Positions 1 to 60,084 of a stretch of 60,084 nucleotides of DNA are shown piece by piece. Position numbers and translations under genes: made by a program. Location: the NCBI GenBank assembly GCA_964344105.1, contig CAYFMD010000004.1:1-60084 (forward strand), read 5' to 3'. Below the pieces are notes generated by a model. It was not told the origin of the DNA, ran no database searches, and was given only the letters and a program-made list of their open reading frames with translations. The DNA is from Candidatus Woesearchaeota archaeon (GTDB taxonomy: Archaea; Nanobdellota; Nanobdellia; Pacearchaeales; GW2011-AR1). Position 1 is the first letter of the stretch; every line of letters begins with the position of its first letter.

Positions 1-95
1 TTCTTTAGTTTTCATCCCCAGGGCAAGCCACTGGGGTATTCAGAAGAATAAAAAATCACAGAAATCCTTTTATACAATTATAAGGTTCGTAGAGA

Positions 96-1499
96 ATGGC
101 AAAAAAGAAACTAGTTGTTATAGGTATTGATGGAGGGACATTTAATGTGATAAATCCTTTTTTTGAGCAAGGATTATTGTCAAATCTCAATAAATTTAGT
201 AAGAGAGGGGTTTTGGAATCTACGATGCCTCCTGGAACTGGTGTTGCATGGTCAAGTTTTTCTACAGGCAATAAAACAGAGAAAACAAATATTTATGATT
301 TTACAATAGTTGAAGATGATTCTTGGAAGATCAAATTTGTTAATAGAAGGATATTGCAGGGAAAAACATTATGGGAGCATTTGGATGAAGCGGGATTGAA
401 AGGGACTTTCATCAATATCCCATTGAGTTATCCTCCAGACAAAACTAATGGAGTGATTATTAGCGGCATTGATACTCCGAGTAGGTTAAGTAATTATACG
501 CATCCTCCAGAACTTAAGGAAAAATTAAAGGAATTTGATTATGATATTGAAGTTTCCGGAATGAAGGGGCTAGAAGATATTCCTAATGAAGCAGTAAGAA
601 TTTTAGATGCTAGATTGAAAACTGCTAGGCATTTGATTAAAGAAGAGTTTGATTTTTTTGTTGTTCTTTTTAGGGCTAGTGATGTGGTTCAGCATTTTGC
701 TTGGGGAACAGATTATGTTAAAGATGTTTATATGAAGATAGATGAGTTTATTGGAGAGGTCCAGGAAAGAGATGATTGTGAATTAATAGTTATGTCTGAT
801 CACGGACATGAGAAAGTTGATAAGGCATTTAATGTTAATACATGGTTAGAACAGGAAGGTTATCTTAGTACTAAGGTTCAGAAAAAAAGTGTTGCTTCTA
901 GTTTGATAAATAGGGAAAGGATATTCAAGATTTTGGATAGTTTGAATTTGAATTTTGTTATAAGAATGGTTCCAAGATCATTAGGTAAGAAAATTCCTAC
1001 GAAAACTGTTGATTTTGAAGAAGCCATAATTACTGGACTTGTTGAGATGGATAAGACTAAAGCTATAGCTAAGAGGGCCGTTAAGTCTTCGCAGATATTT
1101 TTGAATAAAGAATCTAGGGGAGGGATTGTTAAGAAAGAAGATGAGGATAGGTTGAAGAGTGAAATAAAAAGTAAGTTGCTTTCCTATTTTAGAGGCAAAG
1201 GGTTGAATGTCGAGATTTATACTAAAGAAGAGCTCTATGGAAATAATACCAAGTATGCTCCAGATATAACTCTGTATTTTAGAGAGGAAGGCTATGATAC
1301 ATTGTCTATTTTATCACCTGAGAAACGGTTGTGGGATAAGACGAAGGAACAGGCTACTCACAAGAAAGAAGGGATTATTTTTACAGATATGAATCTTGAT
1401 ATTGAAGGTAGCAATATTATTGATTTATGTCCAACTGTCTTGGATTATTTTGGTATTGAGAAAAAGGATGTTGATGGTAAGAGTTTAATTAAGAGCTGA
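96..1499 (+). CDS. Alkaline-phosphatase-superfamily phosphodiesterase/nucleotide pyrophosphatase-like protein (soluble, COG3379-like)
   Basis: 467 aa; VVIGIDGG metal-ligand motif at N-terminus, PPGTGVAW nucleophile region, MSDHGH metal-ligand motif; paralogous to aa 1-457 of ORF 5046-7484. Confidence 0.7.
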   Translation: MAKKKLVVIGIDGGTFNVINPFFEQGLLSNLNKFSKRGVLESTMPPGTGVAWSSFSTGNKTEKTNIYDFTIVEDDSWKIKFVNRRILQGKTLWEHLDEAGLKGTFINIPLSYPPDKTNGVIISGIDTPSRLSNYTHPPELKEKLKEFDYDIEVSGMKGLEDIPNEAVRILDARLKTARHLIKEEFDFFVVLFRASDVVQHFAWGTDYVKDVYMKIDEFIGEVQERDDCELIVMSDHGHEKVDKAFNVNTWLEQEGYLSTKVQKKSVASSLINRERIFKILDSLNLNFVIRMVPRSLGKKIPTKTVDFEEAIITGLVEMDKTKAIAKRAVKSSQIFLNKESRGGIVKKEDEDRLKSEIKSKLLSYFRGKGLNVEIYTKEELYGNNTKYAPDITLYFREEGYDTLSILSPEKRLWDKTKEQATHKKEGIIFTDMNLDIEGSNIIDLCPTVLDYFGIEKKDVDGKSLIKS

Positions 1500-2363
1500 T
1501 TTTAGTTTTTGAAATTCTTCTTCTGATAGCCCTGCATCACCTATTTCTGATCCCCTTTCAAAATCATGGAAGTCACTTCCTCCAGACATTAATAAGTTTT
1601 CTTTGCTTGCAGTTTCTCTTAGATGATTATTAATCTCATCTGATTTTTCTTCTGAGATCTTCAATATTTTGGAGTAAGGGTAGTCTACTTCTATACCATC
1701 CCCATTTAGTGAAATAAGCTTCTTGATTATATCAGGATACTCATTAAGATACCTGCCAGGATGTGCTAGAATTGAAATTCCTCCTGCAGAATTTATTACA
1801 TTTATTGCTTTTTCCATTGTTATTTTATCCCGGGGATGGAAGGCTGGTTTTCCTTCTCCAATTAGTTCATTAAAAACCTGGTCAACTGTAGAAAATTTTT
1901 CAGGATATTTTTCAATCAATATTCTGGCTATATGGGGCCTTCCTAGAGAATCATCTGCTTTTTTTAATAATTCTTCAAGGGTAATCTCATATCCAAGATT
2001 ATTTAGTTTTTTAATTATAATTTTCTTTTCTTCAACCCTGTCCTTTTTTATTTTATCTAGAAAATTAATTAGTTCTTGGTTATTATGGTCGATGAATAAC
2101 CCTAAAATATCTATTGTGGGTTTGAATTCAGATTCCTTGCAGCTTATTTCAATTCCAGGTATAAACTCTATCTGCTTGTCTTTAGAATAATCTATAGCCT
2201 CTTGTATCCCCGATACAGTATCATGATCAGTTATAGCTATCGCCTTCATTTCATTTTTTATTGCTATATCAATGACTTCAGTAGGAGAGAAATTACCATC
2301 TGATGCTGTTGAGTGTATTTGCAGGTCTATCTTTTCCATTTTATTTGCTTTTATACATAGCAT
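1485..2363 (-). CDS. PHP-domain metal-dependent phosphoesterase
   Basis: IDLQIHSTASDG...AIAITDHDT N-terminal PHP motifs, later ILAHPGRY and GGSDFHD motifs; true start probably the internal MEKIDL. Confidence 0.8.
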   Translation of the reverse strand: MLCIKANKMEKIDLQIHSTASDGNFSPTEVIDIAIKNEMKAIAITDHDTVSGIQEAIDYSKDKQIEFIPGIEISCKESEFKPTIDILGLFIDHNNQELINFLDKIKKDRVEEKKIIIKKLNNLGYEITLEELLKKADDSLGRPHIARILIEKYPEKFSTVDQVFNELIGEGKPAFHPRDKITMEKAINVINSAGGISILAHPGRYLNEYPDIIKKLISLNGDGIEVDYPYSKILKISEEKSDEINNHLRETASKENLLMSGGSDFHDFERGSEIGDAGLSEEEFQKLKSALN

Positions 2364-2604
2364 ATATTGCTATATAAAATAAGGTTATCATTATAGCCAA
2401 AGTGTATTTGAATATAAGTGGCTCTTGATATATTAGTAATGCATATATCAATGCTATAACATTTGCTACAAGACATATTATGAATAAGAATAGGCTAACG
2501 CCATCGGTACTTCTAGTCTTTATTGTTTTAAGAATTTGTGGGACTAGCATTAGTGAAAATAAAATTGTTGCAGTCCATCCTAAAATTTGTGATAAGTTTT
2601 CCAT
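2341..2604 (-). CDS. PQ-loop / SemiSWEET-like small membrane transporter
   Basis: 87 aa, three predicted TM helices, PQ motif in LMLVPQILKTIKTRSTDGVS. Confidence 0.6.
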   Translation of the reverse strand: MENLSQILGWTATILFSLMLVPQILKTIKTRSTDGVSLFLFIICLVANVIALIYALLIYQEPLIFKYTLAIMITLFYIAIYAMYKSK

Positions 2605-2605
2605 G

Positions 2606-5044
2606 TTATTGTTGTAAACTATTAAGGAATTTAATTACATTCCTCAAGTCAGAATCTCCTCCCTTTTCATCAATTAATAAGATTTTATTTGACTCGATTT
2701 CTTCTTTTGCGTTATTTATTAGGAATGATTTTAAGGCTCCATTGTAGTTAAATGCGATTCCAATTCCACCGTTTTTTGAAGTTTGTAAAATTCCCTGGCT
2801 ATCTCCGAATGTGTCTCCCATGTGGATAATATTTTGAGGATCTGCTACATTGAGATTATCTTTTGCATACTGAATTATTTTTTTAGATTTTGATTCTTCA
2901 CTTTCTACCCCTAAAATAATATTTCCTGTTGCTTTGATTTGGTCATATATTGGATCTGCATTTCTTCCCTTAAAGTAATCTATTACATAATCTTCTAGTT
3001 CTTTTTCTGATAAGGGTATACCATTTAGCTGGAATTCCAATATATTGCCTATTTGACCATGAATCTTATCTCTTCCAATCCTCTCCCTAATTGCATAGAT
3101 AGTTACGGAGTATCCTGTTGAATTTATTACCAAAGGGAAATTATTCTCTGATAGATAATTTGTGAATTCATTAAAACCGGTTACATAATCCATGTGCTTT
3201 AAAGTGTATTCTATTGCCTGTCTTAATGTTAGGCCATTAGTTAGTCTCCCTGCAAGATTGAATGCTTCTTCTATGCTAGCTTGACCATCAGTTTGTTTGT
3301 TGAATAATTCTTTGGCTTCAAGATATTCTTTTTCTCCGATGTAGATGCGGATCATATCGCTCATAGTATGTTGTTTTACTAGAGTGCCGTTTAAATCTGA
3401 GGAGAAAATTTTTGTTTCAAGATGTTTCTTGATTTTTCTTAGCAATTCATTAAATCTTTCCACCCTTAAAGATTCTTTTTTAACAGGGTGCATTTTTACA
3501 AATTTTCCATTTTCATCTTGATGGATTTCCTTTCTTTCGTAAGAACTATCTGTTGTAAAGGGTTGCCCTATTTTGTTTCTATAAGGGAATATTTTTATGT
3601 GAATGTGTTCATCTGGATGCTTGCATTTACCATAGGTTGCTATTGGTATTCTTTCACTGGATCCAGACTCTTGTTCAATTATTTTTCCTATTGCATAACT
3701 AATTTTGGCAAAGATTATTCCATAATTTTTAGCCAATTCTTGATTTTTGTTTATTTCTGAAAAGTATCTTAGATGAGAAGTAGGAATTATCTGGATGGAG
3801 AAATCTTCATTAATATCCCCTCCAGTTCTTGGAGAAAGTGTTGCAAACCATCCATTCTCTCCATCTCCAACCCTGCAGATAATTTGTGATCCATACTCAT
3901 TAGAATTGTTTTCCGATTGTGACTCCTTGCAGAATTGACATTCATCTCCTTCAAATTTGTTTTTTTCTGGAAGTATTATTTTGAGATATTCTTTTTCTCT
4001 TCTTTCATTTAGGTAGCTATCAAAATATCCAACTACTACCCGATAATATTCTTCACCATTTTTGTTATTTACTCTCTCTAGGATACCTTGTGCCTCTAAT
4101 GTTTCTCCAGAATATCCCAAATGGGCATAATCTCTTGAATAGAAAACTATTCTTTTTATTGGTACTTCTGAATAACCTTCCAGTATCTTAGAATTCTCTA
4201 TTTTATAAAAACCAGGCCGGACTATTGAGTTATAATGGTCTTTTATTTTTCCTTGGATTTTTATAGTGCCCAATTCCTCGTATTTTTCTTCCCCCCATTT
4301 AAACCACCTTTCATCTTCGTTTTCAACGCAAAATATTACGAATAAAGAATCTCCGAAATAACCCTCTGATTTCTTTCTAGACATTGAATGAAGGAATTCC
4401 TCTTTTGAGAAAAATTTAGACCTATTTCTTCTGTTGAAAAAATCTATCCATTGATCCTCTGTTTTCCATTTCAGTAGTGGATGGTTAACTGATTCTAAGA
4501 ATTCCATCAGCTTCCAGTACTTTGTCTTACCATGTATCACTATATTTATATCAGAAATTTTTGATGAGTAATGTCCTACAAGGCTAGAATATGTTATTCC
4601 CAAATCTTCTAATCTTAATCCACTTTGAAGGATAAGGTTTGTGAAATCATGAACTAGTTTTAAATGTGGATCGAGACTTTCTCTGCTTATGCTCATTAAT
4701 TCAGAGATTCCTCTTTTTGGAGAGTAGATTCTTTCTATCTGGTCTATAGGTAGTCCAAAAAATAGCCTATTGCCTTGATGAATATCACTTCTTAATATAT
4801 AGTGAGGGTAATTTTTTTTAAATTCCTCTAAATACCTTTTTAATTCCTCCTTATCAGACCAGAGATTCAACCGGTTCATCTTTCTGCCGGCTATAAATCT
4901 TGATTGCAATATAGAAGAACTGATCTTTTCTGTAGGGATGTATTTTGGCTTAACCAATATTGCGTTTAAAGGATGTTCATTCCCGTAAACTTGAAAATGC
5001 AATCCATCCTTACTTGTGACAATGGCTGATTCATAGAAATGCAT
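2606..5044 (-). CDS. Multidomain protein: Pol-beta-type nucleotidyltransferase + OB-fold module (aa 1-358), HIT-like domain (aa 366-530), HAD-like hydrolase domain (aa 545-812)
   Basis: NTase signature GHYSSKISDINIVIHG (DxN); OB-like IKIQGKIKDHYNSIVRPGFYKIENS; HIT-like CQFCKE + EHIHIKIFP; HAD motif I SSDLNGTL and motif IV MGDTFGDSQG. Confidence 0.6.
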   Translation of the reverse strand: MHFYESAIVTSKDGLHFQVYGNEHPLNAILVKPKYIPTEKISSSILQSRFIAGRKMNRLNLWSDKEELKRYLEEFKKNYPHYILRSDIHQGNRLFFGLPIDQIERIYSPKRGISELMSISRESLDPHLKLVHDFTNLILQSGLRLEDLGITYSSLVGHYSSKISDINIVIHGKTKYWKLMEFLESVNHPLLKWKTEDQWIDFFNRRNRSKFFSKEEFLHSMSRKKSEGYFGDSLFVIFCVENEDERWFKWGEEKYEELGTIKIQGKIKDHYNSIVRPGFYKIENSKILEGYSEVPIKRIVFYSRDYAHLGYSGETLEAQGILERVNNKNGEEYYRVVVGYFDSYLNERREKEYLKIILPEKNKFEGDECQFCKESQSENNSNEYGSQIICRVGDGENGWFATLSPRTGGDINEDFSIQIIPTSHLRYFSEINKNQELAKNYGIIFAKISYAIGKIIEQESGSSERIPIATYGKCKHPDEHIHIKIFPYRNKIGQPFTTDSSYERKEIHQDENGKFVKMHPVKKESLRVERFNELLRKIKKHLETKIFSSDLNGTLVKQHTMSDMIRIYIGEKEYLEAKELFNKQTDGQASIEEAFNLAGRLTNGLTLRQAIEYTLKHMDYVTGFNEFTNYLSENNFPLVINSTGYSVTIYAIRERIGRDKIHGQIGNILEFQLNGIPLSEKELEDYVIDYFKGRNADPIYDQIKATGNIILGVESEESKSKKIIQYAKDNLNVADPQNIIHMGDTFGDSQGILQTSKNGGIGIAFNYNGALKSFLINNAKEEIESNKILLIDEKGGDSDLRNVIKFLNSLQQ

Positions 5045-5045
5045 A

Positions 5046-7484
5046 CTAAACTAGAGCCTTTAGATACTCTTTTTCTCCCCTATCATTAGTATAAGTATCA
5101 AAATACCCAAGGACTAATTGGTAGAAATCTCCTTCCTTGCTAGTTACCTTTTCTAATAATCCACAAGCTTCTATGTTTTCTCCTTTTTTGGCTTGGAGTA
5201 CGAACGGTCTTGACCAAGTCACAATTCTTTTTATTGGTACTTCCTCATGGCCTTCAATAATTTTAGAATTCTCTATCTCATAGAATCCAGGCCTTACAAT
5301 TGAATTGTAATGGTCTTGGATTGTTCCACGGATCTTTACAGTCCCTAATGGTTCGTGATTTGCTTCCCAATCATACCAGAATTCTTCTGGTTTTTCTACA
5401 ACAAATACTGAAAATACATGTCCATTGAAAAATCCATCATCTTTTTTTCTTACCATATTTAAAACGTATTCTTGTTCGTTATATAGTGTTGATACAACTC
5501 TTTCTCGGTAGTATTTAGCCCAATCTTCTGCAGACTTCCATTTTAGAGAAGGGTGTTTTACAGTCTCAAGGAAATTTATTACCTCCCATCCCTTTTCTTT
5601 CCCATAAACTATTATGTCAATATCTGATTTTCCTGGAGTGTAGTTTCCTAACAGAGTAGAATGGCTTATACCTATATCATTTAGGCTAACCCCTGTTTGT
5701 AAGATCATGTTTATGAAATCTTTTACCGATTTTAGGTAATCATCAAGATCTCCTGTTGGAATGCTCATTAATTGTTTTAGCCCGTCTCTGCAATCATATG
5801 ATTTTTTGATTTTTTCTTCAGGAAGTCCTAAGAACCAGTTTTTATGCTTATCACAATGATATATACATTCGGGATATTTACTCTTTAAAATTTTTAAATT
5901 TTCTTCAACAATTTCTTTTTTCTTGAAAAGATTAAATCTGTTCACAGATTTTGAAAACATGTATCTTTTCTTCATCCCTACAAATTCTAGTAAGTCTGTT
6001 GGAATGTACTTTGGTTTTCCTATAACAAATCCTTCTGGATGGCTTGATGCATAAACCTTAAATTGCATTCCGGTATGTGAATCCATTAAGCCTGCTTCAT
6101 GAAAATCCTTTTTCTGTACTAAAGATTTTGGTTTAATGTCTTTTGGTATCTCTACATCTAAAATGTCTAATATTGTTGGACAAATTTGTGCTATATCAAT
6201 TTCTCCAAGATTTCCTTTTTCTATGTCTTTGTCTTTGATTATAAATGATCCTTGTCTTGAGTGGCCGGCAGAATCTGCTCCTACTGCTGTTTCCCATGAA
6301 TAAAGGCCTTCTTGACCTAAATCAGGGTTGCTTGCCCACCTTAGATCGTCAAAGTATACAGTCAGATCTGGGCACTCGGGATTTGAAGTGTCTTCATAGA
6401 TATCTTCCTTATTGTAGACTTTTGTGTCTAAAGGATTTCCATTGTCATCCTTTATTTGCACAAGCTTTTCTGAGATTTCTGCTCTTATTTTTTGATAATC
6501 TTTTACCTTATCCTTGTTGATATAAACTCTTGCATTATAGGCTCCACCCCCCCATGCAATACTTTTTTCCATGTCTACAAATTCATTTTTGAATCTTGTT
6601 TTTTCTGAAAGATCTATCCCTTCTTTTAGGACCAAATATCCTTCTTTTATTAACCAGTTATTTATGTTTATTTTCCCCTCTTGTTTAACCATTCCGTGAT
6701 CAGAAGTAACAATAACTGATGTGTTTTCATCTAGGAGCCCTAGTAATTCCCCTAATTTCTTATCTAGATAGATGTAATAATCCTTCAATGCATTTTGATA
6801 TTCTGAATTTGGAACAAATTTCCTGTGAGTTTTATCGAAGTGGTGCCAAATCATATGTTGTAGCCTGTCTGATCCAATCATGACACTCATGAAAAAATCC
6901 CATTCTTCATTTACTAGTTGATCTTTTAGCAATTCTATTTGCATATCGGTCATTTTGTATACTTTTTCTATTAATTCGCTTATTGGAAGTCCCTTGTGCC
7001 CTCCAAGTCCAACTGCTACATCAAAGAATAAGTCTGGCTGCTCCATTGATTTTATTTTTTCTTTTAGGGATTCTGGATAGCAGCATGCGCCATTTAAGTT
7101 TGGAGTTAGAAATCCGCTCACCATTCTCCCATTTATTGGCTTAACTGGGTAACTTAAGGGCACGTAGAGTGCTATAGATTTCTTTTTTTCACCCAAAATA
7201 TCCCAAATTAACTTTTGCTTTATTTTTTTGGAATGCATTATCTGTGACTTTCCATTTTCATCCTTGTAAGTATAGCTAAATATACCAAGTTCACTTGGAT
7301 CCTTTCCAGAGAGCATAGAGTTCCATGCCATAATTGTCGAGGGAGGGATAGTGGAGTTTAGGCGTGCGTAACTTCCTTCTGAAGCTAGCTTGCTAAGATT
7401 AGGCAAGTCTTCCTTCCATTTATCAAAGATAAGCTCTGGTGGAGCGCCGTCGATACCAAATACAAATACCTTCTTTTGTGTCAT
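5046..7484 (-). CDS. Fusion of AlkP-superfamily phosphodiesterase domain (aa 1-457) and Pol-beta NTase + OB-fold module (aa 463-812)
   Basis: FVFGIDGAPP, PPSTIMAW, TSDHGM, DSAGHS AlkP ligand motifs; C-terminal half aligns with N-terminal half of ORF 2606-5044 (GNYTPGKSDIDIIVYG; VKIRGTIQDHYNSIVRPGFYEIENS). Confidence 0.6.
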   Translation of the reverse strand: MTQKKVFVFGIDGAPPELIFDKWKEDLPNLSKLASEGSYARLNSTIPPSTIMAWNSMLSGKDPSELGIFSYTYKDENGKSQIMHSKKIKQKLIWDILGEKKKSIALYVPLSYPVKPINGRMVSGFLTPNLNGACCYPESLKEKIKSMEQPDLFFDVAVGLGGHKGLPISELIEKVYKMTDMQIELLKDQLVNEEWDFFMSVMIGSDRLQHMIWHHFDKTHRKFVPNSEYQNALKDYYIYLDKKLGELLGLLDENTSVIVTSDHGMVKQEGKININNWLIKEGYLVLKEGIDLSEKTRFKNEFVDMEKSIAWGGGAYNARVYINKDKVKDYQKIRAEISEKLVQIKDDNGNPLDTKVYNKEDIYEDTSNPECPDLTVYFDDLRWASNPDLGQEGLYSWETAVGADSAGHSRQGSFIIKDKDIEKGNLGEIDIAQICPTILDILDVEIPKDIKPKSLVQKKDFHEAGLMDSHTGMQFKVYASSHPEGFVIGKPKYIPTDLLEFVGMKKRYMFSKSVNRFNLFKKKEIVEENLKILKSKYPECIYHCDKHKNWFLGLPEEKIKKSYDCRDGLKQLMSIPTGDLDDYLKSVKDFINMILQTGVSLNDIGISHSTLLGNYTPGKSDIDIIVYGKEKGWEVINFLETVKHPSLKWKSAEDWAKYYRERVVSTLYNEQEYVLNMVRKKDDGFFNGHVFSVFVVEKPEEFWYDWEANHEPLGTVKIRGTIQDHYNSIVRPGFYEIENSKIIEGHEEVPIKRIVTWSRPFVLQAKKGENIEACGLLEKVTSKEGDFYQLVLGYFDTYTNDRGEKEYLKALV

Positions 7485-7528
7485 TATGTATAATTATATA
7501 TAATGACTATTTAAGGATTGTTGTAGTT

Positions 7529-8143
7529 TTATATAAGAAATTCCTCCAACTTCTTTCCTTCTGCAATCTCTGCTGCTACTTCCGTTAATCTTGCGGCATA
7601 TCTTTCATAATCGTCTTGTGGATGGGTCCCCTTGACAATTGGACTGATTCTAATATACTGCCGTCCATCAGAATCAGTTTCAGGTTTTTCAGATAATCTA
7701 GAAAGTGTAGTGTCTGTTGGAAGTGGCTGATTTAAAGTCCCCCAAGGGGCAACTACTTTTTGATGTATGTGTCCAGGAATGGTATTTCTCCCAGAGATCA
7801 CCTTTCCACAGGTCATTGAGGCTAAAGGATCGGTAATCCCTCTTTCATATTGAAGCACTGCGAGAGATTGATAGGAGATGGCTTGAACCATTCCAAAATT
7901 GGAATACGCGCCATTTGGTAAATTAATTCCAGAAAAACTCCCGATATGTCCTACTGGAAATAACATGAATGTAGCACCTCCTGCAGTACTTCCGTCTAAG
8001 TCCTGATAGGTGTTCTTTTGAAAAGTTACCTGCCAATCTGAATCTGGGTCATTGCCAGTCCTATAGATTACAGCCCCTCTTTCTCCAATAGTCCCAACTT
8101 CCCATTTGGCTTCAATACAGAGTTTACAATCCTCATCTGACAT
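7529..8143 (-). CDS. Stand-alone atypical HIT-like protein
   Basis: 204 aa; N-terminal CKLCIEA (HINT-like CxxC) and GHIHQKVVAP triad-like motif; resembles the middle domain of ORF 2606-5044; looks more GC-rich by eye than its neighbours. Confidence 0.45.
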   Translation of the reverse strand: MSDEDCKLCIEAKWEVGTIGERGAVIYRTGNDPDSDWQVTFQKNTYQDLDGSTAGGATFMLFPVGHIGSFSGINLPNGAYSNFGMVQAISYQSLAVLQYERGITDPLASMTCGKVISGRNTIPGHIHQKVVAPWGTLNQPLPTDTTLSRLSEKPETDSDGRQYIRISPIVKGTHPQDDYERYAARLTEVAAEIAEGKKLEEFLI

Positions 8144-8183
8144 CCACTATTATCATGGAAATTGGTTATAAAGATTGTTAGAA

Positions 8184-8411
8184 TTAAATATAACCAATAG
8201 TTTTCATCCTTTTTCGAATTTCTTCCTCTTCTTTTTTAGTGATCATTCCATCTTTTGATTCACCCGAAAGTACCTGCCTTAGGACGAAGTTTACGTAAGA
8301 AGATACACTTGGCATTCCAGTTCCTTTAATCTTCTCTTTTATTTTATCGATTAAAGGCATTGGTAGAGAAATAGTTCCATATTTTACCTTATTGTCATTT
8401 TCCCTTTTCAT
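8184..8411 (-). CDS. Ribbon-helix-helix (CopG-like) DNA-binding protein
   Basis: 75 aa; TISLPMPLIDKIKE beta-strand/helix pattern followed by SVSSYVNFVLRQVL; acidic tail ending RKRMKTIGYI. Confidence 0.5.
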   Translation of the reverse strand: MKRENDNKVKYGTISLPMPLIDKIKEKIKGTGMPSVSSYVNFVLRQVLSGESKDGMITKKEEEEIRKRMKTIGYI

Positions 8412-8445
8412 AGTTATGTATAATTAAGGAGTATTATAAAGATTT

Positions 8446-8535
8446 CTAGAGATAACCAAGATTCTTCAATCTTTCTTTTATCTGAGCTTCTTCATCCTCA
8501 GAGTAAACTTCATCGTCTTTTTGTTCTTCTTCCAT
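8446..8535 (-). CDS. Possible 29-aa acidic micro-protein (MEEEQKDDEVYSEDEEAQIKERLKNLGYL)
   Basis: ATG-to-TAG ORF read by hand (below the ORF-track cutoff); its C-terminal tail resembles that of the neighbouring RHH protein. Confidence 0.25.
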   Translation of the reverse strand: MEEEQKDDEVYSEDEEAQIKERLKNLGYL

Positions 8536-8568
8536 TCTTTGTTTTTATGTTTGATATTATATAAGTAT

Positions 8569-9528
8569 TTAGTCTTTATTCCAAATGTGTTGGTTTTCTT
8601 TGTACCAGTTAATTGTTTGTTCTAAGGCCTCATTGAATTCATATTTTGGTTCCCAGTTAAGGAGTTTTTTTGCCTTTTTATTGGATCCGTAAAATCTCAT
8701 GGCCTCACTTTTATTATAGGATTTTGTGAATTTTATTTCTGAATTTGTTTTTGTTAATTCCTTAATTTTTAGAATAACATCTTTAACTTTTACCTCTTCA
8801 CCTGAGCAAATATTTATTGTTTCTCCAAATAGCTCTTTTTTTGGATTTTCTATTACTAGTTCAATTGCACTAATTAAGTCTTTAACATAAATGAAATCTT
8901 TAGTTTGTTGGCCAGGAGTTGTCTCTATTGGATTGTTATTTAGGCATTGTGTTATCATATAAGGGATTAACATAGTAGGAGATTGATTTTCTCCAAATAT
9001 TGAGAATGGTTTTAGTGTTGTTATTGGTAAACTATGTGCGTTATGGAAATATGTTGATAGTATTCTTATTTGTGTTTTGGATAAAGAGTATGGAGAAGTT
9101 GGTATTTCTTTTTGAGATTCTGTTAATGGAGATTTATTATTACCATATTCTTCTGCAGATCCAAAGTTGATGATTATTTTTAGATCTTCTAGATTTAAGC
9201 ATGCATTGTAGATATTTTTAGACATTTGGAGATTTTTCATTGAGTTATTTACTCCTTCTTGGTCTTTTCTTTTGTCTATTATGGATGCTAGATGGATTAT
9301 AACTGTTGGTTTTATATTTTCTATGAGAAGATTGACATGGTTGCTATTTGTTAAGTCTAGCTTATGGAAATCTATTTTTCCTCGAAGGTCTTTGAGAGAG
9401 GTTTCTTCCAAAGGCTTTCTAGAGGTGGTAGAAATTTTATAATTGTTTTTTAATAGTTCTCTAATTAGATTAGATCCTATGAATCCGTCCCCTCCAGTGA
9501 TTAGAACCCTATCTTCTTTCATAGTCAT
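8569..9528 (-). CDS. NAD-dependent sugar epimerase/reductase (extended SDR)
   Basis: VLITGGDGFIGSNL Rossmann motif, YSLSK catalytic YxxxK; follows rfbF-rfbG on the same strand (stop of rfbG overlaps its start). Confidence 0.8.
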   Translation of the reverse strand: MTMKEDRVLITGGDGFIGSNLIRELLKNNYKISTTSRKPLEETSLKDLRGKIDFHKLDLTNSNHVNLLIENIKPTVIIHLASIIDKRKDQEGVNNSMKNLQMSKNIYNACLNLEDLKIIINFGSAEEYGNNKSPLTESQKEIPTSPYSLSKTQIRILSTYFHNAHSLPITTLKPFSIFGENQSPTMLIPYMITQCLNNNPIETTPGQQTKDFIYVKDLISAIELVIENPKKELFGETINICSGEEVKVKDVILKIKELTKTNSEIKFTKSYNKSEAMRFYGSNKKAKKLLNWEPKYEFNEALEQTINWYKENQHIWNKD

Positions 9529-10585
9529 CTATTTGTTTGAGACATAGAATGTAAGGATCTTCATTTGATTTGTACCATGAAGCGGTTAGACCTATTGTCT
9601 CATTGATATTTAATTTTGGTTTCCACCCCAATTGAAAAATAGATTTTGAAATATCTAGGCTTAGTAATTTTGCTTCATGCGGTTCATTTGATTGATCATT
9701 TGAAACATCCCTCATAGTACCAGAACCCCACTCTTTTAGGAATTGGTTTACAATTACTCCTACTGGTTGGATTAATTCTGTTTTTGGCCCAAAGTTCCAT
9801 GCAGAGTCAACAGGTTCTTTCTGAAGAAGCTTTTTTCCTAGAAGGATGTAACCATCAAGAGGTTCTAGGACATGTTGCCAAGGTCTTGTTGATCTTGGAC
9901 TTCTAATTTCTATGTCTTGATTGTTTTTTAGGAATTTTACACAGTCTGGAATTAGCCTATCCCTAGACCAGTCCCCTCCACCAATTACATTTCCAGCCCT
10001 AGCACTTGCTATCATTTTCCCTTGTTCTTTAAGAAATGATTTTCTGTATGCATCTACTGCAATTTCTGCACAGGATTTGCTCCCACTATATGGATCCCTT
10101 CCACCAAGCTCATCATCCTCCCTATAACCCCATAACCACTCTTTATTCTTGTACACCTTATCTGTTGTTACCATTACAGCTGCCTTTACATCATTCTCCC
10201 TTATACATTCTAGAACATTTACAGTACCCATTAAATTGGCTTCAAAAGTTTCTCTAGGTTTTTCATAAGATGGCCTGACTAATGCTTGTGCAGCTAGATG
10301 AAATACTATCTCAGGTTGATGTTTATTGAAAACTTCTTTTAATCTTTGGAAGTCTGTTAGGTCTCCCCTTTCATCGATTATTTTTTCTGATAAATGGCAG
10401 TCTTTGAAAAGTTTCTCATTTTCAGATTCCTCTAATGAAAATCCTATGACTTTTGCTCCAAGTTTGTTGAGCCAAATTGTTAACCAAGTCCCTTTAAATC
10501 CTGTATGTCCTGTTATTAGGACCTTTCTCCCATTCCAAAAAGTATCTAATCCCAGATCTTCCATTTTGCATTCCCTTCCTCCCAT
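9509..10585 (-). CDS. rfbG: CDP-glucose 4,6-dehydratase
   Basis: GRKVLITGHTGFKGTWLTIWL, YSGSK catalytic motif, length and context typical of RfbG; start probably the internal MEDLGL. Confidence 0.85.
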   Translation of the reverse strand: MGGRECKMEDLGLDTFWNGRKVLITGHTGFKGTWLTIWLNKLGAKVIGFSLEESENEKLFKDCHLSEKIIDERGDLTDFQRLKEVFNKHQPEIVFHLAAQALVRPSYEKPRETFEANLMGTVNVLECIRENDVKAAVMVTTDKVYKNKEWLWGYREDDELGGRDPYSGSKSCAEIAVDAYRKSFLKEQGKMIASARAGNVIGGGDWSRDRLIPDCVKFLKNNQDIEIRSPRSTRPWQHVLEPLDGYILLGKKLLQKEPVDSAWNFGPKTELIQPVGVIVNQFLKEWGSGTMRDVSNDQSNEPHEAKLLSLDISKSIFQLGWKPKLNINETIGLTASWYKSNEDPYILCLKQIDDYERR

Positions 10586-11331
10586 AAGGCATTTAACTCA
10601 TCCATATCTTTATGAGTATCCATGCACCTCCAAAAATCATCATGTTTGTATATTGCCAAGTTTCCTTCTCTTGATAATCTTTCTAAGGGTTCTCTTTCTA
10701 AGGAAGTTTTATCATCTGCTATATAATCAAAGATAGAAGGTTCAAAAACAAAAAAGCCTCCATTGATGTACCCTTCACTAACCTGAGGTTTTTCTTCAAA
10801 ACTAACTACAAGATTTTCCCTTACATTTAGTTCTCCAAATCTTGAAGAAGGTCTAACGCCAGTAACTGTCGCAAATTTCCCATGAGATTCATGAAATTCC
10901 ATTAGCTTGTTTATATCTATATTGGCAACTCCATCCCCGTAAGTAACCATAAACCTATTGTCCCCAATTACTTGCTTTAATCTTTTTATCCTTCCACCAG
11001 TCAGTGTATTTAACCCAGTGTCAACTATAGTTATATTGAACATTTCTTGATTATTTGATAGGAGATCTATTTTGTTATCTTTCAAATTGATTGTGAAATC
11101 ATTATGCATAAGGATGAAGTTCATGAAATATTGTTTTATATCTTCTACCTTGTAGCCACCAGCTATTACAAAATCTGTATAACCATATTTAGCATAGATT
11201 TTCATTATATGCCAAATTATTGGCTTTCCTCCAATCTTCACCATGGGTTTTGGTTTAAATTCAGTTTCTCCCTTTAATCTAGTTCCAAATCCTCCTGCTA
11301 GGATAACTATCTTGCAATTTTGTTCATTCAT
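10546..11331 (-). CDS. rfbF: Glucose-1-phosphate cytidylyltransferase
   Basis: KIVILAGGFGTRLKGETEFKPKPMVKIGGKPIIWHIM is the classical RfbF N-terminus. Confidence 0.9.
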   Translation of the reverse strand: MNEQNCKIVILAGGFGTRLKGETEFKPKPMVKIGGKPIIWHIMKIYAKYGYTDFVIAGGYKVEDIKQYFMNFILMHNDFTINLKDNKIDLLSNNQEMFNITIVDTGLNTLTGGRIKRLKQVIGDNRFMVTYGDGVANIDINKLMEFHESHGKFATVTGVRPSSRFGELNVRENLVVSFEEKPQVSEGYINGGFFVFEPSIFDYIADDKTSLEREPLERLSREGNLAIYKHDDFWRCMDTHKDMDELNALWEEGNAKWKIWD

Positions 11332-12302
11332 TTTAATATATCTCCTTTGTCATGGAAAAGCTTTACACTATATCCTTCTAAAATTGGCCACCCATGAGGA
11401 TATCCATAATTTGAATCATGAGTATGAATTAGATGTTTATTTCTAACAAAGAACTTGTTTAAATGAGATTCATCAAGCCAGGTTGCAATTATTTTATTTT
11501 TGAAATCATTTTCGATCCCTTCATTTATTCTTTTGCACATTTCTATCACATAATTTGTTTTTCCACCCCAAAAGCATGCTTGTCTGTAAATAGATCGGTC
11601 ATCATTTTCTGTTAATGCTGCTTTTGATTCTGAGTTTAATTCAAACTGGCCTGGAGCATTTAGAAAGCATGGATGTCTCATTGCAAATATTGGTTGAGTG
11701 TGGCAAAAAAATTCTTCCTCTGTTGTAATGTCTTTTGCATACATATCTGAATCTATGTACACAACATGCGAATAATCCTTTAGTTTCTCTGCTATGCTTG
11801 CAATAAATTTGAATTTAGATAGAGTCATGACTGCAGGTCCGCCATATTTAACTTGGATTATTTTTACATTGTCCTTATCTTTAAAATAATCATAATCGAT
11901 TTGGTCCGTAAATGCAAAAAAATCTTTTTCAGTTTCTGGCAAGAAGTTTTGATTTATTGTTGAATAGAATCTTGGGAAAAACTTGACATAGTCTTGTGAT
12001 CCCATAAATATTATTGCTATCTTTTCACATTTCTGTTGTTGGAATACAGGATTCTTATTTTTTAGAGAATTCTTTAGGGCGCTCCTGGATCTTAGGAATT
12101 TTAGATATCTTACAAATTTATCTCCAAAAACATTTTCAATTAAGTATTTGAGAGGATGTCTTTTTTTAACTAGCTCTATGTTTAGACTTCTTATTCCATC
12201 CATCGCCTCCCATTGGAAATTACCCTTTTTATCAGCCTTATTTTCCATAGATAACATTGAGTATGTTAATTTAAAAAGATTGTTGGAGTGCGTTTCACAC
12301 AC
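11328..12302 (-). CDS. GT6-family (ABO / alpha-1,3-Gal(NAc)-transferase-like) glycosyltransferase
   Basis: FFAFTDQ, VVYIDSDM (DxD), RHPCF, CFWGG and ATWLDESHLNKFF match hallmark GT6 blocks of vertebrate GTA/GTB; real start probably the internal MLSMENK. Confidence 0.8.
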   Translation of the reverse strand: MCETHSNNLFKLTYSMLSMENKADKKGNFQWEAMDGIRSLNIELVKKRHPLKYLIENVFGDKFVRYLKFLRSRSALKNSLKNKNPVFQQQKCEKIAIIFMGSQDYVKFFPRFYSTINQNFLPETEKDFFAFTDQIDYDYFKDKDNVKIIQVKYGGPAVMTLSKFKFIASIAEKLKDYSHVVYIDSDMYAKDITTEEEFFCHTQPIFAMRHPCFLNAPGQFELNSESKAALTENDDRSIYRQACFWGGKTNYVIEMCKRINEGIENDFKNKIIATWLDESHLNKFFVRNKHLIHTHDSNYGYPHGWPILEGYSVKLFHDKGDILK

Positions 12303-12309
12303 TCCTGCC

Positions 12310-12362
12310 CCCTACTTTTTATCCCCTACCCACCAATCCATTCTCTTCAATAAAAAGTAGGG
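12310..12362. repeat. Perfect 13-bp inverted repeat (ccctactttttat / ataaaaagtaggg) with a 27-nt C-rich spacer
   Basis: Read directly, in the divergent region between the GT6 gene and the radical SAM gene. Confidence 0.7.
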
Positions 12363-12402
12363 TTGGGATAGATGGGTTGATCATAATTAACCTTAAAAAA
12401 CC

Positions 12403-13389
12403 TTGAATCATGTACTAGAATTAGTGAAAATGAATCTAAAAAGACAGGTATATTTGATGCTTCCTAAACCATTGCAGAAAAAGACTAAAGATTTTTACTA
12501 TGGTAAATGGATTGATAGTTTGTATAAAAGAAAATATAGAAAATTCTATGGGTTGAATGATTTTTTTGATACAATAGCCCTTGAAACTACTACTTATTGT
12601 AATTTGAGATGTTCTTTTTGTCCAAATAGTAATCATGAAAGAGGGTTGCAAAAAAATGAGAAGAAGATGGATAAGGAATTGTTCAAGAAAATAATTAATG
12701 AATTGGCTGAGATTGGATATAGGGGGAAAGTTGCGTTGTATTCATATGGAGAGCCTTGTACTGATGAAAGATTGCCAGAACTAGTTCAATATGCCAAGCA
12801 AAAATTGCCAAACGCCTTTGTGGAGATTAATAGTAACGGATTTTTGTTGACAGTTGAGTTATATCAGAAGCTGGTTAGATCAGGAATAGATAAGATTTAT
12901 GTTAGCCAATATGCAGATAAGATGCCTCCAAGTATTGTTAAGGTATATGATTTCCTAAGGGAGAATCCAGAATTTCCAGATAGGATAAAATATAGGATAT
13001 TTAATGCAGAGACATATCCATTGCTTTCAAATAGAGGAGGAGAGATTGAGATGGAAGAATCTGTAAATTATGAAAGACCTATTTGTGGCTATCCACATCA
13101 CGCGCAGACAATAGATTGGGAAGGTAACTGGGTTTTATGTTGTAATGATTACCATAGTAGTGTTAAATTTGGGAATCTAGCTAAAGAGACTATAATGCAG
13201 ATATGGAATAAGCCTTACTTCAAAAAGATAAGAGAAGATACAAATAATGGAATTTATGATTTAGAAATCTGCAAAATTTGTGTGGGTCAGAAAAGTGCTA
13301 AGAAGGATCAAGATCTAGAAAGTAATAATTTGGTTACTATAAGATCTTCTTTACCTAGTTCTCCAAGCACAAGTAATGCTAGTGCATAA
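12403..13389 (+). CDS. Radical SAM / SPASM-domain protein
   Basis: CNLRCSFC (Cx3Cx2C) cluster motif; Cys-rich C-terminal region (CGYP..VLCCNDY..CKIC); track start is TTG, ATG at 12430 is more likely. Confidence 0.75.
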   Translation: MNHVLELVKMNLKRQVYLMLPKPLQKKTKDFYYGKWIDSLYKRKYRKFYGLNDFFDTIALETTTYCNLRCSFCPNSNHERGLQKNEKKMDKELFKKIINELAEIGYRGKVALYSYGEPCTDERLPELVQYAKQKLPNAFVEINSNGFLLTVELYQKLVRSGIDKIYVSQYADKMPPSIVKVYDFLRENPEFPDRIKYRIFNAETYPLLSNRGGEIEMEESVNYERPICGYPHHAQTIDWEGNWVLCCNDYHSSVKFGNLAKETIMQIWNKPYFKKIREDTNNGIYDLEICKICVGQKSAKKDQDLESNNLVTIRSSLPSSPSTSNASA

Positions 13390-14822
13390 ACTATAACTCC
13401 AATTAGGATTGTTGCTATAGCTATTGAGAGAGTTATTGCTGTAAACATTGATAGGAAATATTTTAGTGCTATGAGCATTATTACGCTTGCTAATGTTGAA
13501 GTTATTAGAGAAGTTAAAGGCAGTTTGTTTTTGAAATCTCTGCTAAAGTGTCTTAGGGCCATTATGAAATAGATTAGCCAGCTAAGTAGGGTTGCTATTG
13601 CTGCACCCTTTATTGCCATTTCTGGAGAGATTTTCAAAAAGTGCCTTATGAATAAGAAATTTAGGATTACATTTATTATACTTACTGTGAATATTATTTT
13701 TGCGAATACTTCGGGCATTTTCTTTGCGGAATAAAGATGCAATAATATGGATAGCGATACTATTGGAAGAATTGTGAAACCTAAAATGTATAATGGGCCT
13801 GCTGCCAATACATACTGGGCTCCAAAAAATAGCTTTGTGAAGTATTCCCCTAAGACTAATAGGCCAAATGAAGAAGGAATTGATAGTATTATTACAAACC
13901 TTAATACTTTATCGAATACTTTAACAGTTTCTTCCTTGCTTATTTTGGTGAAAATTGGTAATAAGACCATGTTTGGTGCTGCTAAGAAGGTTGTTATTCC
14001 AATTATCATTGAAAATGCTGCTTTATAGAATCCGACATATTCTACTAAGCTGGCTCCTAAGAAGATTCCAAGCATTATTGAGTCTACATTCATGAAGAAT
14101 ACGCTAGAAATGCTTGATATTGTTAGAAATCTTACAAACCTTAGAACTGATTTCTTATCAATATGGTCGGGATGTTTTATGAATAACTCTGGAAAATTTT
14201 TCTTGAAGTACATTAAAATTATAATTAATGCTATAAGGTGGATTAATGCTAATCCTAAAAAAATTCCTAGAACCTGATATTTAGCTGCTACGAAAATAAA
14301 GAGAGTTGCTGCAAAAATTATCTTTAATAATTGTACCAATGTCTCCCGAAGACTTATGAATTGGGCTTTTTCTAGGGTGTAGAATAACTGATTATGAAAA
14401 ACCTCAAAAGATAGTACAAATATGTAGAAAGAGGCGGCCATCAAAGGAATGAATAGATCCGCGTTTTTGAAAACGTAATTTGAAATAGGGTAGGCTAATA
14501 ATATTAGTAATATGAAGAATGTTACAGAAAGAACGATCTTTATTTTTAATAGGTATTTGTAATAGGCCCCTATCCTTTTCTTATCATTGTTTAGTGCCGC
14601 AGAGATGAATCTGACTGCAGAAGCATTTATTCCTATATCTGCAAATATATAGAAAAATAGGCCTATGGACATTGCTATTGAGAAAATTCCGTATCTTTCT
14701 GGCAATAGCATCCTTGCTATCAGTATTGTAAAGAATAATGCTCCAAATCTACTAATTAGAGTTGCTGTGAACCCCCAGAATGAGTTTTTTACTATTCTCT
14801 TGCCAAGGTTTTCTTCGTTCAT
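13308..14822 (-). CDS. Wzx-type oligosaccharide flippase (MOP superfamily)
   Basis: 504 aa, about 12-14 predicted TM helices, typical polysaccharide-biosynthesis-protein N-terminus; glycan cluster context. Confidence 0.7.
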   Translation of the reverse strand: MNEENLGKRIVKNSFWGFTATLISRFGALFFTILIARMLLPERYGIFSIAMSIGLFFYIFADIGINASAVRFISAALNNDKKRIGAYYKYLLKIKIVLSVTFFILLILLAYPISNYVFKNADLFIPLMAASFYIFVLSFEVFHNQLFYTLEKAQFISLRETLVQLLKIIFAATLFIFVAAKYQVLGIFLGLALIHLIALIIILMYFKKNFPELFIKHPDHIDKKSVLRFVRFLTISSISSVFFMNVDSIMLGIFLGASLVEYVGFYKAAFSMIIGITTFLAAPNMVLLPIFTKISKEETVKVFDKVLRFVIILSIPSSFGLLVLGEYFTKLFFGAQYVLAAGPLYILGFTILPIVSLSILLHLYSAKKMPEVFAKIIFTVSIINVILNFLFIRHFLKISPEMAIKGAAIATLLSWLIYFIMALRHFSRDFKNKLPLTSLITSTLASVIMLIALKYFLSMFTAITLSIAIATILIGVIVYALALLVLGELGKEDLIVTKLLLSRS

Positions 14823-14852
14823 CCTAGATAGTAAGTTAGTGAGTTTAATAAC

Positions 14853-15506
14853 TTAATTCCTAATGACAACAACTCTTGCAAATAAAGAAGGATAGAAATT
14901 TGCTAAAGAATCTATTATGCTGTCAAAAATTGTGGATAGGAATTTTTTGAGAGGAGTTCCATGGACACTAGATCTTGAATGCCATCGATATTCTATCTCT
15001 TTCACATCTATGTATGTTGAGAAGAAGTTTACGATATCCTTAACCCTTGGAGTTTGTATATGGCCTGCACGCTCTACAACTGCAAAAGGAGGAAGTTGTA
15101 CAGAAGTTTTTCTTCCAATTAAGAAATTGAATCTGCAATAAAAGTTATATTCGTTTGGCATAGATAGAAAGAATCTTGCATCTGGTTTAGCAATCCTAAG
15201 TATTTCTTTTATTACCTTGTGAGGCCAAATAGTATGTTCTAATGTTTCAAGACATAGGATAATATCGAACTGATTGTCTTCTATTGGGATAGGGAGTTTG
15301 TTTAGATCACAAGAATAATCCTGATGGCCATCGAAGTCTAATCCATAATATTCAACATTATCTGGTAAGAATTTTTCTAAGTATCTTTCTTTTGCAGCTC
15401 CGATATCTAATAGTTTGTATTTTCTATCTTTTGGTAGGTTCCAAATGGTTCTTAAGGGCATGACAAGTTGTTTTCCATCTGCACGTATCTTTTTTTCATC
15501 GAACAT
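14853..15506 (-). CDS. Class I SAM-dependent methyltransferase
   Basis: KLLDIGAAKERY motif I-like, DIILCLETLEH motif, LSMPNE. Confidence 0.65.
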   Translation of the reverse strand: MFDEKKIRADGKQLVMPLRTIWNLPKDRKYKLLDIGAAKERYLEKFLPDNVEYYGLDFDGHQDYSCDLNKLPIPIEDNQFDIILCLETLEHTIWPHKVIKEILRIAKPDARFFLSMPNEYNFYCRFNFLIGRKTSVQLPPFAVVERAGHIQTPRVKDIVNFFSTYIDVKEIEYRWHSRSSVHGTPLKKFLSTIFDSIIDSLANFYPSLFARVVVIRN

Positions 15507-15639
15507 GCATAAGGCTGTTAATTAGATATTTTAAAGATTTATGTTGTTTTTTAGTTATTGGTTAATAAGATATTTTTAAGAGTCTAAGAATATTCTCTAT
15601 TAAAGCAAATATTATAAAGGGCGCATTTATTGCATTGCT

Positions 15640-16236
15640 ATGGATTATGTGCTTTTCGATGTAGGCAATGTTATTGTTAATGCAAATCATGAATTGACTC
15701 ATGACTTTTTACAGGAAAGAGGTGTGCCTGGGAGTGACGCAATTAGGTTTTATGATAATGGTAGTGCTTATGGAAATTTTGAGAGGGGTAGAATTAGTGC
15801 CGCTGAGTTTTGTGGAGAATTAAATGCTACAATGAATACGCGCCTTTCTGAAGATAAATTGAGACAAGCTCACCATGTACATATTTATGAGGTTGCTCCA
15901 GGAATCATCGATCAGATTGGAAGAGTCCCATATGCCAAAAGAGGGGTGTTAACGGATACTAATGAGTGGCAAAATCAGAGAGTTGCTCAGTTAATTAATC
16001 TTGAAGAATATTTCCCTCAAGAGAGGATATTTAAGTCTAACCAGATGGGTCATATGAAAATAGATGCAGAGTGTTTTCCATATGTTCTTGAAAGATTAGG
16101 GGTTTCTGGAGAGAGGGTTTTATTGATAGATGACAGTAACCCAAAAATAGAATTAGCTAGGGAAAATGGTTTGCAAACAATATTGTTTGAGAATGTTGAT
16201 CAGTTAGCTGAAGAATTAGGACAATATGGTTTTTGA
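15640..16236 (+). CDS. HAD-superfamily hydrolase
   Basis: VLFDVGNVIV motif I region, VLTDTN motif II-like, LLIDDS motif IV. Confidence 0.6.
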   Translation: MDYVLFDVGNVIVNANHELTHDFLQERGVPGSDAIRFYDNGSAYGNFERGRISAAEFCGELNATMNTRLSEDKLRQAHHVHIYEVAPGIIDQIGRVPYAKRGVLTDTNEWQNQRVAQLINLEEYFPQERIFKSNQMGHMKIDAECFPYVLERLGVSGERVLLIDDSNPKIELARENGLQTILFENVDQLAEELGQYGF

Positions 16237-16283
16237 TTTTGCATCACAGAAAACATTAAAAGTGAATAGGTGATAGGTAGGAT

Positions 16284-16997
16284 ATGGAAGAGAGTACAGA
16301 AAATTTTGAAAAGGAGGTTTCAAAATTCCCTGAGAATGACTTTGATAATAACTCTGAATCAAAGTCATCTGTAAAGAAGTTGATAATATCTCCTCATGTT
16401 GATGATGAGATTTTGGCTTGCGGGGGAATTTTAGATTCAGATAGTTTTGTGTATTATTGTGGAATTGATGAGAGCAAAGTTGCTCCAGATCCCGTGCATA
16501 GGATTCCAATGGGAGCTAGAGAAGCTGAATTGAAAAGAGTTGCTGAGTTTCTTGGATATAGATATGAGATTAATAAAAATACCAAAGTTAACTTCTATAG
16601 TGAATCTCAACATGAATTGAAAGATAAATTTGAGAGGTTAATTAACGAATTGAGGCCTGAAATGATATTTATCCCAATCCCTAGCTATAATCAAGATCAT
16701 AAAGTGATCTATGATGCATTGCAGGTTGCGCTAAGACCTCATGATAAGAATTTTTTTGTAAAGAGAGTTTTGTTATATGAACAGCCACATTCTATTATGT
16801 GGGAGCCTAATGATTATAGGCCAAATTATTTTGTTCCAATAGATATTGAAAGGAAGATTAGTGCTTATAAGATGCAAGAATCGCAGGTTAGAGCCTTTAG
16901 ATCTCCAGAACTTGTTAAGGCGATTGCAAAACTTAGGGGAGGTCAAGCTGGATGCGATTATGCAGAAGGTTTTTTTATCCAGAGGTGGGTTGAATGA
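16284..16997 (+). CDS. PIG-L/LmbE-family N-acetylsugar deacetylase
   Basis: LIISPHVDDEILACGG is the PIG-L zinc-binding signature. Confidence 0.75.
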   Translation: MEESTENFEKEVSKFPENDFDNNSESKSSVKKLIISPHVDDEILACGGILDSDSFVYYCGIDESKVAPDPVHRIPMGAREAELKRVAEFLGYRYEINKNTKVNFYSESQHELKDKFERLINELRPEMIFIPIPSYNQDHKVIYDALQVALRPHDKNFFVKRVLLYEQPHSIMWEPNDYRPNYFVPIDIERKISAYKMQESQVRAFRSPELVKAIAKLRGGQAGCDYAEGFFIQRWVE

Positions 16998-17713
16998 AAT
17001 TTGCATATTTTGGATATAGATCCTGGGCAGAGGATATTCTTAGAAATTTGGAAGATAGTGAATTTGAGATAGATGCGTTCACCATTCCTGATACAGAATA
17101 TAAGTCTAATAAATTTAGAGGTGAAGATATGAAAGTCTTTAATCCAAAAGAGATTGCTGATTTGGATTTAGGGGATTATGATGCATTGCTATTTTACGGA
17201 TGGTCTTGGATAATCAAACAAGATATTGTTGATAGCCAGGTATGTATTTGTCTACATCCATCTCCTTTGCCAAAATATAGGGGAGGCAGTCCAATACAAC
17301 ACCAGATAATTAATGGAGAGGATGAAAGTGCAGTTAGTTTGTTTAAGATGGGCAAGGAATTGGATGATGGGCCAATTTACTATCAAGAAAATTTTTCTTT
17401 AGATGGGAGGTTGAAGGATATTTTTGATAGAATAGTTGAGATTGGAGGCAGGCTGACTATCAAATTACTAAAAGATTTTGTTGAAAATAAGGCTAATCCG
17501 GTTGAGCAAGATCAGAGCTTGGCTACAGAATATAAGAGAAGAAAGCCAGAGGAAAGTGAGTTAACTGCTGATAAGATTGCAGAAATGACTGGTAGGCAGA
17601 TATATGATTTTATTAGAGCGCTAGAGGATCCGTATCCTAATGCTTACATTTTAGGCAGTGATGGAAAGAAGGTTTTACTGAAATTAGCTGATTTTGAAGA
17701 TGGTACTGATTGA
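16994..17713 (+). CDS. Formyltransferase (Fmt/sugar N-formyltransferase-like)
   Basis: CLHPSPLPKYRGGSPIQHQIING and ELDDGPIY match the formyl_trans_N catalytic His/Asp region. Confidence 0.75.
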   Translation: MKFAYFGYRSWAEDILRNLEDSEFEIDAFTIPDTEYKSNKFRGEDMKVFNPKEIADLDLGDYDALLFYGWSWIIKQDIVDSQVCICLHPSPLPKYRGGSPIQHQIINGEDESAVSLFKMGKELDDGPIYYQENFSLDGRLKDIFDRIVEIGGRLTIKLLKDFVENKANPVEQDQSLATEYKRRKPEESELTADKIAEMTGRQIYDFIRALEDPYPNAYILGSDGKKVLLKLADFEDGTD

Positions 17714-18548
17714 TGGAAAAGAAGTAGCTGGAAAAATATTAGATAAACTTAGATTAGAGGTTGCTGAGATGGATAGAAAGCCTGGATTAGCGATTGTCCT
17801 TGTGGGAGATAATCCGGCATCCCAGGTTTATGTTAGGATTAAGCAAAAAAGATGTCAGGAAATTGGAATTGAATGCAAGAACATTACTTTAGGCAAGGAA
17901 GTTAGTGAAAGAGAGGTTTTAGAGGAAATTGGAAGGTTAAATTTTGATTCAGAGGTTAATGGGATTATAGTGCAGCTTCCTCTTCCAGAGCATATTGATA
18001 AAAGAAAAGTTTTGAATGCTATTGATCCTAAGAAGGATGTGGATGGGTTGCATCCATTTAATATGGGGAGTTTGATGATTAATGATAATAAGTTGTTGCC
18101 TGCTACTGCTTCAGGAGTTATGAAGCTTTTAGAGAGCAGTGGAATTGATCTTTCTGGAAAGCATGCTTGTGTTATTGGGAGAAGTGAGTTAGTGGGAAAG
18201 CCGGTTTCTTTATTGTTGCAGCAGAAAAATTGTACAGTTACTATGTGTCATTCGGGCACTGAAAGACTTTCAGATATCACTAAGTTTTCAGATATTGTTG
18301 TTGTAGCTGCTGGAATGCCGGGATTGCTTGCTAAGGAAATGATTAAAGAAGGTGCAGTTGTTATTGATGTAGGCATTAGTAAAGTTGATGATAAGATTGT
18401 TGGAGATGTTGATAAGGATGTTGAAGAAGTTGCAAGTTATTTTACTCCTGTTCCAGGAGGGGTTGGACCGATGACAGTTGCCTGTCTGTTAGAGAATGTT
18501 GTTAAGGCTTGTAAAGAGGATGCCTCTCAAAAAGCCTCTCCACAATAG
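17694..18548 (+). CDS. folD: Bifunctional methylenetetrahydrofolate dehydrogenase/methenyl-THF cyclohydrolase
   Basis: LVGDNPASQVYVRIKQK, IVQLPLP, DVDGLHPFN, GRSELVGKPV, TPVPGGVGPMT are canonical FolD blocks. Confidence 0.9.
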   Translation: MKMVLIDGKEVAGKILDKLRLEVAEMDRKPGLAIVLVGDNPASQVYVRIKQKRCQEIGIECKNITLGKEVSEREVLEEIGRLNFDSEVNGIIVQLPLPEHIDKRKVLNAIDPKKDVDGLHPFNMGSLMINDNKLLPATASGVMKLLESSGIDLSGKHACVIGRSELVGKPVSLLLQQKNCTVTMCHSGTERLSDITKFSDIVVVAAGMPGLLAKEMIKEGAVVIDVGISKVDDKIVGDVDKDVEEVASYFTPVPGGVGPMTVACLLENVVKACKEDASQKASPQ

Positions 18549-19062
18549 CATCTAGATTTCCAGGTTCTACTCCATCAAAAGTCCTTCTAAAAGCTTCTAA
18601 ACTATCATCTTCTGCTTCATTCATCCATTCAACTAATCCGGGTTCGTTTGGAGATTCAAAATAAGTTAGGTCTACATGTTCCCCATACACAAAATCAAAA
18701 ATTGTTTTAACTCTTGGCATTTGATATTCGCAAGTAACTACGGCTATACTTTCAAATCCATGGGGCTTAATTATATCCCTTCTAGTAAAAACTGCTTGTC
18801 CTACTGTATCTAAGGAGCTTGGTTCTAAGAATATTGATTCTCTGTTAATATCTTGAGGATGGTTTTCTAGTGCATATCTCTCCATAGCTTCTGCATGTGC
18901 ACAAGGAGATTCATAAGCATGTCCTCCACTGAAAGTTAAGCTTAGGGCCCTACTTCTTCTGTATAAATCCATTCCCTTTTCCACCCTATTGGTAGTTAAG
19001 GTGTCTAATTCTCCACTTTCATCAACATGTGAAGAAATAACTATTGCTGTTTGGTAGTCCAT
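18502..19062 (-). CDS. DUF218 (YdcF/ElyC-like) protein
   Basis: SGGHAYESPCAHAEAMERYAL core resembles the DUF218 sGG...EA..m motif. Confidence 0.5.
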   Translation of the reverse strand: MDYQTAIVISSHVDESGELDTLTTNRVEKGMDLYRRSRALSLTFSGGHAYESPCAHAEAMERYALENHPQDINRESIFLEPSSLDTVGQAVFTRRDIIKPHGFESIAVVTCEYQMPRVKTIFDFVYGEHVDLTYFESPNEPGLVEWMNEAEDDSLEAFRRTFDGVEPGNLDAIVERLFERHPLYKP

Positions 19063-19997
19063 CTTATCTTGTTTTTATTTTTATCAAAAATAAAAACCTC
19101 TTCATTAAATAGACCATCAAAAACTCCTTTGGCTGCTACTTTTGCAGATTCTAAATGACCTTTTTTTACAAATTGGAAGATTGTTAAAGGGAATTTAGTT
19201 GCAAAGAAAAAAGGCAGGAAGAAGAGGTTCTTTAGTCCTGCATTCTTTTTCATGAATAGTACAAATGCTCTGTTTAATAGATATACCCTGAATGGATTTT
19301 CCTTAAGAGACATTCCACCACCCCTTTTATGATAAAGTCTTGTTGAACCTACCACAACTATCTTGTACCCGGCCCTCTTTAATCTCAAACACCAATCTAC
19401 ATCTTCGTAATTTAGGAAGTAGGTTTCATCATAAAGTCCGATCTCTTCAAAGGTAGACCTTCTTGCTAGATGAGATCCGCCTCCTGTTGCGTCTCTTTCA
19501 ATATTCCCTAAAAGCTGGCCCTGATATTCTTGATCTTGACCATAGACTTTAGTTTTGCCTATCCACATATTCATATCATAACCTGCCATCCTTAGAAGAT
19601 TTGGTTCCTCGGTGTAAAAGTATAAACATCCGACCATCCCAATTTTTGGGTCTGATTTTAGGACCTCAAGCATTCTTTCTATTGTTTCTGGTTCAACTAT
19701 TTCATCATCATCAAGCCTTAGAATAAATTCACCTTTCGATGCCTTAATACAATTATTAATTGCCATAGGAGATCCAAGATTATGTTCATTTTCTTGTATA
19801 ATCACTTCCGGGTACATACTTTTGATAGTCTCTGCTGAACCATCTGTTGAACCATTATCTGCTATTATAATTTCTATGTTATCGTGAGTACTAGCATTTA
19901 GAGATTCTATGCATTTTATTAAATCCTCAATGCGATTCATTGTTGGGAAGACTACACTTACTAGATCTTTTTCTACTTTTTTGTTGTTAATTTTCAT
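19041..19997 (-). CDS. GT2-family glycosyltransferase
   Basis: VSVVFPTMNR, IIADNGSTDGS, LRLDDDE (DxD) typical GT-A/GT2 blocks. Confidence 0.8.
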   Translation of the reverse strand: MKINNKKVEKDLVSVVFPTMNRIEDLIKCIESLNASTHDNIEIIIADNGSTDGSAETIKSMYPEVIIQENEHNLGSPMAINNCIKASKGEFILRLDDDEIVEPETIERMLEVLKSDPKIGMVGCLYFYTEEPNLLRMAGYDMNMWIGKTKVYGQDQEYQGQLLGNIERDATGGGSHLARRSTFEEIGLYDETYFLNYEDVDWCLRLKRAGYKIVVVGSTRLYHKRGGGMSLKENPFRVYLLNRAFVLFMKKNAGLKNLFFLPFFFATKFPLTIFQFVKKGHLESAKVAAKGVFDGLFNEEVFIFDKNKNKIRWTTKQQ

Positions 19998-20799
19998 ATT
20001 GTTTGTATAGATCTGGATGATTATCCATCCACTCCTTTAATTCTTTAATCTGGACCCTAATGTCTTCAGAATTTATATCTGGAAAGTTATTTGTCCTGTC
20101 AACTATCTCTGTATTTTTTGGGTTTATAACAATTTGTTTGTTGAAATTGGTAGCTATTAAATTTAGTAAGTCAAATTTCGAAATTTTCTCTTTTGTTCTT
20201 ATATCTTTCACTCCCGAAAGGTCTTTGTAAGATTCTAAAATTTCTTTTATTGTTTTTGCTAGTTGGAGTGTTGCCATTCCATCCCATAGATGTCTGGTGA
20301 ATCCATTTGTTTCACCTTTTTCATTCATGAACCAATGAAATAATCCGCTACCATCTTTCAGTTCTGGGCCAATTATGCTTGTTCTTATAGTTAGATGTTC
20401 TGGATAATCTATTTCTCCAGCTCTCTTTGATCTACCATAAGGATTTAGGTCTGAATAACAGTCACTGCTTAGATGGATTACTTTTATTCCCAATGGTTTT
20501 GAGAATTTTGCTAGTTGATGAGGAAATAGGGAATTAATTTTAATTGCCTCTGCAGGATCTTCTTGTGCTTTCTTGACTAGGATTCCTATGCAGTTTATTA
20601 TGCAATCTATTTTTCCAGATAATTCTTCCTTGAGAATTTCTTCTCTCCAAGAATCATTTGATAAATGAAAATTTTCTCTCGTTTTTTCAATGATATTCCA
20701 ATCTGTGTTTTCTTTAAGGTAATTAGAAATCATGTGGCCAGCCATTCCTTTAGCCCCTAGAACCACTATTTTCATATTAAAGCCACTTCTTTTTCTCAA
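19987..20799 (-). CDS. RmlD/CapF-like sugar nucleotide reductase (SDR)
   Basis: MKIVVLGAKGMAGHMI Rossmann motif, YGRSK catalytic motif; immediately downstream of the 4,6-dehydratase gene. Confidence 0.65.
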   Translation of the reverse strand: MRKRSGFNMKIVVLGAKGMAGHMISNYLKENTDWNIIEKTRENFHLSNDSWREEILKEELSGKIDCIINCIGILVKKAQEDPAEAIKINSLFPHQLAKFSKPLGIKVIHLSSDCYSDLNPYGRSKRAGEIDYPEHLTIRTSIIGPELKDGSGLFHWFMNEKGETNGFTRHLWDGMATLQLAKTIKEILESYKDLSGVKDIRTKEKISKFDLLNLIATNFNKQIVINPKNTEIVDRTNNFPDINSEDIRVQIKELKEWMDNHPDLYKQYEN

Positions 20800-21841
20800 A
20801 TTTTAGCTGCTCTGGATCTAAGTCTTCTAAAAACCCTTGTCCTAAATCTTTTGACATCCACCCATCTTTTTCTAGGACATCCTTTAATTTTTCTTTGTCT
20901 AATTGAATTGTGTTAGTTGAATTGAATTCTGTAAAATTGACTCTTTTTCTTCCTGCATATTTTTCTTCTAACCCATTTATTTTAATGTTGGGCAAGATTA
21001 TGAAGAATCCTTCATCTTCCAATGTTCTATGAGAATCATATCTTGAAACTAAAACTTCATGAATTTTTTCTCCAGGCCTTATCCCAATCTCCCTTATCTT
21101 TGTTTCAGAATCTCCAAGCTCTTCTACCATAAGATTTGCTAAGTCTAGAATTTTTGCTGCAGGCATTTTCATTACAAAGATTTCTCCACCATGTGAATTT
21201 AGAATGCTTTTGAAAACTAGTTCTATGGCCTGCCTTAAAGTTAAGAAGAATCTTGTCATTTCTCCATTTGTGAGAGTTACCTCATTATTCTTTCTTATTT
21301 GTTCCTTGAATAAGGGTACAACACTTCCTGCACTTCCAATTACATTTCCCCCCCTAACACAAACGAATTGAGTGTCTCCAGAATAGTTGTTTGCGGCTAT
21401 TACAAGCTTCTCAGCGCATTGTTTTGTTACACCATACAGATTCAATGGGTCTACTGCTTTGTCAGTTGATACAAAGATTACTTTCTTTACCTTGTTCTTT
21501 ATGCTAGCATCAACAACATTTTGAGTTCCATGAATATTTGTTTGAACAACCTCCCAAGGATTTGTTTCACATACTGGAACGTGCTTAAGTGCGGCCATGT
21601 GAAATACATAATCTACGCCCTCCATGACTAAATCTAGCCTGCTTCTGTCTCTAACATCTCCAATCATAAATCTTAGAGCAGGATTATTTGCAAATTTGTG
21701 TTGCATTTCTACCTGCTTTTGTTCTCCCCTGCTATAAATTCTTACTTCCTGAGGATTATATCTTTGTAATAGTTGCTTAACTAGTTCGTTCGCCCAAGAA
21801 CCTGTTCCACCTGTAATCAAAATCTTTTTGTTGTCAAACAT
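20777..21841 (-). CDS. UDP-GlcNAc 4,6-dehydratase family protein (PseB/FnlA/CapE-like)
   Basis: MFDNKKILITGGTGSWANELVKQLL, IGDVRD, YGVTK; typical length 354 aa. Confidence 0.8.
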   Translation of the reverse strand: MFDNKKILITGGTGSWANELVKQLLQRYNPQEVRIYSRGEQKQVEMQHKFANNPALRFMIGDVRDRSRLDLVMEGVDYVFHMAALKHVPVCETNPWEVVQTNIHGTQNVVDASIKNKVKKVIFVSTDKAVDPLNLYGVTKQCAEKLVIAANNYSGDTQFVCVRGGNVIGSAGSVVPLFKEQIRKNNEVTLTNGEMTRFFLTLRQAIELVFKSILNSHGGEIFVMKMPAAKILDLANLMVEELGDSETKIREIGIRPGEKIHEVLVSRYDSHRTLEDEGFFIILPNIKINGLEEKYAGRKRVNFTEFNSTNTIQLDKEKLKDVLEKDGWMSKDLGQGFLEDLDPEQLKFEKKKWL

Positions 21842-21880
21842 GTACTAAAATTAAGAATTTTGCCAGTATAAAAAGATTTA

Positions 21881-22318
21881 TTGGATCTAAGAGAGGTTTT
21901 TATAGTCCAATCAATTAAGCTTAAAATGAATACGTTTAGAAAGTTCATGGCATTTTGTGTAGTGGGCGGGCTGGCTTTCTTAATCGATATAGGATTTGTG
22001 AATCTTTTCTTCTTTTTAGGGTTACCATTTCCAACCGCTAGAACATTTTCTATTACTCTTGCTTTAGTTTTCAACTTTTTTGTAAATAGGAGTTTTACAT
22101 TTAAGGCTAAACACACTCATGCTAAAAAGCAAGTTTTGCCATTTATTGTAGTCTATGTTATTGCAAATTTAGTTAATTTGTTTTCTAGTATTCTGATAGT
22201 TAATTTGGCAGGCGAGAACGTAATTAGTATAAATTGGGCTAGCTTTATTGGAACTGCAGTTAGTATTCCATTTAGCTTCTTTGGTTCCCTGATTTGGACA
22301 TTCCGAAAAAAGAAATAA
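21881..22318 (+). CDS. GtrA-family membrane protein
   Basis: FMAFCVVGGLAFLIDIGFVNLFF and 4-TM layout with FNFFVNRSFTF; start probably the internal MNTFRKF. Confidence 0.7.
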   Translation: MDLREVFIVQSIKLKMNTFRKFMAFCVVGGLAFLIDIGFVNLFFFLGLPFPTARTFSITLALVFNFFVNRSFTFKAKHTHAKKQVLPFIVVYVIANLVNLFSSILIVNLAGENVISINWASFIGTAVSIPFSFFGSLIWTFRKKK

Positions 22319-22797
22319 AACCTTTTATAGGAGAGTTATTTTTAGCTTCTATGAGTTTAAGAGAGAAGATTGTGTACAAGTTCTTTGAGCAAATAACGGT
22401 TTTAGGGAGTGTTTCATTTTATACCATATTTGTACTTTTCTTCTTTGCTATTGGAGATTATGTTAATTCAATAAAGCTAATCGTGGGAATGGGTATAATG
22501 TATATTGTTGCTATTGGAATAAGATTATTCTATTTTAAACCAAGGCCTGAAAAATTAGAACATAATAGCTGGATTGAAAAAATAGATGCTAGCAGTTTTC
22601 CGAGTATTCATTCAGGTAGAGTGGTTTTCTTGTATAGCTTTTTTGTAAGTCTTGCTCTTGGTAATCGGGTTAATATTTTGGTGTTCTTATTAATGTTATT
22701 AGTTTTCTGTTCTAGAATTTACTTGAAGAAACATTATTGGATAGATGTTCTAGGTGGAGCGATTTTAGGAGCTTTTGTGGGATGGTTAGTTTTATAG
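22294..22797 (+). CDS. PAP2-family polyprenyl-(di)phosphate phosphatase
   Basis: PAP2 motifs KPRP, SFPSIHS, SRIYLKKHYWIDV. Confidence 0.75.
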   Translation: MDIPKKEIKPFIGELFLASMSLREKIVYKFFEQITVLGSVSFYTIFVLFFFAIGDYVNSIKLIVGMGIMYIVAIGIRLFYFKPRPEKLEHNSWIEKIDASSFPSIHSGRVVFLYSFFVSLALGNRVNILVFLLMLLVFCSRIYLKKHYWIDVLGGAILGAFVGWLVL

Positions 22798-23628
22798 ATA
22801 GAATGCAATAATTATTATTAATAGCCAGATCGCTAGCGAGATTATATTTTCTTTGCTAAGGATGAATTTCTCTGGGTTTCTTATCTTTTCTGGTTCAGTT
22901 TTTGTTTTTCTAAAGAAGTTAGATATTATGTAAAGTGCTACTGGGAGGCTCAAAAGCAATAATGGTTTATTTGTTAGTATGCTGTATATTGAGAAGAAGA
23001 TGAATACCGAAGTTATAGATAGTGTGGATAAGATATTGAAAGTTTCCTTATCTGATTGGGAGTAGTTTGGCCTATATTTCTTGTAATCAAGCTCCATTGA
23101 TCTTTTTGTGCTTACTAAAAACATAGACAGGAAGAATGTACATAGGATTACCCATCCCGATACTGGCTCATTTATTATGAATGTTCCAGATACTGCACGT
23201 ATCACAAAATTTGTTGAGATGGTTATTACATCTAGGAAGGGTATTTTCTTTATTATGAAAGTATAGGCTTGAGATAAGATGTATAATGCTAGGACTGATA
23301 ATAAGAATGTATTAGAGAGTTTGTATGCAATCAGAATTGATAGATTGAATAAGACCAAAGAGATTATTAATGCTACTAATGGGCTTATTTTTCCTGAAGC
23401 AAGGGGGCGATTTTTCTTCTCAGGATGGTTTTTGTCTTTATCAATATCTATTATATCATTTATTATGTAGTAAGAAGATGAGATCAGGCATAATGAAATG
23501 AATCCAGGGGTTGTTAGAATAAATAATTCTAGATTAAATAGGTTGAATGAAAAGACTAGAGAAATGTAGATTATGAGGTTTTTGTACCACTGTTTTACTC
23601 TTAATAGTTTTATCAGCTCTAACGCCAT
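22792..23628 (-). CDS. UbiA-family prenyltransferase, decaprenyl-phosphate phosphoribosyltransferase-like
   Basis: YYIINDIIDIDKDKNHPEKKNRPLASGKI matches the NDxxDxxxD...HPxKxxRPxAxG block I recall for DPPR synthase (Rv3806c type); 8-9 TM helices. Confidence 0.75.
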   Translation of the reverse strand: MALELIKLLRVKQWYKNLIIYISLVFSFNLFNLELFILTTPGFISLCLISSSYYIINDIIDIDKDKNHPEKKNRPLASGKISPLVALIISLVLFNLSILIAYKLSNTFLLSVLALYILSQAYTFIIKKIPFLDVITISTNFVIRAVSGTFIINEPVSGWVILCTFFLSMFLVSTKRSMELDYKKYRPNYSQSDKETFNILSTLSITSVFIFFSIYSILTNKPLLLLSLPVALYIISNFFRKTKTEPEKIRNPEKFILSKENIISLAIWLLIIIIAFYL

Positions 23629-23748
23629 TTTTCTATATAATTTTTTGAAATTTCTTTTTTATAACCAAGATTGCCTTTAGAAATATATTTTAGAAAATCT
23701 ACTAATTCTAGGATGAATGCTTAAATATAGACAAATTATTTTGCTATT

Positions 23749-24795
23749 ATGAAAAAGCTGTTGATTACTGGTGGGGCTGGTTTTTTAGGATATCATCTTT
23801 GTAGAATTCTTTCTAATAGATTTGATGAGATTGTTATCTTAGATATAGATGAGTTCAATAAAGAAGAGTATGCGAGCAATGTTAAGTATTTTAAAGTGGA
23901 TGTTAGAGACAAGAATGCTGTTGAGAAGATAATATCTAGTGAGAGGCCAGATTTTGTCATTCAGGCTGCTGCTGCATTGCCCCTTAATGATAAGAAGACT
24001 ATATATGAAGTCAATCTTGGAGGAACTAGGAATATTATGCAAAGCAGTTTAGATAACAGTGTTAAGAGAGTTGTTTTTATTTCGTCTACTGCAGTCTATG
24101 GGGTTCCAGAAAAGCATCCTTTGTATGAAGATGATGAAATGGTAGGTGTAGGGCCCTATGGTACTACGAAGATATTGGGAGAAAAAATCTGTGAAGAGTT
24201 TCGAAATAAAGGATTATGTGTTCCAATAATAAGGCCAAAGACGTTTATTGGTACTGGAAGGTTGGGCGTTTTTCAGATATTGTATGATTGGGTTGAAAGT
24301 GGTAAGAGAATTCCCATAATCGGAAATGGTAGAAATAAGTACCAGTTATTAGAGGTTGGAGATTTAGTGGAAGCCATCTATCTTATGTTAGTTGAAGATA
24401 GTAAGAAGGTAGATGATGTTTTCAATGTAGGATCTGTTGATTATGGTACAGTTAATTTTGATGTGGGAAATTTATGTAAGAATGCTGGCAATGGGGCCAG
24501 GGTTTTTAAGACTCCTGCAAGGATTTTGAAAATTTTTTTGAAAATTTTTGAGAGGTTAGGAATTAGCCCTCTATATGAGTGGGTTTATGGTACTGCAGAT
24601 AAAGATTCTTTTGTTTCAACAGAAAAGATTCAGAAGCTTGGATGGAAACCTAAATATAGTAATTCAGAGGCTCTGATTAGATCCTATAATTGGTATTTAG
24701 AAAATAAGGTGGATGCAGATTCTAAGGGAACTGGAGTTACCCATAGGGTTGCTTGGAGTCAAGGTATTTTGGGGCTAGCAAAAAAGATTATGTAA
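23749..24795 (+). CDS. NAD-dependent epimerase/dehydratase (SDR)
   Basis: LLITGGAGFLGYHL, YGTTK catalytic motif. Confidence 0.8.
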   Translation: MKKLLITGGAGFLGYHLCRILSNRFDEIVILDIDEFNKEEYASNVKYFKVDVRDKNAVEKIISSERPDFVIQAAAALPLNDKKTIYEVNLGGTRNIMQSSLDNSVKRVVFISSTAVYGVPEKHPLYEDDEMVGVGPYGTTKILGEKICEEFRNKGLCVPIIRPKTFIGTGRLGVFQILYDWVESGKRIPIIGNGRNKYQLLEVGDLVEAIYLMLVEDSKKVDDVFNVGSVDYGTVNFDVGNLCKNAGNGARVFKTPARILKIFLKIFERLGISPLYEWVYGTADKDSFVSTEKIQKLGWKPKYSNSEALIRSYNWYLENKVDADSKGTGVTHRVAWSQGILGLAKKIM

Positions 24796-26046
24796 TTAAT
24801 TATCTTCCAGAATTAATTTGGCAGTTTTTATTCCAGATTCTAATGCTACATTCATATTTCTTATCTTAGGGTAGGTTAGCTGAATTCCAGAGAAATAAAG
24901 GCCATCTATTGGAGTTCTGTAATCTGGCATGTATTTATGGTAATCAATATCATAGATCGGCTCTGCGTATTTCGTACGCATTACTTTGACCCAATTAATT
25001 TTTGATTGAGGGAAGTATTTCTTTAGAACTTTAAGATATTTTTCTTTGATTTCTCCTTCGGAGAGATTTAGATCTTCTTCGCTTCCGCCATATCTTAGAC
25101 ACCAACTCACTTTGTCCTCATAAATATCACAAAGGATAGAATGTTGCATTATTATGTGCATATCTTCATCAAATAAATTGATCCAATAGTTATCTTTATC
25201 TAGAAATTCTTGGGTTCCAAAAACTAATCCAACTCCTGGACAATATTTTACTTTTTCGAGTTGATTTCTATAATCTTCTGGCAATCCTTTCGCTATTTTT
25301 ATGAAAACTTCAAAAGGGATTGTATTTATTATCAGATCGTATTTTATTTTCTTTCCAGATTCTATTATGTATTTTTCTTTAAGATTGATCTCTGTAATCT
25401 TTGAATTTATTTTTATCTTTCCACTGTTTTTTTCTATTTGCTCTTTTAAGCCATCTATCATTGGTTGATAGCTTGTTTCAGGGAATGTAAAATCATCTTG
25501 TACCTCCTTTTCATAGAGCCTATTTGCAAATTGCTTTGCAGAGATCCTATTTAGGGGAACATTAAATTTGTTCTTAGAATAAAGATGGTAGAAAATTTTA
25601 TCTGTAACTGACTTCCCACAATATTTGTTTAGCCAAGTTTCTGCATCTAACCCTTCTTTTAAATTATTTGGATTTAGAAGGAATATTGTGTAAAGACCAA
25701 AAAGTCCAAACCTAAATTTTTCATATAAATTTAGATAGTTAAATTTTGCAAATTTTAATATTTTGTTTATTGTGTTAAGCTTTCCATTAACACCTATTGA
25801 GACGTTGATTTTTTTCCATTTTAGATTGTTATTTGTAAATCTATTTAGATATGCTAGAGTGTTAGTGTTGCTTCTTATGATATGATGGTAGAACATAGGG
25901 ATTCTTTTTCCATTATGTTCAAAGGTAGATGCCAACCCTCCTAAAAAAGGCGCAGCCTCATAAACTTCTACCTTGAATTTTTTTGATAAAATGTCTGCTG
26001 CTGCCAATCCTGAAAGTCCCCCTCCAAGAACAATAATTTTTTTCAT
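24796..26046 (-). CDS. FAD/NAD(P)-dependent oxidoreductase (amine-oxidase/phytoene-desaturase-like fold)
   Basis: IIVLGGGLSGLAAADIL...VYEAAPFLGGLA dinucleotide-binding motif. Confidence 0.7.
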   Translation of the reverse strand: MKKIIVLGGGLSGLAAADILSKKFKVEVYEAAPFLGGLASTFEHNGKRIPMFYHHIIRSNTNTLAYLNRFTNNNLKWKKINVSIGVNGKLNTINKILKFAKFNYLNLYEKFRFGLFGLYTIFLLNPNNLKEGLDAETWLNKYCGKSVTDKIFYHLYSKNKFNVPLNRISAKQFANRLYEKEVQDDFTFPETSYQPMIDGLKEQIEKNSGKIKINSKITEINLKEKYIIESGKKIKYDLIINTIPFEVFIKIAKGLPEDYRNQLEKVKYCPGVGLVFGTQEFLDKDNYWINLFDEDMHIIMQHSILCDIYEDKVSWCLRYGGSEEDLNLSEGEIKEKYLKVLKKYFPQSKINWVKVMRTKYAEPIYDIDYHKYMPDYRTPIDGLYFSGIQLTYPKIRNMNVALESGIKTAKLILEDN

Positions 26047-26975
26047 TCTATCTTCTCCATTAATTTAGTATAATTGTAATATGGTGAGTTTAGCATTTTA
26101 CTGACCCCCTCTTTGAAAGGTGTGTAATTTACATTAAACTCTGATTCCCAATCTTCTAATGGGAAGATATCTCCTGCAGTTAAAGCTGAGAGTTGTTCAG
26201 GCACATAAGGTTTTTTCCCCTTAATGAAATTATAAATGTTAAATAAGGATGTGAATAGGGGTATTGGAAGTTTTATGAAAAGTGTTTTTTTGTTTTTTTG
26301 TTTTCTTATTTCTCTTAAGAGGTTTATGAAATATATTCTTTCCTTTCCTATTAAATTATAAGTTTTATTTTCCGGTTTTCTTTCTATAAGGTTTATTATT
26401 ACTTTTGCAAGGTCCTTTACAAATAATGGCTGTCTTATGTATTCTCCAGATCCGGGCATTGGAAATAGAATTTGATTGTCTAATGATTTTATTATGAAAT
26501 CTAGGTGTTTCATATCGAAGCATCCATACATTAATGGAGGCCTTAATATTGTATATTGACATTTAGAATTTTTTACTATGTTTTCTCCAATTGTTTTTGT
26601 TTCTGTATAAAGATCCTTAGCTACAGAAATAACTACTGAAGAGCTTATATGAATTAAGGAGACTTTATTTTTTTCGCAAATATCTATGATATTTCTTATA
26701 CTCTCCACATTATTTTTTTCATAGGGATCTCTTTCTGGAGAGGATATTTGTGCTTGTAGTTGGATTATTACATCTGCATTATTGAATAGTTCTTTTGGAA
26801 TTTTTGTTGATAAATCTATGCAGAGAGTTTCTATCTGTGGGTTAATTTTTTTAGCGAGATTTAGATTATTTTGGTTTTTATCTATGGCAATTATATGGTA
26901 ATTAGAACCTTTTAATTCATCTAATAGATTTAAACCAACCAACCCTGCAGCACCAGTAATTACAATCTTTTTCAT
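26043..26975 (-). CDS. NAD-dependent epimerase/dehydratase (SDR)
   Basis: KIVITGAAGLVGLNL, YTETK catalytic motif; start/stop overlap with the upstream oxidoreductase gene. Confidence 0.75.
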   Translation of the reverse strand: MKKIVITGAAGLVGLNLLDELKGSNYHIIAIDKNQNNLNLAKKINPQIETLCIDLSTKIPKELFNNADVIIQLQAQISSPERDPYEKNNVESIRNIIDICEKNKVSLIHISSSVVISVAKDLYTETKTIGENIVKNSKCQYTILRPPLMYGCFDMKHLDFIIKSLDNQILFPMPGSGEYIRQPLFVKDLAKVIINLIERKPENKTYNLIGKERIYFINLLREIRKQKNKKTLFIKLPIPLFTSLFNIYNFIKGKKPYVPEQLSALTAGDIFPLEDWESEFNVNYTPFKEGVSKMLNSPYYNYTKLMEKIE

Positions 26976-27022
26976 AGAAAATCTTTTGTTTGAAGGTATT
27001 TAATGTTTATTTTACTTTGAGA

Positions 27023-28348
27023 CTAGTTTCCATATGCACATAATTGTTGGTAGCAATTCTTTGTAGAATACTGTTCAGGAGGTTCGTGAGATATTGGGTA
27101 GACATAGATAAAATTAGTGTATTTTTTATCTTCAAATCTATTGAAATCTACCGCTATTTGTATCTTCTCCCTTAGAGGGATTTTTGATCCCAATGTTAAT
27201 TGATAAGATCTCATAGATTGTTTGTTTTCTAAACTAGCCTTATAATCTTGATCCCAGATAAAATAAGGACTATTTTCCCAAGTATGTGCGGCAAGCTTTA
27301 CTGATTGAAATGGTGCTCCAATAATTAAATCTGGTTGGAAATCATTTTGTATTTGATTCAAGTCATTAGTTATTTGGACATTCTCTCCAGCTCCAAAGAA
27401 GCCTGAAACTAGGAATATTGTTATTATGATAGATAGAATAATATGGATTTGCATGTCTTTTTTTCTTAATGTTTTTCCTAAGAAAAGTAATATTAGTGGG
27501 CTGATTATTAGGAAATATTTTATTTTTGCTCCTCTAATGAACCATACTATACTTGTTAATATTAGGAAGATTAGGTGCGGAGCGTACCTCTTCCAATCTA
27601 TCTTTATTATTTTGTAAAGAAGAGGAGACATCGCGATGAAAATTAAAAAGACTTCAGGAGTTACAAATGGCTGAATGTTTCTAGTTATTGAATGAAGCCC
27701 TAATGTGACCACTAGATTTGCTCCAGCATATCTTATGAAAGTGTATAATGGATTATTGAATAGATAAAAATCTAAAAGGAATCTAGGGATGATTCCAATC
27801 ACAACTGCTATAGACCAAATGAAGAATTCTGAAAAAGATTTCTTCCAGAAGTGAACTAGTGCAAATAGAACATAGATTATCAACATCGGTGTGTAGAACG
27901 CTATAGAGATTCCAAGAAATAATCCAGAAATTAGTTGGCTATATTTGAAGTCTTTTTTTAGATAAAATAGATAGGACAGTAGAAAGAATAGACTAGCTGG
28001 AAGGACGGGAGTTGTTTGGATACTTATGTACCAAGTTAATGGTGAAAATGCAAAAAGGAGAAATGTTTTCTTACTTTTGAAGCCATTTAGGATAACCAGG
28101 CCCATTAGAAATACAAATAGTGAATTGAACAGTTTTATTGCAGTAAATGTAGGCCAGATTTTTAAGAAAAATGACATTATGAATGGATAGAGTATTGAAT
28201 GCCCAATGAAAAGATCTATATTTTCTACTCCAGCAAAATATTTTGCTATGGCAATAAATTCATGAGTGTCATGAAAGCTAATTTTTGTTGAAAAAATTGA
28301 GAATAGAATTAAAGCTATTGCGAAGATTAAGAGCCAACCTTTTTTCAT
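27023..28348 (-). CDS. Polytopic membrane protein, possible GT-C-type glycosyltransferase
   Basis: 441 aa, about 10 TM helices then a soluble C-terminal domain; FHDTHEF acidic motif after TM1; glycan-cluster context only. Confidence 0.4.
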   Translation of the reverse strand: MKKGWLLIFAIALILFSIFSTKISFHDTHEFIAIAKYFAGVENIDLFIGHSILYPFIMSFFLKIWPTFTAIKLFNSLFVFLMGLVILNGFKSKKTFLLFAFSPLTWYISIQTTPVLPASLFFLLSYLFYLKKDFKYSQLISGLFLGISIAFYTPMLIIYVLFALVHFWKKSFSEFFIWSIAVVIGIIPRFLLDFYLFNNPLYTFIRYAGANLVVTLGLHSITRNIQPFVTPEVFLIFIAMSPLLYKIIKIDWKRYAPHLIFLILTSIVWFIRGAKIKYFLIISPLILLFLGKTLRKKDMQIHIILSIIITIFLVSGFFGAGENVQITNDLNQIQNDFQPDLIIGAPFQSVKLAAHTWENSPYFIWDQDYKASLENKQSMRSYQLTLGSKIPLREKIQIAVDFNRFEDKKYTNFIYVYPISHEPPEQYSTKNCYQQLCAYGN

Positions 28349-28372
28349 TTTACATGAAAATTTGCGGGTTAT

Positions 28373-28822
28373 TTAAGGATTTATGTACGTGTTGTGATAA
28401 TAGATATGAAGCTGTGAAATCTTTCTTGATAGAGGATACTTGTAATATGCTAGATCGATATAATCTGGGATCATGTGAATTACAAACCCAATTAATACAA
28501 ACCAAATTAGTGGAAAGAGAGGCGTTAATATTAACAAGAAAGTCCAAAATTCTATTCCATGGAAAGGCAACAGGACAAATTTCTTGTTCTTTCTTTCTGA
28601 ATCGGGAAGTTCTATCCATTTTTGTTTAAGACTTGAGAAGTAATTAGAAGCTCTTTTGAGTGAAAGATCTCTCCTCATTAGTGCATAGATTAGATAGTGG
28701 TCTACATCTATTAGGAAGGAAGATAAGAAGATTATTGAGGATTGCAGTAAAGTTAGAGAATATGCTACATGAATGATTGGAGTTATCAAAATCCCGACTA
28801 AAATATGGTATTTTGGTAACAT
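28373..28822 (-). CDS. Small membrane protein, possible membrane-bound metal-dependent hydrolase (DUF457-like)
   Basis: 149 aa, 4 TM helices, FLIDVDHYL His/Asp motif. Confidence 0.35.
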   Translation of the reverse strand: MLPKYHILVGILITPIIHVAYSLTLLQSSIIFLSSFLIDVDHYLIYALMRRDLSLKRASNYFSSLKQKWIELPDSERKNKKFVLLPFHGIEFWTFLLILTPLFPLIWFVLIGFVIHMIPDYIDLAYYKYPLSRKISQLHIYYHNTYINP

Positions 28823-28871
28823 GTTGCTAGAACATGTAATTGTTTAAAAAGGATTTATATTTTACAAAATA

Positions 28872-29792
28872 ATGTATATAACATGCTTTCAGTTAGATAA
28901 GGAGCAAAAATTGCATTTCCAAAAGACTTTTGATAAGGTTAAATGTTTTTCTGGACCCTTGGATAGGGAGAATATTAATGAGATATTAGATGCTGAGATA
29001 TTGGTTTGTAGACCAAAAGGATCTAAAGTTATGTTGGGTAGCAGAGTTTTAGACAGGTTGAAAAATTTGAAGGCCATTTTTAGTATGTCTACGGGATTTG
29101 ACCATATAGATTTGGAGTATTGTAAGATTAAGGGAATTCGAGTTTTTAATGTGCCCTCCTATTCAGAGAGCAGTGTAGCTGAACAAACATTCGCTTTGAT
29201 CCTAGCTATTTCAAGAAAGATAGTTAGTGCTAGTAAGAAGAAGTTTCATAGAGACATTACTGGTTTCGATTTGAAAGGCAAAACATTAGGAGTTGTTGGT
29301 GCTGGAAAAATTGGATTGGAAGTTATAAGAATAGCAAAGGGATTTGGAATGAATGTTTTAGCATATGATGTTGTTAAAAATGAAACTGCTAGAAAAGAAT
29401 TGGATTATCAGTATGTTGAATTAGATGATTTGTTAAGAGAATCGGATGTAATTAGTGTTCATGCTCCATTAAATGAACATACATTTCATTTATTGAATAA
29501 AGATAATCTTTCGATAATCAAGAAGGGCGCTGTTTTGATAAATACCTCTAGGGGAGAGTTAGTTGAGAGCAGGGCTTTGTTTAATTTGTTAAGAAGCAAG
29601 AGGATTAGAGCTGCTGGCTTGGATGTGTTGGAAAAGAGAAGCGAGTATAATAGATTGTTAATGAGGATGGGAAATGTTGTATTGACCCCCCATAATTCTG
29701 CTAATACAATTGAATCTAGGAAAAAAGTTTTAGAGGAAACTATTAAGAATATTGCAAGTTATTTAAAAGGTGAAATGAGGAATGAGATATAA
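28872..29792 (+). CDS. D-isomer-specific 2-hydroxyacid dehydrogenase
   Basis: GKTLGVVGAGKIGLEV NAD motif, INTSRGELV, TPHNSANT catalytic His region. Confidence 0.85.
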   Translation: MYITCFQLDKEQKLHFQKTFDKVKCFSGPLDRENINEILDAEILVCRPKGSKVMLGSRVLDRLKNLKAIFSMSTGFDHIDLEYCKIKGIRVFNVPSYSESSVAEQTFALILAISRKIVSASKKKFHRDITGFDLKGKTLGVVGAGKIGLEVIRIAKGFGMNVLAYDVVKNETARKELDYQYVELDDLLRESDVISVHAPLNEHTFHLLNKDNLSIIKKGAVLINTSRGELVESRALFNLLRSKRIRAAGLDVLEKRSEYNRLLMRMGNVVLTPHNSANTIESRKKVLEETIKNIASYLKGEMRNEI

Positions 29793-30625
29793 TGCAATTT
29801 GGGTTAACAGGAAATAGGGGATTAATAGGAAGTTTTCTTGAAAAGAGATTGGTCGAAGAAGGTCATGAAGTGGTTCTTAAGGTTGATAAGATGGATGGGA
29901 CTGAAGTTTCAGATTTAGAAGATATGGATTCTGAAAGAAAGATAGATATTTTTATACATTGTGCGGCTTCTTGTAAGATTAATAAGATAGTTGAAAATCC
30001 CTCCATTGGTATGAAGAATGCCCTTGATACATTTAGTGCTTTAGAGTTTTGTAGGAAAAATAACATTAAGAGATTTGTTTACTTTTCTTCTTCCAGGGTA
30101 TTGAGTGAAGAGAGTAATGCTTATACTGCCGGGAAATTATTTGGAGAGGAACTATGCAAAGCATATAATGAATGTTATGGTATTGACTATATTATTATTA
30201 GGCCGTCTACAGTTTATGGGCCTACTGAAGACAGGACAAATAGATTGATGAATATTTTCATTAACAATGCTTTAAGAGGAGATGACTTGAAGATTTATGG
30301 AGATCCAGAAACAAAGACATTAGACTTCACATATGTAGGAGATATTGTTGATGCTATAATGCTTGCCTTGAAAGCAGATTGGTGTAAGGAGTATAATGTA
30401 AGTGGAGGAGAGGAAGTAAGACTTTTTGATCTTGCAAGATTTATAATTGAAGAAACTGAGAGCACTAGCAAGATTAGTATTTTAGATGAAGAAACTGCTC
30501 AGCCTCAAAAAGTTAGTTTAGATTTAAGTGAAATTAGAAAGTTGGGTTATTCTCCGAAGGTGAGTCTTTGGGAAGGTGTTCGGAGGAACATTGAGTTTCT
30601 AAAAAGAAATCAGGGATTTCTTTAA
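29792..30625 (+). CDS. NAD-dependent epimerase/dehydratase (short SDR)
   Basis: GLTGNRGLIGSFL, YTAGK catalytic motif. Confidence 0.7.
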   Translation: MQFGLTGNRGLIGSFLEKRLVEEGHEVVLKVDKMDGTEVSDLEDMDSERKIDIFIHCAASCKINKIVENPSIGMKNALDTFSALEFCRKNNIKRFVYFSSSRVLSEESNAYTAGKLFGEELCKAYNECYGIDYIIIRPSTVYGPTEDRTNRLMNIFINNALRGDDLKIYGDPETKTLDFTYVGDIVDAIMLALKADWCKEYNVSGGEEVRLFDLARFIIEETESTSKISILDEETAQPQKVSLDLSEIRKLGYSPKVSLWEGVRRNIEFLKRNQGFL

Positions 30626-31518
30626 GAAGAACTTTCTTGCGATTTCCTTCGGAAGTGATCTCCATCGAAAGTTCTTTCGGGAAAATTTTGATTCTCAGAA
30701 GTAGCTCCAGGGATATCAAGCCAATCCTGATTCTTTCTTATCCTTTCATTTAGTCTCCAAACTTCTTCTAAGAGATAAGGTCTGTACATGTGTTCTCTTG
30801 CAAGATAGATTAATGCATTCAAATCCTTTGGCAAGCATTTACCTCCAAATCCTAAATCCCCATCATGCCCAGGTACAGAAATGTTTCTTGCTATCCTATC
30901 GTCTAACAGCAGCACCTCTTTTATTTTCTCATAATCTATTTCGAGAGATCCACATATTTGATATAATTCATTTGCTAGAGCAATCTGGCCAGTTAGCATT
31001 GCGTTATTTGCGTATTTGATCATCTCAGCAGTTTTATTATCCACATGGAGATATCTTGCATTTGGGAATAATGGAAGGTATACAGATTTGACTTTTTCAT
31101 AATCTTCTTGCCTGTTTGCTCCAATCACAATCCTATTTGTATTTTTCATGTCCTCTACAGCATGTTTCTCTCTTAGAAATTCAGGATTAAATGCGAAATT
31201 GAAAGGATATTTATTTTCTAAATTATCAGTAGTCCCAGATACGGCTGTAGATCTTATTATTACTAAAGGTTTATTTGAATTATCTGATGTAGCTTCTTTT
31301 AAGGTTTCTATGGAACTGTGAATTGCAGAATAATCTATTTCTCCGCTGGGTTTCATTGGAGTTGGAACACAAATGAAAACCACTTGTGCTTCTGAAAGCC
31401 TAGAAGAATCTGTATAAGGTTGTTTGTACTTATCATACAAAATTAGATCATGATGCTCTTTGAGAACTTCTGCAGTGGTTCCTCCTACAAATCCGATACC
31501 AATAATACCTATTTTCAT
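30622..31518 (-). CDS. UDP-glucose/GDP-mannose dehydrogenase-family protein lacking the usual C-terminal domain
   Basis: MKIGIIGIGFVGGT NAD motif, NPEFLREK, FGGKCLPKD catalytic-Cys motif; only 298 aa. Confidence 0.65.
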   Translation of the reverse strand: MKIGIIGIGFVGGTTAEVLKEHHDLILYDKYKQPYTDSSRLSEAQVVFICVPTPMKPSGEIDYSAIHSSIETLKEATSDNSNKPLVIIRSTAVSGTTDNLENKYPFNFAFNPEFLREKHAVEDMKNTNRIVIGANRQEDYEKVKSVYLPLFPNARYLHVDNKTAEMIKYANNAMLTGQIALANELYQICGSLEIDYEKIKEVLLLDDRIARNISVPGHDGDLGFGGKCLPKDLNALIYLAREHMYRPYLLEEVWRLNERIRKNQDWLDIPGATSENQNFPERTFDGDHFRRKSQESSS

Positions 31519-31549
31519 TTAAGAGTTAGCTAGTTAGAGCTTTTAAGAA

Positions 31550-33073
31550 TTATTCTTTTAGGATTCTCTTAACTATCTCTGAGAATGCAGGTCTTGTTAT
31601 GAAAACACCTGTTGAAATTCCAATTATAGTTGTTATTGCGAATCCTTTCAACAATCCTGCTCCGGCCCACATTAGAGGCAATAGAGCGAATAGAGTGGTT
31701 ACGTAAGTACCCATAATTATTGCTAGTGCCCTTTTGATCCTCTCTCTTAGAGATGCAGTAGTTATTCTAGATTCATCCAATATAATAATTTGTGAGTCTA
31801 CACCAGTTCCTATTGCTGCAATGATACCTGCAATTGCTGGAAGGTCTAGTGACCTATTGAAAAGAGCAGATATTCCAAGGATTATTAGTACTTCAGACAT
31901 GCTGGTTAAAAGAACGGCTAGAGACAATTTTATGTTTCTGTATCTAATCAAGATTGCAAGACCTACAACTAAAATAGCCGATATTCCTGCAAGTAAGATA
32001 GTGTTAGTGAATTCTTTTCCTAGCAAAGGACTTATAGTGTCTAATTTTACTATTTCTAGTTTGAATGGTAATGATCCAGAGATCATTACTGTTTGTAATT
32101 GCTTCATTTCAATCTCTGCATTTGCTGTTGCTTCCTCTAGAGTTAATCCAGATCCAGATCCTGAAATTTGAATTTGAGTTGTTTCAGAGCACTTAAGATC
32201 TCTTCCTATGAATAGAGCGTTTACAAGAACATCATCTAGGTATAATTCCAATTGTTGATCAAGATATTGGGGCAAGCTAGTATTTGTTCCAAGCACGCAA
32301 GTTACATCTGCATGCTTTTTGGCTGCCTCAGGACTCAGAGAAATTGCGAATCTAAATTGACAAACATATCCATTTGCTTGATCACCATTACAAGAATAAA
32401 TCCCGGATTGATCCCCTGTTCTTGCTACGTAAGTTATATCTTTGTCTCCACCCTCAAATACTATTTCATCCCCAATCTTTGCTTCAAACTTTCCTTGTTG
32501 TCCGATTAGAGTTTCTAGCTCTTCAGGGGTGGATCCTGCAATTTCTACTAGCATAAAGTTCTTTCCAGAAAGATCTCTTACAGGCCTTATTTGAATGTCA
32601 TTTAATCCGTATACATTAAGTCTTTCCTCAGTTACTGAAATTAAATCGTTAAGCTCATCTGAAGAAAGTTCCTTCCCCTCTGCTTTTATCAGTGCTCTAG
32701 CACCTCCAGAAAGATCTAGCCCAGTTTTTATTCTAGAAACTTCATGATCTCTTACTGAAATTTGAGGAGATTGATTTGTGAATAAAATGAAGGTACCTTG
32801 ATCTGTGATTATAGATATTTTTTCATTTTCTGCTGTAGGGAATTTTGAAATTGTCTGTTGATAATCTTCTACAGAGGTTATGGAAAGCTCGTCCACTTGA
32901 ATGATGCTCATTCCTTGCCTTATTCCTTGATCGTAAGCTAAAGAAGGTACATCTACTGAAGAAATTTCAATTCCGTTTGAGAAACTGAATGGGAATATTG
33001 CTAATAGAGAGCCTAATATGAATCCAATCAGTAGCCAAATTTTCCAGTTCATTGTTTTGTCTCCAGATGCCAT
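31550..33073 (-). CDS. secD: Protein-export membrane protein SecD (archaeal type)
   Basis: N-terminal TM, large periplasmic-like domain (GLDLSGG), C-terminal 5-TM bundle; start/stop overlap with secF. Confidence 0.8.
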   Translation of the reverse strand: MASGDKTMNWKIWLLIGFILGSLLAIFPFSFSNGIEISSVDVPSLAYDQGIRQGMSIIQVDELSITSVEDYQQTISKFPTAENEKISIITDQGTFILFTNQSPQISVRDHEVSRIKTGLDLSGGARALIKAEGKELSSDELNDLISVTEERLNVYGLNDIQIRPVRDLSGKNFMLVEIAGSTPEELETLIGQQGKFEAKIGDEIVFEGGDKDITYVARTGDQSGIYSCNGDQANGYVCQFRFAISLSPEAAKKHADVTCVLGTNTSLPQYLDQQLELYLDDVLVNALFIGRDLKCSETTQIQISGSGSGLTLEEATANAEIEMKQLQTVMISGSLPFKLEIVKLDTISPLLGKEFTNTILLAGISAILVVGLAILIRYRNIKLSLAVLLTSMSEVLIILGISALFNRSLDLPAIAGIIAAIGTGVDSQIIILDESRITTASLRERIKRALAIIMGTYVTTLFALLPLMWAGAGLLKGFAITTIIGISTGVFITRPAFSEIVKRILKE

Positions 33074-33933
33074 TTAAGTATTGAAACGTTAGTTATCCAA
33101 GTGTTTAGAATGTCAAAAGAAAGTCCTATGATTAGGATTGTGAATATCTGGCTTAGTACGTTTGAGACTGATTGCACTATGAATAATGCTACTGCAATAG
33201 CAAATATAGAAGTTAGAGTCATAGTTATTCCAGTTTTAAATGCTGCTTTTAGATTTGCGTTTGTATTTCCTTCCCTTTTTAGTAATCGAGTTGTAAGCAT
33301 AATATCTGCGTCTACTGAATACCCAATAAGCATTAATAGGGCGGTTATTCCCGCACTAGATATTTTCATTTCTAGGAAATTTATGGCTGCCAGAGTCATT
33401 ACAATATCTGCAAATGCCGAGATTACTACAGCAAAGCTTGGAACTCTTGATCTGAAGATTAGGAATACTACAATAGACATTAAGATGAATGAAAGGATTA
33501 TTGCATAGACTAACTGCCTGTAGAAAGATTCTCCTAATGAAGATCCAGTCGCTTCTGTTGATGAATTTTCAGTGGTCAAGGGATAGTTTAGAAATTCTTC
33601 TAAGACCTGTTTTGTTTCTTCAGATTCTGAGATCGTTTCTACAACTATTGCTTTTTGTTGTCCTGATTGGAAGTCTGAAAGTTCCCTAATTACAGATTCA
33701 GAAAGCCTTCCTTCCAAGAAAGTAGATAACTCGTTGATATTAACTTCTTGATTTGGGAAAAATGTTATTGAAGTTCCACCTGTAAGAGTTATATCTCTTT
33801 CAATGATCTCTCCAGTCTGTTGATACATTGTGAATAATTGGAATAATGAAATAGCTAAAAGGATTATTGGAATCCATAAAAGTTTCTTGTAATTTTTTTC
33901 GTACCAGCTTGTTGTTTGTGCTTCTTCTGTCAT
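33049..33933 (-). CDS. secF: Protein-export membrane protein SecF
   Basis: 294 aa, TM1 + loop + SecD/F C-terminal TM bundle (GYSVDADIMLTTR). Confidence 0.8.
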   Translation of the reverse strand: MTEEAQTTSWYEKNYKKLLWIPIILLAISLFQLFTMYQQTGEIIERDITLTGGTSITFFPNQEVNINELSTFLEGRLSESVIRELSDFQSGQQKAIVVETISESEETKQVLEEFLNYPLTTENSSTEATGSSLGESFYRQLVYAIILSFILMSIVVFLIFRSRVPSFAVVISAFADIVMTLAAINFLEMKISSAGITALLMLIGYSVDADIMLTTRLLKREGNTNANLKAAFKTGITMTLTSIFAIAVALFIVQSVSNVLSQIFTILIIGLSFDILNTWITNVSILKWHLETKQ

Positions 33934-33946
33934 TTTAGTAAAAAAT

Positions 33947-33959
33947 ATGCGCGGGCCGG
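33947..33959. repeat. 13-nt direct repeat of the tRNA-Gly 3' end (atgcgcgggccgg; second copy at 34026-34038)
   Basis: Exact match read in the sequence, 79 bp from the tRNA 3' end; the intervening DNA holds a 7-bp hairpin (attcgtt/aacgaat). Confidence 0.8.
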
Positions 33960-34026
33960 CTTAAGAGATCAAAGATCCCTAGTGACGTCCAGCACATAAT
34001 TCGTTTCGCTTTGCTCAACGAATGAA

Positions 34027-34097
34027 TGCGCGGGCCGGGATTCGAACCCGGGTCGACTGGTTGGAAGCCAGTAATTCTGCCACTGAACTACCCACGC
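34027..34097 (-). tRNA. tRNA-Gly (anticodon UCC), no encoded CCA, no intron
   Basis: Hand-folded: acceptor GCGUGGG/CCCGCGC + A73, D arm GUUC/GAAU, anticodon stem ACUGG/CCAGU with loop CUUCCAA, T arm CCGGG-UUCGAAU-CCCGG. Confidence 0.9.
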
Positions 34098-34177
34098 ATA
34101 AAATACACTCAGTTTTTTACTTTATAAGGTTTCTTGTTTTAGTAAAAATATAAAAACTAGAATTTGTTTTAAGATTT

Positions 34178-34903
34178 ATGAATAGAAAATTTCAGGTGTA
34201 TGCCTTAAGTATTTTACTAGCAGTAGTTGTTCTGGCACTATTCTTTTCAGACGGCCTTGGATTGGGAGAAGTTAGGAATTTTGAGGATTGTGTTAATGCT
34301 GGAAATCCTGTAATGGAAAGCTATCCTAGACAGTGTAGGCATAGAGGAGTTACTTATGTGGAAGATATAACCACAAACCTTGATGAATATTTTGCATTAG
34401 AACTTTATGAGCAAGCTATAGAGAATAATGATGGGAAAATTCCAATAGAGGGTTTTGATCCTTTATTGTATAAGGGAGCTTATCCTGGTTTTGTAGATGG
34501 TGATTTTGATGGTGCTTTGGCAGTAGGAGGCATTTGGAAATATACAGATACCTTAGAATATATTAGAACTGAGAGGGGATATGAGACTAGTGCAGATGGA
34601 ACTGTAACTAATGAGGGCTTAATGACTGTTTTGGATAATTTGCAAAAAAGATTAGGAATTGTTGTTAAATCGGAAGTTGATGTTGATGAAATCATAAGTA
34701 GATTGAGTATACATAAGTGTGGTGGAGATGAGAGACTAGCAGAGTTTTGCATAGCATTATATGATCCGGTTTGCGGATGGAATGATCCAGAGAAAATTCA
34801 GTGTGTCAGATATCCTTGTGCAGATACTTATTCAAATGGATGTGAGGCATGCAAAAATGAAAATGTTTTGTATTGGACGCATGGAGAGTGTCCTTCACAA
34901 TAA
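34178..34903 (+). CDS. Secreted/membrane-anchored protein with C-terminal Kazal-like Cys-rich domain
   Basis: N-terminal hydrophobic anchor; C-terminus CIALYDPVCG...TYSNGCEACKNENVLYWTHGEC follows the Kazal pattern (PVCG, TYxNxCxxC, GxC). Confidence 0.45.
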   Translation: MNRKFQVYALSILLAVVVLALFFSDGLGLGEVRNFEDCVNAGNPVMESYPRQCRHRGVTYVEDITTNLDEYFALELYEQAIENNDGKIPIEGFDPLLYKGAYPGFVDGDFDGALAVGGIWKYTDTLEYIRTERGYETSADGTVTNEGLMTVLDNLQKRLGIVVKSEVDVDEIISRLSIHKCGGDERLAEFCIALYDPVCGWNDPEKIQCVRYPCADTYSNGCEACKNENVLYWTHGECPSQ

Positions 34904-34937
34904 AGTATAAATACTTCTTAGAGTCATATATCCTACC

Positions 34938-35906
34938 ATGTTAGATGAAGCTGATATGAAGAAAGATTTTAAGAATTTCCCCAAACAATGTGCTGAGGCC
35001 TTGAAGATTGTGGGAGATAAAAAAATTGAAGGTAAGTTTAATAGCATTGTTATTTGTGGGATGGGCGGTTCTGCAATAGGAGGAGATATTCTTAGGTCCC
35101 ATATGGAAGAAAATAAAATTCCAGTAACGGTTGTTAAGGATTATAATCTTCCAGGATTTGTTGATAAAAAAACTCTGATTCTTATTGTTAGTTATTCAGG
35201 CAATACTGAAGAACCATTAGAGGCCATGGAACAGGCTAGAAAAGTTGGGGCAACCATAGTAGGTTTTGCTTCTGGAGGTAAATTGGATAAAATAAATGAG
35301 ATGTTAATAAAAATACCTTCAGGATTGCAACCAAGAAATTCTTCAGGATATCAGTTTTTTGCCATACTAAAATTACTATCTAATTCTAAAATTATTGAAT
35401 TTGATAAGAAAGATTTTGATGATATGATAGAGATGCTTAGTGATTTTAAGTATTTTGAAGATAAGGCTAGAAAGATAGCTAGTAAGATTGGAAAGAAGTT
35501 GCCAATAATTTATGGAACTACTAAATTACTTGGTGCAGCAAATAGATTTAAATGCGATTTAAATGAAAATTCTAACCGGCCTGCTTATGTTAATCTATAT
35601 CCAGAAATGTGCCATAATGAGATTTTGGGTTTTGAGGGAATGGATAGAGATAAATATATTATAATCCAGCTCAGAAACTCTTTGGACCATCCTAGGAATA
35701 AAAAGAGAATGGATATTTGTGAAAAGATAATGAAAAAGAATGTAGACATTATGAATATTGAAATAAAAGGTGATTCGATAATATCAAAGAATTTTTATCT
35801 TATTTATTTGGGTAACTGGATAAGTTACTGGTTGGCTATGGACGGAGGAATTGATCCTTCTAAAATTGATGTTATTGAGAATCTGAAGAAAGCGCTTGAT
35901 GAATAA
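34938..35906 (+). CDS. Bifunctional phosphoglucose/phosphomannose isomerase (SIS domain)
   Basis: IVICGMGGSAIGGDIL, VSYSGNTEE; length typical of the archaeal PGI/PMI family. Confidence 0.8.
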   Translation: MLDEADMKKDFKNFPKQCAEALKIVGDKKIEGKFNSIVICGMGGSAIGGDILRSHMEENKIPVTVVKDYNLPGFVDKKTLILIVSYSGNTEEPLEAMEQARKVGATIVGFASGGKLDKINEMLIKIPSGLQPRNSSGYQFFAILKLLSNSKIIEFDKKDFDDMIEMLSDFKYFEDKARKIASKIGKKLPIIYGTTKLLGAANRFKCDLNENSNRPAYVNLYPEMCHNEILGFEGMDRDKYIIIQLRNSLDHPRNKKRMDICEKIMKKNVDIMNIEIKGDSIISKNFYLIYLGNWISYWLAMDGGIDPSKIDVIENLKKALDE

Positions 35907-35930
35907 ATTTTTAAATGGTAAAATTTAATT

Positions 35931-36875
35931 TTGATTATGGAAAAAGTACATATATTGCTTTTTTATAAATTTCAGGAAATAAAAGATATTGACTGGTTTA
36001 TTAGAAATCATAAGAGAAAGTGTAATGAGCTAGGGATAGTTGGAAAGGTGTTAGTTGGTAAAGAGGGCCTTAATGGCAGTGTTGCTGGAACTGCGGAGCA
36101 AATGGAAGATTATAAGGAGTTTATGCATAGTTTAGAAGGATTTGGAGATGTTTGGTTTAAGGAGGAACTTGGAAATGAGGCCCCATTCAATAAGATGATT
36201 GTTAGAGAAAGGAAAGAAATTGTTAGTTTGCATAAGAATGTTGATATGGATACTAAGGGAAATTATGTTACTCCACAAGAATTTTTGGAAGGTGTGGAAG
36301 ATGAAGACACAATTATTTTAGATACAAGAAATGATTATGAATATAAGCTTGGAAGATTTAAGGGTTCTGTGAATCCTGATATTAAGACGTTTAGGGAATT
36401 CCCAGAATTTGTTGAAAAATTTAAGCAACAAGTTGGAACTAAGAAAAAGATCTATATGTTTTGTACAGGGGGAATAAGATGTGAGAAGGCTGGAAGATAT
36501 ATGGAGCAGGAGGGATTTGAGGATGTTCATCAATTACATGGAGGAATAATTAACTTTTGTCAGGAACTTCCAAATACTGCATGGGAAGGAAAATGTTTTG
36601 TATTTGATAAGAGATTGATGAGGGATATTGGCCAGGGCAATGAGGCAATAACTAATTGTGGAAACTGTGGGGAAGTTAGTGATTTGCAGAGGAATTGTAA
36701 GAATGTTCCTTGTGATGATCTGGTTATTCAGTGTAATAAATGTCAAGAAGAGTTGCATGGATGTTGCTCTAAAGAGTGTATGCAGGAGTTCCTTGCATAT
36801 AGTAGAGATAGAGCCGAAAAGAAAAGAAATGGTGAATGGGTTGCTCCAAAAGAAAAAGAGCAGTGTTATTGTTAA
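35931..36875 (+). CDS. trhO: Rhodanese-domain protein, TrhO/YceA (UPF0176) family
   Basis: ILLFYKF N-terminus, rhodanese active-site loop CTGGIRCEKA, Cys-rich C-terminal tail. Confidence 0.8.
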   Translation: MIMEKVHILLFYKFQEIKDIDWFIRNHKRKCNELGIVGKVLVGKEGLNGSVAGTAEQMEDYKEFMHSLEGFGDVWFKEELGNEAPFNKMIVRERKEIVSLHKNVDMDTKGNYVTPQEFLEGVEDEDTIILDTRNDYEYKLGRFKGSVNPDIKTFREFPEFVEKFKQQVGTKKKIYMFCTGGIRCEKAGRYMEQEGFEDVHQLHGGIINFCQELPNTAWEGKCFVFDKRLMRDIGQGNEAITNCGNCGEVSDLQRNCKNVPCDDLVIQCNKCQEELHGCCSKECMQEFLAYSRDRAEKKRNGEWVAPKEKEQCYC

Positions 36876-36881
36876 TAGAAT

Positions 36882-37475
36882 ATGAATACTCAAAGCCATG
36901 TTATACTTAATCTATTTCTTTTGAGGAAAATATATGGTGAGAAAAAGCATAGAATTCCTTATTTTCATAGACTTGTTTTTTTAGGTTCAATAATGCCTGA
37001 CTTGCCTATGTTTTTGTTTTTTGCTATCTATACTTTTTTAGGAGTTTCTCAAAATGTGATTTGGGGAGAATTATTCTTTAGATCTGATTGGCAAGCCTTG
37101 TTTAACATATTTAACTCAATCCCATTGTTTTTGATAGTAGTTTTGATTGCTCTTTTAATCAAGAATAAATCAGTCTTTGTTTTTGCAATAGCTAATCTGA
37201 TGCATTTTTTCGTAGATATGTTATTGCATCAAGAAGATGGGAGGGCGCATTTTTTCCCACTAAGTGAGTATAAATTTCATTCTCCAATTTCATATTGGAA
37301 TCCAGAGTATTTTGGAGGATTTTTTAGTGTCTTTGAAACCCTCTTGATTTTAATATTATCAGTCCCATTGTGGAAGGGTTTAAAGAATAAGTGGGCAAGA
37401 GCAATGATAATAGCAGTTAATGCATTTAATATTTTGAATTGGTTGATTTGGTATGTTGTTTTTAGTTTCTTTTAA
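36882..37475 (+). CDS. Integral membrane protein, function unknown (possible metal-dependent hydrolase)
   Basis: 197 aa, 5-6 TM helices, His/Asp-rich HFFVDMLLHQEDGRAHFFP. Confidence 0.3.
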   Translation: MNTQSHVILNLFLLRKIYGEKKHRIPYFHRLVFLGSIMPDLPMFLFFAIYTFLGVSQNVIWGELFFRSDWQALFNIFNSIPLFLIVVLIALLIKNKSVFVFAIANLMHFFVDMLLHQEDGRAHFFPLSEYKFHSPISYWNPEYFGGFFSVFETLLILILSVPLWKGLKNKWARAMIIAVNAFNILNWLIWYVVFSFF

Positions 37476-38209
37476 TCCTCTTGGATCCAACCATATCCTT
37501 TTTCTTCTAGTTCGTCAACTAGATTGCTGTCTCCTTCAAGAGCTATCTTTCCATCTATTAAGATAGATAGCTTGTCTGGCTTTATGTGCTCTAAAATTCT
37601 TTTATAGTGTGTGATTATTAAAATCATTTTGGTTGGATCTTCTTTTATTAGCGTATTAATTCCATCTCCTACTGCCCTTAGCGCATCCACATCTAATCCA
37701 GAGTCTGTTTCGTCAAGTATTGCTGCTTTTGGGTTTAATACAGCTAGCTGAAGTATTTCTGATTTCTTTTTTTCTCCTCCAGAGAAACCTTGATTTAGAT
37801 AACGCTCTTCGAATCCTTCTGGACAATTTAGAAGTTCTAGTTTTTCTTTTAGTAATTCTCTGAAATCCATCACTCCTAATGGTTCCTCTCTTCTTGAGTT
37901 AACTGCTTGTCTTAGGAAAGTTGAGATTGTAACTCCTTCGACTTCGCTTGGATATTGGAAGCTTAAGAATAGCCCCAGTTCTGCTCTTTCATTTGGAGCT
38001 AAATCATTAATTACTTGTCCGTTGAAAATTATTTCTCCTTTTGTAATTTCATATTTTGGATGGCCCATAATTACATTAGCTAAAGTAGACTTTCCAGATC
38101 CGTTTGGCCCCATCAGAGCATGGACTTTTCCAGATTCTAATTTAAGATTAACCCCTTTTAGTATTTCTTTATCTTCAATTTTTACATGTAAATCTTTGAT
38201 TTCAAGCAT
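37472..38209 (-). CDS. sufC: Fe-S cluster assembly ATPase SufC
   Basis: GPNGSGKST Walker A, FSGGEKKKSEILQL ABC signature, ILDETDSGLD Walker B. Confidence 0.9.
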   Translation of the reverse strand: MLEIKDLHVKIEDKEILKGVNLKLESGKVHALMGPNGSGKSTLANVIMGHPKYEITKGEIIFNGQVINDLAPNERAELGLFLSFQYPSEVEGVTISTFLRQAVNSRREEPLGVMDFRELLKEKLELLNCPEGFEERYLNQGFSGGEKKKSEILQLAVLNPKAAILDETDSGLDVDALRAVGDGINTLIKEDPTKMILIITHYKRILEHIKPDKLSILIDGKIALEGDSNLVDELEEKGYGWIQED

Positions 38210-38585
38210 TTTCTAAAGCTCCTTTAATTGTTTCTAAACTTAACAAAGCACATTTTAATCTCCCTGGAGAAATTGGTATGTGTAATAGTTCTAGCACATC
38301 ATCTGTATTTAAGTTTTTAACATCTTCTATAGGCATGTTTTTTATTTTGTCTGTTACTAATGAGGCTGATGCTTGGCTTATAGCACATCCTTGTCCTTGA
38401 AATTTAATATCCTTAATTTTATTATTTTCAACTATAAGTTGAATTGATATTTCATCTCCACATAGAGGGTTGTTTCTATGGTTTTCATGAGTATGATTTT
38501 CTAGCGGCCCCTTGTTTTTTGGATTTTTGTAAAGATCCAAAATTATCTCTGTATACATATCCATTATTTGAATACCTCCTGGCAT
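38202..38585 (-). CDS. sufU: SufU/IscU-type Fe-S scaffold or sulfur-acceptor protein
   Basis: NPLCGDEISIQL, GQGCAISQASAS and C-terminal RLKCALL conserved Cys positions. Confidence 0.8.
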   Translation of the reverse strand: MPGGIQIMDMYTEIILDLYKNPKNKGPLENHTHENHRNNPLCGDEISIQLIVENNKIKDIKFQGQGCAISQASASLVTDKIKNMPIEDVKNLNTDDVLELLHIPISPGRLKCALLSLETIKGALENA

Positions 38586-39772
38586 TTTTTTAATCCTTCA
38601 ATTAGCCTATCAATATCTTCTTTTGTATTGAAAATAGAGAAGGATATTCTACAAGTTCCTGGAAGGTTAAGTTTTTTCATTAGTGGCATGCAGCAATGAT
38701 GTCCTGCCCTGATTGCTATATTATTGCCATTTAGAATTTCAGCTACATCGTGTGGATGAATGTCTTTAAGGCTGAAAGATATTATTGATGATGATTTTTC
38801 TTTTCCTGGATTGTATATTTCTATTTTTTCTAAATTAGATAACTGTTCTAGTGCATAATTTAGGAGATCTTTTTCATGTTCTTGTATTTTTTTTAGTCCA
38901 ATTGATTCTATGTAATCTATTGCTGTAGCTAATCCTATTGCTCCTGCAATGTTTTGAGTTCCTGCTTCGAATTTTTCGGGAAGATCTGTAAAAGTTGCAT
39001 CTTCGTAGCTAACTGAATTTATCATTCCTCCTCCGAAAAGTATTGGTTCAATATTTTCTAAGTGATCTTGTTTTCCATAAAGAACTCCAATTCCAAGTGG
39101 TCCTAGCATCTTGTGGCTTGAGAAAACTAAGAAGTCGCAATTTAGTTCTTTTACATCAACTTTAGTGTGCTGAACTGATTGAGCAGCGTCGATGATAGTT
39201 AGTACATTGTGTTCTTTTGCTAGATCGATTAGTTGTTTGATGTCGTTAACCGTTCCAAGAACATTTGAGATATGAGTTACTGATAGTATTGCTGTTTTTT
39301 CATTGATTAGCTCTTTTGCCTTCACATAGTCAAGTTCATAATTATCTGTTAATGGAATGAATTTTAGTTTTAGATTATGATTCTTTGCTAGTTGCTGCCA
39401 TGGAACTAAGTTAGAATGGTGTTCCATTTCAGTTAATAGAATTTCGTCTTTTCCTTCTTGCAATAGTGGTTTGATTTGGTGCGAAAGCATGTTTATTGAT
39501 TCAGTTGTGTTTCTTGTAAATACAACTTCTTTTTCATCGGCATTTATGAACTCTGCTACTTTCTTTCTAGCTTCTTTGTATTTTGTTGTTGCTTGTTCAC
39601 TTAAAGTATAAACTCCCCTGTGGATATTGGCATTTTCTTTTTCGTAGAAATCGGTAATTTTTTTGATAACCTGTTTAGGCCTTTGGCTTGTTGCTGCACT
39701 ATCTAAATATACTAAATTAGGATAGTTTTCAAATATAGGAAAGTCAGATTTATTCATTGTAAGAATTAACAA
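38564..39772 (-). CDS. sufS: Cysteine desulfurase SufS (class II)
   Basis: YLDSAATSQ, SSHKMLGP (PLP lysine), RAGHHCCMP active-site Cys loop. Confidence 0.9.
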   Translation of the reverse strand: MLILTMNKSDFPIFENYPNLVYLDSAATSQRPKQVIKKITDFYEKENANIHRGVYTLSEQATTKYKEARKKVAEFINADEKEVVFTRNTTESINMLSHQIKPLLQEGKDEILLTEMEHHSNLVPWQQLAKNHNLKLKFIPLTDNYELDYVKAKELINEKTAILSVTHISNVLGTVNDIKQLIDLAKEHNVLTIIDAAQSVQHTKVDVKELNCDFLVFSSHKMLGPLGIGVLYGKQDHLENIEPILFGGGMINSVSYEDATFTDLPEKFEAGTQNIAGAIGLATAIDYIESIGLKKIQEHEKDLLNYALEQLSNLEKIEIYNPGKEKSSSIISFSLKDIHPHDVAEILNGNNIAIRAGHHCCMPLMKKLNLPGTCRISFSIFNTKEDIDRLIEGLKKCQEVFK

Positions 39773-41214
39773 ACAGAGTTCTCGATTTCAAGTTCAATAA
39801 GTCTGTTAAGCTCTACAGCATACTCCATTGGCAGAGCCTTAATCAAAGGTTCAATAAAACCTGAGACAATAAGTTTAATTGCTTCATCCTCCGATAAACC
39901 TCTTGACATTAAATAGAATAGTTGGTCTTCTTCTACTTTGCCAACTGCAGCTTCGTGAGCTACTTTAACATCATTTTCATGAACATCCATTGCAGGAAAA
40001 GTTAGAGCCTTTGACTTACTGTCAAGCATCAATCCATCACATCTTACGTTTGATTTACTATTAACTGCTCCTTCTCTTATGTCAATTAGCCCCCTGTATG
40101 ATGAAATTCCTCCATCCATGCTTATTCCCTTACTTAAAATTGATGAGGAGGTGTTTTCGGCTAGATGGTAGACCTTGCATCCAGTATCTTGATATTGGCC
40201 GTCTCCAGCATATGCTATTCCAATGTAATCTGTCTTTGCATTTTTTCCAATAAGAACTGAACATGGATATAGCATAGTGACTCTTGAACCCATATTTCCA
40301 TTTACCCACTCCATTACTGCGTCTTCGTGTACCATTGCTCTTTTAGTGTTAAGGTTATAGGTATTCTTAGACCAGTTTTCAATTGAAGAATATCTAGCCC
40401 TTGCATTTTTCATAACGTGTACTTCTACGCAACCAGCATGAAGGGAATTTTCTGTGTATTGAGGTGCACTGCAACCTTCTATGTAATGTAGCTCTGCATC
40501 TTCTTCAACTATAATTAAAGTGTGCTCAAATTGACCTCCTTTCTTGGCATTCATTCTGAAATATGCTTGTAATGGGATGTCTACCTTTACACCCTTTGGA
40601 ACATAAATGAAAGTTCCTCCAGACCAAACTGCTGCATGAAGTGCAGAGAATTTGTGTAGATGGATAGGAACACAAGAGGTCATAAAATATTTTTTAACCA
40701 TCTCTGGATGTTTTTGTACTGCTTCGTCCATATCTAGGAAGATAACTCCTTGATCTTCAAGTTCTTTCTTTAAATTATGATAGACAACTTCGGATTCATA
40801 TTGGGCTCCGACCCCGCCTAATGCAGATCTTTCAGCTTGTGGGATTCCAAGTCTTTCATAAGTATTCTTAATGTCCTCAGGAACGTCATCCCAAGAAGTA
40901 GCGTTCTTCTTTGCATCTGGCTTCATGTAATAAACTATGTTATCTAAATCTAAATCATCAATTCTTGGGCCCCATGGAGGCATTGATTTTTCTTGGAATA
41001 ATTTTAATCCTGCCAATCTTTTCTTTAACATCCATTCAGGTTCATTCTTATCTTCAGAGATCTTTCGAACAATCTCTTCATTTATACCTGGTTCAGCCTT
41101 GTAAGTTAACTTTTCCTCGTTGTAGTGATCATAATTATCCCTATCTATAACTAGATCTTGCTTCATTTGTTCTTGTTCTTCTTCTGTAGGTTGAATTATC
41201 TGTAGATCTGACAT
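39766..41214 (-). CDS. sufB: Fe-S cluster assembly protein SufB
   Basis: 482 aa; conserved SufB blocks (AELHYIEGCSAP, HEAAVGKVEEDQLFYLMSRG). Confidence 0.9.
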   Translation of the reverse strand: MSDLQIIQPTEEEQEQMKQDLVIDRDNYDHYNEEKLTYKAEPGINEEIVRKISEDKNEPEWMLKKRLAGLKLFQEKSMPPWGPRIDDLDLDNIVYYMKPDAKKNATSWDDVPEDIKNTYERLGIPQAERSALGGVGAQYESEVVYHNLKKELEDQGVIFLDMDEAVQKHPEMVKKYFMTSCVPIHLHKFSALHAAVWSGGTFIYVPKGVKVDIPLQAYFRMNAKKGGQFEHTLIIVEEDAELHYIEGCSAPQYTENSLHAGCVEVHVMKNARARYSSIENWSKNTYNLNTKRAMVHEDAVMEWVNGNMGSRVTMLYPCSVLIGKNAKTDYIGIAYAGDGQYQDTGCKVYHLAENTSSSILSKGISMDGGISSYRGLIDIREGAVNSKSNVRCDGLMLDSKSKALTFPAMDVHENDVKVAHEAAVGKVEEDQLFYLMSRGLSEDEAIKLIVSGFIEPLIKALPMEYAVELNRLIELEIENSVC

Positions 41215-41219
41215 AATTC

Positions 41220-41233
41220 TTAACGATAGTTAA
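41220..41233. promoter_or_regulatory. 14-bp palindromic box (TTAACTATCGTTAA in gene orientation) between the TATA box and the sufB start codon
   Basis: Exact 14-mer, 5 nt upstream of the sufB ATG; tttataaa TATA-like element at 41239-41246; identical box at 42040-42053 and 46666-46679. Confidence 0.6.
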
Positions 41234-41257
41234 GATTGTTTATAAATGTTATGATGC

Positions 41258-41965
41258 TCAGTCATATTTTTCAAAGAAAATATTGTCTTCAGGTACACCT
41301 TTCTTTTCTAGATGCTCTGTTACAGAGTTAACCATCTCTTTTAGGCCGCAAATGTAGTAATCAGCTTCCTGGTTGAAATTTTCATCTATTAACTTTTGTA
41401 CATAGCCCTTTTGGCCTTCTCGGCTACAAATTCTATTGTATTTGAAATTTGGATATTTCTTTTCTAGTTGCTTGAATTCATCTTCGTAAAGTGAGTTGGC
41501 TTCAAATCTATATCCTGTTATTAAGGTGATTGGTTTTTCAAAGCTATGTTCTAATAGATGAGTTATTATAGATCTGAAAGGAGCTACTCCTGTTCCAGTA
41601 GATATGAATGCAATAGGTTTTGCTAAGGATTGGTCCTCTATGTAGAATGCTCCCATTGGACCCATTGCATCTATTTCGTCTCCTTTCTTGAATTTATCAA
41701 TTAAAGGAGTAGCTCTTCCATTAGGAAGTATCTTTATGCATAAATCTAATTGATTTTTTTGAGGTTTAGATGCTATTGAATAAGGTCTACGAAATTCTTG
41801 TCCATCTATTGTTAAAATTAAAGAGATAAACTGTCCAGGATAGAAATCAAAATCTTCAGGAATACTTATTGTGAGATGTTTTGTGTCTTGAGAAATTTCT
41901 TTCACATCTAATATTGTTGATTTGAACTTATGCAACTTTTTCCTAGGTTTCATAATCCAGGGCAC
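41258..41965 (-). CDS. Ferredoxin-NADP reductase-like FAD/NAD(P)-binding oxidoreductase
   Basis: RRPYSIAS FAD-binding RxYS motif, STGTGVAPF NAD(P) motif; track start is GTG, the ATG four codons downstream is more likely. Confidence 0.75.
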   Translation of the reverse strand: MPWIMKPRKKLHKFKSTILDVKEISQDTKHLTISIPEDFDFYPGQFISLILTIDGQEFRRPYSIASKPQKNQLDLCIKILPNGRATPLIDKFKKGDEIDAMGPMGAFYIEDQSLAKPIAFISTGTGVAPFRSIITHLLEHSFEKPITLITGYRFEANSLYEDEFKQLEKKYPNFKYNRICSREGQKGYVQKLIDENFNQEADYYICGLKEMVNSVTEHLEKKGVPEDNIFFEKYD

Positions 41966-42039
41966 CTAAGGTTCCCTAGATGCAACCCTCCTAATAATGC
42001 TATTGTCATATTTAGATAGTTTAAGGAAGACTTAAATAT

Positions 42040-42053
42040 TTAACTATCGTTAA
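42040..42053. promoter_or_regulatory. Second copy of the 14-bp box TTAACTATCGTTAA, 6 nt upstream of the HTH regulator start codon
   Basis: Exact 14-mer in the same orientation relative to its gene as the sufB and sod copies; a degenerate copy (ttagatagtttaa) lies at about 42012-42024. Confidence 0.6.
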
Positions 42054-42059
42054 AAGTCA

Positions 42060-42416
42060 ATGAAATCTATGCCTCAAGAAATTGAAGTTTGGTATTTAAT
42101 TCCAGGAATTAGAAGGGAGTTAGCTAAGGCTTTCTTGGAGAAGGGATTGAGTCAGAAAAAGATTTCTGAAATATTGGGAATAACTGAAAGCGCAGTTAGC
42201 CAATATCTTAAAGAGAAGAGGGGCAGTGAAATGAAGTTTGAAGATAGCGAGTTGAAATTAATTCAAGAATCTGCTGAGAAGATAGCAGATAGTAATGCTG
42301 AAGCCAATAGAGAGATTTATAATCTATGTGTTAAGTTTAGAGGAAGTCCGAGCCTTTGTGATTTTCATAGAAAGCACGATAGTTCTGTAGAAGATAATTG
42401 TAATTTGTGTTGCTAA
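42060..42416 (+). CDS. HTH transcriptional regulator with Cys-rich C-terminal region
   Basis: GLSQKKISEILGITESAVSQYLKEKRG helix-turn-helix; C-terminal NLCVKF, SLCDFH, CNLCC cysteines. Confidence 0.55.
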   Translation: MKSMPQEIEVWYLIPGIRRELAKAFLEKGLSQKKISEILGITESAVSQYLKEKRGSEMKFEDSELKLIQESAEKIADSNAEANREIYNLCVKFRGSPSLCDFHRKHDSSVEDNCNLCC

Positions 42417-43498
42417 TTATTGCCAGTAATAATTTCTGAAGAATAGTCTTCTGTTGTTGGTTCTTTTCCTTGTTCAATCATGTCAAAGAATTTTGGGAAG
42501 TTTATCCAAGCTTTTCTATTAAGGTCTTTTCTGATTAATAAGATAGCTCGAGATGGCACATGTTGTCTTATGTATTCATATTCCGGCAAGACTTCTAGAA
42601 GTTTGTCCATGAATATTTTCATGTCTTCTAGAGTGGGCATGTTTTTCTGACTGTAGAATCTTCTTGATTCTCCTACATGCACATAAGATTTAAGTTCAAT
42701 AACATCTGGAGATCCCCTTCTTATTAGCTCTGCATATTGCTTTTCATTATCCATATTTTCATCCCTAATCATCGTTAGCCTAATACAAGTTCTGTATTTT
42801 CTTGTTTTAAGTAGATCTAATGACTGAAGTGTTCTTTCCCAGAAATCGGGTAATAATGGATTGTCTATTTTCTTTAGAAGTTCTTTGTTTGGTGCATCCA
42901 AACTTAGATACAATTGAGTTATATTTTTTATTTTTTCAATGGCTTCAGGATATTGTGCGTTTGTAACTAAGAATGTTGAGATCCTTCTTTTGTGGAATGC
43001 CTCTAAGATTTCATTGATTAAAGGATAGGTTATAGGCTCCCCGGTTAAACTTAGGGCTACATGCCTGATATCATCCATCTCTGCTATTTTTTCTTTGTCA
43101 GCTTTTTCATAGCCCATTCCCCTAAATCCTATAAGAAGTTTAAGATGTTCATCCATTGCGTGATTTATTATATGTTCAGGGCTGTCAATTGGACCATACC
43201 ATTCTTCAGATACTGGTGCTTTTTGTCCTCTCCAACAGAACTTGCATCTAGAAGCACAGAACATGCTTGTAGTCATTTGAAGACATTGATGAGATCTAAT
43301 CCCGTAGAAGGCGAACTTGTAGCAAGATCCAGTTCCCCTCAAGGCATGTCTAGTCCATTCACAAGTTTTAACTGCAGAATGAGCTCCAACTAACCTATAA
43401 CCTTGATGATGTAATTGCTTTTGCTGTTGCTCGGACAATTGAGAAGTAATTTGCTCTGCTTCTTCTTGGGAAGGTTGGAGGATTTTTAATTCGGTCAT
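42413..43498 (-). CDS. taw1: tRNA 4-demethylwyosine synthase (Taw1/Tyw1), radical SAM
   Basis: CASRCKFCWR radical SAM motif, upstream Cys (CEWTRHAL..GSCYKF), LSLTGEP; typical archaeal Taw1 length. Confidence 0.85.
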   Translation of the reverse strand: MTELKILQPSQEEAEQITSQLSEQQQKQLHHQGYRLVGAHSAVKTCEWTRHALRGTGSCYKFAFYGIRSHQCLQMTTSMFCASRCKFCWRGQKAPVSEEWYGPIDSPEHIINHAMDEHLKLLIGFRGMGYEKADKEKIAEMDDIRHVALSLTGEPITYPLINEILEAFHKRRISTFLVTNAQYPEAIEKIKNITQLYLSLDAPNKELLKKIDNPLLPDFWERTLQSLDLLKTRKYRTCIRLTMIRDENMDNEKQYAELIRRGSPDVIELKSYVHVGESRRFYSQKNMPTLEDMKIFMDKLLEVLPEYEYIRQHVPSRAILLIRKDLNRKAWINFPKFFDMIEQGKEPTTEDYSSEIITGNN

Positions 43499-44217
43499 TT
43501 TTCTAATTCAACAAATGCTCTTTCTATATTTAGGGCATCTCTTAGATTGATCATTGGATTATTGATATTAACTATATCATCTGTTCCGATTCTTGGGCAA
43601 GCAGTGTTAACCCAGCAATCAATGAAAGGATAGTTTTCATAATTGCTTGGATTTAGTGTATCATCAATGAAGATATAGGCTCTCTTGTCTTCCTTTTCCA
43701 ATTTTTCTTTTAGTTTCTTTGCTGCCAAAAAATATTGTTGCCCAGGTTTTATGGTTACTAAAATTCCAACTGTTTTTGCAGTTAAGTATTTCTTTAGATT
43801 TGCCTTTTTTCTATTGAGTTCTTTCTGCATATCTTTTCTATCTACAATTTTTATTCTGTCGCTTATTGGATCAAAAATTGTAATTGGTTTGTCTGTTGCT
43901 AGAATTAATGCCTTTGGATGGAACATTCCATCCCCTAAATATAGAATCATGTCCGATTTTAGGGATTTTTCAAATGAATCTGGATAGCAATCACAGCCTA
44001 GAATTTGTAATGGCTTGTTGGTTCTCTTTGCTTTCTGAATGTTAACTTTTATCTTTAATTTTTTTAGTTCTTTTAAGAATTCATTTATTTCTGCGAATTG
44101 TGTTGAGGCAAATAGGTCAATTGATTTTACCTTTTTCTTTTTAAGATGATCTTTAAGTTTCTTAGTAAGTTTTATTTCTCCTTCCCATTTAGCATCAATT
44201 AATAATAGTCTTGGCAT
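43495..44217 (-). CDS. dph2: Diphthamide synthase Dph2, C-terminal two-thirds (separate ORF)
   Basis: ILGCDC and NTACPRIG correspond to the 2nd and 3rd Fe-S Cys ligands of archaeal Dph2; starts directly after the TAA of ORF 44218-44478, same frame. Confidence 0.75.
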   Translation of the reverse strand: MPRLLLIDAKWEGEIKLTKKLKDHLKKKKVKSIDLFASTQFAEINEFLKELKKLKIKVNIQKAKRTNKPLQILGCDCYPDSFEKSLKSDMILYLGDGMFHPKALILATDKPITIFDPISDRIKIVDRKDMQKELNRKKANLKKYLTAKTVGILVTIKPGQQYFLAAKKLKEKLEKEDKRAYIFIDDTLNPSNYENYPFIDCWVNTACPRIGTDDIVNINNPMINLRDALNIERAFVELEK

Positions 44218-44478
44218 TTACCACATCTCCTTGTTAAATTTATTATGGCCCCATTGAACAACTAGATCAATATTTAGAATATCCATTCCTAAGGGCAAGT
44301 CACATGCACCGTAGCAGCTTCCTAACCAGATGAATGCCTTTGCAGAAGTTTGTTCTTCAACTGCATCAACTACTTGATCTGCTTTGTGTTTCATACCATC
44401 AGGTAATTGGATAAGAACTTGTTTAGCTTTTTGTTGTTTTATTGTTGAAATTAATTTATCTAATTCTAGTCTGTACAT
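44218..44478 (-). CDS. dph2: Diphthamide synthase Dph2, N-terminal third (separate ORF)
   Basis: VLIQLPDGMK...GSCYGACD...VVQWGH matches the Dph2 N-terminus, including the first Fe-S Cys ligand. Confidence 0.75.
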   Translation of the reverse strand: MYRLELDKLISTIKQQKAKQVLIQLPDGMKHKADQVVDAVEEQTSAKAFIWLGSCYGACDLPLGMDILNIDLVVQWGHNKFNKEMW

Positions 44479-44489
44479 TTTAATGAAGG

Positions 44490-45425
44490 TTATTGTTGGT
44501 TTTTAAATTCATCTATGTGAAGTAGTAAGTCTTTCAGGTTCTTAGATGTTACTAATTGCTGTCTTAATTTGGCTGCTCCTCGAATTCCTTTAGTGAAATT
44601 AACTGCTTGTGCTTTAATCTGACTGAATTCTATTTTATGCTTCTTGGCTAGCTTTAGGTATTCATCGAAAAGATCTAATGGATCTTTATGATCATAAGAG
44701 CCTGTTTTCATATAATCATTAATTTGTTTGAATACGTAGGGGTTCCCTATAGCTCCTCTTGCAATTAAGATGTAATCAACATTTGATTCTTCTATTCTTT
44801 TCTTGAAATCTTCTGGTGTGAAAACATCTCCATTTCCAATTATAGGGATTTTAAGTTCCTTTTTTACATTCTTAATTATATTCCAATCTGCTTTTCCAGA
44901 ATATCCTTGCTTTTGTGTTCTTGCGTGTATTGCAATTGCTGCTGCTCCAGCTTTTTCTGCTATTTTAGCTACCTCTAAAGCGTTTAGATTTTTATCATCT
45001 ATTCCAGCCCTAATTTTTATTGTGACTGGAATTTTAACAGCTTTGTTTAGTTTTGTTATTAATTCTCCAAGTTCTTTTGGATTTTTCATTAATTCGCTTC
45101 CAGCCCCCGTTTTGATTACCTTCCAAACTGGACATCCGCAATTAATGTCTATAAGATCAAAGTCTTTTTCTACAAACTTAGCTGCCTTGACAACTTCATC
45201 TATTGATGCTCCAAAAAGTTGAATTTGTTTTGGATTTTCAATTGGATCTGTAGCTAGCATCTTTAGAGTTTTTTTATTCCTTCTATTGATAGCTGTTGAA
45301 TGTAAGAATTCTGTACAGGTCATCGCAGCCCCGTATTTTTTACATAGTGCTCTGAATGCTACATCAGTTACACCGGCCATTGGAGATAGAATTGCTTGTC
45401 CTTTTAGTTTTGGGAAAGTTTTCAT
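44490..45425 (-). CDS. dus: tRNA-dihydrouridine synthase
   Basis: ILSPMAGVTDVAFR, DINCGCP catalytic Cys, HARTQKQ; TIM-barrel Dus family. Confidence 0.85.
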   Translation of the reverse strand: MKTFPKLKGQAILSPMAGVTDVAFRALCKKYGAAMTCTEFLHSTAINRRNKKTLKMLATDPIENPKQIQLFGASIDEVVKAAKFVEKDFDLIDINCGCPVWKVIKTGAGSELMKNPKELGELITKLNKAVKIPVTIKIRAGIDDKNLNALEVAKIAEKAGAAAIAIHARTQKQGYSGKADWNIIKNVKKELKIPIIGNGDVFTPEDFKKRIEESNVDYILIARGAIGNPYVFKQINDYMKTGSYDHKDPLDLFDEYLKLAKKHKIEFSQIKAQAVNFTKGIRGAAKLRQQLVTSKNLKDLLLHIDEFKNQQ

Positions 45426-45455
45426 ATAATTAAGAAATATAATAGCTTAAAAAGC

Positions 45456-46049
45456 TTAGGCAAAACTCTTACCGCATCCACACCCATCAGATTGGTTTGG
45501 GTTATTGAACTTGAAGCCTGATTCGTTAAGAGTGTCAATGAAATCTATCTCTATTCCATTTAGCAGCTCCATGCTTTTCTTATCAACTGCAATGTTAACA
45601 TTATCTTGTTTAAAGTTAAGATCCTCCTTACTTGGATCATCTAGGAATTGTAGATCATATAAGAATCCAGAACATCCTCCGGCTAATACTGCAACCCTTA
45701 ATGTGGTTGTGTCTTTTTTTCCTTGAGTTTGCATTGCTTCTTTAACCTTTTCTATTGCTTTTGGAGTTAAAGTTAATTTGAATTCTTCATTGGCAACTGA
45801 TTTTACTGATCCGCCTTCGTTAACAGCCTTGTTTAAATCTTCAACTAATTTATCTAGATCTGCTTCTGAGAACCCGTGCCCTAAAACGCCCATCTCTAAT
45901 GTTTCAAAACTTGCTGCTCCGCAACTTGTGCAATGAATTCCAAAGTCATTCATTATTTGTGTTAGTAATTGTGCCTTGCTAGGATTAACCATTGGAACAT
46001 CTCCAATCTTTGTTTGTCTTGTTATTAGTTGTTGTGTTTTTTGTGCCAT
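45456..46049 (-). CDS. Fusion protein: DUF1858-like redox-disulfide domain + HesB/IscA Fe-S carrier domain
   Basis: N-terminal half with CTSCGAASFETLE; C-terminal half with GGCSGFLYDL and DGCGCGKSF IscA motifs. Confidence 0.65.
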   Translation of the reverse strand: MAQKTQQLITRQTKIGDVPMVNPSKAQLLTQIMNDFGIHCTSCGAASFETLEMGVLGHGFSEADLDKLVEDLNKAVNEGGSVKSVANEEFKLTLTPKAIEKVKEAMQTQGKKDTTTLRVAVLAGGCSGFLYDLQFLDDPSKEDLNFKQDNVNIAVDKKSMELLNGIEIDFIDTLNESGFKFNNPNQSDGCGCGKSFA

Positions 46050-46050
46050 C

Positions 46051-46653
46051 TTATTTTGCTGCCTCGAAGTTTTCGGCCACCTTGTCCCAGTTTATTACAT
46101 TAAAGAAAGCTTCAATATAATCGGGTCTTTTGTTTTGGTATTTTAGATAGTATGCATGTTCCCAAACATCTAATCCCAGGATTGGAGTTTGATTATCCAT
46201 TAAAGGAGAGTCTTGATTAGCAGTGCTTGTAACTTCTAATTCTCCGTTTTTAACGATTAGCCATGCCCATCCGGAACCAAATCTTGTAGCTGCTGCATCG
46301 CTAAATTGGTTCTTAAACTCATCAAAAGATCCAAACTTTTTGTTTATAGCTTCTGCTAAATCTCCAGAAAGTTCTGTTTTATTAGGAGAAAGTATTTCCC
46401 AGAATAGAGTGTGATTTGCGTGACCTCCACCATTGTTGATTACTGCTTTTCTTTTATCTTCATCAACGGAATCTATGTTAGCTAGAATTTCTTTAAGGTC
46501 CTTAGATTCCCATTCTGTTCCAGCAATTGCATCATTTAGCTTCTTAACGTAACCAGCATGATGTTTATCATGATGGATTTCCATTGTTTCCTTATCTATA
46601 TGGGGCTCCAATGCATCAAATTCAAATTGTAAATCAGGTAATGTGAATGTCAT
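46051..46653 (-). CDS. sod: Fe/Mn superoxide dismutase
   Basis: [26 protein letters not shown] canonical Fe/Mn-SOD motifs. Confidence 0.95.
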
Positions 46654-46665
46654 CTTAATTAGTAA

Positions 46666-46679
46666 TTAACGATAGTTAA
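46666..46679. promoter_or_regulatory. Third copy of the 14-bp box TTAACTATCGTTAA, 12 nt upstream of the sod start codon
   Basis: Exact 14-mer; AT-rich TATA-like atttaaata just upstream (about 46687-46695); an overlapping related palindrome ttaattagtaattaa at 46655-46669. Confidence 0.6.
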
Positions 46680-46704
46680 TGTTTGTATTTAAATATTTTG
46701 GTAG

Positions 46705-47136
46705 CTACAGCAATCCCCTATCTCTAAGTTTATCTATTAATACAAATCCAGGTCTCCCTCGCTTTTCATCAGTCATCAAATTTTCCTTAAGTTGATCGTA
46801 AGTTAGCCATTCGAAACTCTTATGTTCATGAGAAAGATTGATATTATTATCTGGTTCTTCTAATTCGCAGAAGAAAAACACAGCATACCTATGTTCTTTT
46901 CCTTCCATGTCCCACATGTCAACACATACAGGCTCTTTTATTGTTACGTCCATTCCAAGCTCCTCTTCAACTTCTCTTTCTAGTGCTTTCTTAGGATCTT
47001 CATCTTCTTCATCTAACCTGCCTCCTGGCAAGACCCAAAGAGGAGTATTGTTAGAGGGCCATAGGATCAATAGTTTTTTATCTTTAAGAACTAAAGCGTA
47101 TTGTGCTATATTTGTAGTGAGATGGTTTTTCATCAT
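46705..47136 (-). CDS. NUDIX hydrolase
   Basis: Nudix box GGRLDEEDEDPKKALEREVEEELG. Confidence 0.85.
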   Translation of the reverse strand: MMKNHLTTNIAQYALVLKDKKLLILWPSNNTPLWVLPGGRLDEEDEDPKKALEREVEEELGMDVTIKEPVCVDMWDMEGKEHRYAVFFFCELEEPDNNINLSHEHKSFEWLTYDQLKENLMTDEKRGRPGFVLIDKLRDRGLL

Positions 47137-47139
47137 TAA

Positions 47140-47334
47140 TTAGAACTTCTTAAACTTGTTAACTAGCTCTAGAGTATCAACCTGACCTAGGAAAACTGAT
47201 CTGCAGCAGTATCTCTCTAGACCTATCTCATCCATAACTTTCTTAGAATCTTCTGTTTCTGTTCTTTTCTTGAAATCTTCCCATAGGTGACCTATTGGTT
47301 TTCCGCAGCTGAAACATCTTACTGGTATTATCAT
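47140..47334 (-). CDS. rpoN: DNA-directed RNA polymerase subunit N (Rpo10)
   Basis: MIIPVRCFSCGKPIGHLWEDF...YCCR zinc-binding pattern, 64 aa. Confidence 0.9.
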   Translation of the reverse strand: MIIPVRCFSCGKPIGHLWEDFKKRTETEDSKKVMDEIGLERYCCRSVFLGQVDTLELVNKFKKF

Positions 47335-47348
47335 TTTCTCGTGAATAT

Positions 47349-47467
47349 GAAGAAAGACAACTCGTGAATTTCACTTCCCTTCGGAAACTATTTCCACAAC
47401 ATAACCTGCTTAGCTTCCCTATTCGGAATGGTAAGGGGCGTTTCCAAGTTATTATGGTCGTCTTCAA
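47349..47467 (-). rRNA. 5S ribosomal RNA (ends uncertain by about 5 nt)
   Basis: Minus strand reads ..CCCUUACCAUUCCGAAUAGGGAAGCUAAGCAGG.., matching the conserved 5S loop B/helix III region; terminal helix GAAGACGAC/GUUGUCUUU closes the molecule. Confidence 0.75.
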
Positions 47468-47486
47468 TATTAGTGTGAAATTAGTG

Positions 47487-47494
47487 TTTATAAA
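47487..47494 (-). promoter_or_regulatory. TATA box (TTTATAAA) for the 5S rRNA gene
   Basis: Palindromic TATA element about 22 nt upstream of the proposed 5S 5' end, the usual archaeal spacing. Confidence 0.45.
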
Positions 47495-47539
47495 GCTTTT
47501 TATACCCCTAATTTCTAGAAACTATATCTTGCGGGGATG

Positions 47540-47592
47540 CCGCATAGGTTACTAACCACTGTTGCCAATCCGCAAAGGTACTAAAACCACTG
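47540..47592. repeat. Two imperfect 22/23-nt direct repeats (CCGCATAGGTTACTAACCACTG / CCGCAAAGGTACTAAAACCACTG) separated by 8 nt
   Basis: Read directly; located between the 5S promoter and the RHH/integrase genes, i.e. at the likely edge of the integrated element. Confidence 0.7.
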
Positions 47593-47704
47593 CGGAAACA
47601 TCGCAGCTGTTATCTGCTGTTCTCCTTCTCTTTTATGGAGCATGATCTTTTTCCAATTGTTACACTGGAACATAAGGAGTGAGGGTGTTTGAACTTCTTT
47701 CATT

Positions 47705-47854
47705 TTACCACATCTTTGCTTTCTTCAAAGCCTCCTCAATTATATCATTAACATTTGCATAATCTTCTTCCCCTTTAATCTGATATAATCTCCGACGGAG
47801 ATACGTTTTTACCGAAACAGTTGTCATTGCTCCATCCTCTTTCTTTTTAGCCAT
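47705..47854 (-). CDS. Small ribbon-helix-helix protein (49 aa)
   Basis: Hand-translated: MAKKKEDGAMTTVSVKTYLRRRLYQIKGEEDYANVNDIIEEALKKAKMW; beta-strand + two helices pattern; below the ORF-track cutoff. Confidence 0.4.
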   Translation of the reverse strand: MAKKKEDGAMTTVSVKTYLRRRLYQIKGEEDYANVNDIIEEALKKAKMW

Positions 47855-48067
47855 ATTTCAAGTAATTCATCCAGGTATATAAATTTTTCTATTAATCAAT
47901 TAACAAATTATTTCATGAAAAATCAAAAGATTTATTACTCCCAGTGTTTTAATTACCCCATTAAATAATTTAACCATTTGTTAATTTAATAAAATGAAAA
48001 ATGAAAATAACTACGGAAAGCAAAACAGTGCTTTTTTCTTTCGGTTTCTACAAAAAAGCATGCTAAA

Positions 48068-49393
48068 ATGTTACAACCGAAACAGAAGTTTAATCTTTTG
48101 GGAGATCTTATTATGATGGAAACACAAATTTCAAGCCTAAAACCACAGCTGCAAGGAATTAGGAGTTTTGTCATGAAAGGAGATAAAGAAAAAGAGGACA
48201 AGAATGCTTATGTTGATCCACATTATAGAATGAAATTATGGAATAATTGGAAGGAGAGAAATAAGAATGGTATTGAAGGAATTAGCAAAATAAACTCTGA
48301 CCTTGTTATGGGACATTTAATAGATATGGAACGTGGAGTTAATGTTTCCAAAATGTCAAAACCAGGTAGTAGAAGTGTTTCTCGCTTGCATCCATTGGCA
48401 TTTAATCTGAAGAAATTAGCATGGTGGTTTGAAGATTTATACAAGAAAGACATGGTTGATTTAACAGAAGATGAGGTGCTTGATTTCTTTCAACAATTAA
48501 AGGAAGGAGAGATTACAAAACTAGATGGTGATCCTTATGCTCCGAAAACTATCAATTGTTTTATTGAGAATTTTATCTCTTTTTGGCACTGGTTTATGCG
48601 GCTTGAATCAAGAAAAAGGAAAAAAGAGCTCATGGAAAAAGGCAAGACTGAAAGAAAAGAAATTTTTGATATTGTTGAATTTTTAACAGGTTTAGAACTT
48701 GAGAACAAATTTGTTTATTTTACTTATGAAGAGATGATAAGGGGTATTCAAAGTCTTGATGAAGATCACCAGATGTTATGTGAATTCTTGTTTGACTCTA
48801 TTGTGAGAAGTCCAACAGAAGTTGCTAATATTTATGTGAATGATTTAACGTTTGACAAGGATGGAACTGTTTATGCTTATGTTAGACAGAAAGTGAGCAA
48901 GACCTATGCGAGAAAGTTTGACCTACCTTTATGCGGACTAAAACTAAAGGAATACATAAAGAAGCATGAACTTAGACCAACCGATAGGCTGTTTGGATGG
49001 TATGATCCTCAATATTTCAATCCCAGACTGCAAAAGGCATTTGTTGCAGAATTTGGAGACATAATGACAGATGGAGATAAATCAATGTCTGAAATTACTG
49101 GTTATAGCTTTAGGCATGCAGGAACATGCCATTGGATTGATCAAAATGTTAACCCTTATGATTTAATGAAAAGAGGCGGCTGGAAAACATTATCTAGAAT
49201 AAACTACTACACAAAATTCTTGGGAAAAAATGCAAAACTGAGGACATATCCAGAAACAATAAACAAAGCTAACTCTAATCATGAAGACGTGAAAGCAATA
49301 TTGCTGGAAATAAAGAAAGAAAATGCTGAATTGAGAAAAGAAATACAGGTGATTAAAACACCAAAGCCAATGGAGGTTGCCCAAAATGTCTAA
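48068..49393 (+). CDS. Tyrosine recombinase / integrase
   Basis: Catalytic-domain pattern: VRSPTEVANI (Arg box), YSFRHAGTCHW (R-H), RGGWKTLSRINYYTKF (W and nucleophile Tyr); true start may be an internal Met. Confidence 0.8.
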   Translation: MLQPKQKFNLLGDLIMMETQISSLKPQLQGIRSFVMKGDKEKEDKNAYVDPHYRMKLWNNWKERNKNGIEGISKINSDLVMGHLIDMERGVNVSKMSKPGSRSVSRLHPLAFNLKKLAWWFEDLYKKDMVDLTEDEVLDFFQQLKEGEITKLDGDPYAPKTINCFIENFISFWHWFMRLESRKRKKELMEKGKTERKEIFDIVEFLTGLELENKFVYFTYEEMIRGIQSLDEDHQMLCEFLFDSIVRSPTEVANIYVNDLTFDKDGTVYAYVRQKVSKTYARKFDLPLCGLKLKEYIKKHELRPTDRLFGWYDPQYFNPRLQKAFVAEFGDIMTDGDKSMSEITGYSFRHAGTCHWIDQNVNPYDLMKRGGWKTLSRINYYTKFLGKNAKLRTYPETINKANSNHEDVKAILLEIKKENAELRKEIQVIKTPKPMEVAQNV

Positions 49394-49811
49394 AGGAGAA
49401 ATTATGGCTATAAGCCCTAAAAACAGGGGCAAGTATCCAGATAAGATTGTTGTGTTATTGAAAGACGAAACTAATTATGAAAAATGGAGAGTTGTTGCTG
49501 ATGCCATAGGGGAGGATAGTGTGAAAAGAGGATATTGTGAGTTTGAATTGAAATATAACACTATAACACAGCTTAAACTGATTAATAAGCCCATACAGCA
49601 GCCTGAACAGTCTGTAAGCAAAGAAATGCCAGAAGGACATACATTCCCTATTGAAAAACTAGATATTGTTGCATTGTCTAATGAAATAAACAAACTAAAT
49701 AAAAAACGCAGAGTGGCAGCAACTCAAGTATTCCCACTTAAATCAGATGGCAAGCCGCTATACAATGCACTTGTTTACTTTGAGGAGCCTAGAAAATGGA
49801 AGAAGAAATGA
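49377..49811 (+). CDS. Hypothetical protein
   Basis: 144 aa ORF overlapping the integrase stop; no recognisable motif. Confidence 0.35.
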   Translation: MPKMSKGEIMAISPKNRGKYPDKIVVLLKDETNYEKWRVVADAIGEDSVKRGYCEFELKYNTITQLKLINKPIQQPEQSVSKEMPEGHTFPIEKLDIVALSNEINKLNKKRRVAATQVFPLKSDGKPLYNALVYFEEPRKWKKK

Positions 49812-49945
49812 TTGAATGTGAAAATTGTGAAGTGCTTTTTGTGCCAGATGAACTTGATGAAGTTGAGAGCAGCAATGGAGTCGTTGTTACAGTGTGCAAA
49901 GGCTGTTTGTGCATACTAGAGGAATTTTATAATTTTAATGGGTGA
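49796..49945 (+). CDS. Small zinc-ribbon protein (49 aa)
   Basis: Hand-translated MEEEMIECENCEVLF...VCKGCLCILEEFYNFNG with CxxC...CxxC; overlaps neighbouring ORF ends in operon fashion. Confidence 0.35.
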   Translation: MEEEMIECENCEVLFVPDELDEVESSNGVVVTVCKGCLCILEEFYNFNG

Positions 49946-50129
49946 GCTTATGATGGAGAAGAAATTAAAAAAGTTAAAGGAATTTTTAAAAGAGGAATTA
50001 AAAGATTGTTTAGAATTGCAGAATAAAAAGGAATTGACAATGGAAGGTTATGGTATGCTAATTATGATAAAATCAATCTATGAAAAGATGAATTGGAAGC
50101 TTCCAGATGAAGATGCGGAAGATTTATAA
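49938..50129 (+). CDS. Hypothetical small helical protein
   Basis: 63 aa, Lys/Glu-rich; no motif. Confidence 0.3.
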   Translation: MGELMMEKKLKKLKEFLKEELKDCLELQNKKELTMEGYGMLIMIKSIYEKMNWKLPDEDAEDL

Positions 50130-50149
50130 AGTTGATATATATTGTAATG

Positions 50150-50743
50150 TCATACTTGCGAGGTGCCGTCATCTGATGGCACTGACGCTTCATCTTTCTT
50201 ATTTAATTCTATGACTAGCTTGTTCATATTGATGGAAAAATTACAGGATTTTCTTAACTTAAATGAGGAGGTTCTTCTAAAATAACCATTGCCCACCTTT
50301 TTCTTGAATTCGCCTCTCACTGATTTAATAACAGGGATAAAATCTGCATCACCACTTAAAATAATAGCAATATCATAAGTGTCTTTGAATGCTCCCATTA
50401 ATAAGTCATGTGCTAGATGGATATCATCCCCCTTAATATCATATCTAACTGTGCCATCCTTCCTTACTATTTTTCTCCAATCGCACAATATCACCTTGAA
50501 TTTTGGAATTTTCTTTAAATCATCAAGATATTCTTTATGCTTTTCATATTTCTCTAGATTATACTCTTTGTCTAATAGGGCATTGTAATAAAAAACAGTC
50601 ACAAGTTCTCTATTCCCCACTAACTCATCCACTATCTTTCTAAAACTAATTTCATAACCCTTTTCTTCTAGGTGTTTTGAACTGTGGTAAAAATTCCTTC
50701 CGTCAACAAATAGTGCAACTCTTACAATTTTTCTCTTTTTCAT
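50150..50743 (-). CDS. NYN-domain (LabA/DUF88-like) putative ribonuclease
   Basis: VALFVDGRNFYHS and IILSGDADFIPVIKSV acidic NYN motifs. Confidence 0.75.
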   Translation of the reverse strand: MKKRKIVRVALFVDGRNFYHSSKHLEEKGYEISFRKIVDELVGNRELVTVFYYNALLDKEYNLEKYEKHKEYLDDLKKIPKFKVILCDWRKIVRKDGTVRYDIKGDDIHLAHDLLMGAFKDTYDIAIILSGDADFIPVIKSVRGEFKKKVGNGYFRRTSSFKLRKSCNFSINMNKLVIELNKKDEASVPSDDGTSQV

Positions 50744-51009
50744 TGTGTATCCTTTGATTTAAACATAGAAGTAAATAAATCCTTGCCTTTTTCACTTCTT
50801 TCATACAATCTGTGTCGCTTCTCATCTGGATTTAAGCATACAACTAGATTTCTTTCCAAAAGAGAGATTATCATGTTGCTTACATGTCCAATGTTCATGC
50901 CCAGATCACTTGCAAGTTGTGTTGGTGTTTTTGGCTCATCTAAAGCCTCAAACACCTTCTTTCTATGTTCAGACCTTACAATGAAACTGTAGTCTTTCCA
51001 GTTTTTCAT
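50740..51009 (-). CDS. Winged-helix (ArsR/MarR-like) transcriptional regulator
   Basis: KVFEALDEPKTPTQLASDLGMNIGHVSNMIISLLERNLV; 4-nt ATGA overlap with the NYN gene. Confidence 0.7.
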   Translation of the reverse strand: MKNWKDYSFIVRSEHRKKVFEALDEPKTPTQLASDLGMNIGHVSNMIISLLERNLVVCLNPDEKRHRLYERSEKGKDLFTSMFKSKDTQ

Positions 51010-51148
51010 AGATAGAAGTGCTTATATACTATTTAATAGTTACACGAATAGTACGTGAGTAGTACACACTTGTCAAAAATAACCTATTATTAGAAAGAAA
51101 CTTTAGGAAAACGACAATGCTTAAAACATTATTCAAGATAAATTTGAA

Positions 51149-51457
51149 ATGGAAGAAATAAAAAAATTTACAGGTTTTGTAACGAGAAGCGACTCAGAAA
51201 ACAGTATTTTGAACCTTAAACTAGATGAAATTCCAGATGAAGAATTTAACAAGCTGCTAACCAATTCTGATAAGATTGAAGTTAAGACAAATAAGAGGTC
51301 TATAATTGGCAATATTGTTGGCGGGAGCGATCCCACAAGACCTTTGAGATTTAAGGGTATAGAGATAAAGCCGCAACAACAATTAACTATCTTGGCTGAT
51401 CAAAAACTAGAAGAAGACATTAAAAAAACAAAGGCAGAATTAATATTTAACGCCTGA
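51149..51457 (+). CDS. Hypothetical protein
   Basis: 102 aa ORF divergent from the wHTH-NYN pair; no motif. Confidence 0.3.
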   Translation: MEEIKKFTGFVTRSDSENSILNLKLDEIPDEEFNKLLTNSDKIEVKTNKRSIIGNIVGGSDPTRPLRFKGIEIKPQQQLTILADQKLEEDIKKTKAELIFNA

Positions 51458-51579
51458 TTTGGTTAAATTATAAAACAAATGGGATAAAATTTTTAAGCTT
51501 TTTCTCACAGAGTATACATCTCCTAAAAACTAATATATGTTCTGACAAAGAATAAAAGAGCCCAAAATTTCTTAACTAG

Positions 51580-52635
51580 ATGATGAAGAGAGATAATAAA
51601 AGAAGTAAAAAAGTCTATCTAAATGTTAAGGAAAGAGAGTTGTTGAAAATTCTTTTGAAAAATGGTAGGACCTCAAACTCAAAAGTTGCAAGAAAGTTGA
51701 AAGTCACTCCACAAGCAGTTGGAATGATGAGAAGAAAACTAGAATCAATTGGCATTATCAAAGATTACACTGTTGAATTAGATCTTGATCACATGGGAAT
51801 AAATACCTTTGTTATCGTCTTATTTGATATGGATCCATTGCATGAAGACAAATTGATAACTCCAAACATGATTAGCTTTTGTAAGGTTATTACAAACTCT
51901 GCAACGCACATTGCATTGTATGCGTTTGAGGATTTAGATAAAATGGACGATCACTTCAAAAAATTAGAGTCAGAAAATTCAGACATTTTGAGGATAGTTG
52001 AAATGCATGTTTGTCCAACAAAAGGTGTATTGGAAAAATCATCAAGAAGTTTGTTCTATGATGCACTCAAAAACTATAGTAAGGATCAGCACTATTTGCC
52101 GCTAGACATTCCTTATCATGCACCTAGAAAAAGAAAAAAACAAAGTAGGAAACTGACATTAAACGAAAAGAAAGTACTAAAATTTTTTATCAAAGATGGC
52201 AAAATTCCATGTAGGAAAATATCAGCAAAACTAGGAGAACCAAAGATTACTGGAAATAGTATCAATAGAATAAAGATGAGATTAGAAAGGAGAAAAATAA
52301 TCAAAGGATATTCTGTAAGATTAGACTACAAAAAATTAGGTATCAATGTTTTTGCATTTATCCTCATGTCAAGAAAATCTAGTTTTTTAGATGAATATGG
52401 CTGTTTGACTAAATGGGCCAGAAATTCTCCAAATGTTACCTCTTGCCTTAGGCTGAATGAAGACAATATGTACGCCTTATTTTGCGGATTCAAAAACTTG
52501 GAAGAATTGAAGAACTACTGTCATTTGTTACAAATCAAAAATAAAGACCTTTTCAAAATAAAACATATTTACATAACTTCGCCAGATGATATTATTAAGG
52601 ACTCTTTAGATAATTTGTTCTTGAGTTTATTGTAA
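51580..52635 (+). CDS. Tandem-duplicated Lrp/AsnC-like regulator (two HTH + effector-like halves)
   Basis: Two repeats: ERELLKILLKNGRTSNSKVARKLKVTPQAVGMMRRKLESIGIIKDYTVELD and EKKVLKFFIKDGKIPCRKISAKLGEPKITGNSINRIKMRLERRKIIKGYSVRLD. Confidence 0.6.
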   Translation: MMKRDNKRSKKVYLNVKERELLKILLKNGRTSNSKVARKLKVTPQAVGMMRRKLESIGIIKDYTVELDLDHMGINTFVIVLFDMDPLHEDKLITPNMISFCKVITNSATHIALYAFEDLDKMDDHFKKLESENSDILRIVEMHVCPTKGVLEKSSRSLFYDALKNYSKDQHYLPLDIPYHAPRKRKKQSRKLTLNEKKVLKFFIKDGKIPCRKISAKLGEPKITGNSINRIKMRLERRKIIKGYSVRLDYKKLGINVFAFILMSRKSSFLDEYGCLTKWARNSPNVTSCLRLNEDNMYALFCGFKNLEELKNYCHLLQIKNKDLFKIKHIYITSPDDIIKDSLDNLFLSLL

Positions 52636-52684
52636 TTCAATTAAGATCAAAAAACTATATAAATCAAGAATACATTTCGTTAAA

Positions 52685-53293
52685 ATGAAAAGAGCGTTTA
52701 TTGCACTACTCCTTGTATTGTTAATATTTGGGTTTGCCCAAGTTAATGCCCAAGATGATGAGATTACAGAAACTAAAAATGCTGACAGATTAGAAGATCA
52801 AAAAAATAAATTAAGAGGAGTTTTAGAGAAGGGAGTAATTTTGCCAAATCAGATATCAAATATAGCAAAAATTTTATTTCAGATTAAAGAACCAGTTTAT
52901 TTAGGCAAGTTCATAGTATATTGTTGTTTCTTTTTATTAATTGTAATAATTTTATATAATATTGCAAGGTTAGCAGATTTTCCTGGTGGGAGATTTATTA
53001 TTTTTTTGGTAGTTTTAATATTGACACTAATAGGTTCTGTTGGAGGAGGGCTAAGTTTAATTGGAGAATATTACATAGGCCTATTAAATAACATCGCCCT
53101 CTTTGAAAAATTGCCAATTCTTGTAGTAAGTTTAACAATTATATTATTTTTATTGGTTATGTGGATAATAGGATTACTATCAAAATTTATGGAAGGAGAG
53201 AAAGGAATGGAAGATGCTTATGCTGATGGATTAGAAGTAAACAAAAACATAACCATAATAAAAAGATTATCAAATTTTATTAGAAAAAGTTAG
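52685..53293 (+). CDS. Membrane protein with signal peptide (member of a local family)
   Basis: Signal-like N-terminus (..FGFAQVNAQ), 4 TM helices, charged C-terminal tail. Confidence 0.45.
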   Translation: MKRAFIALLLVLLIFGFAQVNAQDDEITETKNADRLEDQKNKLRGVLEKGVILPNQISNIAKILFQIKEPVYLGKFIVYCCFFLLIVIILYNIARLADFPGGRFIIFLVVLILTLIGSVGGGLSLIGEYYIGLLNNIALFEKLPILVVSLTIILFLLVMWIIGLLSKFMEGEKGMEDAYADGLEVNKNITIIKRLSNFIRKS

Positions 53294-54033
53294 CGTCCTA
53301 GATCTTTTCTCATACCTTTGTTCATGCTAATCATTTCCTCTCTTGCTTGCTCAGCCTCATCTTTCTTCCTTTCTTCCTTTATTTGTTCAAGGTATTTACC
53401 GCATGCACTTTCAAGATAATAAATTAAAACCATAATGAAAAATATTACAATTCCCAATATTAATCTTACCCACTGATTTTCTGGAGATATTAACAACTTG
53501 TCAAGAAACTCAATTATAACTCTAAAAAACTGAAACTGTGCCAAAATAGTTACTATTAATAGAGAGATAAGCCATGAACTAATATTATCAAATATTTCAA
53601 TATAAGAAATAATCTTTGGCAATCCAAGAAAGATAGAAAGCCATAATACTACAATAAAAAACATTTTCAAGGAAAAGGTGTAAGGAACTCCAAATAAAAT
53701 CTTAGAAATTATCGACCATTCATTAAAAAATTCATCAGCACTAGAGACAAACCTATTTTTGAGTAGCATTTTCTTCCATTGTTCAGCTAGATAATCATCA
53801 TCTTGGTCACGAAACTCATCAATTTTATCCTTAATTTCTGTTATTTTGCGTGGTTCACCAGTATTTTCATCAATATCAAATTTCTGGATAAGGTCTCCAC
53901 CAGGAACTGAATTAAGAGGATTTGGTTGAGCAGTAGAGATGTTTAGCGTAAATAAAACTAAAAACAAGAATAGGATAAGTAAATTTAGAATTTTCATTTT
54001 TTTTCTATTAGCCATTTCCAGAGTGGAATGCAA
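53290..54033 (-). CDS. Membrane protein with signal peptide (member of a local family)
   Basis: Hydrophobic N-terminus ending ISTAQ, acidic ectodomain, 4 TM helices, Lys/Glu-rich tail; likely start is the internal MKILNLL near 53997. Confidence 0.45.
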   Translation of the reverse strand: MHSTLEMANRKKMKILNLLILFLFLVLFTLNISTAQPNPLNSVPGGDLIQKFDIDENTGEPRKITEIKDKIDEFRDQDDDYLAEQWKKMLLKNRFVSSADEFFNEWSIISKILFGVPYTFSLKMFFIVVLWLSIFLGLPKIISYIEIFDNISSWLISLLIVTILAQFQFFRVIIEFLDKLLISPENQWVRLILGIVIFFIMVLIYYLESACGKYLEQIKEERKKDEAEQAREEMISMNKGMRKDLGR

Positions 54034-55262
54034 TTAATCTTTTTATTTTTTCTCCTTATTTCAGATTCATAATCCCAGGTAATAAGCAAAAGATTGTTAC
54101 ATCTCAACTCCTCAGACCCTTTTATTAAAGAATCTATCTCTCTTTCTTGAATCTCTTCCTTGGATCTTATATAACTAACTTGAACTAATTGTTTTATTGT
54201 GTCTCTCTCTTTAATAACAAAATCTATCTCTTTTTGTTGATGGTTTTTCCAGTAATAAACTTCTAAATTATAATTTTGTGATTTTCTTCTTTGTAGTTCA
54301 ATTGCAACACTATTTTCAATTATCTTCCCCTTATTTTCTGAAAATTTAAATCCAATAAGATTAACAAGTCCTGTATCCATACAATAAATCTTTTTTGGGG
54401 CAATAAATTGTTGTTTTAATTTAAAACTAAATCTTTCTAATTCGAAAACTAGGAAAACTTCCTTAAAATAGGATATCCAATTTGAAACAGTTGAAACGTG
54501 TTTTATACCTAAAATCTCTGCCATATTTGAATAACTTATTTCACTTGAAGCATTAGACAAAAGATATCTACCCAATTGCTTCAACTCATTTATCTTCTTA
54601 ATTTTATGCCTTAGTAAAATGTCTTTTGTAAGGATATCATCATAAATTTTAATTGCAGTAGTTTCTCCAAATTTATAGATCTCTGGAAATCCTCCCTTTT
54701 TTAAATAATCTTCTAGGAATTTTTTTATTTCTGATTTTTCTTGTGCTGTATATGTATTTTGAATCTTAAAATTATTATAATCTAAAAATTCCTTAAAAGA
54801 AAAAGGGAAAAGAACTATGTCTAAGTATCTTCCAGTAAGGTGGGTTGCTAGCTCTCCACTTAACAACTTTGAATTACTTCCAGTAATTATTAGTTTTTTA
54901 GTTCTGCGCAATCTATTAGCAAAAAGTTCCCATTTTTCTATATTTTGAACCTCATCCAATATAATGTACTCAACTTCACCATATAATTCATAAAAAGCCT
55001 GCAATATTTTATCTAAATCCTCTGCTTTGAGATTATAAATTCTCTCATCATCAAAATTAATGTAACCAAATTTTTTATCCTTTTCAACTAAATATGAAAA
55101 AACTGATTTACCACATCTTCTAACCCCTGTAATCACCAAAATGTTTGGGTGTAGAAGAAATTTTTTTGCTTGATCCAAGTTTTCACGCAGAATTATATTT
55201 TCTTGCTTAGCTATTTCTTCTATCTCTTGTCTCTGTTCTTTAATAACCTCTTTTATATTCAT
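53994..55262 (-). CDS. AAA-superfamily ATPase with DUF4143-type C-terminal domain (COG1373-like)
   Basis: Walker A ITGVRRCGKS, Walker B YIILDEVQ, typical about 420 aa length and C-terminal nuclease-like region (EIDFVI). Confidence 0.75.
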   Translation of the reverse strand: MNIKEVIKEQRQEIEEIAKQENIILRENLDQAKKFLLHPNILVITGVRRCGKSVFSYLVEKDKKFGYINFDDERIYNLKAEDLDKILQAFYELYGEVEYIILDEVQNIEKWELFANRLRRTKKLIITGSNSKLLSGELATHLTGRYLDIVLFPFSFKEFLDYNNFKIQNTYTAQEKSEIKKFLEDYLKKGGFPEIYKFGETTAIKIYDDILTKDILLRHKIKKINELKQLGRYLLSNASSEISYSNMAEILGIKHVSTVSNWISYFKEVFLVFELERFSFKLKQQFIAPKKIYCMDTGLVNLIGFKFSENKGKIIENSVAIELQRRKSQNYNLEVYYWKNHQQKEIDFVIKERDTIKQLVQVSYIRSKEEIQEREIDSLIKGSEELRCNNLLLITWDYESEIRRKNKKINCIPLWKWLIEKK

Positions 55263-55359
55263 CTTATCTTTGTTTACTAATAGAAAGCTTTTATATAAAG
55301 TTTTCTATTAAAAGATTAAGAATTAGTAAAACAATTGAAAATAATTTATTAGCTAAAGG

Positions 55360-56244
55360 CTATACTTCAGATAAATCTCCATATAGATCTTTTAGTTGCT
55401 TCAATTTTCTCTTAGATCGGTCATGATCCTTCTTAGATGCAGTTTCATCAGCAATAATGCTATGATATTCAGCAATCTTTTCTCTTAAATTCTTTCTTTG
55501 AAGGACTCCAAGATCGTCCAGGGTATTATCAACCTCAGCTTTAGCAAAAGCGCTTCTAATAAAGCTTCCAATAGATGAATTAAAGAGCAACATAATAATC
55601 GCTAAAATGATAAAAACTATATATGCTATGAGAACACTTTTAGCAACCTTCCCCCAAGCTTCATAAATGACAACGGTAAACATAATAATATAACCAGTCC
55701 ATCCCAAGAGAACTACTAAAGGACGCCTCTGAGCCGAAACGGACAAAATAAACAGAGGTATAAAAACTATTCCTGCAAGTACTGTTGCAACAAATGCTGA
55801 TGAGGGGACTGTAAGTGCCGACCACATATTTTGAGGTAAAAACCTAACTCCTATGGCAGAAACAACTATTCCAGAAACAAAGTTTAGAATTCCACTACTA
55901 GAACCTTCTCCAAAAATATCTGCAGCATCTAATGTAGCTGAAACTATAATAAAAATTAAGATAAATGTAACAATCATTAAAAATTGAACATCAGCCGGTC
56001 TTGCGTCTAAATTCAATAAACCTCCAAGTAATGGCTTAAAAATAGATTTAAAAAAACCAGTTACATCATCTATAGCATCTCCAAAAGCTTGATCGGGGCT
56101 TACATTATTATTGAAAATAGAATATAATCCAACAATACCTATTAACAAAACAAAAGCTACAATAACTCCTCCAACAACTTTTGTTGCAGTGCTAGTCTGT
56201 CCTTTTTTATTTCTCAATAACACCCTTTTCATAATTAATAACAA
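55360..56244 (-). CDS. Polytopic membrane protein with charged coiled C-terminal tail
   Basis: 294 aa, about 6 TM helices, tail LREKIAEYHSIIADETASKKDHDRSKRKLKQLKDLYGDL. Confidence 0.45.
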   Translation of the reverse strand: MLLIMKRVLLRNKKGQTSTATKVVGGVIVAFVLLIGIVGLYSIFNNNVSPDQAFGDAIDDVTGFFKSIFKPLLGGLLNLDARPADVQFLMIVTFILIFIIVSATLDAADIFGEGSSSGILNFVSGIVVSAIGVRFLPQNMWSALTVPSSAFVATVLAGIVFIPLFILSVSAQRRPLVVLLGWTGYIIMFTVVIYEAWGKVAKSVLIAYIVFIILAIIMLLFNSSIGSFIRSAFAKAEVDNTLDDLGVLQRKNLREKIAEYHSIIADETASKKDHDRSKRKLKQLKDLYGDLSEV

Positions 56245-56292
56245 TATTAGAAGTTTATAAACTTTTTTAAACTCTAAAACCTACAAAGTTTA

Positions 56293-57087
56293 ATGAAAAG
56301 AGAGTATGTGCTAAAGAGATATTTGTATTTGATAATCAGCTTATTTTTAATTCCTTCTGTTATCGCACAAAACAATATTGTTAGATCATTTGACTTCAAT
56401 CTTGCAAAATATTGGATAAATAGGGTTATTCATGCAATATTAGGATTTCTATCACCAGTATTCGAATTAATAATAGGAGATTACAATACTTCTGAATTTT
56501 TCTTCTCTAAGATTCTGTTGTTTATACTTTTGTTTATAATTATAAAAAATGTACTAGACAGAACTCCCATTGGAGAACATAACGAAAGGATAGGTTTTAT
56601 AATATCACTAATAGTTTCAATTCTTTCTATACGCTTTATTAATCAAAATAATTTCTTTGAATCAATATTTGTACAATATGGAACATTAGGCATAGCAATT
56701 ACTACTGTTTTCCCAATGGTTATCTTCTTTTGGTTTATTCATAACACAAACATCGGTTCATTCGGGAGAAGAATTGCATGGATCATTTACACTACTTCCT
56801 TAACTTTAATATGGTTTTCAAAGGCACAGATACCTGCAACTGCAGATTGGATATATCTTATTACAATTTCAGCTACAATAGTATTCGTACTATTTGACAA
56901 GAAGATTCACTCATATTTTGGAATTAATCATTTTAAATCGATTTTTAAAACAAACAACGAAAATCTTATTTTAGATGAAATGGAAAAATTGGAAAAATTA
57001 GAAAGATATGGAAAAGGCCTTCCAAACTATAAGAGGAGAAAAAAAGAAATAAAAAAGAGAATAGAAGATTTATCGAGAGAGGAATAA
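56293..57087 (+). CDS. Polytopic membrane protein with signal peptide and charged C-terminal tail
   Basis: Signal-like N-terminus (..PSVIAQN), about 6 TM helices, tail EMEKLEKLERYGKGLPNYKRRKKEIKKRIEDL. Confidence 0.45.
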   Translation: MKREYVLKRYLYLIISLFLIPSVIAQNNIVRSFDFNLAKYWINRVIHAILGFLSPVFELIIGDYNTSEFFFSKILLFILLFIIIKNVLDRTPIGEHNERIGFIISLIVSILSIRFINQNNFFESIFVQYGTLGIAITTVFPMVIFFWFIHNTNIGSFGRRIAWIIYTTSLTLIWFSKAQIPATADWIYLITISATIVFVLFDKKIHSYFGINHFKSIFKTNNENLILDEMEKLEKLERYGKGLPNYKRRKKEIKKRIEDLSREE

Positions 57088-57088
57088 A

Positions 57089-57583
57089 ATGATAAACAAT
57101 TATCTTTCCTATATTCTATCAACTAATTCATTGATTAATTTCTTGCTATTTCTTATAGTTTTTTATTTTACCTATATAACAACTTTCAGATTCTTCAAAC
57201 AAAGAGGGGTTGCAATTACGCTTGGGCTCACAACATCTCTTATAGCAATTTTTTATATAAAACCTAGTGAATTATTTTTTATCTTTAGTGCTTATGGGCT
57301 AACTGGAGCATTTGTTTTAATATTCGCACCTTTTTTATTTTGTTTATTTTTCATTTACTCATCAAATCTTGTAAGTGGTATGAGAAAGTTATTTTTTATA
57401 TTCTATGGGATTGTAACCATATTCCTATTGAATGACTATGGAAATCTTTCTCCACAAGATACAACATTTATAACGATGCTAATAATCTTATTATTAGTAA
57501 TCATAATCATATTTGACAAATTTATAAAAAATAAAATTACTTTCCCAAGAAAATTAATAAACAAGCAATTCAATGATAAATAA
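57089..57583 (+). CDS. Small polytopic membrane protein
   Basis: 164 aa, 4-5 TM helices; starts 1 nt after the stop of the previous membrane-protein gene. Confidence 0.45.
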   Translation: MINNYLSYILSTNSLINFLLFLIVFYFTYITTFRFFKQRGVAITLGLTTSLIAIFYIKPSELFFIFSAYGLTGAFVLIFAPFLFCLFFIYSSNLVSGMRKLFFIFYGIVTIFLLNDYGNLSPQDTTFITMLIILLLVIIIIFDKFIKNKITFPRKLINKQFNDK

Positions 57584-57587
57584 TATT

Positions 57588-57980
57588 TTATTTTTCTAAT
57601 CTAATAACTGTAATTGCTACTTTTTCTTCTTCACTTTGAACTTTAAACATTGTATGCTCAAAAATAAAACAATCATCCAATCCTAATGCATTAAACACAC
57701 TATCAATTAGAAACTTCTCTCGATTAGCAATATCTTTCTTCTTGACAGCTCCCTTTTTTGTATGCCAATTCTCATAAATTTCAACTGTAACAGAAAGCTT
57801 AACGTCCCTATACTTAAAAATAATATCCGGATCTTCTGAAAGGTAATCTTTGACTTTCTTAGTAATATATTTTCTCAATTCCTTACCTTCATTCTTTAAA
57901 TAAAAACTTCCAAACTTGTTGTGGCCATAGAGATGGTTTATTGTTGGCGTCTTCCTGTCTATTACTATTTTCATCATCAT
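57588..57980 (-). CDS. RusA-like Holliday junction resolvase
   Basis: TPTINHLYGHNK... and KKKDIANREKFLIDSVFNALGLDDCFIF align with E. coli RusA PPSNNRYYRHNR... and [29 protein letters not shown]. Confidence 0.55.
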   Translation of the reverse strand: MMMKIVIDRKTPTINHLYGHNKFGSFYLKNEGKELRKYITKKVKDYLSEDPDIIFKYRDVKLSVTVEIYENWHTKKGAVKKKDIANREKFLIDSVFNALGLDDCFIFEHTMFKVQSEEEKVAITVIRLEK

Positions 57981-58269
57981 TTATTAAAAGTTCAGGATAT
58001 CTCTCTACTAACTGAGCATATTCTTTATGAAATTGTAAATATGACCAACCCTTATCAGTTAATCTCACTATCTTTTTATTATATTGATAGTTTCTCGTAT
58101 TATCTATAATCACAAATCCTTTCCTTTTTAGTCGCCTTAATCCTTTATGTATTGTTGATACATCCGAACCCTTAGCTCTTGCTATCTCTGCATTAGTTCT
58201 CTTGCCATCTTTTATTTTTTCTAAGATTTCTTTTTGGCAATCCATCAAGTATCTAAACTTTTTTACCAT
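57889..58269 (-). CDS. Winged-helix DNA-binding protein
   Basis: RTNAEIARAKGSDVSTIHKGLRRLKRKGFVII; its 3' end overlaps the RusA-like ORF by 92 nt in another frame. Confidence 0.55.
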   Translation of the reverse strand: MVKKFRYLMDCQKEILEKIKDGKRTNAEIARAKGSDVSTIHKGLRRLKRKGFVIIDNTRNYQYNKKIVRLTDKGWSYLQFHKEYAQLVERYPELLINDDENSNRQEDANNKPSLWPQQVWKFLFKE

Positions 58270-58378
58270 TCTTTCTATTCAGATAACAAAGATCATTCTT
58301 GAATCCACATTTTCTGCAGAACCTACCAAATTGGCTTTCCTTGTATCTTGTGCTGTTGCATTTAGGACACTTCTTCAT
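58253..58378 (-). CDS. Small zinc-ribbon protein (41 aa)
   Basis: Hand-translated MKKCPKCNSTRYKESQFGRFCRKCGFKNDLCYLNRKNGKKV (CxxC...CxxC); overlaps the wHTH start by 17 nt. Confidence 0.35.
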   Translation of the reverse strand: MKKCPKCNSTRYKESQFGRFCRKCGFKNDLCYLNRKNGKKV

Positions 58379-58435
58379 TTTGCATTTCGACCAAATCAGT
58401 TCAAATTTTATAAATAAAAAATAAAAACAAACTGA

Positions 58436-58642
58436 CTAAATTACCTTATTTATAAAAGGCCAATCTCTCACGCCAAATACTGCTAGGACAACGCCTATTT
58501 CAGCTAGTAAAGATTGAATTGCTATGCTTGGATCCAGTGTTCCGTTCATCCATCCACCAACAGTTCCAATTATAGCAGACAATCCAACAAATGCTGCTCC
58601 CAGTTTAGTCTTTGACTGATACCATGCTTTTCCGCTGCTCAT
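58436..58642 (-). CDS. Small two-TM membrane protein (holin-sized)
   Basis: 68 aa, two hydrophobic helices; sits just downstream of the fibre genes on the minus strand; function is inferred from size and position only. Confidence 0.35.
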   Translation of the reverse strand: MSSGKAWYQSKTKLGAAFVGLSAIIGTVGGWMNGTLDPSIAIQSLLAEIGVVLAVFGVRDWPFINKVI

Positions 58643-58666
58643 CTTTTTTGCACCTCCTTATCATTG

Positions 58667-58906
58667 TTAATTAAGAAATTTCCCCTCCAGTTGTTTCATT
58701 TCTGTTTTTTCCTGACTGGTATTTTTTCTTGCAAAAAAAGCCTCAACTTCCAAAACTCTAGCTTTGAGTTCTTCTTTAGTCTTCCAACTATCATTACTAA
58801 TCCAATGAGAACGGCCATTGTCTAGTTTAACGTCTACTCCGTTTCCATTTTCTTTCACACTTGCAATTTTTACTTTTTTCTTTACCATCTTAAAATGCAT
58901 ATCCAA
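58667..58906 (-). CDS. Hypothetical small protein
   Basis: 79 aa; start overlaps the upstream fibre-like gene. Confidence 0.3.
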   Translation of the reverse strand: MDMHFKMVKKKVKIASVKENGNGVDVKLDNGRSHWISNDSWKTKEELKARVLEVEAFFARKNTSQEKTEMKQLEGKFLN

Positions 58907-59378
58907 CTGTGACGTTTATCGTCCCAACTTCATTTGCAGCCAAGGGAAGATCTGTTTCAGTGTTGGTATGATCATGATTAAACATGGTTGTAACACTGTG
59001 ATTATGGCCTCCTGGTGCATTATTTGATCCGCCTGAATTGTCAGGATCATTAGAACTTCCTGTTGAGCTTGTGCCAAAAGAACTTGAAGTTGTAACAGTT
59101 ACTCCTCCAGGTTGATTGGTTACTGATCCAGAAGCTCCATCATCAGTTCTGTCATATCGCAATTTTCTAACAACAACAGTAACTGCTGCCCCAGTCCTTG
59201 ATTTAAATTCAACTGATTTTGTCTGATTTCCAATAGATAACATAACAGCATTATCATCTACTGGAGTATTTGCTAGATTAATGATGAGCTCACCATTTGC
59301 ATCAGTATTTTGTCCAGTGAAGGACTCCATTGTAAAAACTTTTCCAGCATAGTTTGTCATTTTATTCTCATTACCCAA
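58890..59378 (-). CDS. Virion fibre/receptor-binding-like protein (Gly/Ser/Thr-rich)
   Basis: G/S/T/N-rich linker, GGHNHSV HxH motif like MdpB/tail-collar proteins; start overlaps the upstream tail-collar gene. Confidence 0.4.
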   Translation of the reverse strand: MGNENKMTNYAGKVFTMESFTGQNTDANGELIINLANTPVDDNAVMLSIGNQTKSVEFKSRTGAAVTVVVRKLRYDRTDDGASGSVTNQPGGVTVTTSSSFGTSSTGSSNDPDNSGGSNNAPGGHNHSVTTMFNHDHTNTETDLPLAANEVGTINVTVGYAF

Positions 59379-60084
59379 AACATCGTAACTGATGCTGGCC
59401 TCCCTTCTGTGCCTCCTGTTGAATCTGATGTTTGAGTTCCCGCAGTTCCAACCCCATCCCAGCCACTTGCCTGAGCAGAACTTCCACTGCCATCTCCAAT
59501 TGTAATTCCATGAGTATGCGCTTTAACTTGCGATGCCTCAGTAATTCCAGAAGTTGTTGCAGCCCCTCTGATAAATCTTCCATGAGTTTCTTCAGCAGCA
59601 GAATTAAGATCAGGAATAACAGCCCCATTGTAAATAGATTCAGCATCGCTTAATGTTTGTCCATTACATTCAACCCAATTATCAGGTAATTCTGTTGTTC
59701 CATAAATAGTGTAATTTTCATTTCCATCTGGGAAAACATCAACAGTCGCACTTCCTGCCTGAGCATCAGCCCTTAAGCTGATCTGCGTTTCAGAATCAAT
59801 AGTATCAACTATTGCATAAGTCCCATCAGTAGAATTATATACAACCATGCCAGTTGTTACTCCATCAGTTTGAAAGGTTGCACCTGTATCAACTAGTTTG
59901 TTTAAGGTGTCTGTAGTAGCTGTTCCAGAACTTACAGAATCAAATGTCTTATGCCAGGCAACAATACTTCCAATAGGAACTAATCCAAATTCCTGAGCAG
60001 GCCCTGAATTAATAACTTTCTCAATATCCTCAAAATAAGAAATAATCAGCTTCCCTTTTTCTGTTATTGAAACATCAACTTTGA
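59357..60084 (-). CDS. Phage tail-collar (MdpB-like) fibre protein, 5' end outside the window
   Basis: Frame stays open upstream of the track ATG (59848) to the window edge; VPIGSIVAWHK, LPDNWVECNGQTLSD..YNGAVIPDLN..GRFIRGA and AHTHG fit the tail-collar domain pattern. Confidence 0.6.
   Translation of the reverse strand, partial: KVDVSITEKGKLIISYFEDIEKVINSGPAQEFGLVPIGSIVAWHKTFDSVSSGTATTDTLNKLVDTGATFQTDGVTTGMVVYNSTDGTYAIVDTIDSETQISLRADAQAGSATVDVFPDGNENYTIYGTTELPDNWVECNGQTLSDAESIYNGAVIPDLNSAAEETHGRFIRGAATTSGITEASQVKAHTHGITIGDGSGSSAQASGWDGVGTAGTQTSDSTGGTEGRPASVTMFWVMRIK

Follow-up and report, generated by a model that had tools for sequence, protein, structure and literature searches.

The last part of the window (the whole stretch of DNA analysed, 60,084 nt) raises the question of whether it holds a provirus and, if so, whether that provirus is complete. 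A sequence-only reading had seen the gene content change after the last housekeeping gene and had proposed a provirus or virus-derived island of tailed-virus origin in a DPANN-like archaeon, with any capsid, portal and terminase genes lying beyond position 60084. Our analysis supports a provirus origin and does not support a complete provirus. A temperate head-tailed virus (Caudoviricetes-type) of a Pace-/Woesearchaeota-associated (DPANN) lineage probably left this region behind as a defective remnant.

Borders of the integrated element

We prolonged the window with a contig from another assembly (L001), identical to it (100%) over positions 48436-60084 and reaching 5754 b farther, and searched the resulting 65.8-kb composite for repeats. 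The 13-bp direct repeat TGCGGGGATGCCG occurs exactly twice. The attL core (47530..47542, + strand) duplicates, at a displaced position, the 13 nt with which a tRNA-Leu(CAA) gene (L001 4278-4363) begins, and the attR copy (L001 4351-4363), the distal repeat that had been sought, lies 1392 b beyond the window end. In a related strain (L025/L026/L027) the site is empty, and the alignments of both flanks overlap by exactly the 13-bp core. Together, the identical contig and the empty site fix the borders to the base and give an element of 13,946 bp, from 47530 to 1.4 kb beyond the window end. Because this block is bounded by att repeats and absent from the related strain, the change in content was no chance impression, and the data support a truly integrated, virus-derived island. 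The last host feature ahead of it is a 5S rRNA gene (47352..47465, − strand; Rfam RF00001, 55.9 bits, E 5e-9) rather than a protein-coding one, and this gene adjoins tRNA-Leu in the empty-site strain.

The expectation of virion genes farther along was not borne out: past 60084 there are only two more genes, for proteins of 57 aa and 325 aa (the latter an att-adjacent wHTH protein), and then the tRNA, where the element ends. None of its 24 ORFs matched capsid, portal or terminase families in Pfam and PHROGs.

Repeated motifs lie beside the att cores. The 23-mer AAAACCACTGCGGAAACATCGCA (47583..47605, + strand; blastn E 4e-5), a candidate arm-type binding site, has a copy with a 22/23 match 55 nt inside attR, and its core 9-mer CCACTGCGG occurs only three times in the 65.8 kb (0 expected), all copies lying at most 110 nt from the att cores in one shared orientation. 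These CCACTGCGG-containing repeats are probably arm-type sites. The 17-mer TTTGAACTTCTTTCATT (47688..47704, + strand), an exact repeat (E 3e-4 to 2e-3), has its other copy where the 325-aa gene begins, close to attR. Transcription of the tRNA presumably now depends on a TATATATA box that belongs to the element and lies 21-28 nt upstream.

Gene content of the element

The ORFs and motifs listed by the sequence-only reading are all present, and profiles back its integrase, NYN nuclease, ATPase and RusA. Its small proteins fared unevenly: the 89-aa and 126-aa wHTH proteins have weak profile support, and profile searches gave no significant match for the 49-aa 'RHH' protein or the Zn-ribbon ORFs.

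On the attL side, a 49-aa basic protein (47705..47854, − strand), a putative RHH/excision regulator, is divergent from the gene of a 441-aa tyrosine integrase (48068..49393, + strand; PHROG_1 E 2.8e-14), and its homologues adjoin the integrase in two other loci, L043 (47% identity) and L063 (34%). The integrase scored 21.9 bits against Pfam PF00589, under the family cut-off, whereas relatives at 44-49% identity do carry this domain; R247, R349-H350, W372 and Y380/Y381 are kept in the L043 homologue. Three small ORFs of 144, 49 (CxxC...CxxC) and 63 aa (49377..50129, + strand) lie 3' of the integrase, the 144-aa and 63-aa ones with same-position homologues in L063 (36% and 58%) and the 63-aa one also in L043 (54%). 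Beyond them, a wHTH-NYN pair (50150..51009, − strand) comprises an 89-aa wHTH (50740-51009) and a 197-aa NYN nuclease (50150-50743; Pfam NYN E 1e-18; PADLOC HEC-09 E 7e-20), and is kept in L063 (62% and 46%). An Lrp-like unit (51149..52635, + strand) consists of a 102-aa ORF and a 351-aa protein with an Lrp/AsnC-type wHTH at its N-terminus (HTH_24 E 5e-11), and has a 40%-identical homologue at the matching position in L063. The integrase module is syntenic with L063, its closest relative. There the module is followed by cellular-looking cargo, and virion genes were not found within the 14 kb examined, an observation that runs against a viral remnant.

A low-GC block (28.6%; 52685..57583, both strands) contains five multi-pass membrane proteins, recognised by hydropathy, around an ATPase. 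These proteins of 202 aa (52685-53293, +), 247 aa (53290-54033, −), 294 aa (55360-56244, −), 264 aa (56293-57087, +) and 164 aa (57089-57583, +) have 4-7 hydrophobic segments apiece, three are weakly paralogous, and no family was matched in profile searches. The ATPase (53994-55262, −) carries AAA_14 and DUF4143 (Pfam E 7.6e-34 and 9.7e-27), matches PADLOC PDC-S01 (E 4.9e-109) and is 43% identical to an ATPase beside a 325-family gene in the tailed-virus contigs L065/L066. The adjacent group (57588..58378, −) consists of a RusA-like resolvase (130 aa, 57588-57980; Pfam RusA 36.6 bits, over the cut-off, and PHROG 140), a 126-aa wHTH (57889-58269) with weak profile matches, and a 41-aa Zn-ribbon ORF. 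Relatives of the membrane block, RusA and the 126-aa wHTH were absent from every viral locus examined, so part of the element may be non-viral.

A regulator-fibre fusion

At least two fibre genes with collar motifs had been proposed, the last running off the window. It does run off, and it is the only collar-like one: VPIGSIVAW, NWVECNGQ, IPDLN..GRFIRG and HTHG all lie in one 303-aa ORF (59357..60084, − strand, with its start 184 b past the window end), alone in having collar-type similarity (PHROG 1800 E 1.2e-6 to 3.5e-7; Pfam Collar 17.5-17.9 bits, cut-off 24). This ORF is a chimera. Its residues 1 to ~95 correspond to a wHTH regulator and residues ~97-303 to a tail-collar-type fibre (alignment A1), with the junction at ~59969-60007 and a step in GC content across it, from 31% on the wHTH side to 41% on the fibre side. 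Standalone wHTH genes of 108-130 aa (L006, L007, L033) are 58-63% identical to the N-terminal half; small regulators of this kind lie upstream of the packaging genes in related tailed viruses. The C-terminal half is 44-58% identical to fibres of 231-260 aa, and tail fibres of 220-260 aa close the tail module of those viruses. Across protein sets of 5.8e9 and 1.84e9 sequences (the latter of representative proteins), the chimera alone spanned both halves. Its C-terminal ~115 residues resemble phage tail collar/MdpB-type fibres (PF07484; PHROG 1800, 327, 523), sharing the motifs NWVECNGQ...IPDLN...RF(I/L)RG...HTH and matching PHROG tail collar fibre families (E 1e-6 to 3.5e-7). In contrast to these fibres, it falls under the Pfam cut-off, although its relatives carry PF07484, and the usual ~35-residue fibre N-terminus is swapped for the wHTH. 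No ORF of the element is disrupted, the fused one being in frame; contrary to a defective remnant, this could mean that selection maintains the element, for example as a satellite or host-beneficial cargo.

The HNHS motif, attributed to a second fibre, sits in a 162-aa ORF that is instead a conserved fibre neighbour. Together with a 79-aa ORF (58667..59378, −), it forms a pair of conserved partners 3' of the tail fibre; the 79-aa and 162-aa ORFs are 61% and 54% identical to genes after the fibre gene in L028, the latter also 45% identical to the post-fibre gene of L089, and profile searches matched neither to a family. The holin-sized protein had been described correctly: it has 68 aa and two hydrophobic segments (58436..58642, −), and is a holin candidate by hydropathy. 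In the tailed-virus contig L078 a homologue (34% identity) lies ~0.8 kb 3' of the fibre gene, and the equivalent position in L089 holds a 71-aa protein, two-TM by eye.

Gene order in relatives and the proposed deletion

The fibre, 162-aa, 79-aa, 2-TM, 325-aa, wHTH, DUF4143 ATPase and integrase-module genes all have relatives in this lineage, and several of the relative contigs hold terminase, portal, HK97-type capsid, tail tube and tape measure genes, in agreement with the proposed tailed-virus origin. In L006/L007 the order is 325-family gene, wHTH, 138 aa, ParB/MTases, TerS, TerL and portal; in L032 it is Int, 66 aa, 327 aa, ParB, MTase, TerL, portal, S78 protease and SU10_MCP. L089 overlaps the end of L032 (81% nucleotide identity) and continues with tube, tape measure, baseplate, fibre, a 157-aa protein (counterpart of the 162-aa ORF) and the 71-aa protein. 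The fibre likewise closes the tail module in L005 and L028. In all four relatives with virion genes in view (L006, L007, L032 and L065/L066), the 325-family gene and a wHTH or ParB neighbour lie directly upstream of terminase/portal. Since the named relatives are Pace-/Woesearchaeota or Nanoarchaeota, the DPANN host suggested earlier is plausible.

We propose that a tyrosine integrase would have integrated the ancestral virus at the 5' end of tRNA-Leu(CAA), by recombination via the 13-bp core now duplicated at the two ends. One internal deletion of ~19 kb would have extended from the 3' end of an early small wHTH gene to the 5' end of the tail-fibre gene, removing ParB/methylases, small and large terminase, portal, protease and HK97-type capsid, as well as connectors, tube, tape measure and baseplate, and leaving the in-frame wHTH::fibre fusion as its scar. 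The provirus ends would have been kept, with the att-adjacent 325-aa wHTH protein and the RHH-like/integrase/NYN/Lrp-like module, along with the distal tail-fibre trio and 2-TM protein, RusA, and the low-GC membrane-protein/DUF4143 ATPase block. No parent genome came to light that matched both flanks of the junction at high identity, so we infer the deletion from gene order in 45-63%-identical relatives. A second, independent remnant, L043, is a 5.7-kb element devoid of virion genes in a Pacearchaeota genome; it carries a ParB_N::NYN fusion in which the DGxN motif of the NYN N-terminus is missing, and its deletion end-points and size differ.

Alternative origins

A deletion derivative could also live on as a satellite that depends on a helper, or as a mini-provirus that can be mobilised: it would retain its functions for integration/excision and regulation, perhaps with a signal for replication or packaging, and a related tailed virus that is still intact would package it. 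The intact integrase and ORFs, identical att cores with repeated motifs beside them, and the highly conserved att-adjacent 325-aa protein, common to bona fide tailed viruses and present as a 59%-identical copy in another element of the same sample series (L033/L034), would suit such a lifestyle, and satellites of archaeal viruses have recently been reported (bioRxiv 10.1101/2025.02.15.638363). We nevertheless consider it unlikely: the wHTH::fibre architecture is unique, random decay fits the different end-points and size of L043, the sole other remnant found, better than an evolved satellite family does, profile searches of the ORFs found no terminase-small, capsid-remodelling or identifiable packaging functions, and the contigs looked up included no circular or attP junction contig. 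Phage-inducible chromosomal islands and archaeal virus satellites share with the element its small integrated form, an integrase, regulators and genes in common with tailed viruses, but it has neither their conserved architecture, nor recognised packaging or capsid-redirection genes, nor evidence of a helper. Quite unlikely, too, is a non-viral, plasmid-like integrative island whose own backbone (integrase, NYN, 325-aa protein) acquired, by recombination, a few viral genes (the fibre trio and RusA) together with membrane cargo. Its backbone would be the one that recurs in L063 ahead of cellular-type cargo and in L043, the low-GC membrane block lacks viral relatives, and candidate defence families are matched by both the NYN protein and the DUF4143 ATPase. 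Against this, deletions within an intact tailed-virus gene order explain the two halves of the fused ORF as well as the two chimeric ORFs, the one here and that of L043, the 325-family gene precedes terminase/portal wherever virion genes are in view, and plasmid replication or conjugation genes were not found by profile searches.

Fusello- and pleolipovirus genomes resemble the element in their size (14 kb here), tRNA integration, small two-helix hydrophobic protein and several membrane proteins, and a complete pleomorphic or spindle-shaped provirus could use these proteins for its virion, with the collar protein as spike. This is very improbable, as Pfam and PHROGs gave no match to any such structural protein, relatives of the 68-aa protein and fibre trio lie in tailed-virus tail/lysis regions, and the putative spike bears a cytoplasmic DNA-binding wHTH where a fibre N-terminus is usual. 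The contig ends within the fused ORF, at 60084, and two mis-joined contigs might have produced both the short element and the fusion; yet the junction lies within the window, and at least four runs, assembled independently by two pipelines (ENA ERZ930068; Logan ERR2281802, ERR2281805, SRR22722179), show it at 100% identity, which makes an assembly artefact barely credible.

A probable defective provirus among known elements

The cryptic prophages of E. coli K-12 occupy tRNA or other att sites and keep an integrase, regulators, a RusA-type resolvase and tail-fibre fragments, and cryptic bacterial prophages have lost structural genes via internal deletion. The element shares with them integration at such a site, the retained gene types and a probable internal deletion, but its host is archaeal and its deletion end-points would be visible as an in-frame regulator-fibre fusion.

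Viruses of small-genome archaea had been thought rare, a view now outdated: Woesearchaeales/Nanoarchaeota have head-tailed proviruses ('WATPVs'; PMC11705971), DPANN virus families are known from metagenomes (Wu et al. 2024, Nat Microbiol, cited in PMC13573593), and catalogues of DPANN viruses are in print (PMC11705971, PMC13573593). By their published description, these viruses share with the element the likely host group and the use of a tyrosine integrase at an att site associated with a tRNA. Relatives of the element's genes lie in contigs with TerL, portal, S78 protease, SU10/HK97-type MCP, tube and tape measure. The element differs in lacking morphogenesis genes and in its size, 13.9 kb against ~30-45 kb for relatives. 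With capsid, packaging and tail genes all deleted, it would be a defective provirus remnant that probably can no longer form virions, and it may still excise, its integrase and both cores being intact. As such, it would be an ordinary kind of object.

An insertion at the 5′ end of a tRNA gene

Exact look-up of a 68-aa protein encoded in the element retrieved an ENA contig (L001) whose positions 5755-17403 match window positions 60084-48436 at 100% identity and which supplies 5754 b more, giving a 65.8-kb composite with the window. Beyond the window come, in order, the remainder of the 'fibre' ORF (which totals 303 aa), a 57-aa ORF, a 325-aa wHTH protein (L001 4477-5454) and tRNA-Leu(CAA), followed by a 95-aa membrane protein, tRNA-Arg, an Rpr2-like protein (a weak Pfam match, under the cut-off), a CARDB surface protein and then ribosomal protein L21e, Rpb4, DUF655 and a DDE transposase. 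The DDE_Tnp_1 transposase gene (L001 50-865), at the contig end 5 kb past the window, is probably the reason why the contig breaks there.

The composite contains exactly two copies of the 13-bp sequence TGCGGGGATGCCG, one at window 47530-47542 and one, 13,946 bp further on, that makes up the first 13 nt of tRNA-Leu(CAA). In contigs of a related strain (L025, L026 and L027), which were found through a look-up of the host RpoN protein and show 82-93% nucleotide identity, the 5S rRNA/RpoN side abuts an intact tRNA-Leu and the flank alignments overlap by exactly this 13-bp core. The flanking repeat and the empty site identify the block as a true insertion bounded by attL and attR, the left and right copies of the core. 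The sequence-only reading, which proposed a provirus or virus-derived island at 47470-60084, had named a distal att repeat as something to search for, and the second core at tRNA-Leu supplies it. A recombinase, end repeats matching a tRNA and an unoccupied site, as expected of a tyrosine-integrase element that integrates at tRNA genes, were all found; no contig with an attP or attB junction, indicative of excision, was present among the contigs looked up.

Both cores are accompanied on their element side by a 23-mer (22/23 identical; window 47583-47605 and L001 4419-4441) and by the 9-mer CCACTGCGG, which has three occurrences in 65.8 kb, each within 110 nt of the cores, when none would be expected. 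With a 17-mer (window 47688-47704 and L001 4476-4492), the order is core, 23-mer, 17-mer on the left and 17-mer, 23-mer, core on the right, all in direct orientation, and a further short repeat lies near the right core at L001 4394-4402. In a circular form, the 23-mer and CCACTGCGG repeats would flank attP on both sides like arm-type sites, for which they are candidates. In both places the 17-mer spans a start codon (MKEVQ), that of the 325-aa gene on one side and that of a 40-aa left-end ORF on the other. Since the insertion lies at the 5′ end of the tRNA, the native TATA-like box of the tRNA would stay at attL, and TATATATA, which belongs to the element and lies 21-28 nt ahead of the tRNA, apparently supplies its TATA box. 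A set of Logan contigs shares one starting point within the tRNA, 188 b upstream of the 325-aa gene; we considered this as a hint of alternative junctions and set it aside as uninformative, a plausible cause being that the assembly graph breaks at the conserved tRNA sequence.

On the host side, a 5S rRNA gene (47352-47465, minus strand; Rfam 55.9 bits) is the final feature ahead of the block, and not the housekeeping gene assumed from sequence alone. It stands by itself, with the RpoN gene on one side and the att site on the other, and, in the empty-site strain, is a direct neighbour of tRNA-Leu. A second small presence/absence difference beside the element concerns a NUDIX hydrolase gene (46705-47136, minus strand) located between RpoN and superoxide dismutase and missing from the related strain, where the L025 alignment stops at 47137 and resumes at 46703. 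Two ORFs lying side by side, 86 and 240 aa long, make up the diphthamide synthase homologue (43495-44478, minus strand); since L025 shares this split, it probably reflects a genuine pair of genes rather than a frameshift error. Further upstream, two neighbouring minus-strand ORFs of exactly 812 aa each (window 2606-5044 and 5046-7484) may be tandem paralogues.

Gene content of the element

The ORFs described in the sequence-only reading were recovered at their coordinates and profile searches backed most of the gene calls, the 'RHH' and Zn-ribbon assignments being left without significant profile support. The tyrosine integrase (48068-49393; PHROG_1, E 2.8e-14), whose gene lies at one end of the element, conserves the R...R-H...W...Y positions, and its relatives carry PF00589. 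A wHTH gene precedes the NYN nuclease (50150-50743; E 1e-18), and several other wHTH proteins of the element were recovered by profile searches. The RusA resolvase (57588-57980) scored above the Pfam cut-off (PF05866, 36.6 bits for a threshold of 22.8, covering positions 7-123 of 124), and the 68-aa protein has two hydrophobic segments. An AAA_14/DUF4143 ATPase (53994-55262) was supported by its profile match and also matched the PADLOC HMM PDC-S01 over its full length (E 4.9e-109), as the NYN protein matched HEC-09, both of which are only candidate defence families. Around this ATPase, a block of five multi-pass membrane proteins (52685-57583) has a GC content of 28.6% versus 33.8% in the host; in most of the proteins the N-terminus resembles a signal peptide and the C-terminal helix is charged. 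None could be assigned to a family or had relatives in any of the viral loci that we fetched.

The motifs VPIGSIVAW, NWVECNGQ, IPDLN..GRFIRG and HTHG are all present in the ORF that runs off the window. Collar-type similarity was borne out for this single ORF (PHROG 1800, 327 and 523) and not for the two or more fibre genes originally counted. Its match to PHROG 1800 has an E value of 1.2e-6, and that to Pfam Collar (PF07484) reaches 17.5-17.9 bits, below the gathering threshold of 24, while its relatives P0015 and P0020 do carry PF07484.

Exact look-ups of the 162-aa and 130-aa (RusA) ORFs gave no match, probably because gene callers picked other start codons. IMG/VR scans yielded no relatives, whether the query was the 162-aa protein, a NYN alignment or the integrase, used singly or in an alignment of two sequences; nor did a metagenome scan with the integrase alignment. 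Another protein, P0153, was rejected as a strain variant; it is the same DNA with a different start call, contigs L061 and L062 being 100% identical to the window.

The virion genes anticipated past 60084 did not appear, as no ORF from the integrase to the tRNA matched capsid, portal or terminase families. An HK97-fold major capsid gene was absent between the att sites when all ORFs were compared with capsid families (SU10_MCP is present in relatives), and portal and large terminase genes, present in the relatives L006, L007, L032 and L065, are missing from the 13.9-kb element. The tail module is also incomplete, retaining only the distal fibre, with its N-terminus replaced, and its downstream partners.

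Comparison with intact relatives and a fused ORF

Several contigs of tailed-virus type preserve the gene order from which the element can be understood. In L006 and L007 (IMG/VR), a relative of the 325-aa gene (60% identity) is followed by a wHTH gene, a 138-160-aa gene, ParB and methylases, small terminase, large terminase and portal. L032, a provirus in a host contig, reads integrase, 66-aa gene, 327-aa gene (62% identity), ParB, methylase and terminase, continuing with portal, S78 protease and SU10-type capsid; L065 and L066 have the same order with a DUF4143 ATPase ahead that is 43% identical to that of the element. L089 overlaps the end of L032 (81% nucleotide identity) and goes on with connectors, tube, tape measure, baseplate and fibre. 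Next come a 157-aa protein homologous (45%) to the 162-aa ORF and one of 71 aa, which appears by eye to have two transmembrane segments. The fibre likewise closes the tail module in L005 and L028; in L028, genes homologous to the 162-aa and 79-aa ORFs come after it, and in L078 the 68-aa protein has a homologue encoded downstream of the fibre. Together, these loci give the order 325-aa gene, wHTH, ~19 kb with the genes for DNA modification, packaging, head and tail, then fibre, 162-aa, 79-aa and two-transmembrane protein. The element corresponds to this order minus the ~19 kb, with the flanking wHTH and fibre genes fused to each other. At its other end, the module of RHH-like, integrase, 144-aa, 63-aa, NYN, wHTH and Lrp-like genes is syntenic with the relative L063 (36-62% identity), and a 44.7-kb contig probably carries relatives of both this integrase module and the 325-aa gene.

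The 303-aa ORF has the structure that such a deletion would leave. Residues 1 to ~95 show 58-63% identity to standalone wHTH proteins of 108-130 aa in L006, L007 and L033, and residues ~97-303 show 44-58% identity to proteins of 231-260 aa that have their own short N-terminus. Only the protein itself covered both halves, both when 5.8 billion proteins were searched by word index and when 1.84 billion representatives were searched exhaustively with HMMER; the remaining matches spanned ~70-97 to 303 or 1-88. At the junction (about window 59969-60007), the GC content rises from 31% to 41%. We considered an assembly artefact and rejected it, since several runs, assembled independently, show the junction with 100% identity. 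Literature searches with the accessions of the runs and projects turned up no paper.

A protein family at element ends

The 325-aa protein belongs to a family of more than 518 members (47-62% identity, 325-335 aa) with 22 invariant residues (e.g., R97, H99, H206, Y207, D238, E245 and E247), whose named sources are Woese- and Pacearchaeota, Nanoarchaeota and a few other archaeal bins. Relatives are found in L006, L007, L032, L033, L040, L041, L043 and L065, and in all seven loci with a readable flank the gene lies at the element end beside a tRNA gene or an integrase. Besides wHTH, no known domain was matched, and a profile search of PDB sequences likewise detected wHTH alone. AlphaFold2 gave poor models, with a pLDDT of 60 from 18 sequences and of 64 from 86, and a Foldseek search of the PDB with the predicted fold gave no significant structural match (nothing below E 0.007); the top weak matches obtained with this poor model were Lrp/AsnC-type regulators and CutA/PII folds.

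A probable defective provirus remnant

The locus is best classed as a defective provirus remnant, because capsid, portal, terminase and a full tail module were not recovered and the features of a tRNA-integrated tyrosine-integrase element were. Judging only from its relatives, its host would be a DPANN archaeon. A 157-kb Pacearchaeota contig (L043; Ca. Pacearchaeota JACPHA010000011.1) contains a 5.7-kb relative adjoining tRNA-Glu, with a 325-family gene and, further on, wHTH, a 146-aa ORF, a 182-aa ORF (12737-13285) and then homologues of the 63-aa, integrase (46%) and RHH-like genes. The 182-aa ORF is a ParB_N::NYN fusion, with a ParB N-terminus (50% identity to the L007 ParB, E 1e-10) and an NYN part that lacks the N-terminal DGxN motif. 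By its gene order, L043 is a second remnant of this virus lineage that arose independently, through another deletion from the shared ancestral order, which supports decay by large internal deletions sparing both ends. In L033, from the same sample series and another host, tandem tRNA-Asp genes (9646-9723 and 9899-9972) lie directly upstream of a 325-family gene and its wHTH partner. This locus looks like a further integrated relative; no morphogenesis genes occur within 9 kb, where a MoxR-type AAA_5 ATPase block is found instead.

It might be argued that the remnant is alive, as a self-excising mini-element mobilised by a related intact virus, that is, a DPANN-hosted archaeal satellite born by deletion. 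The 325-aa wHTH protein would then be a putative replication or lysogeny master protein, and in-frame fusions such as wHTH::fibre and the ParB::NYN of L043 a regular route from provirus to satellite or host-domesticated island. We consider this improbable. The fused-ORF architecture is unique, no PICI-like layout recurs in independent genomes, L043 differing in content and end-points, and profile searches of the element ORFs revealed no recognisable genes for helper-dependent packaging or interference. A spindle or pleomorphic virus was also considered and rejected.

Reading the locus as a defective remnant corrects the expectation of a complete DPANN provirus just past the window, and pipelines keyed on 'tail collar', RusA and integrase matches would over-call it. 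Woesearchaeales head-tailed proviruses and catalogues of DPANN viruses and mobile elements have already been published (PMC11705971; PMC13573593 and its references), and current concepts are unchanged by these results. What the locus offers is a base-exact case of 5′-end tRNA integration in a small-genome archaeon and a documented instance of provirus decay by single large internal deletions with both ends kept. The 325-aa family, located at the ends of DPANN-associated elements, could act as a marker gene and deserves functional study.
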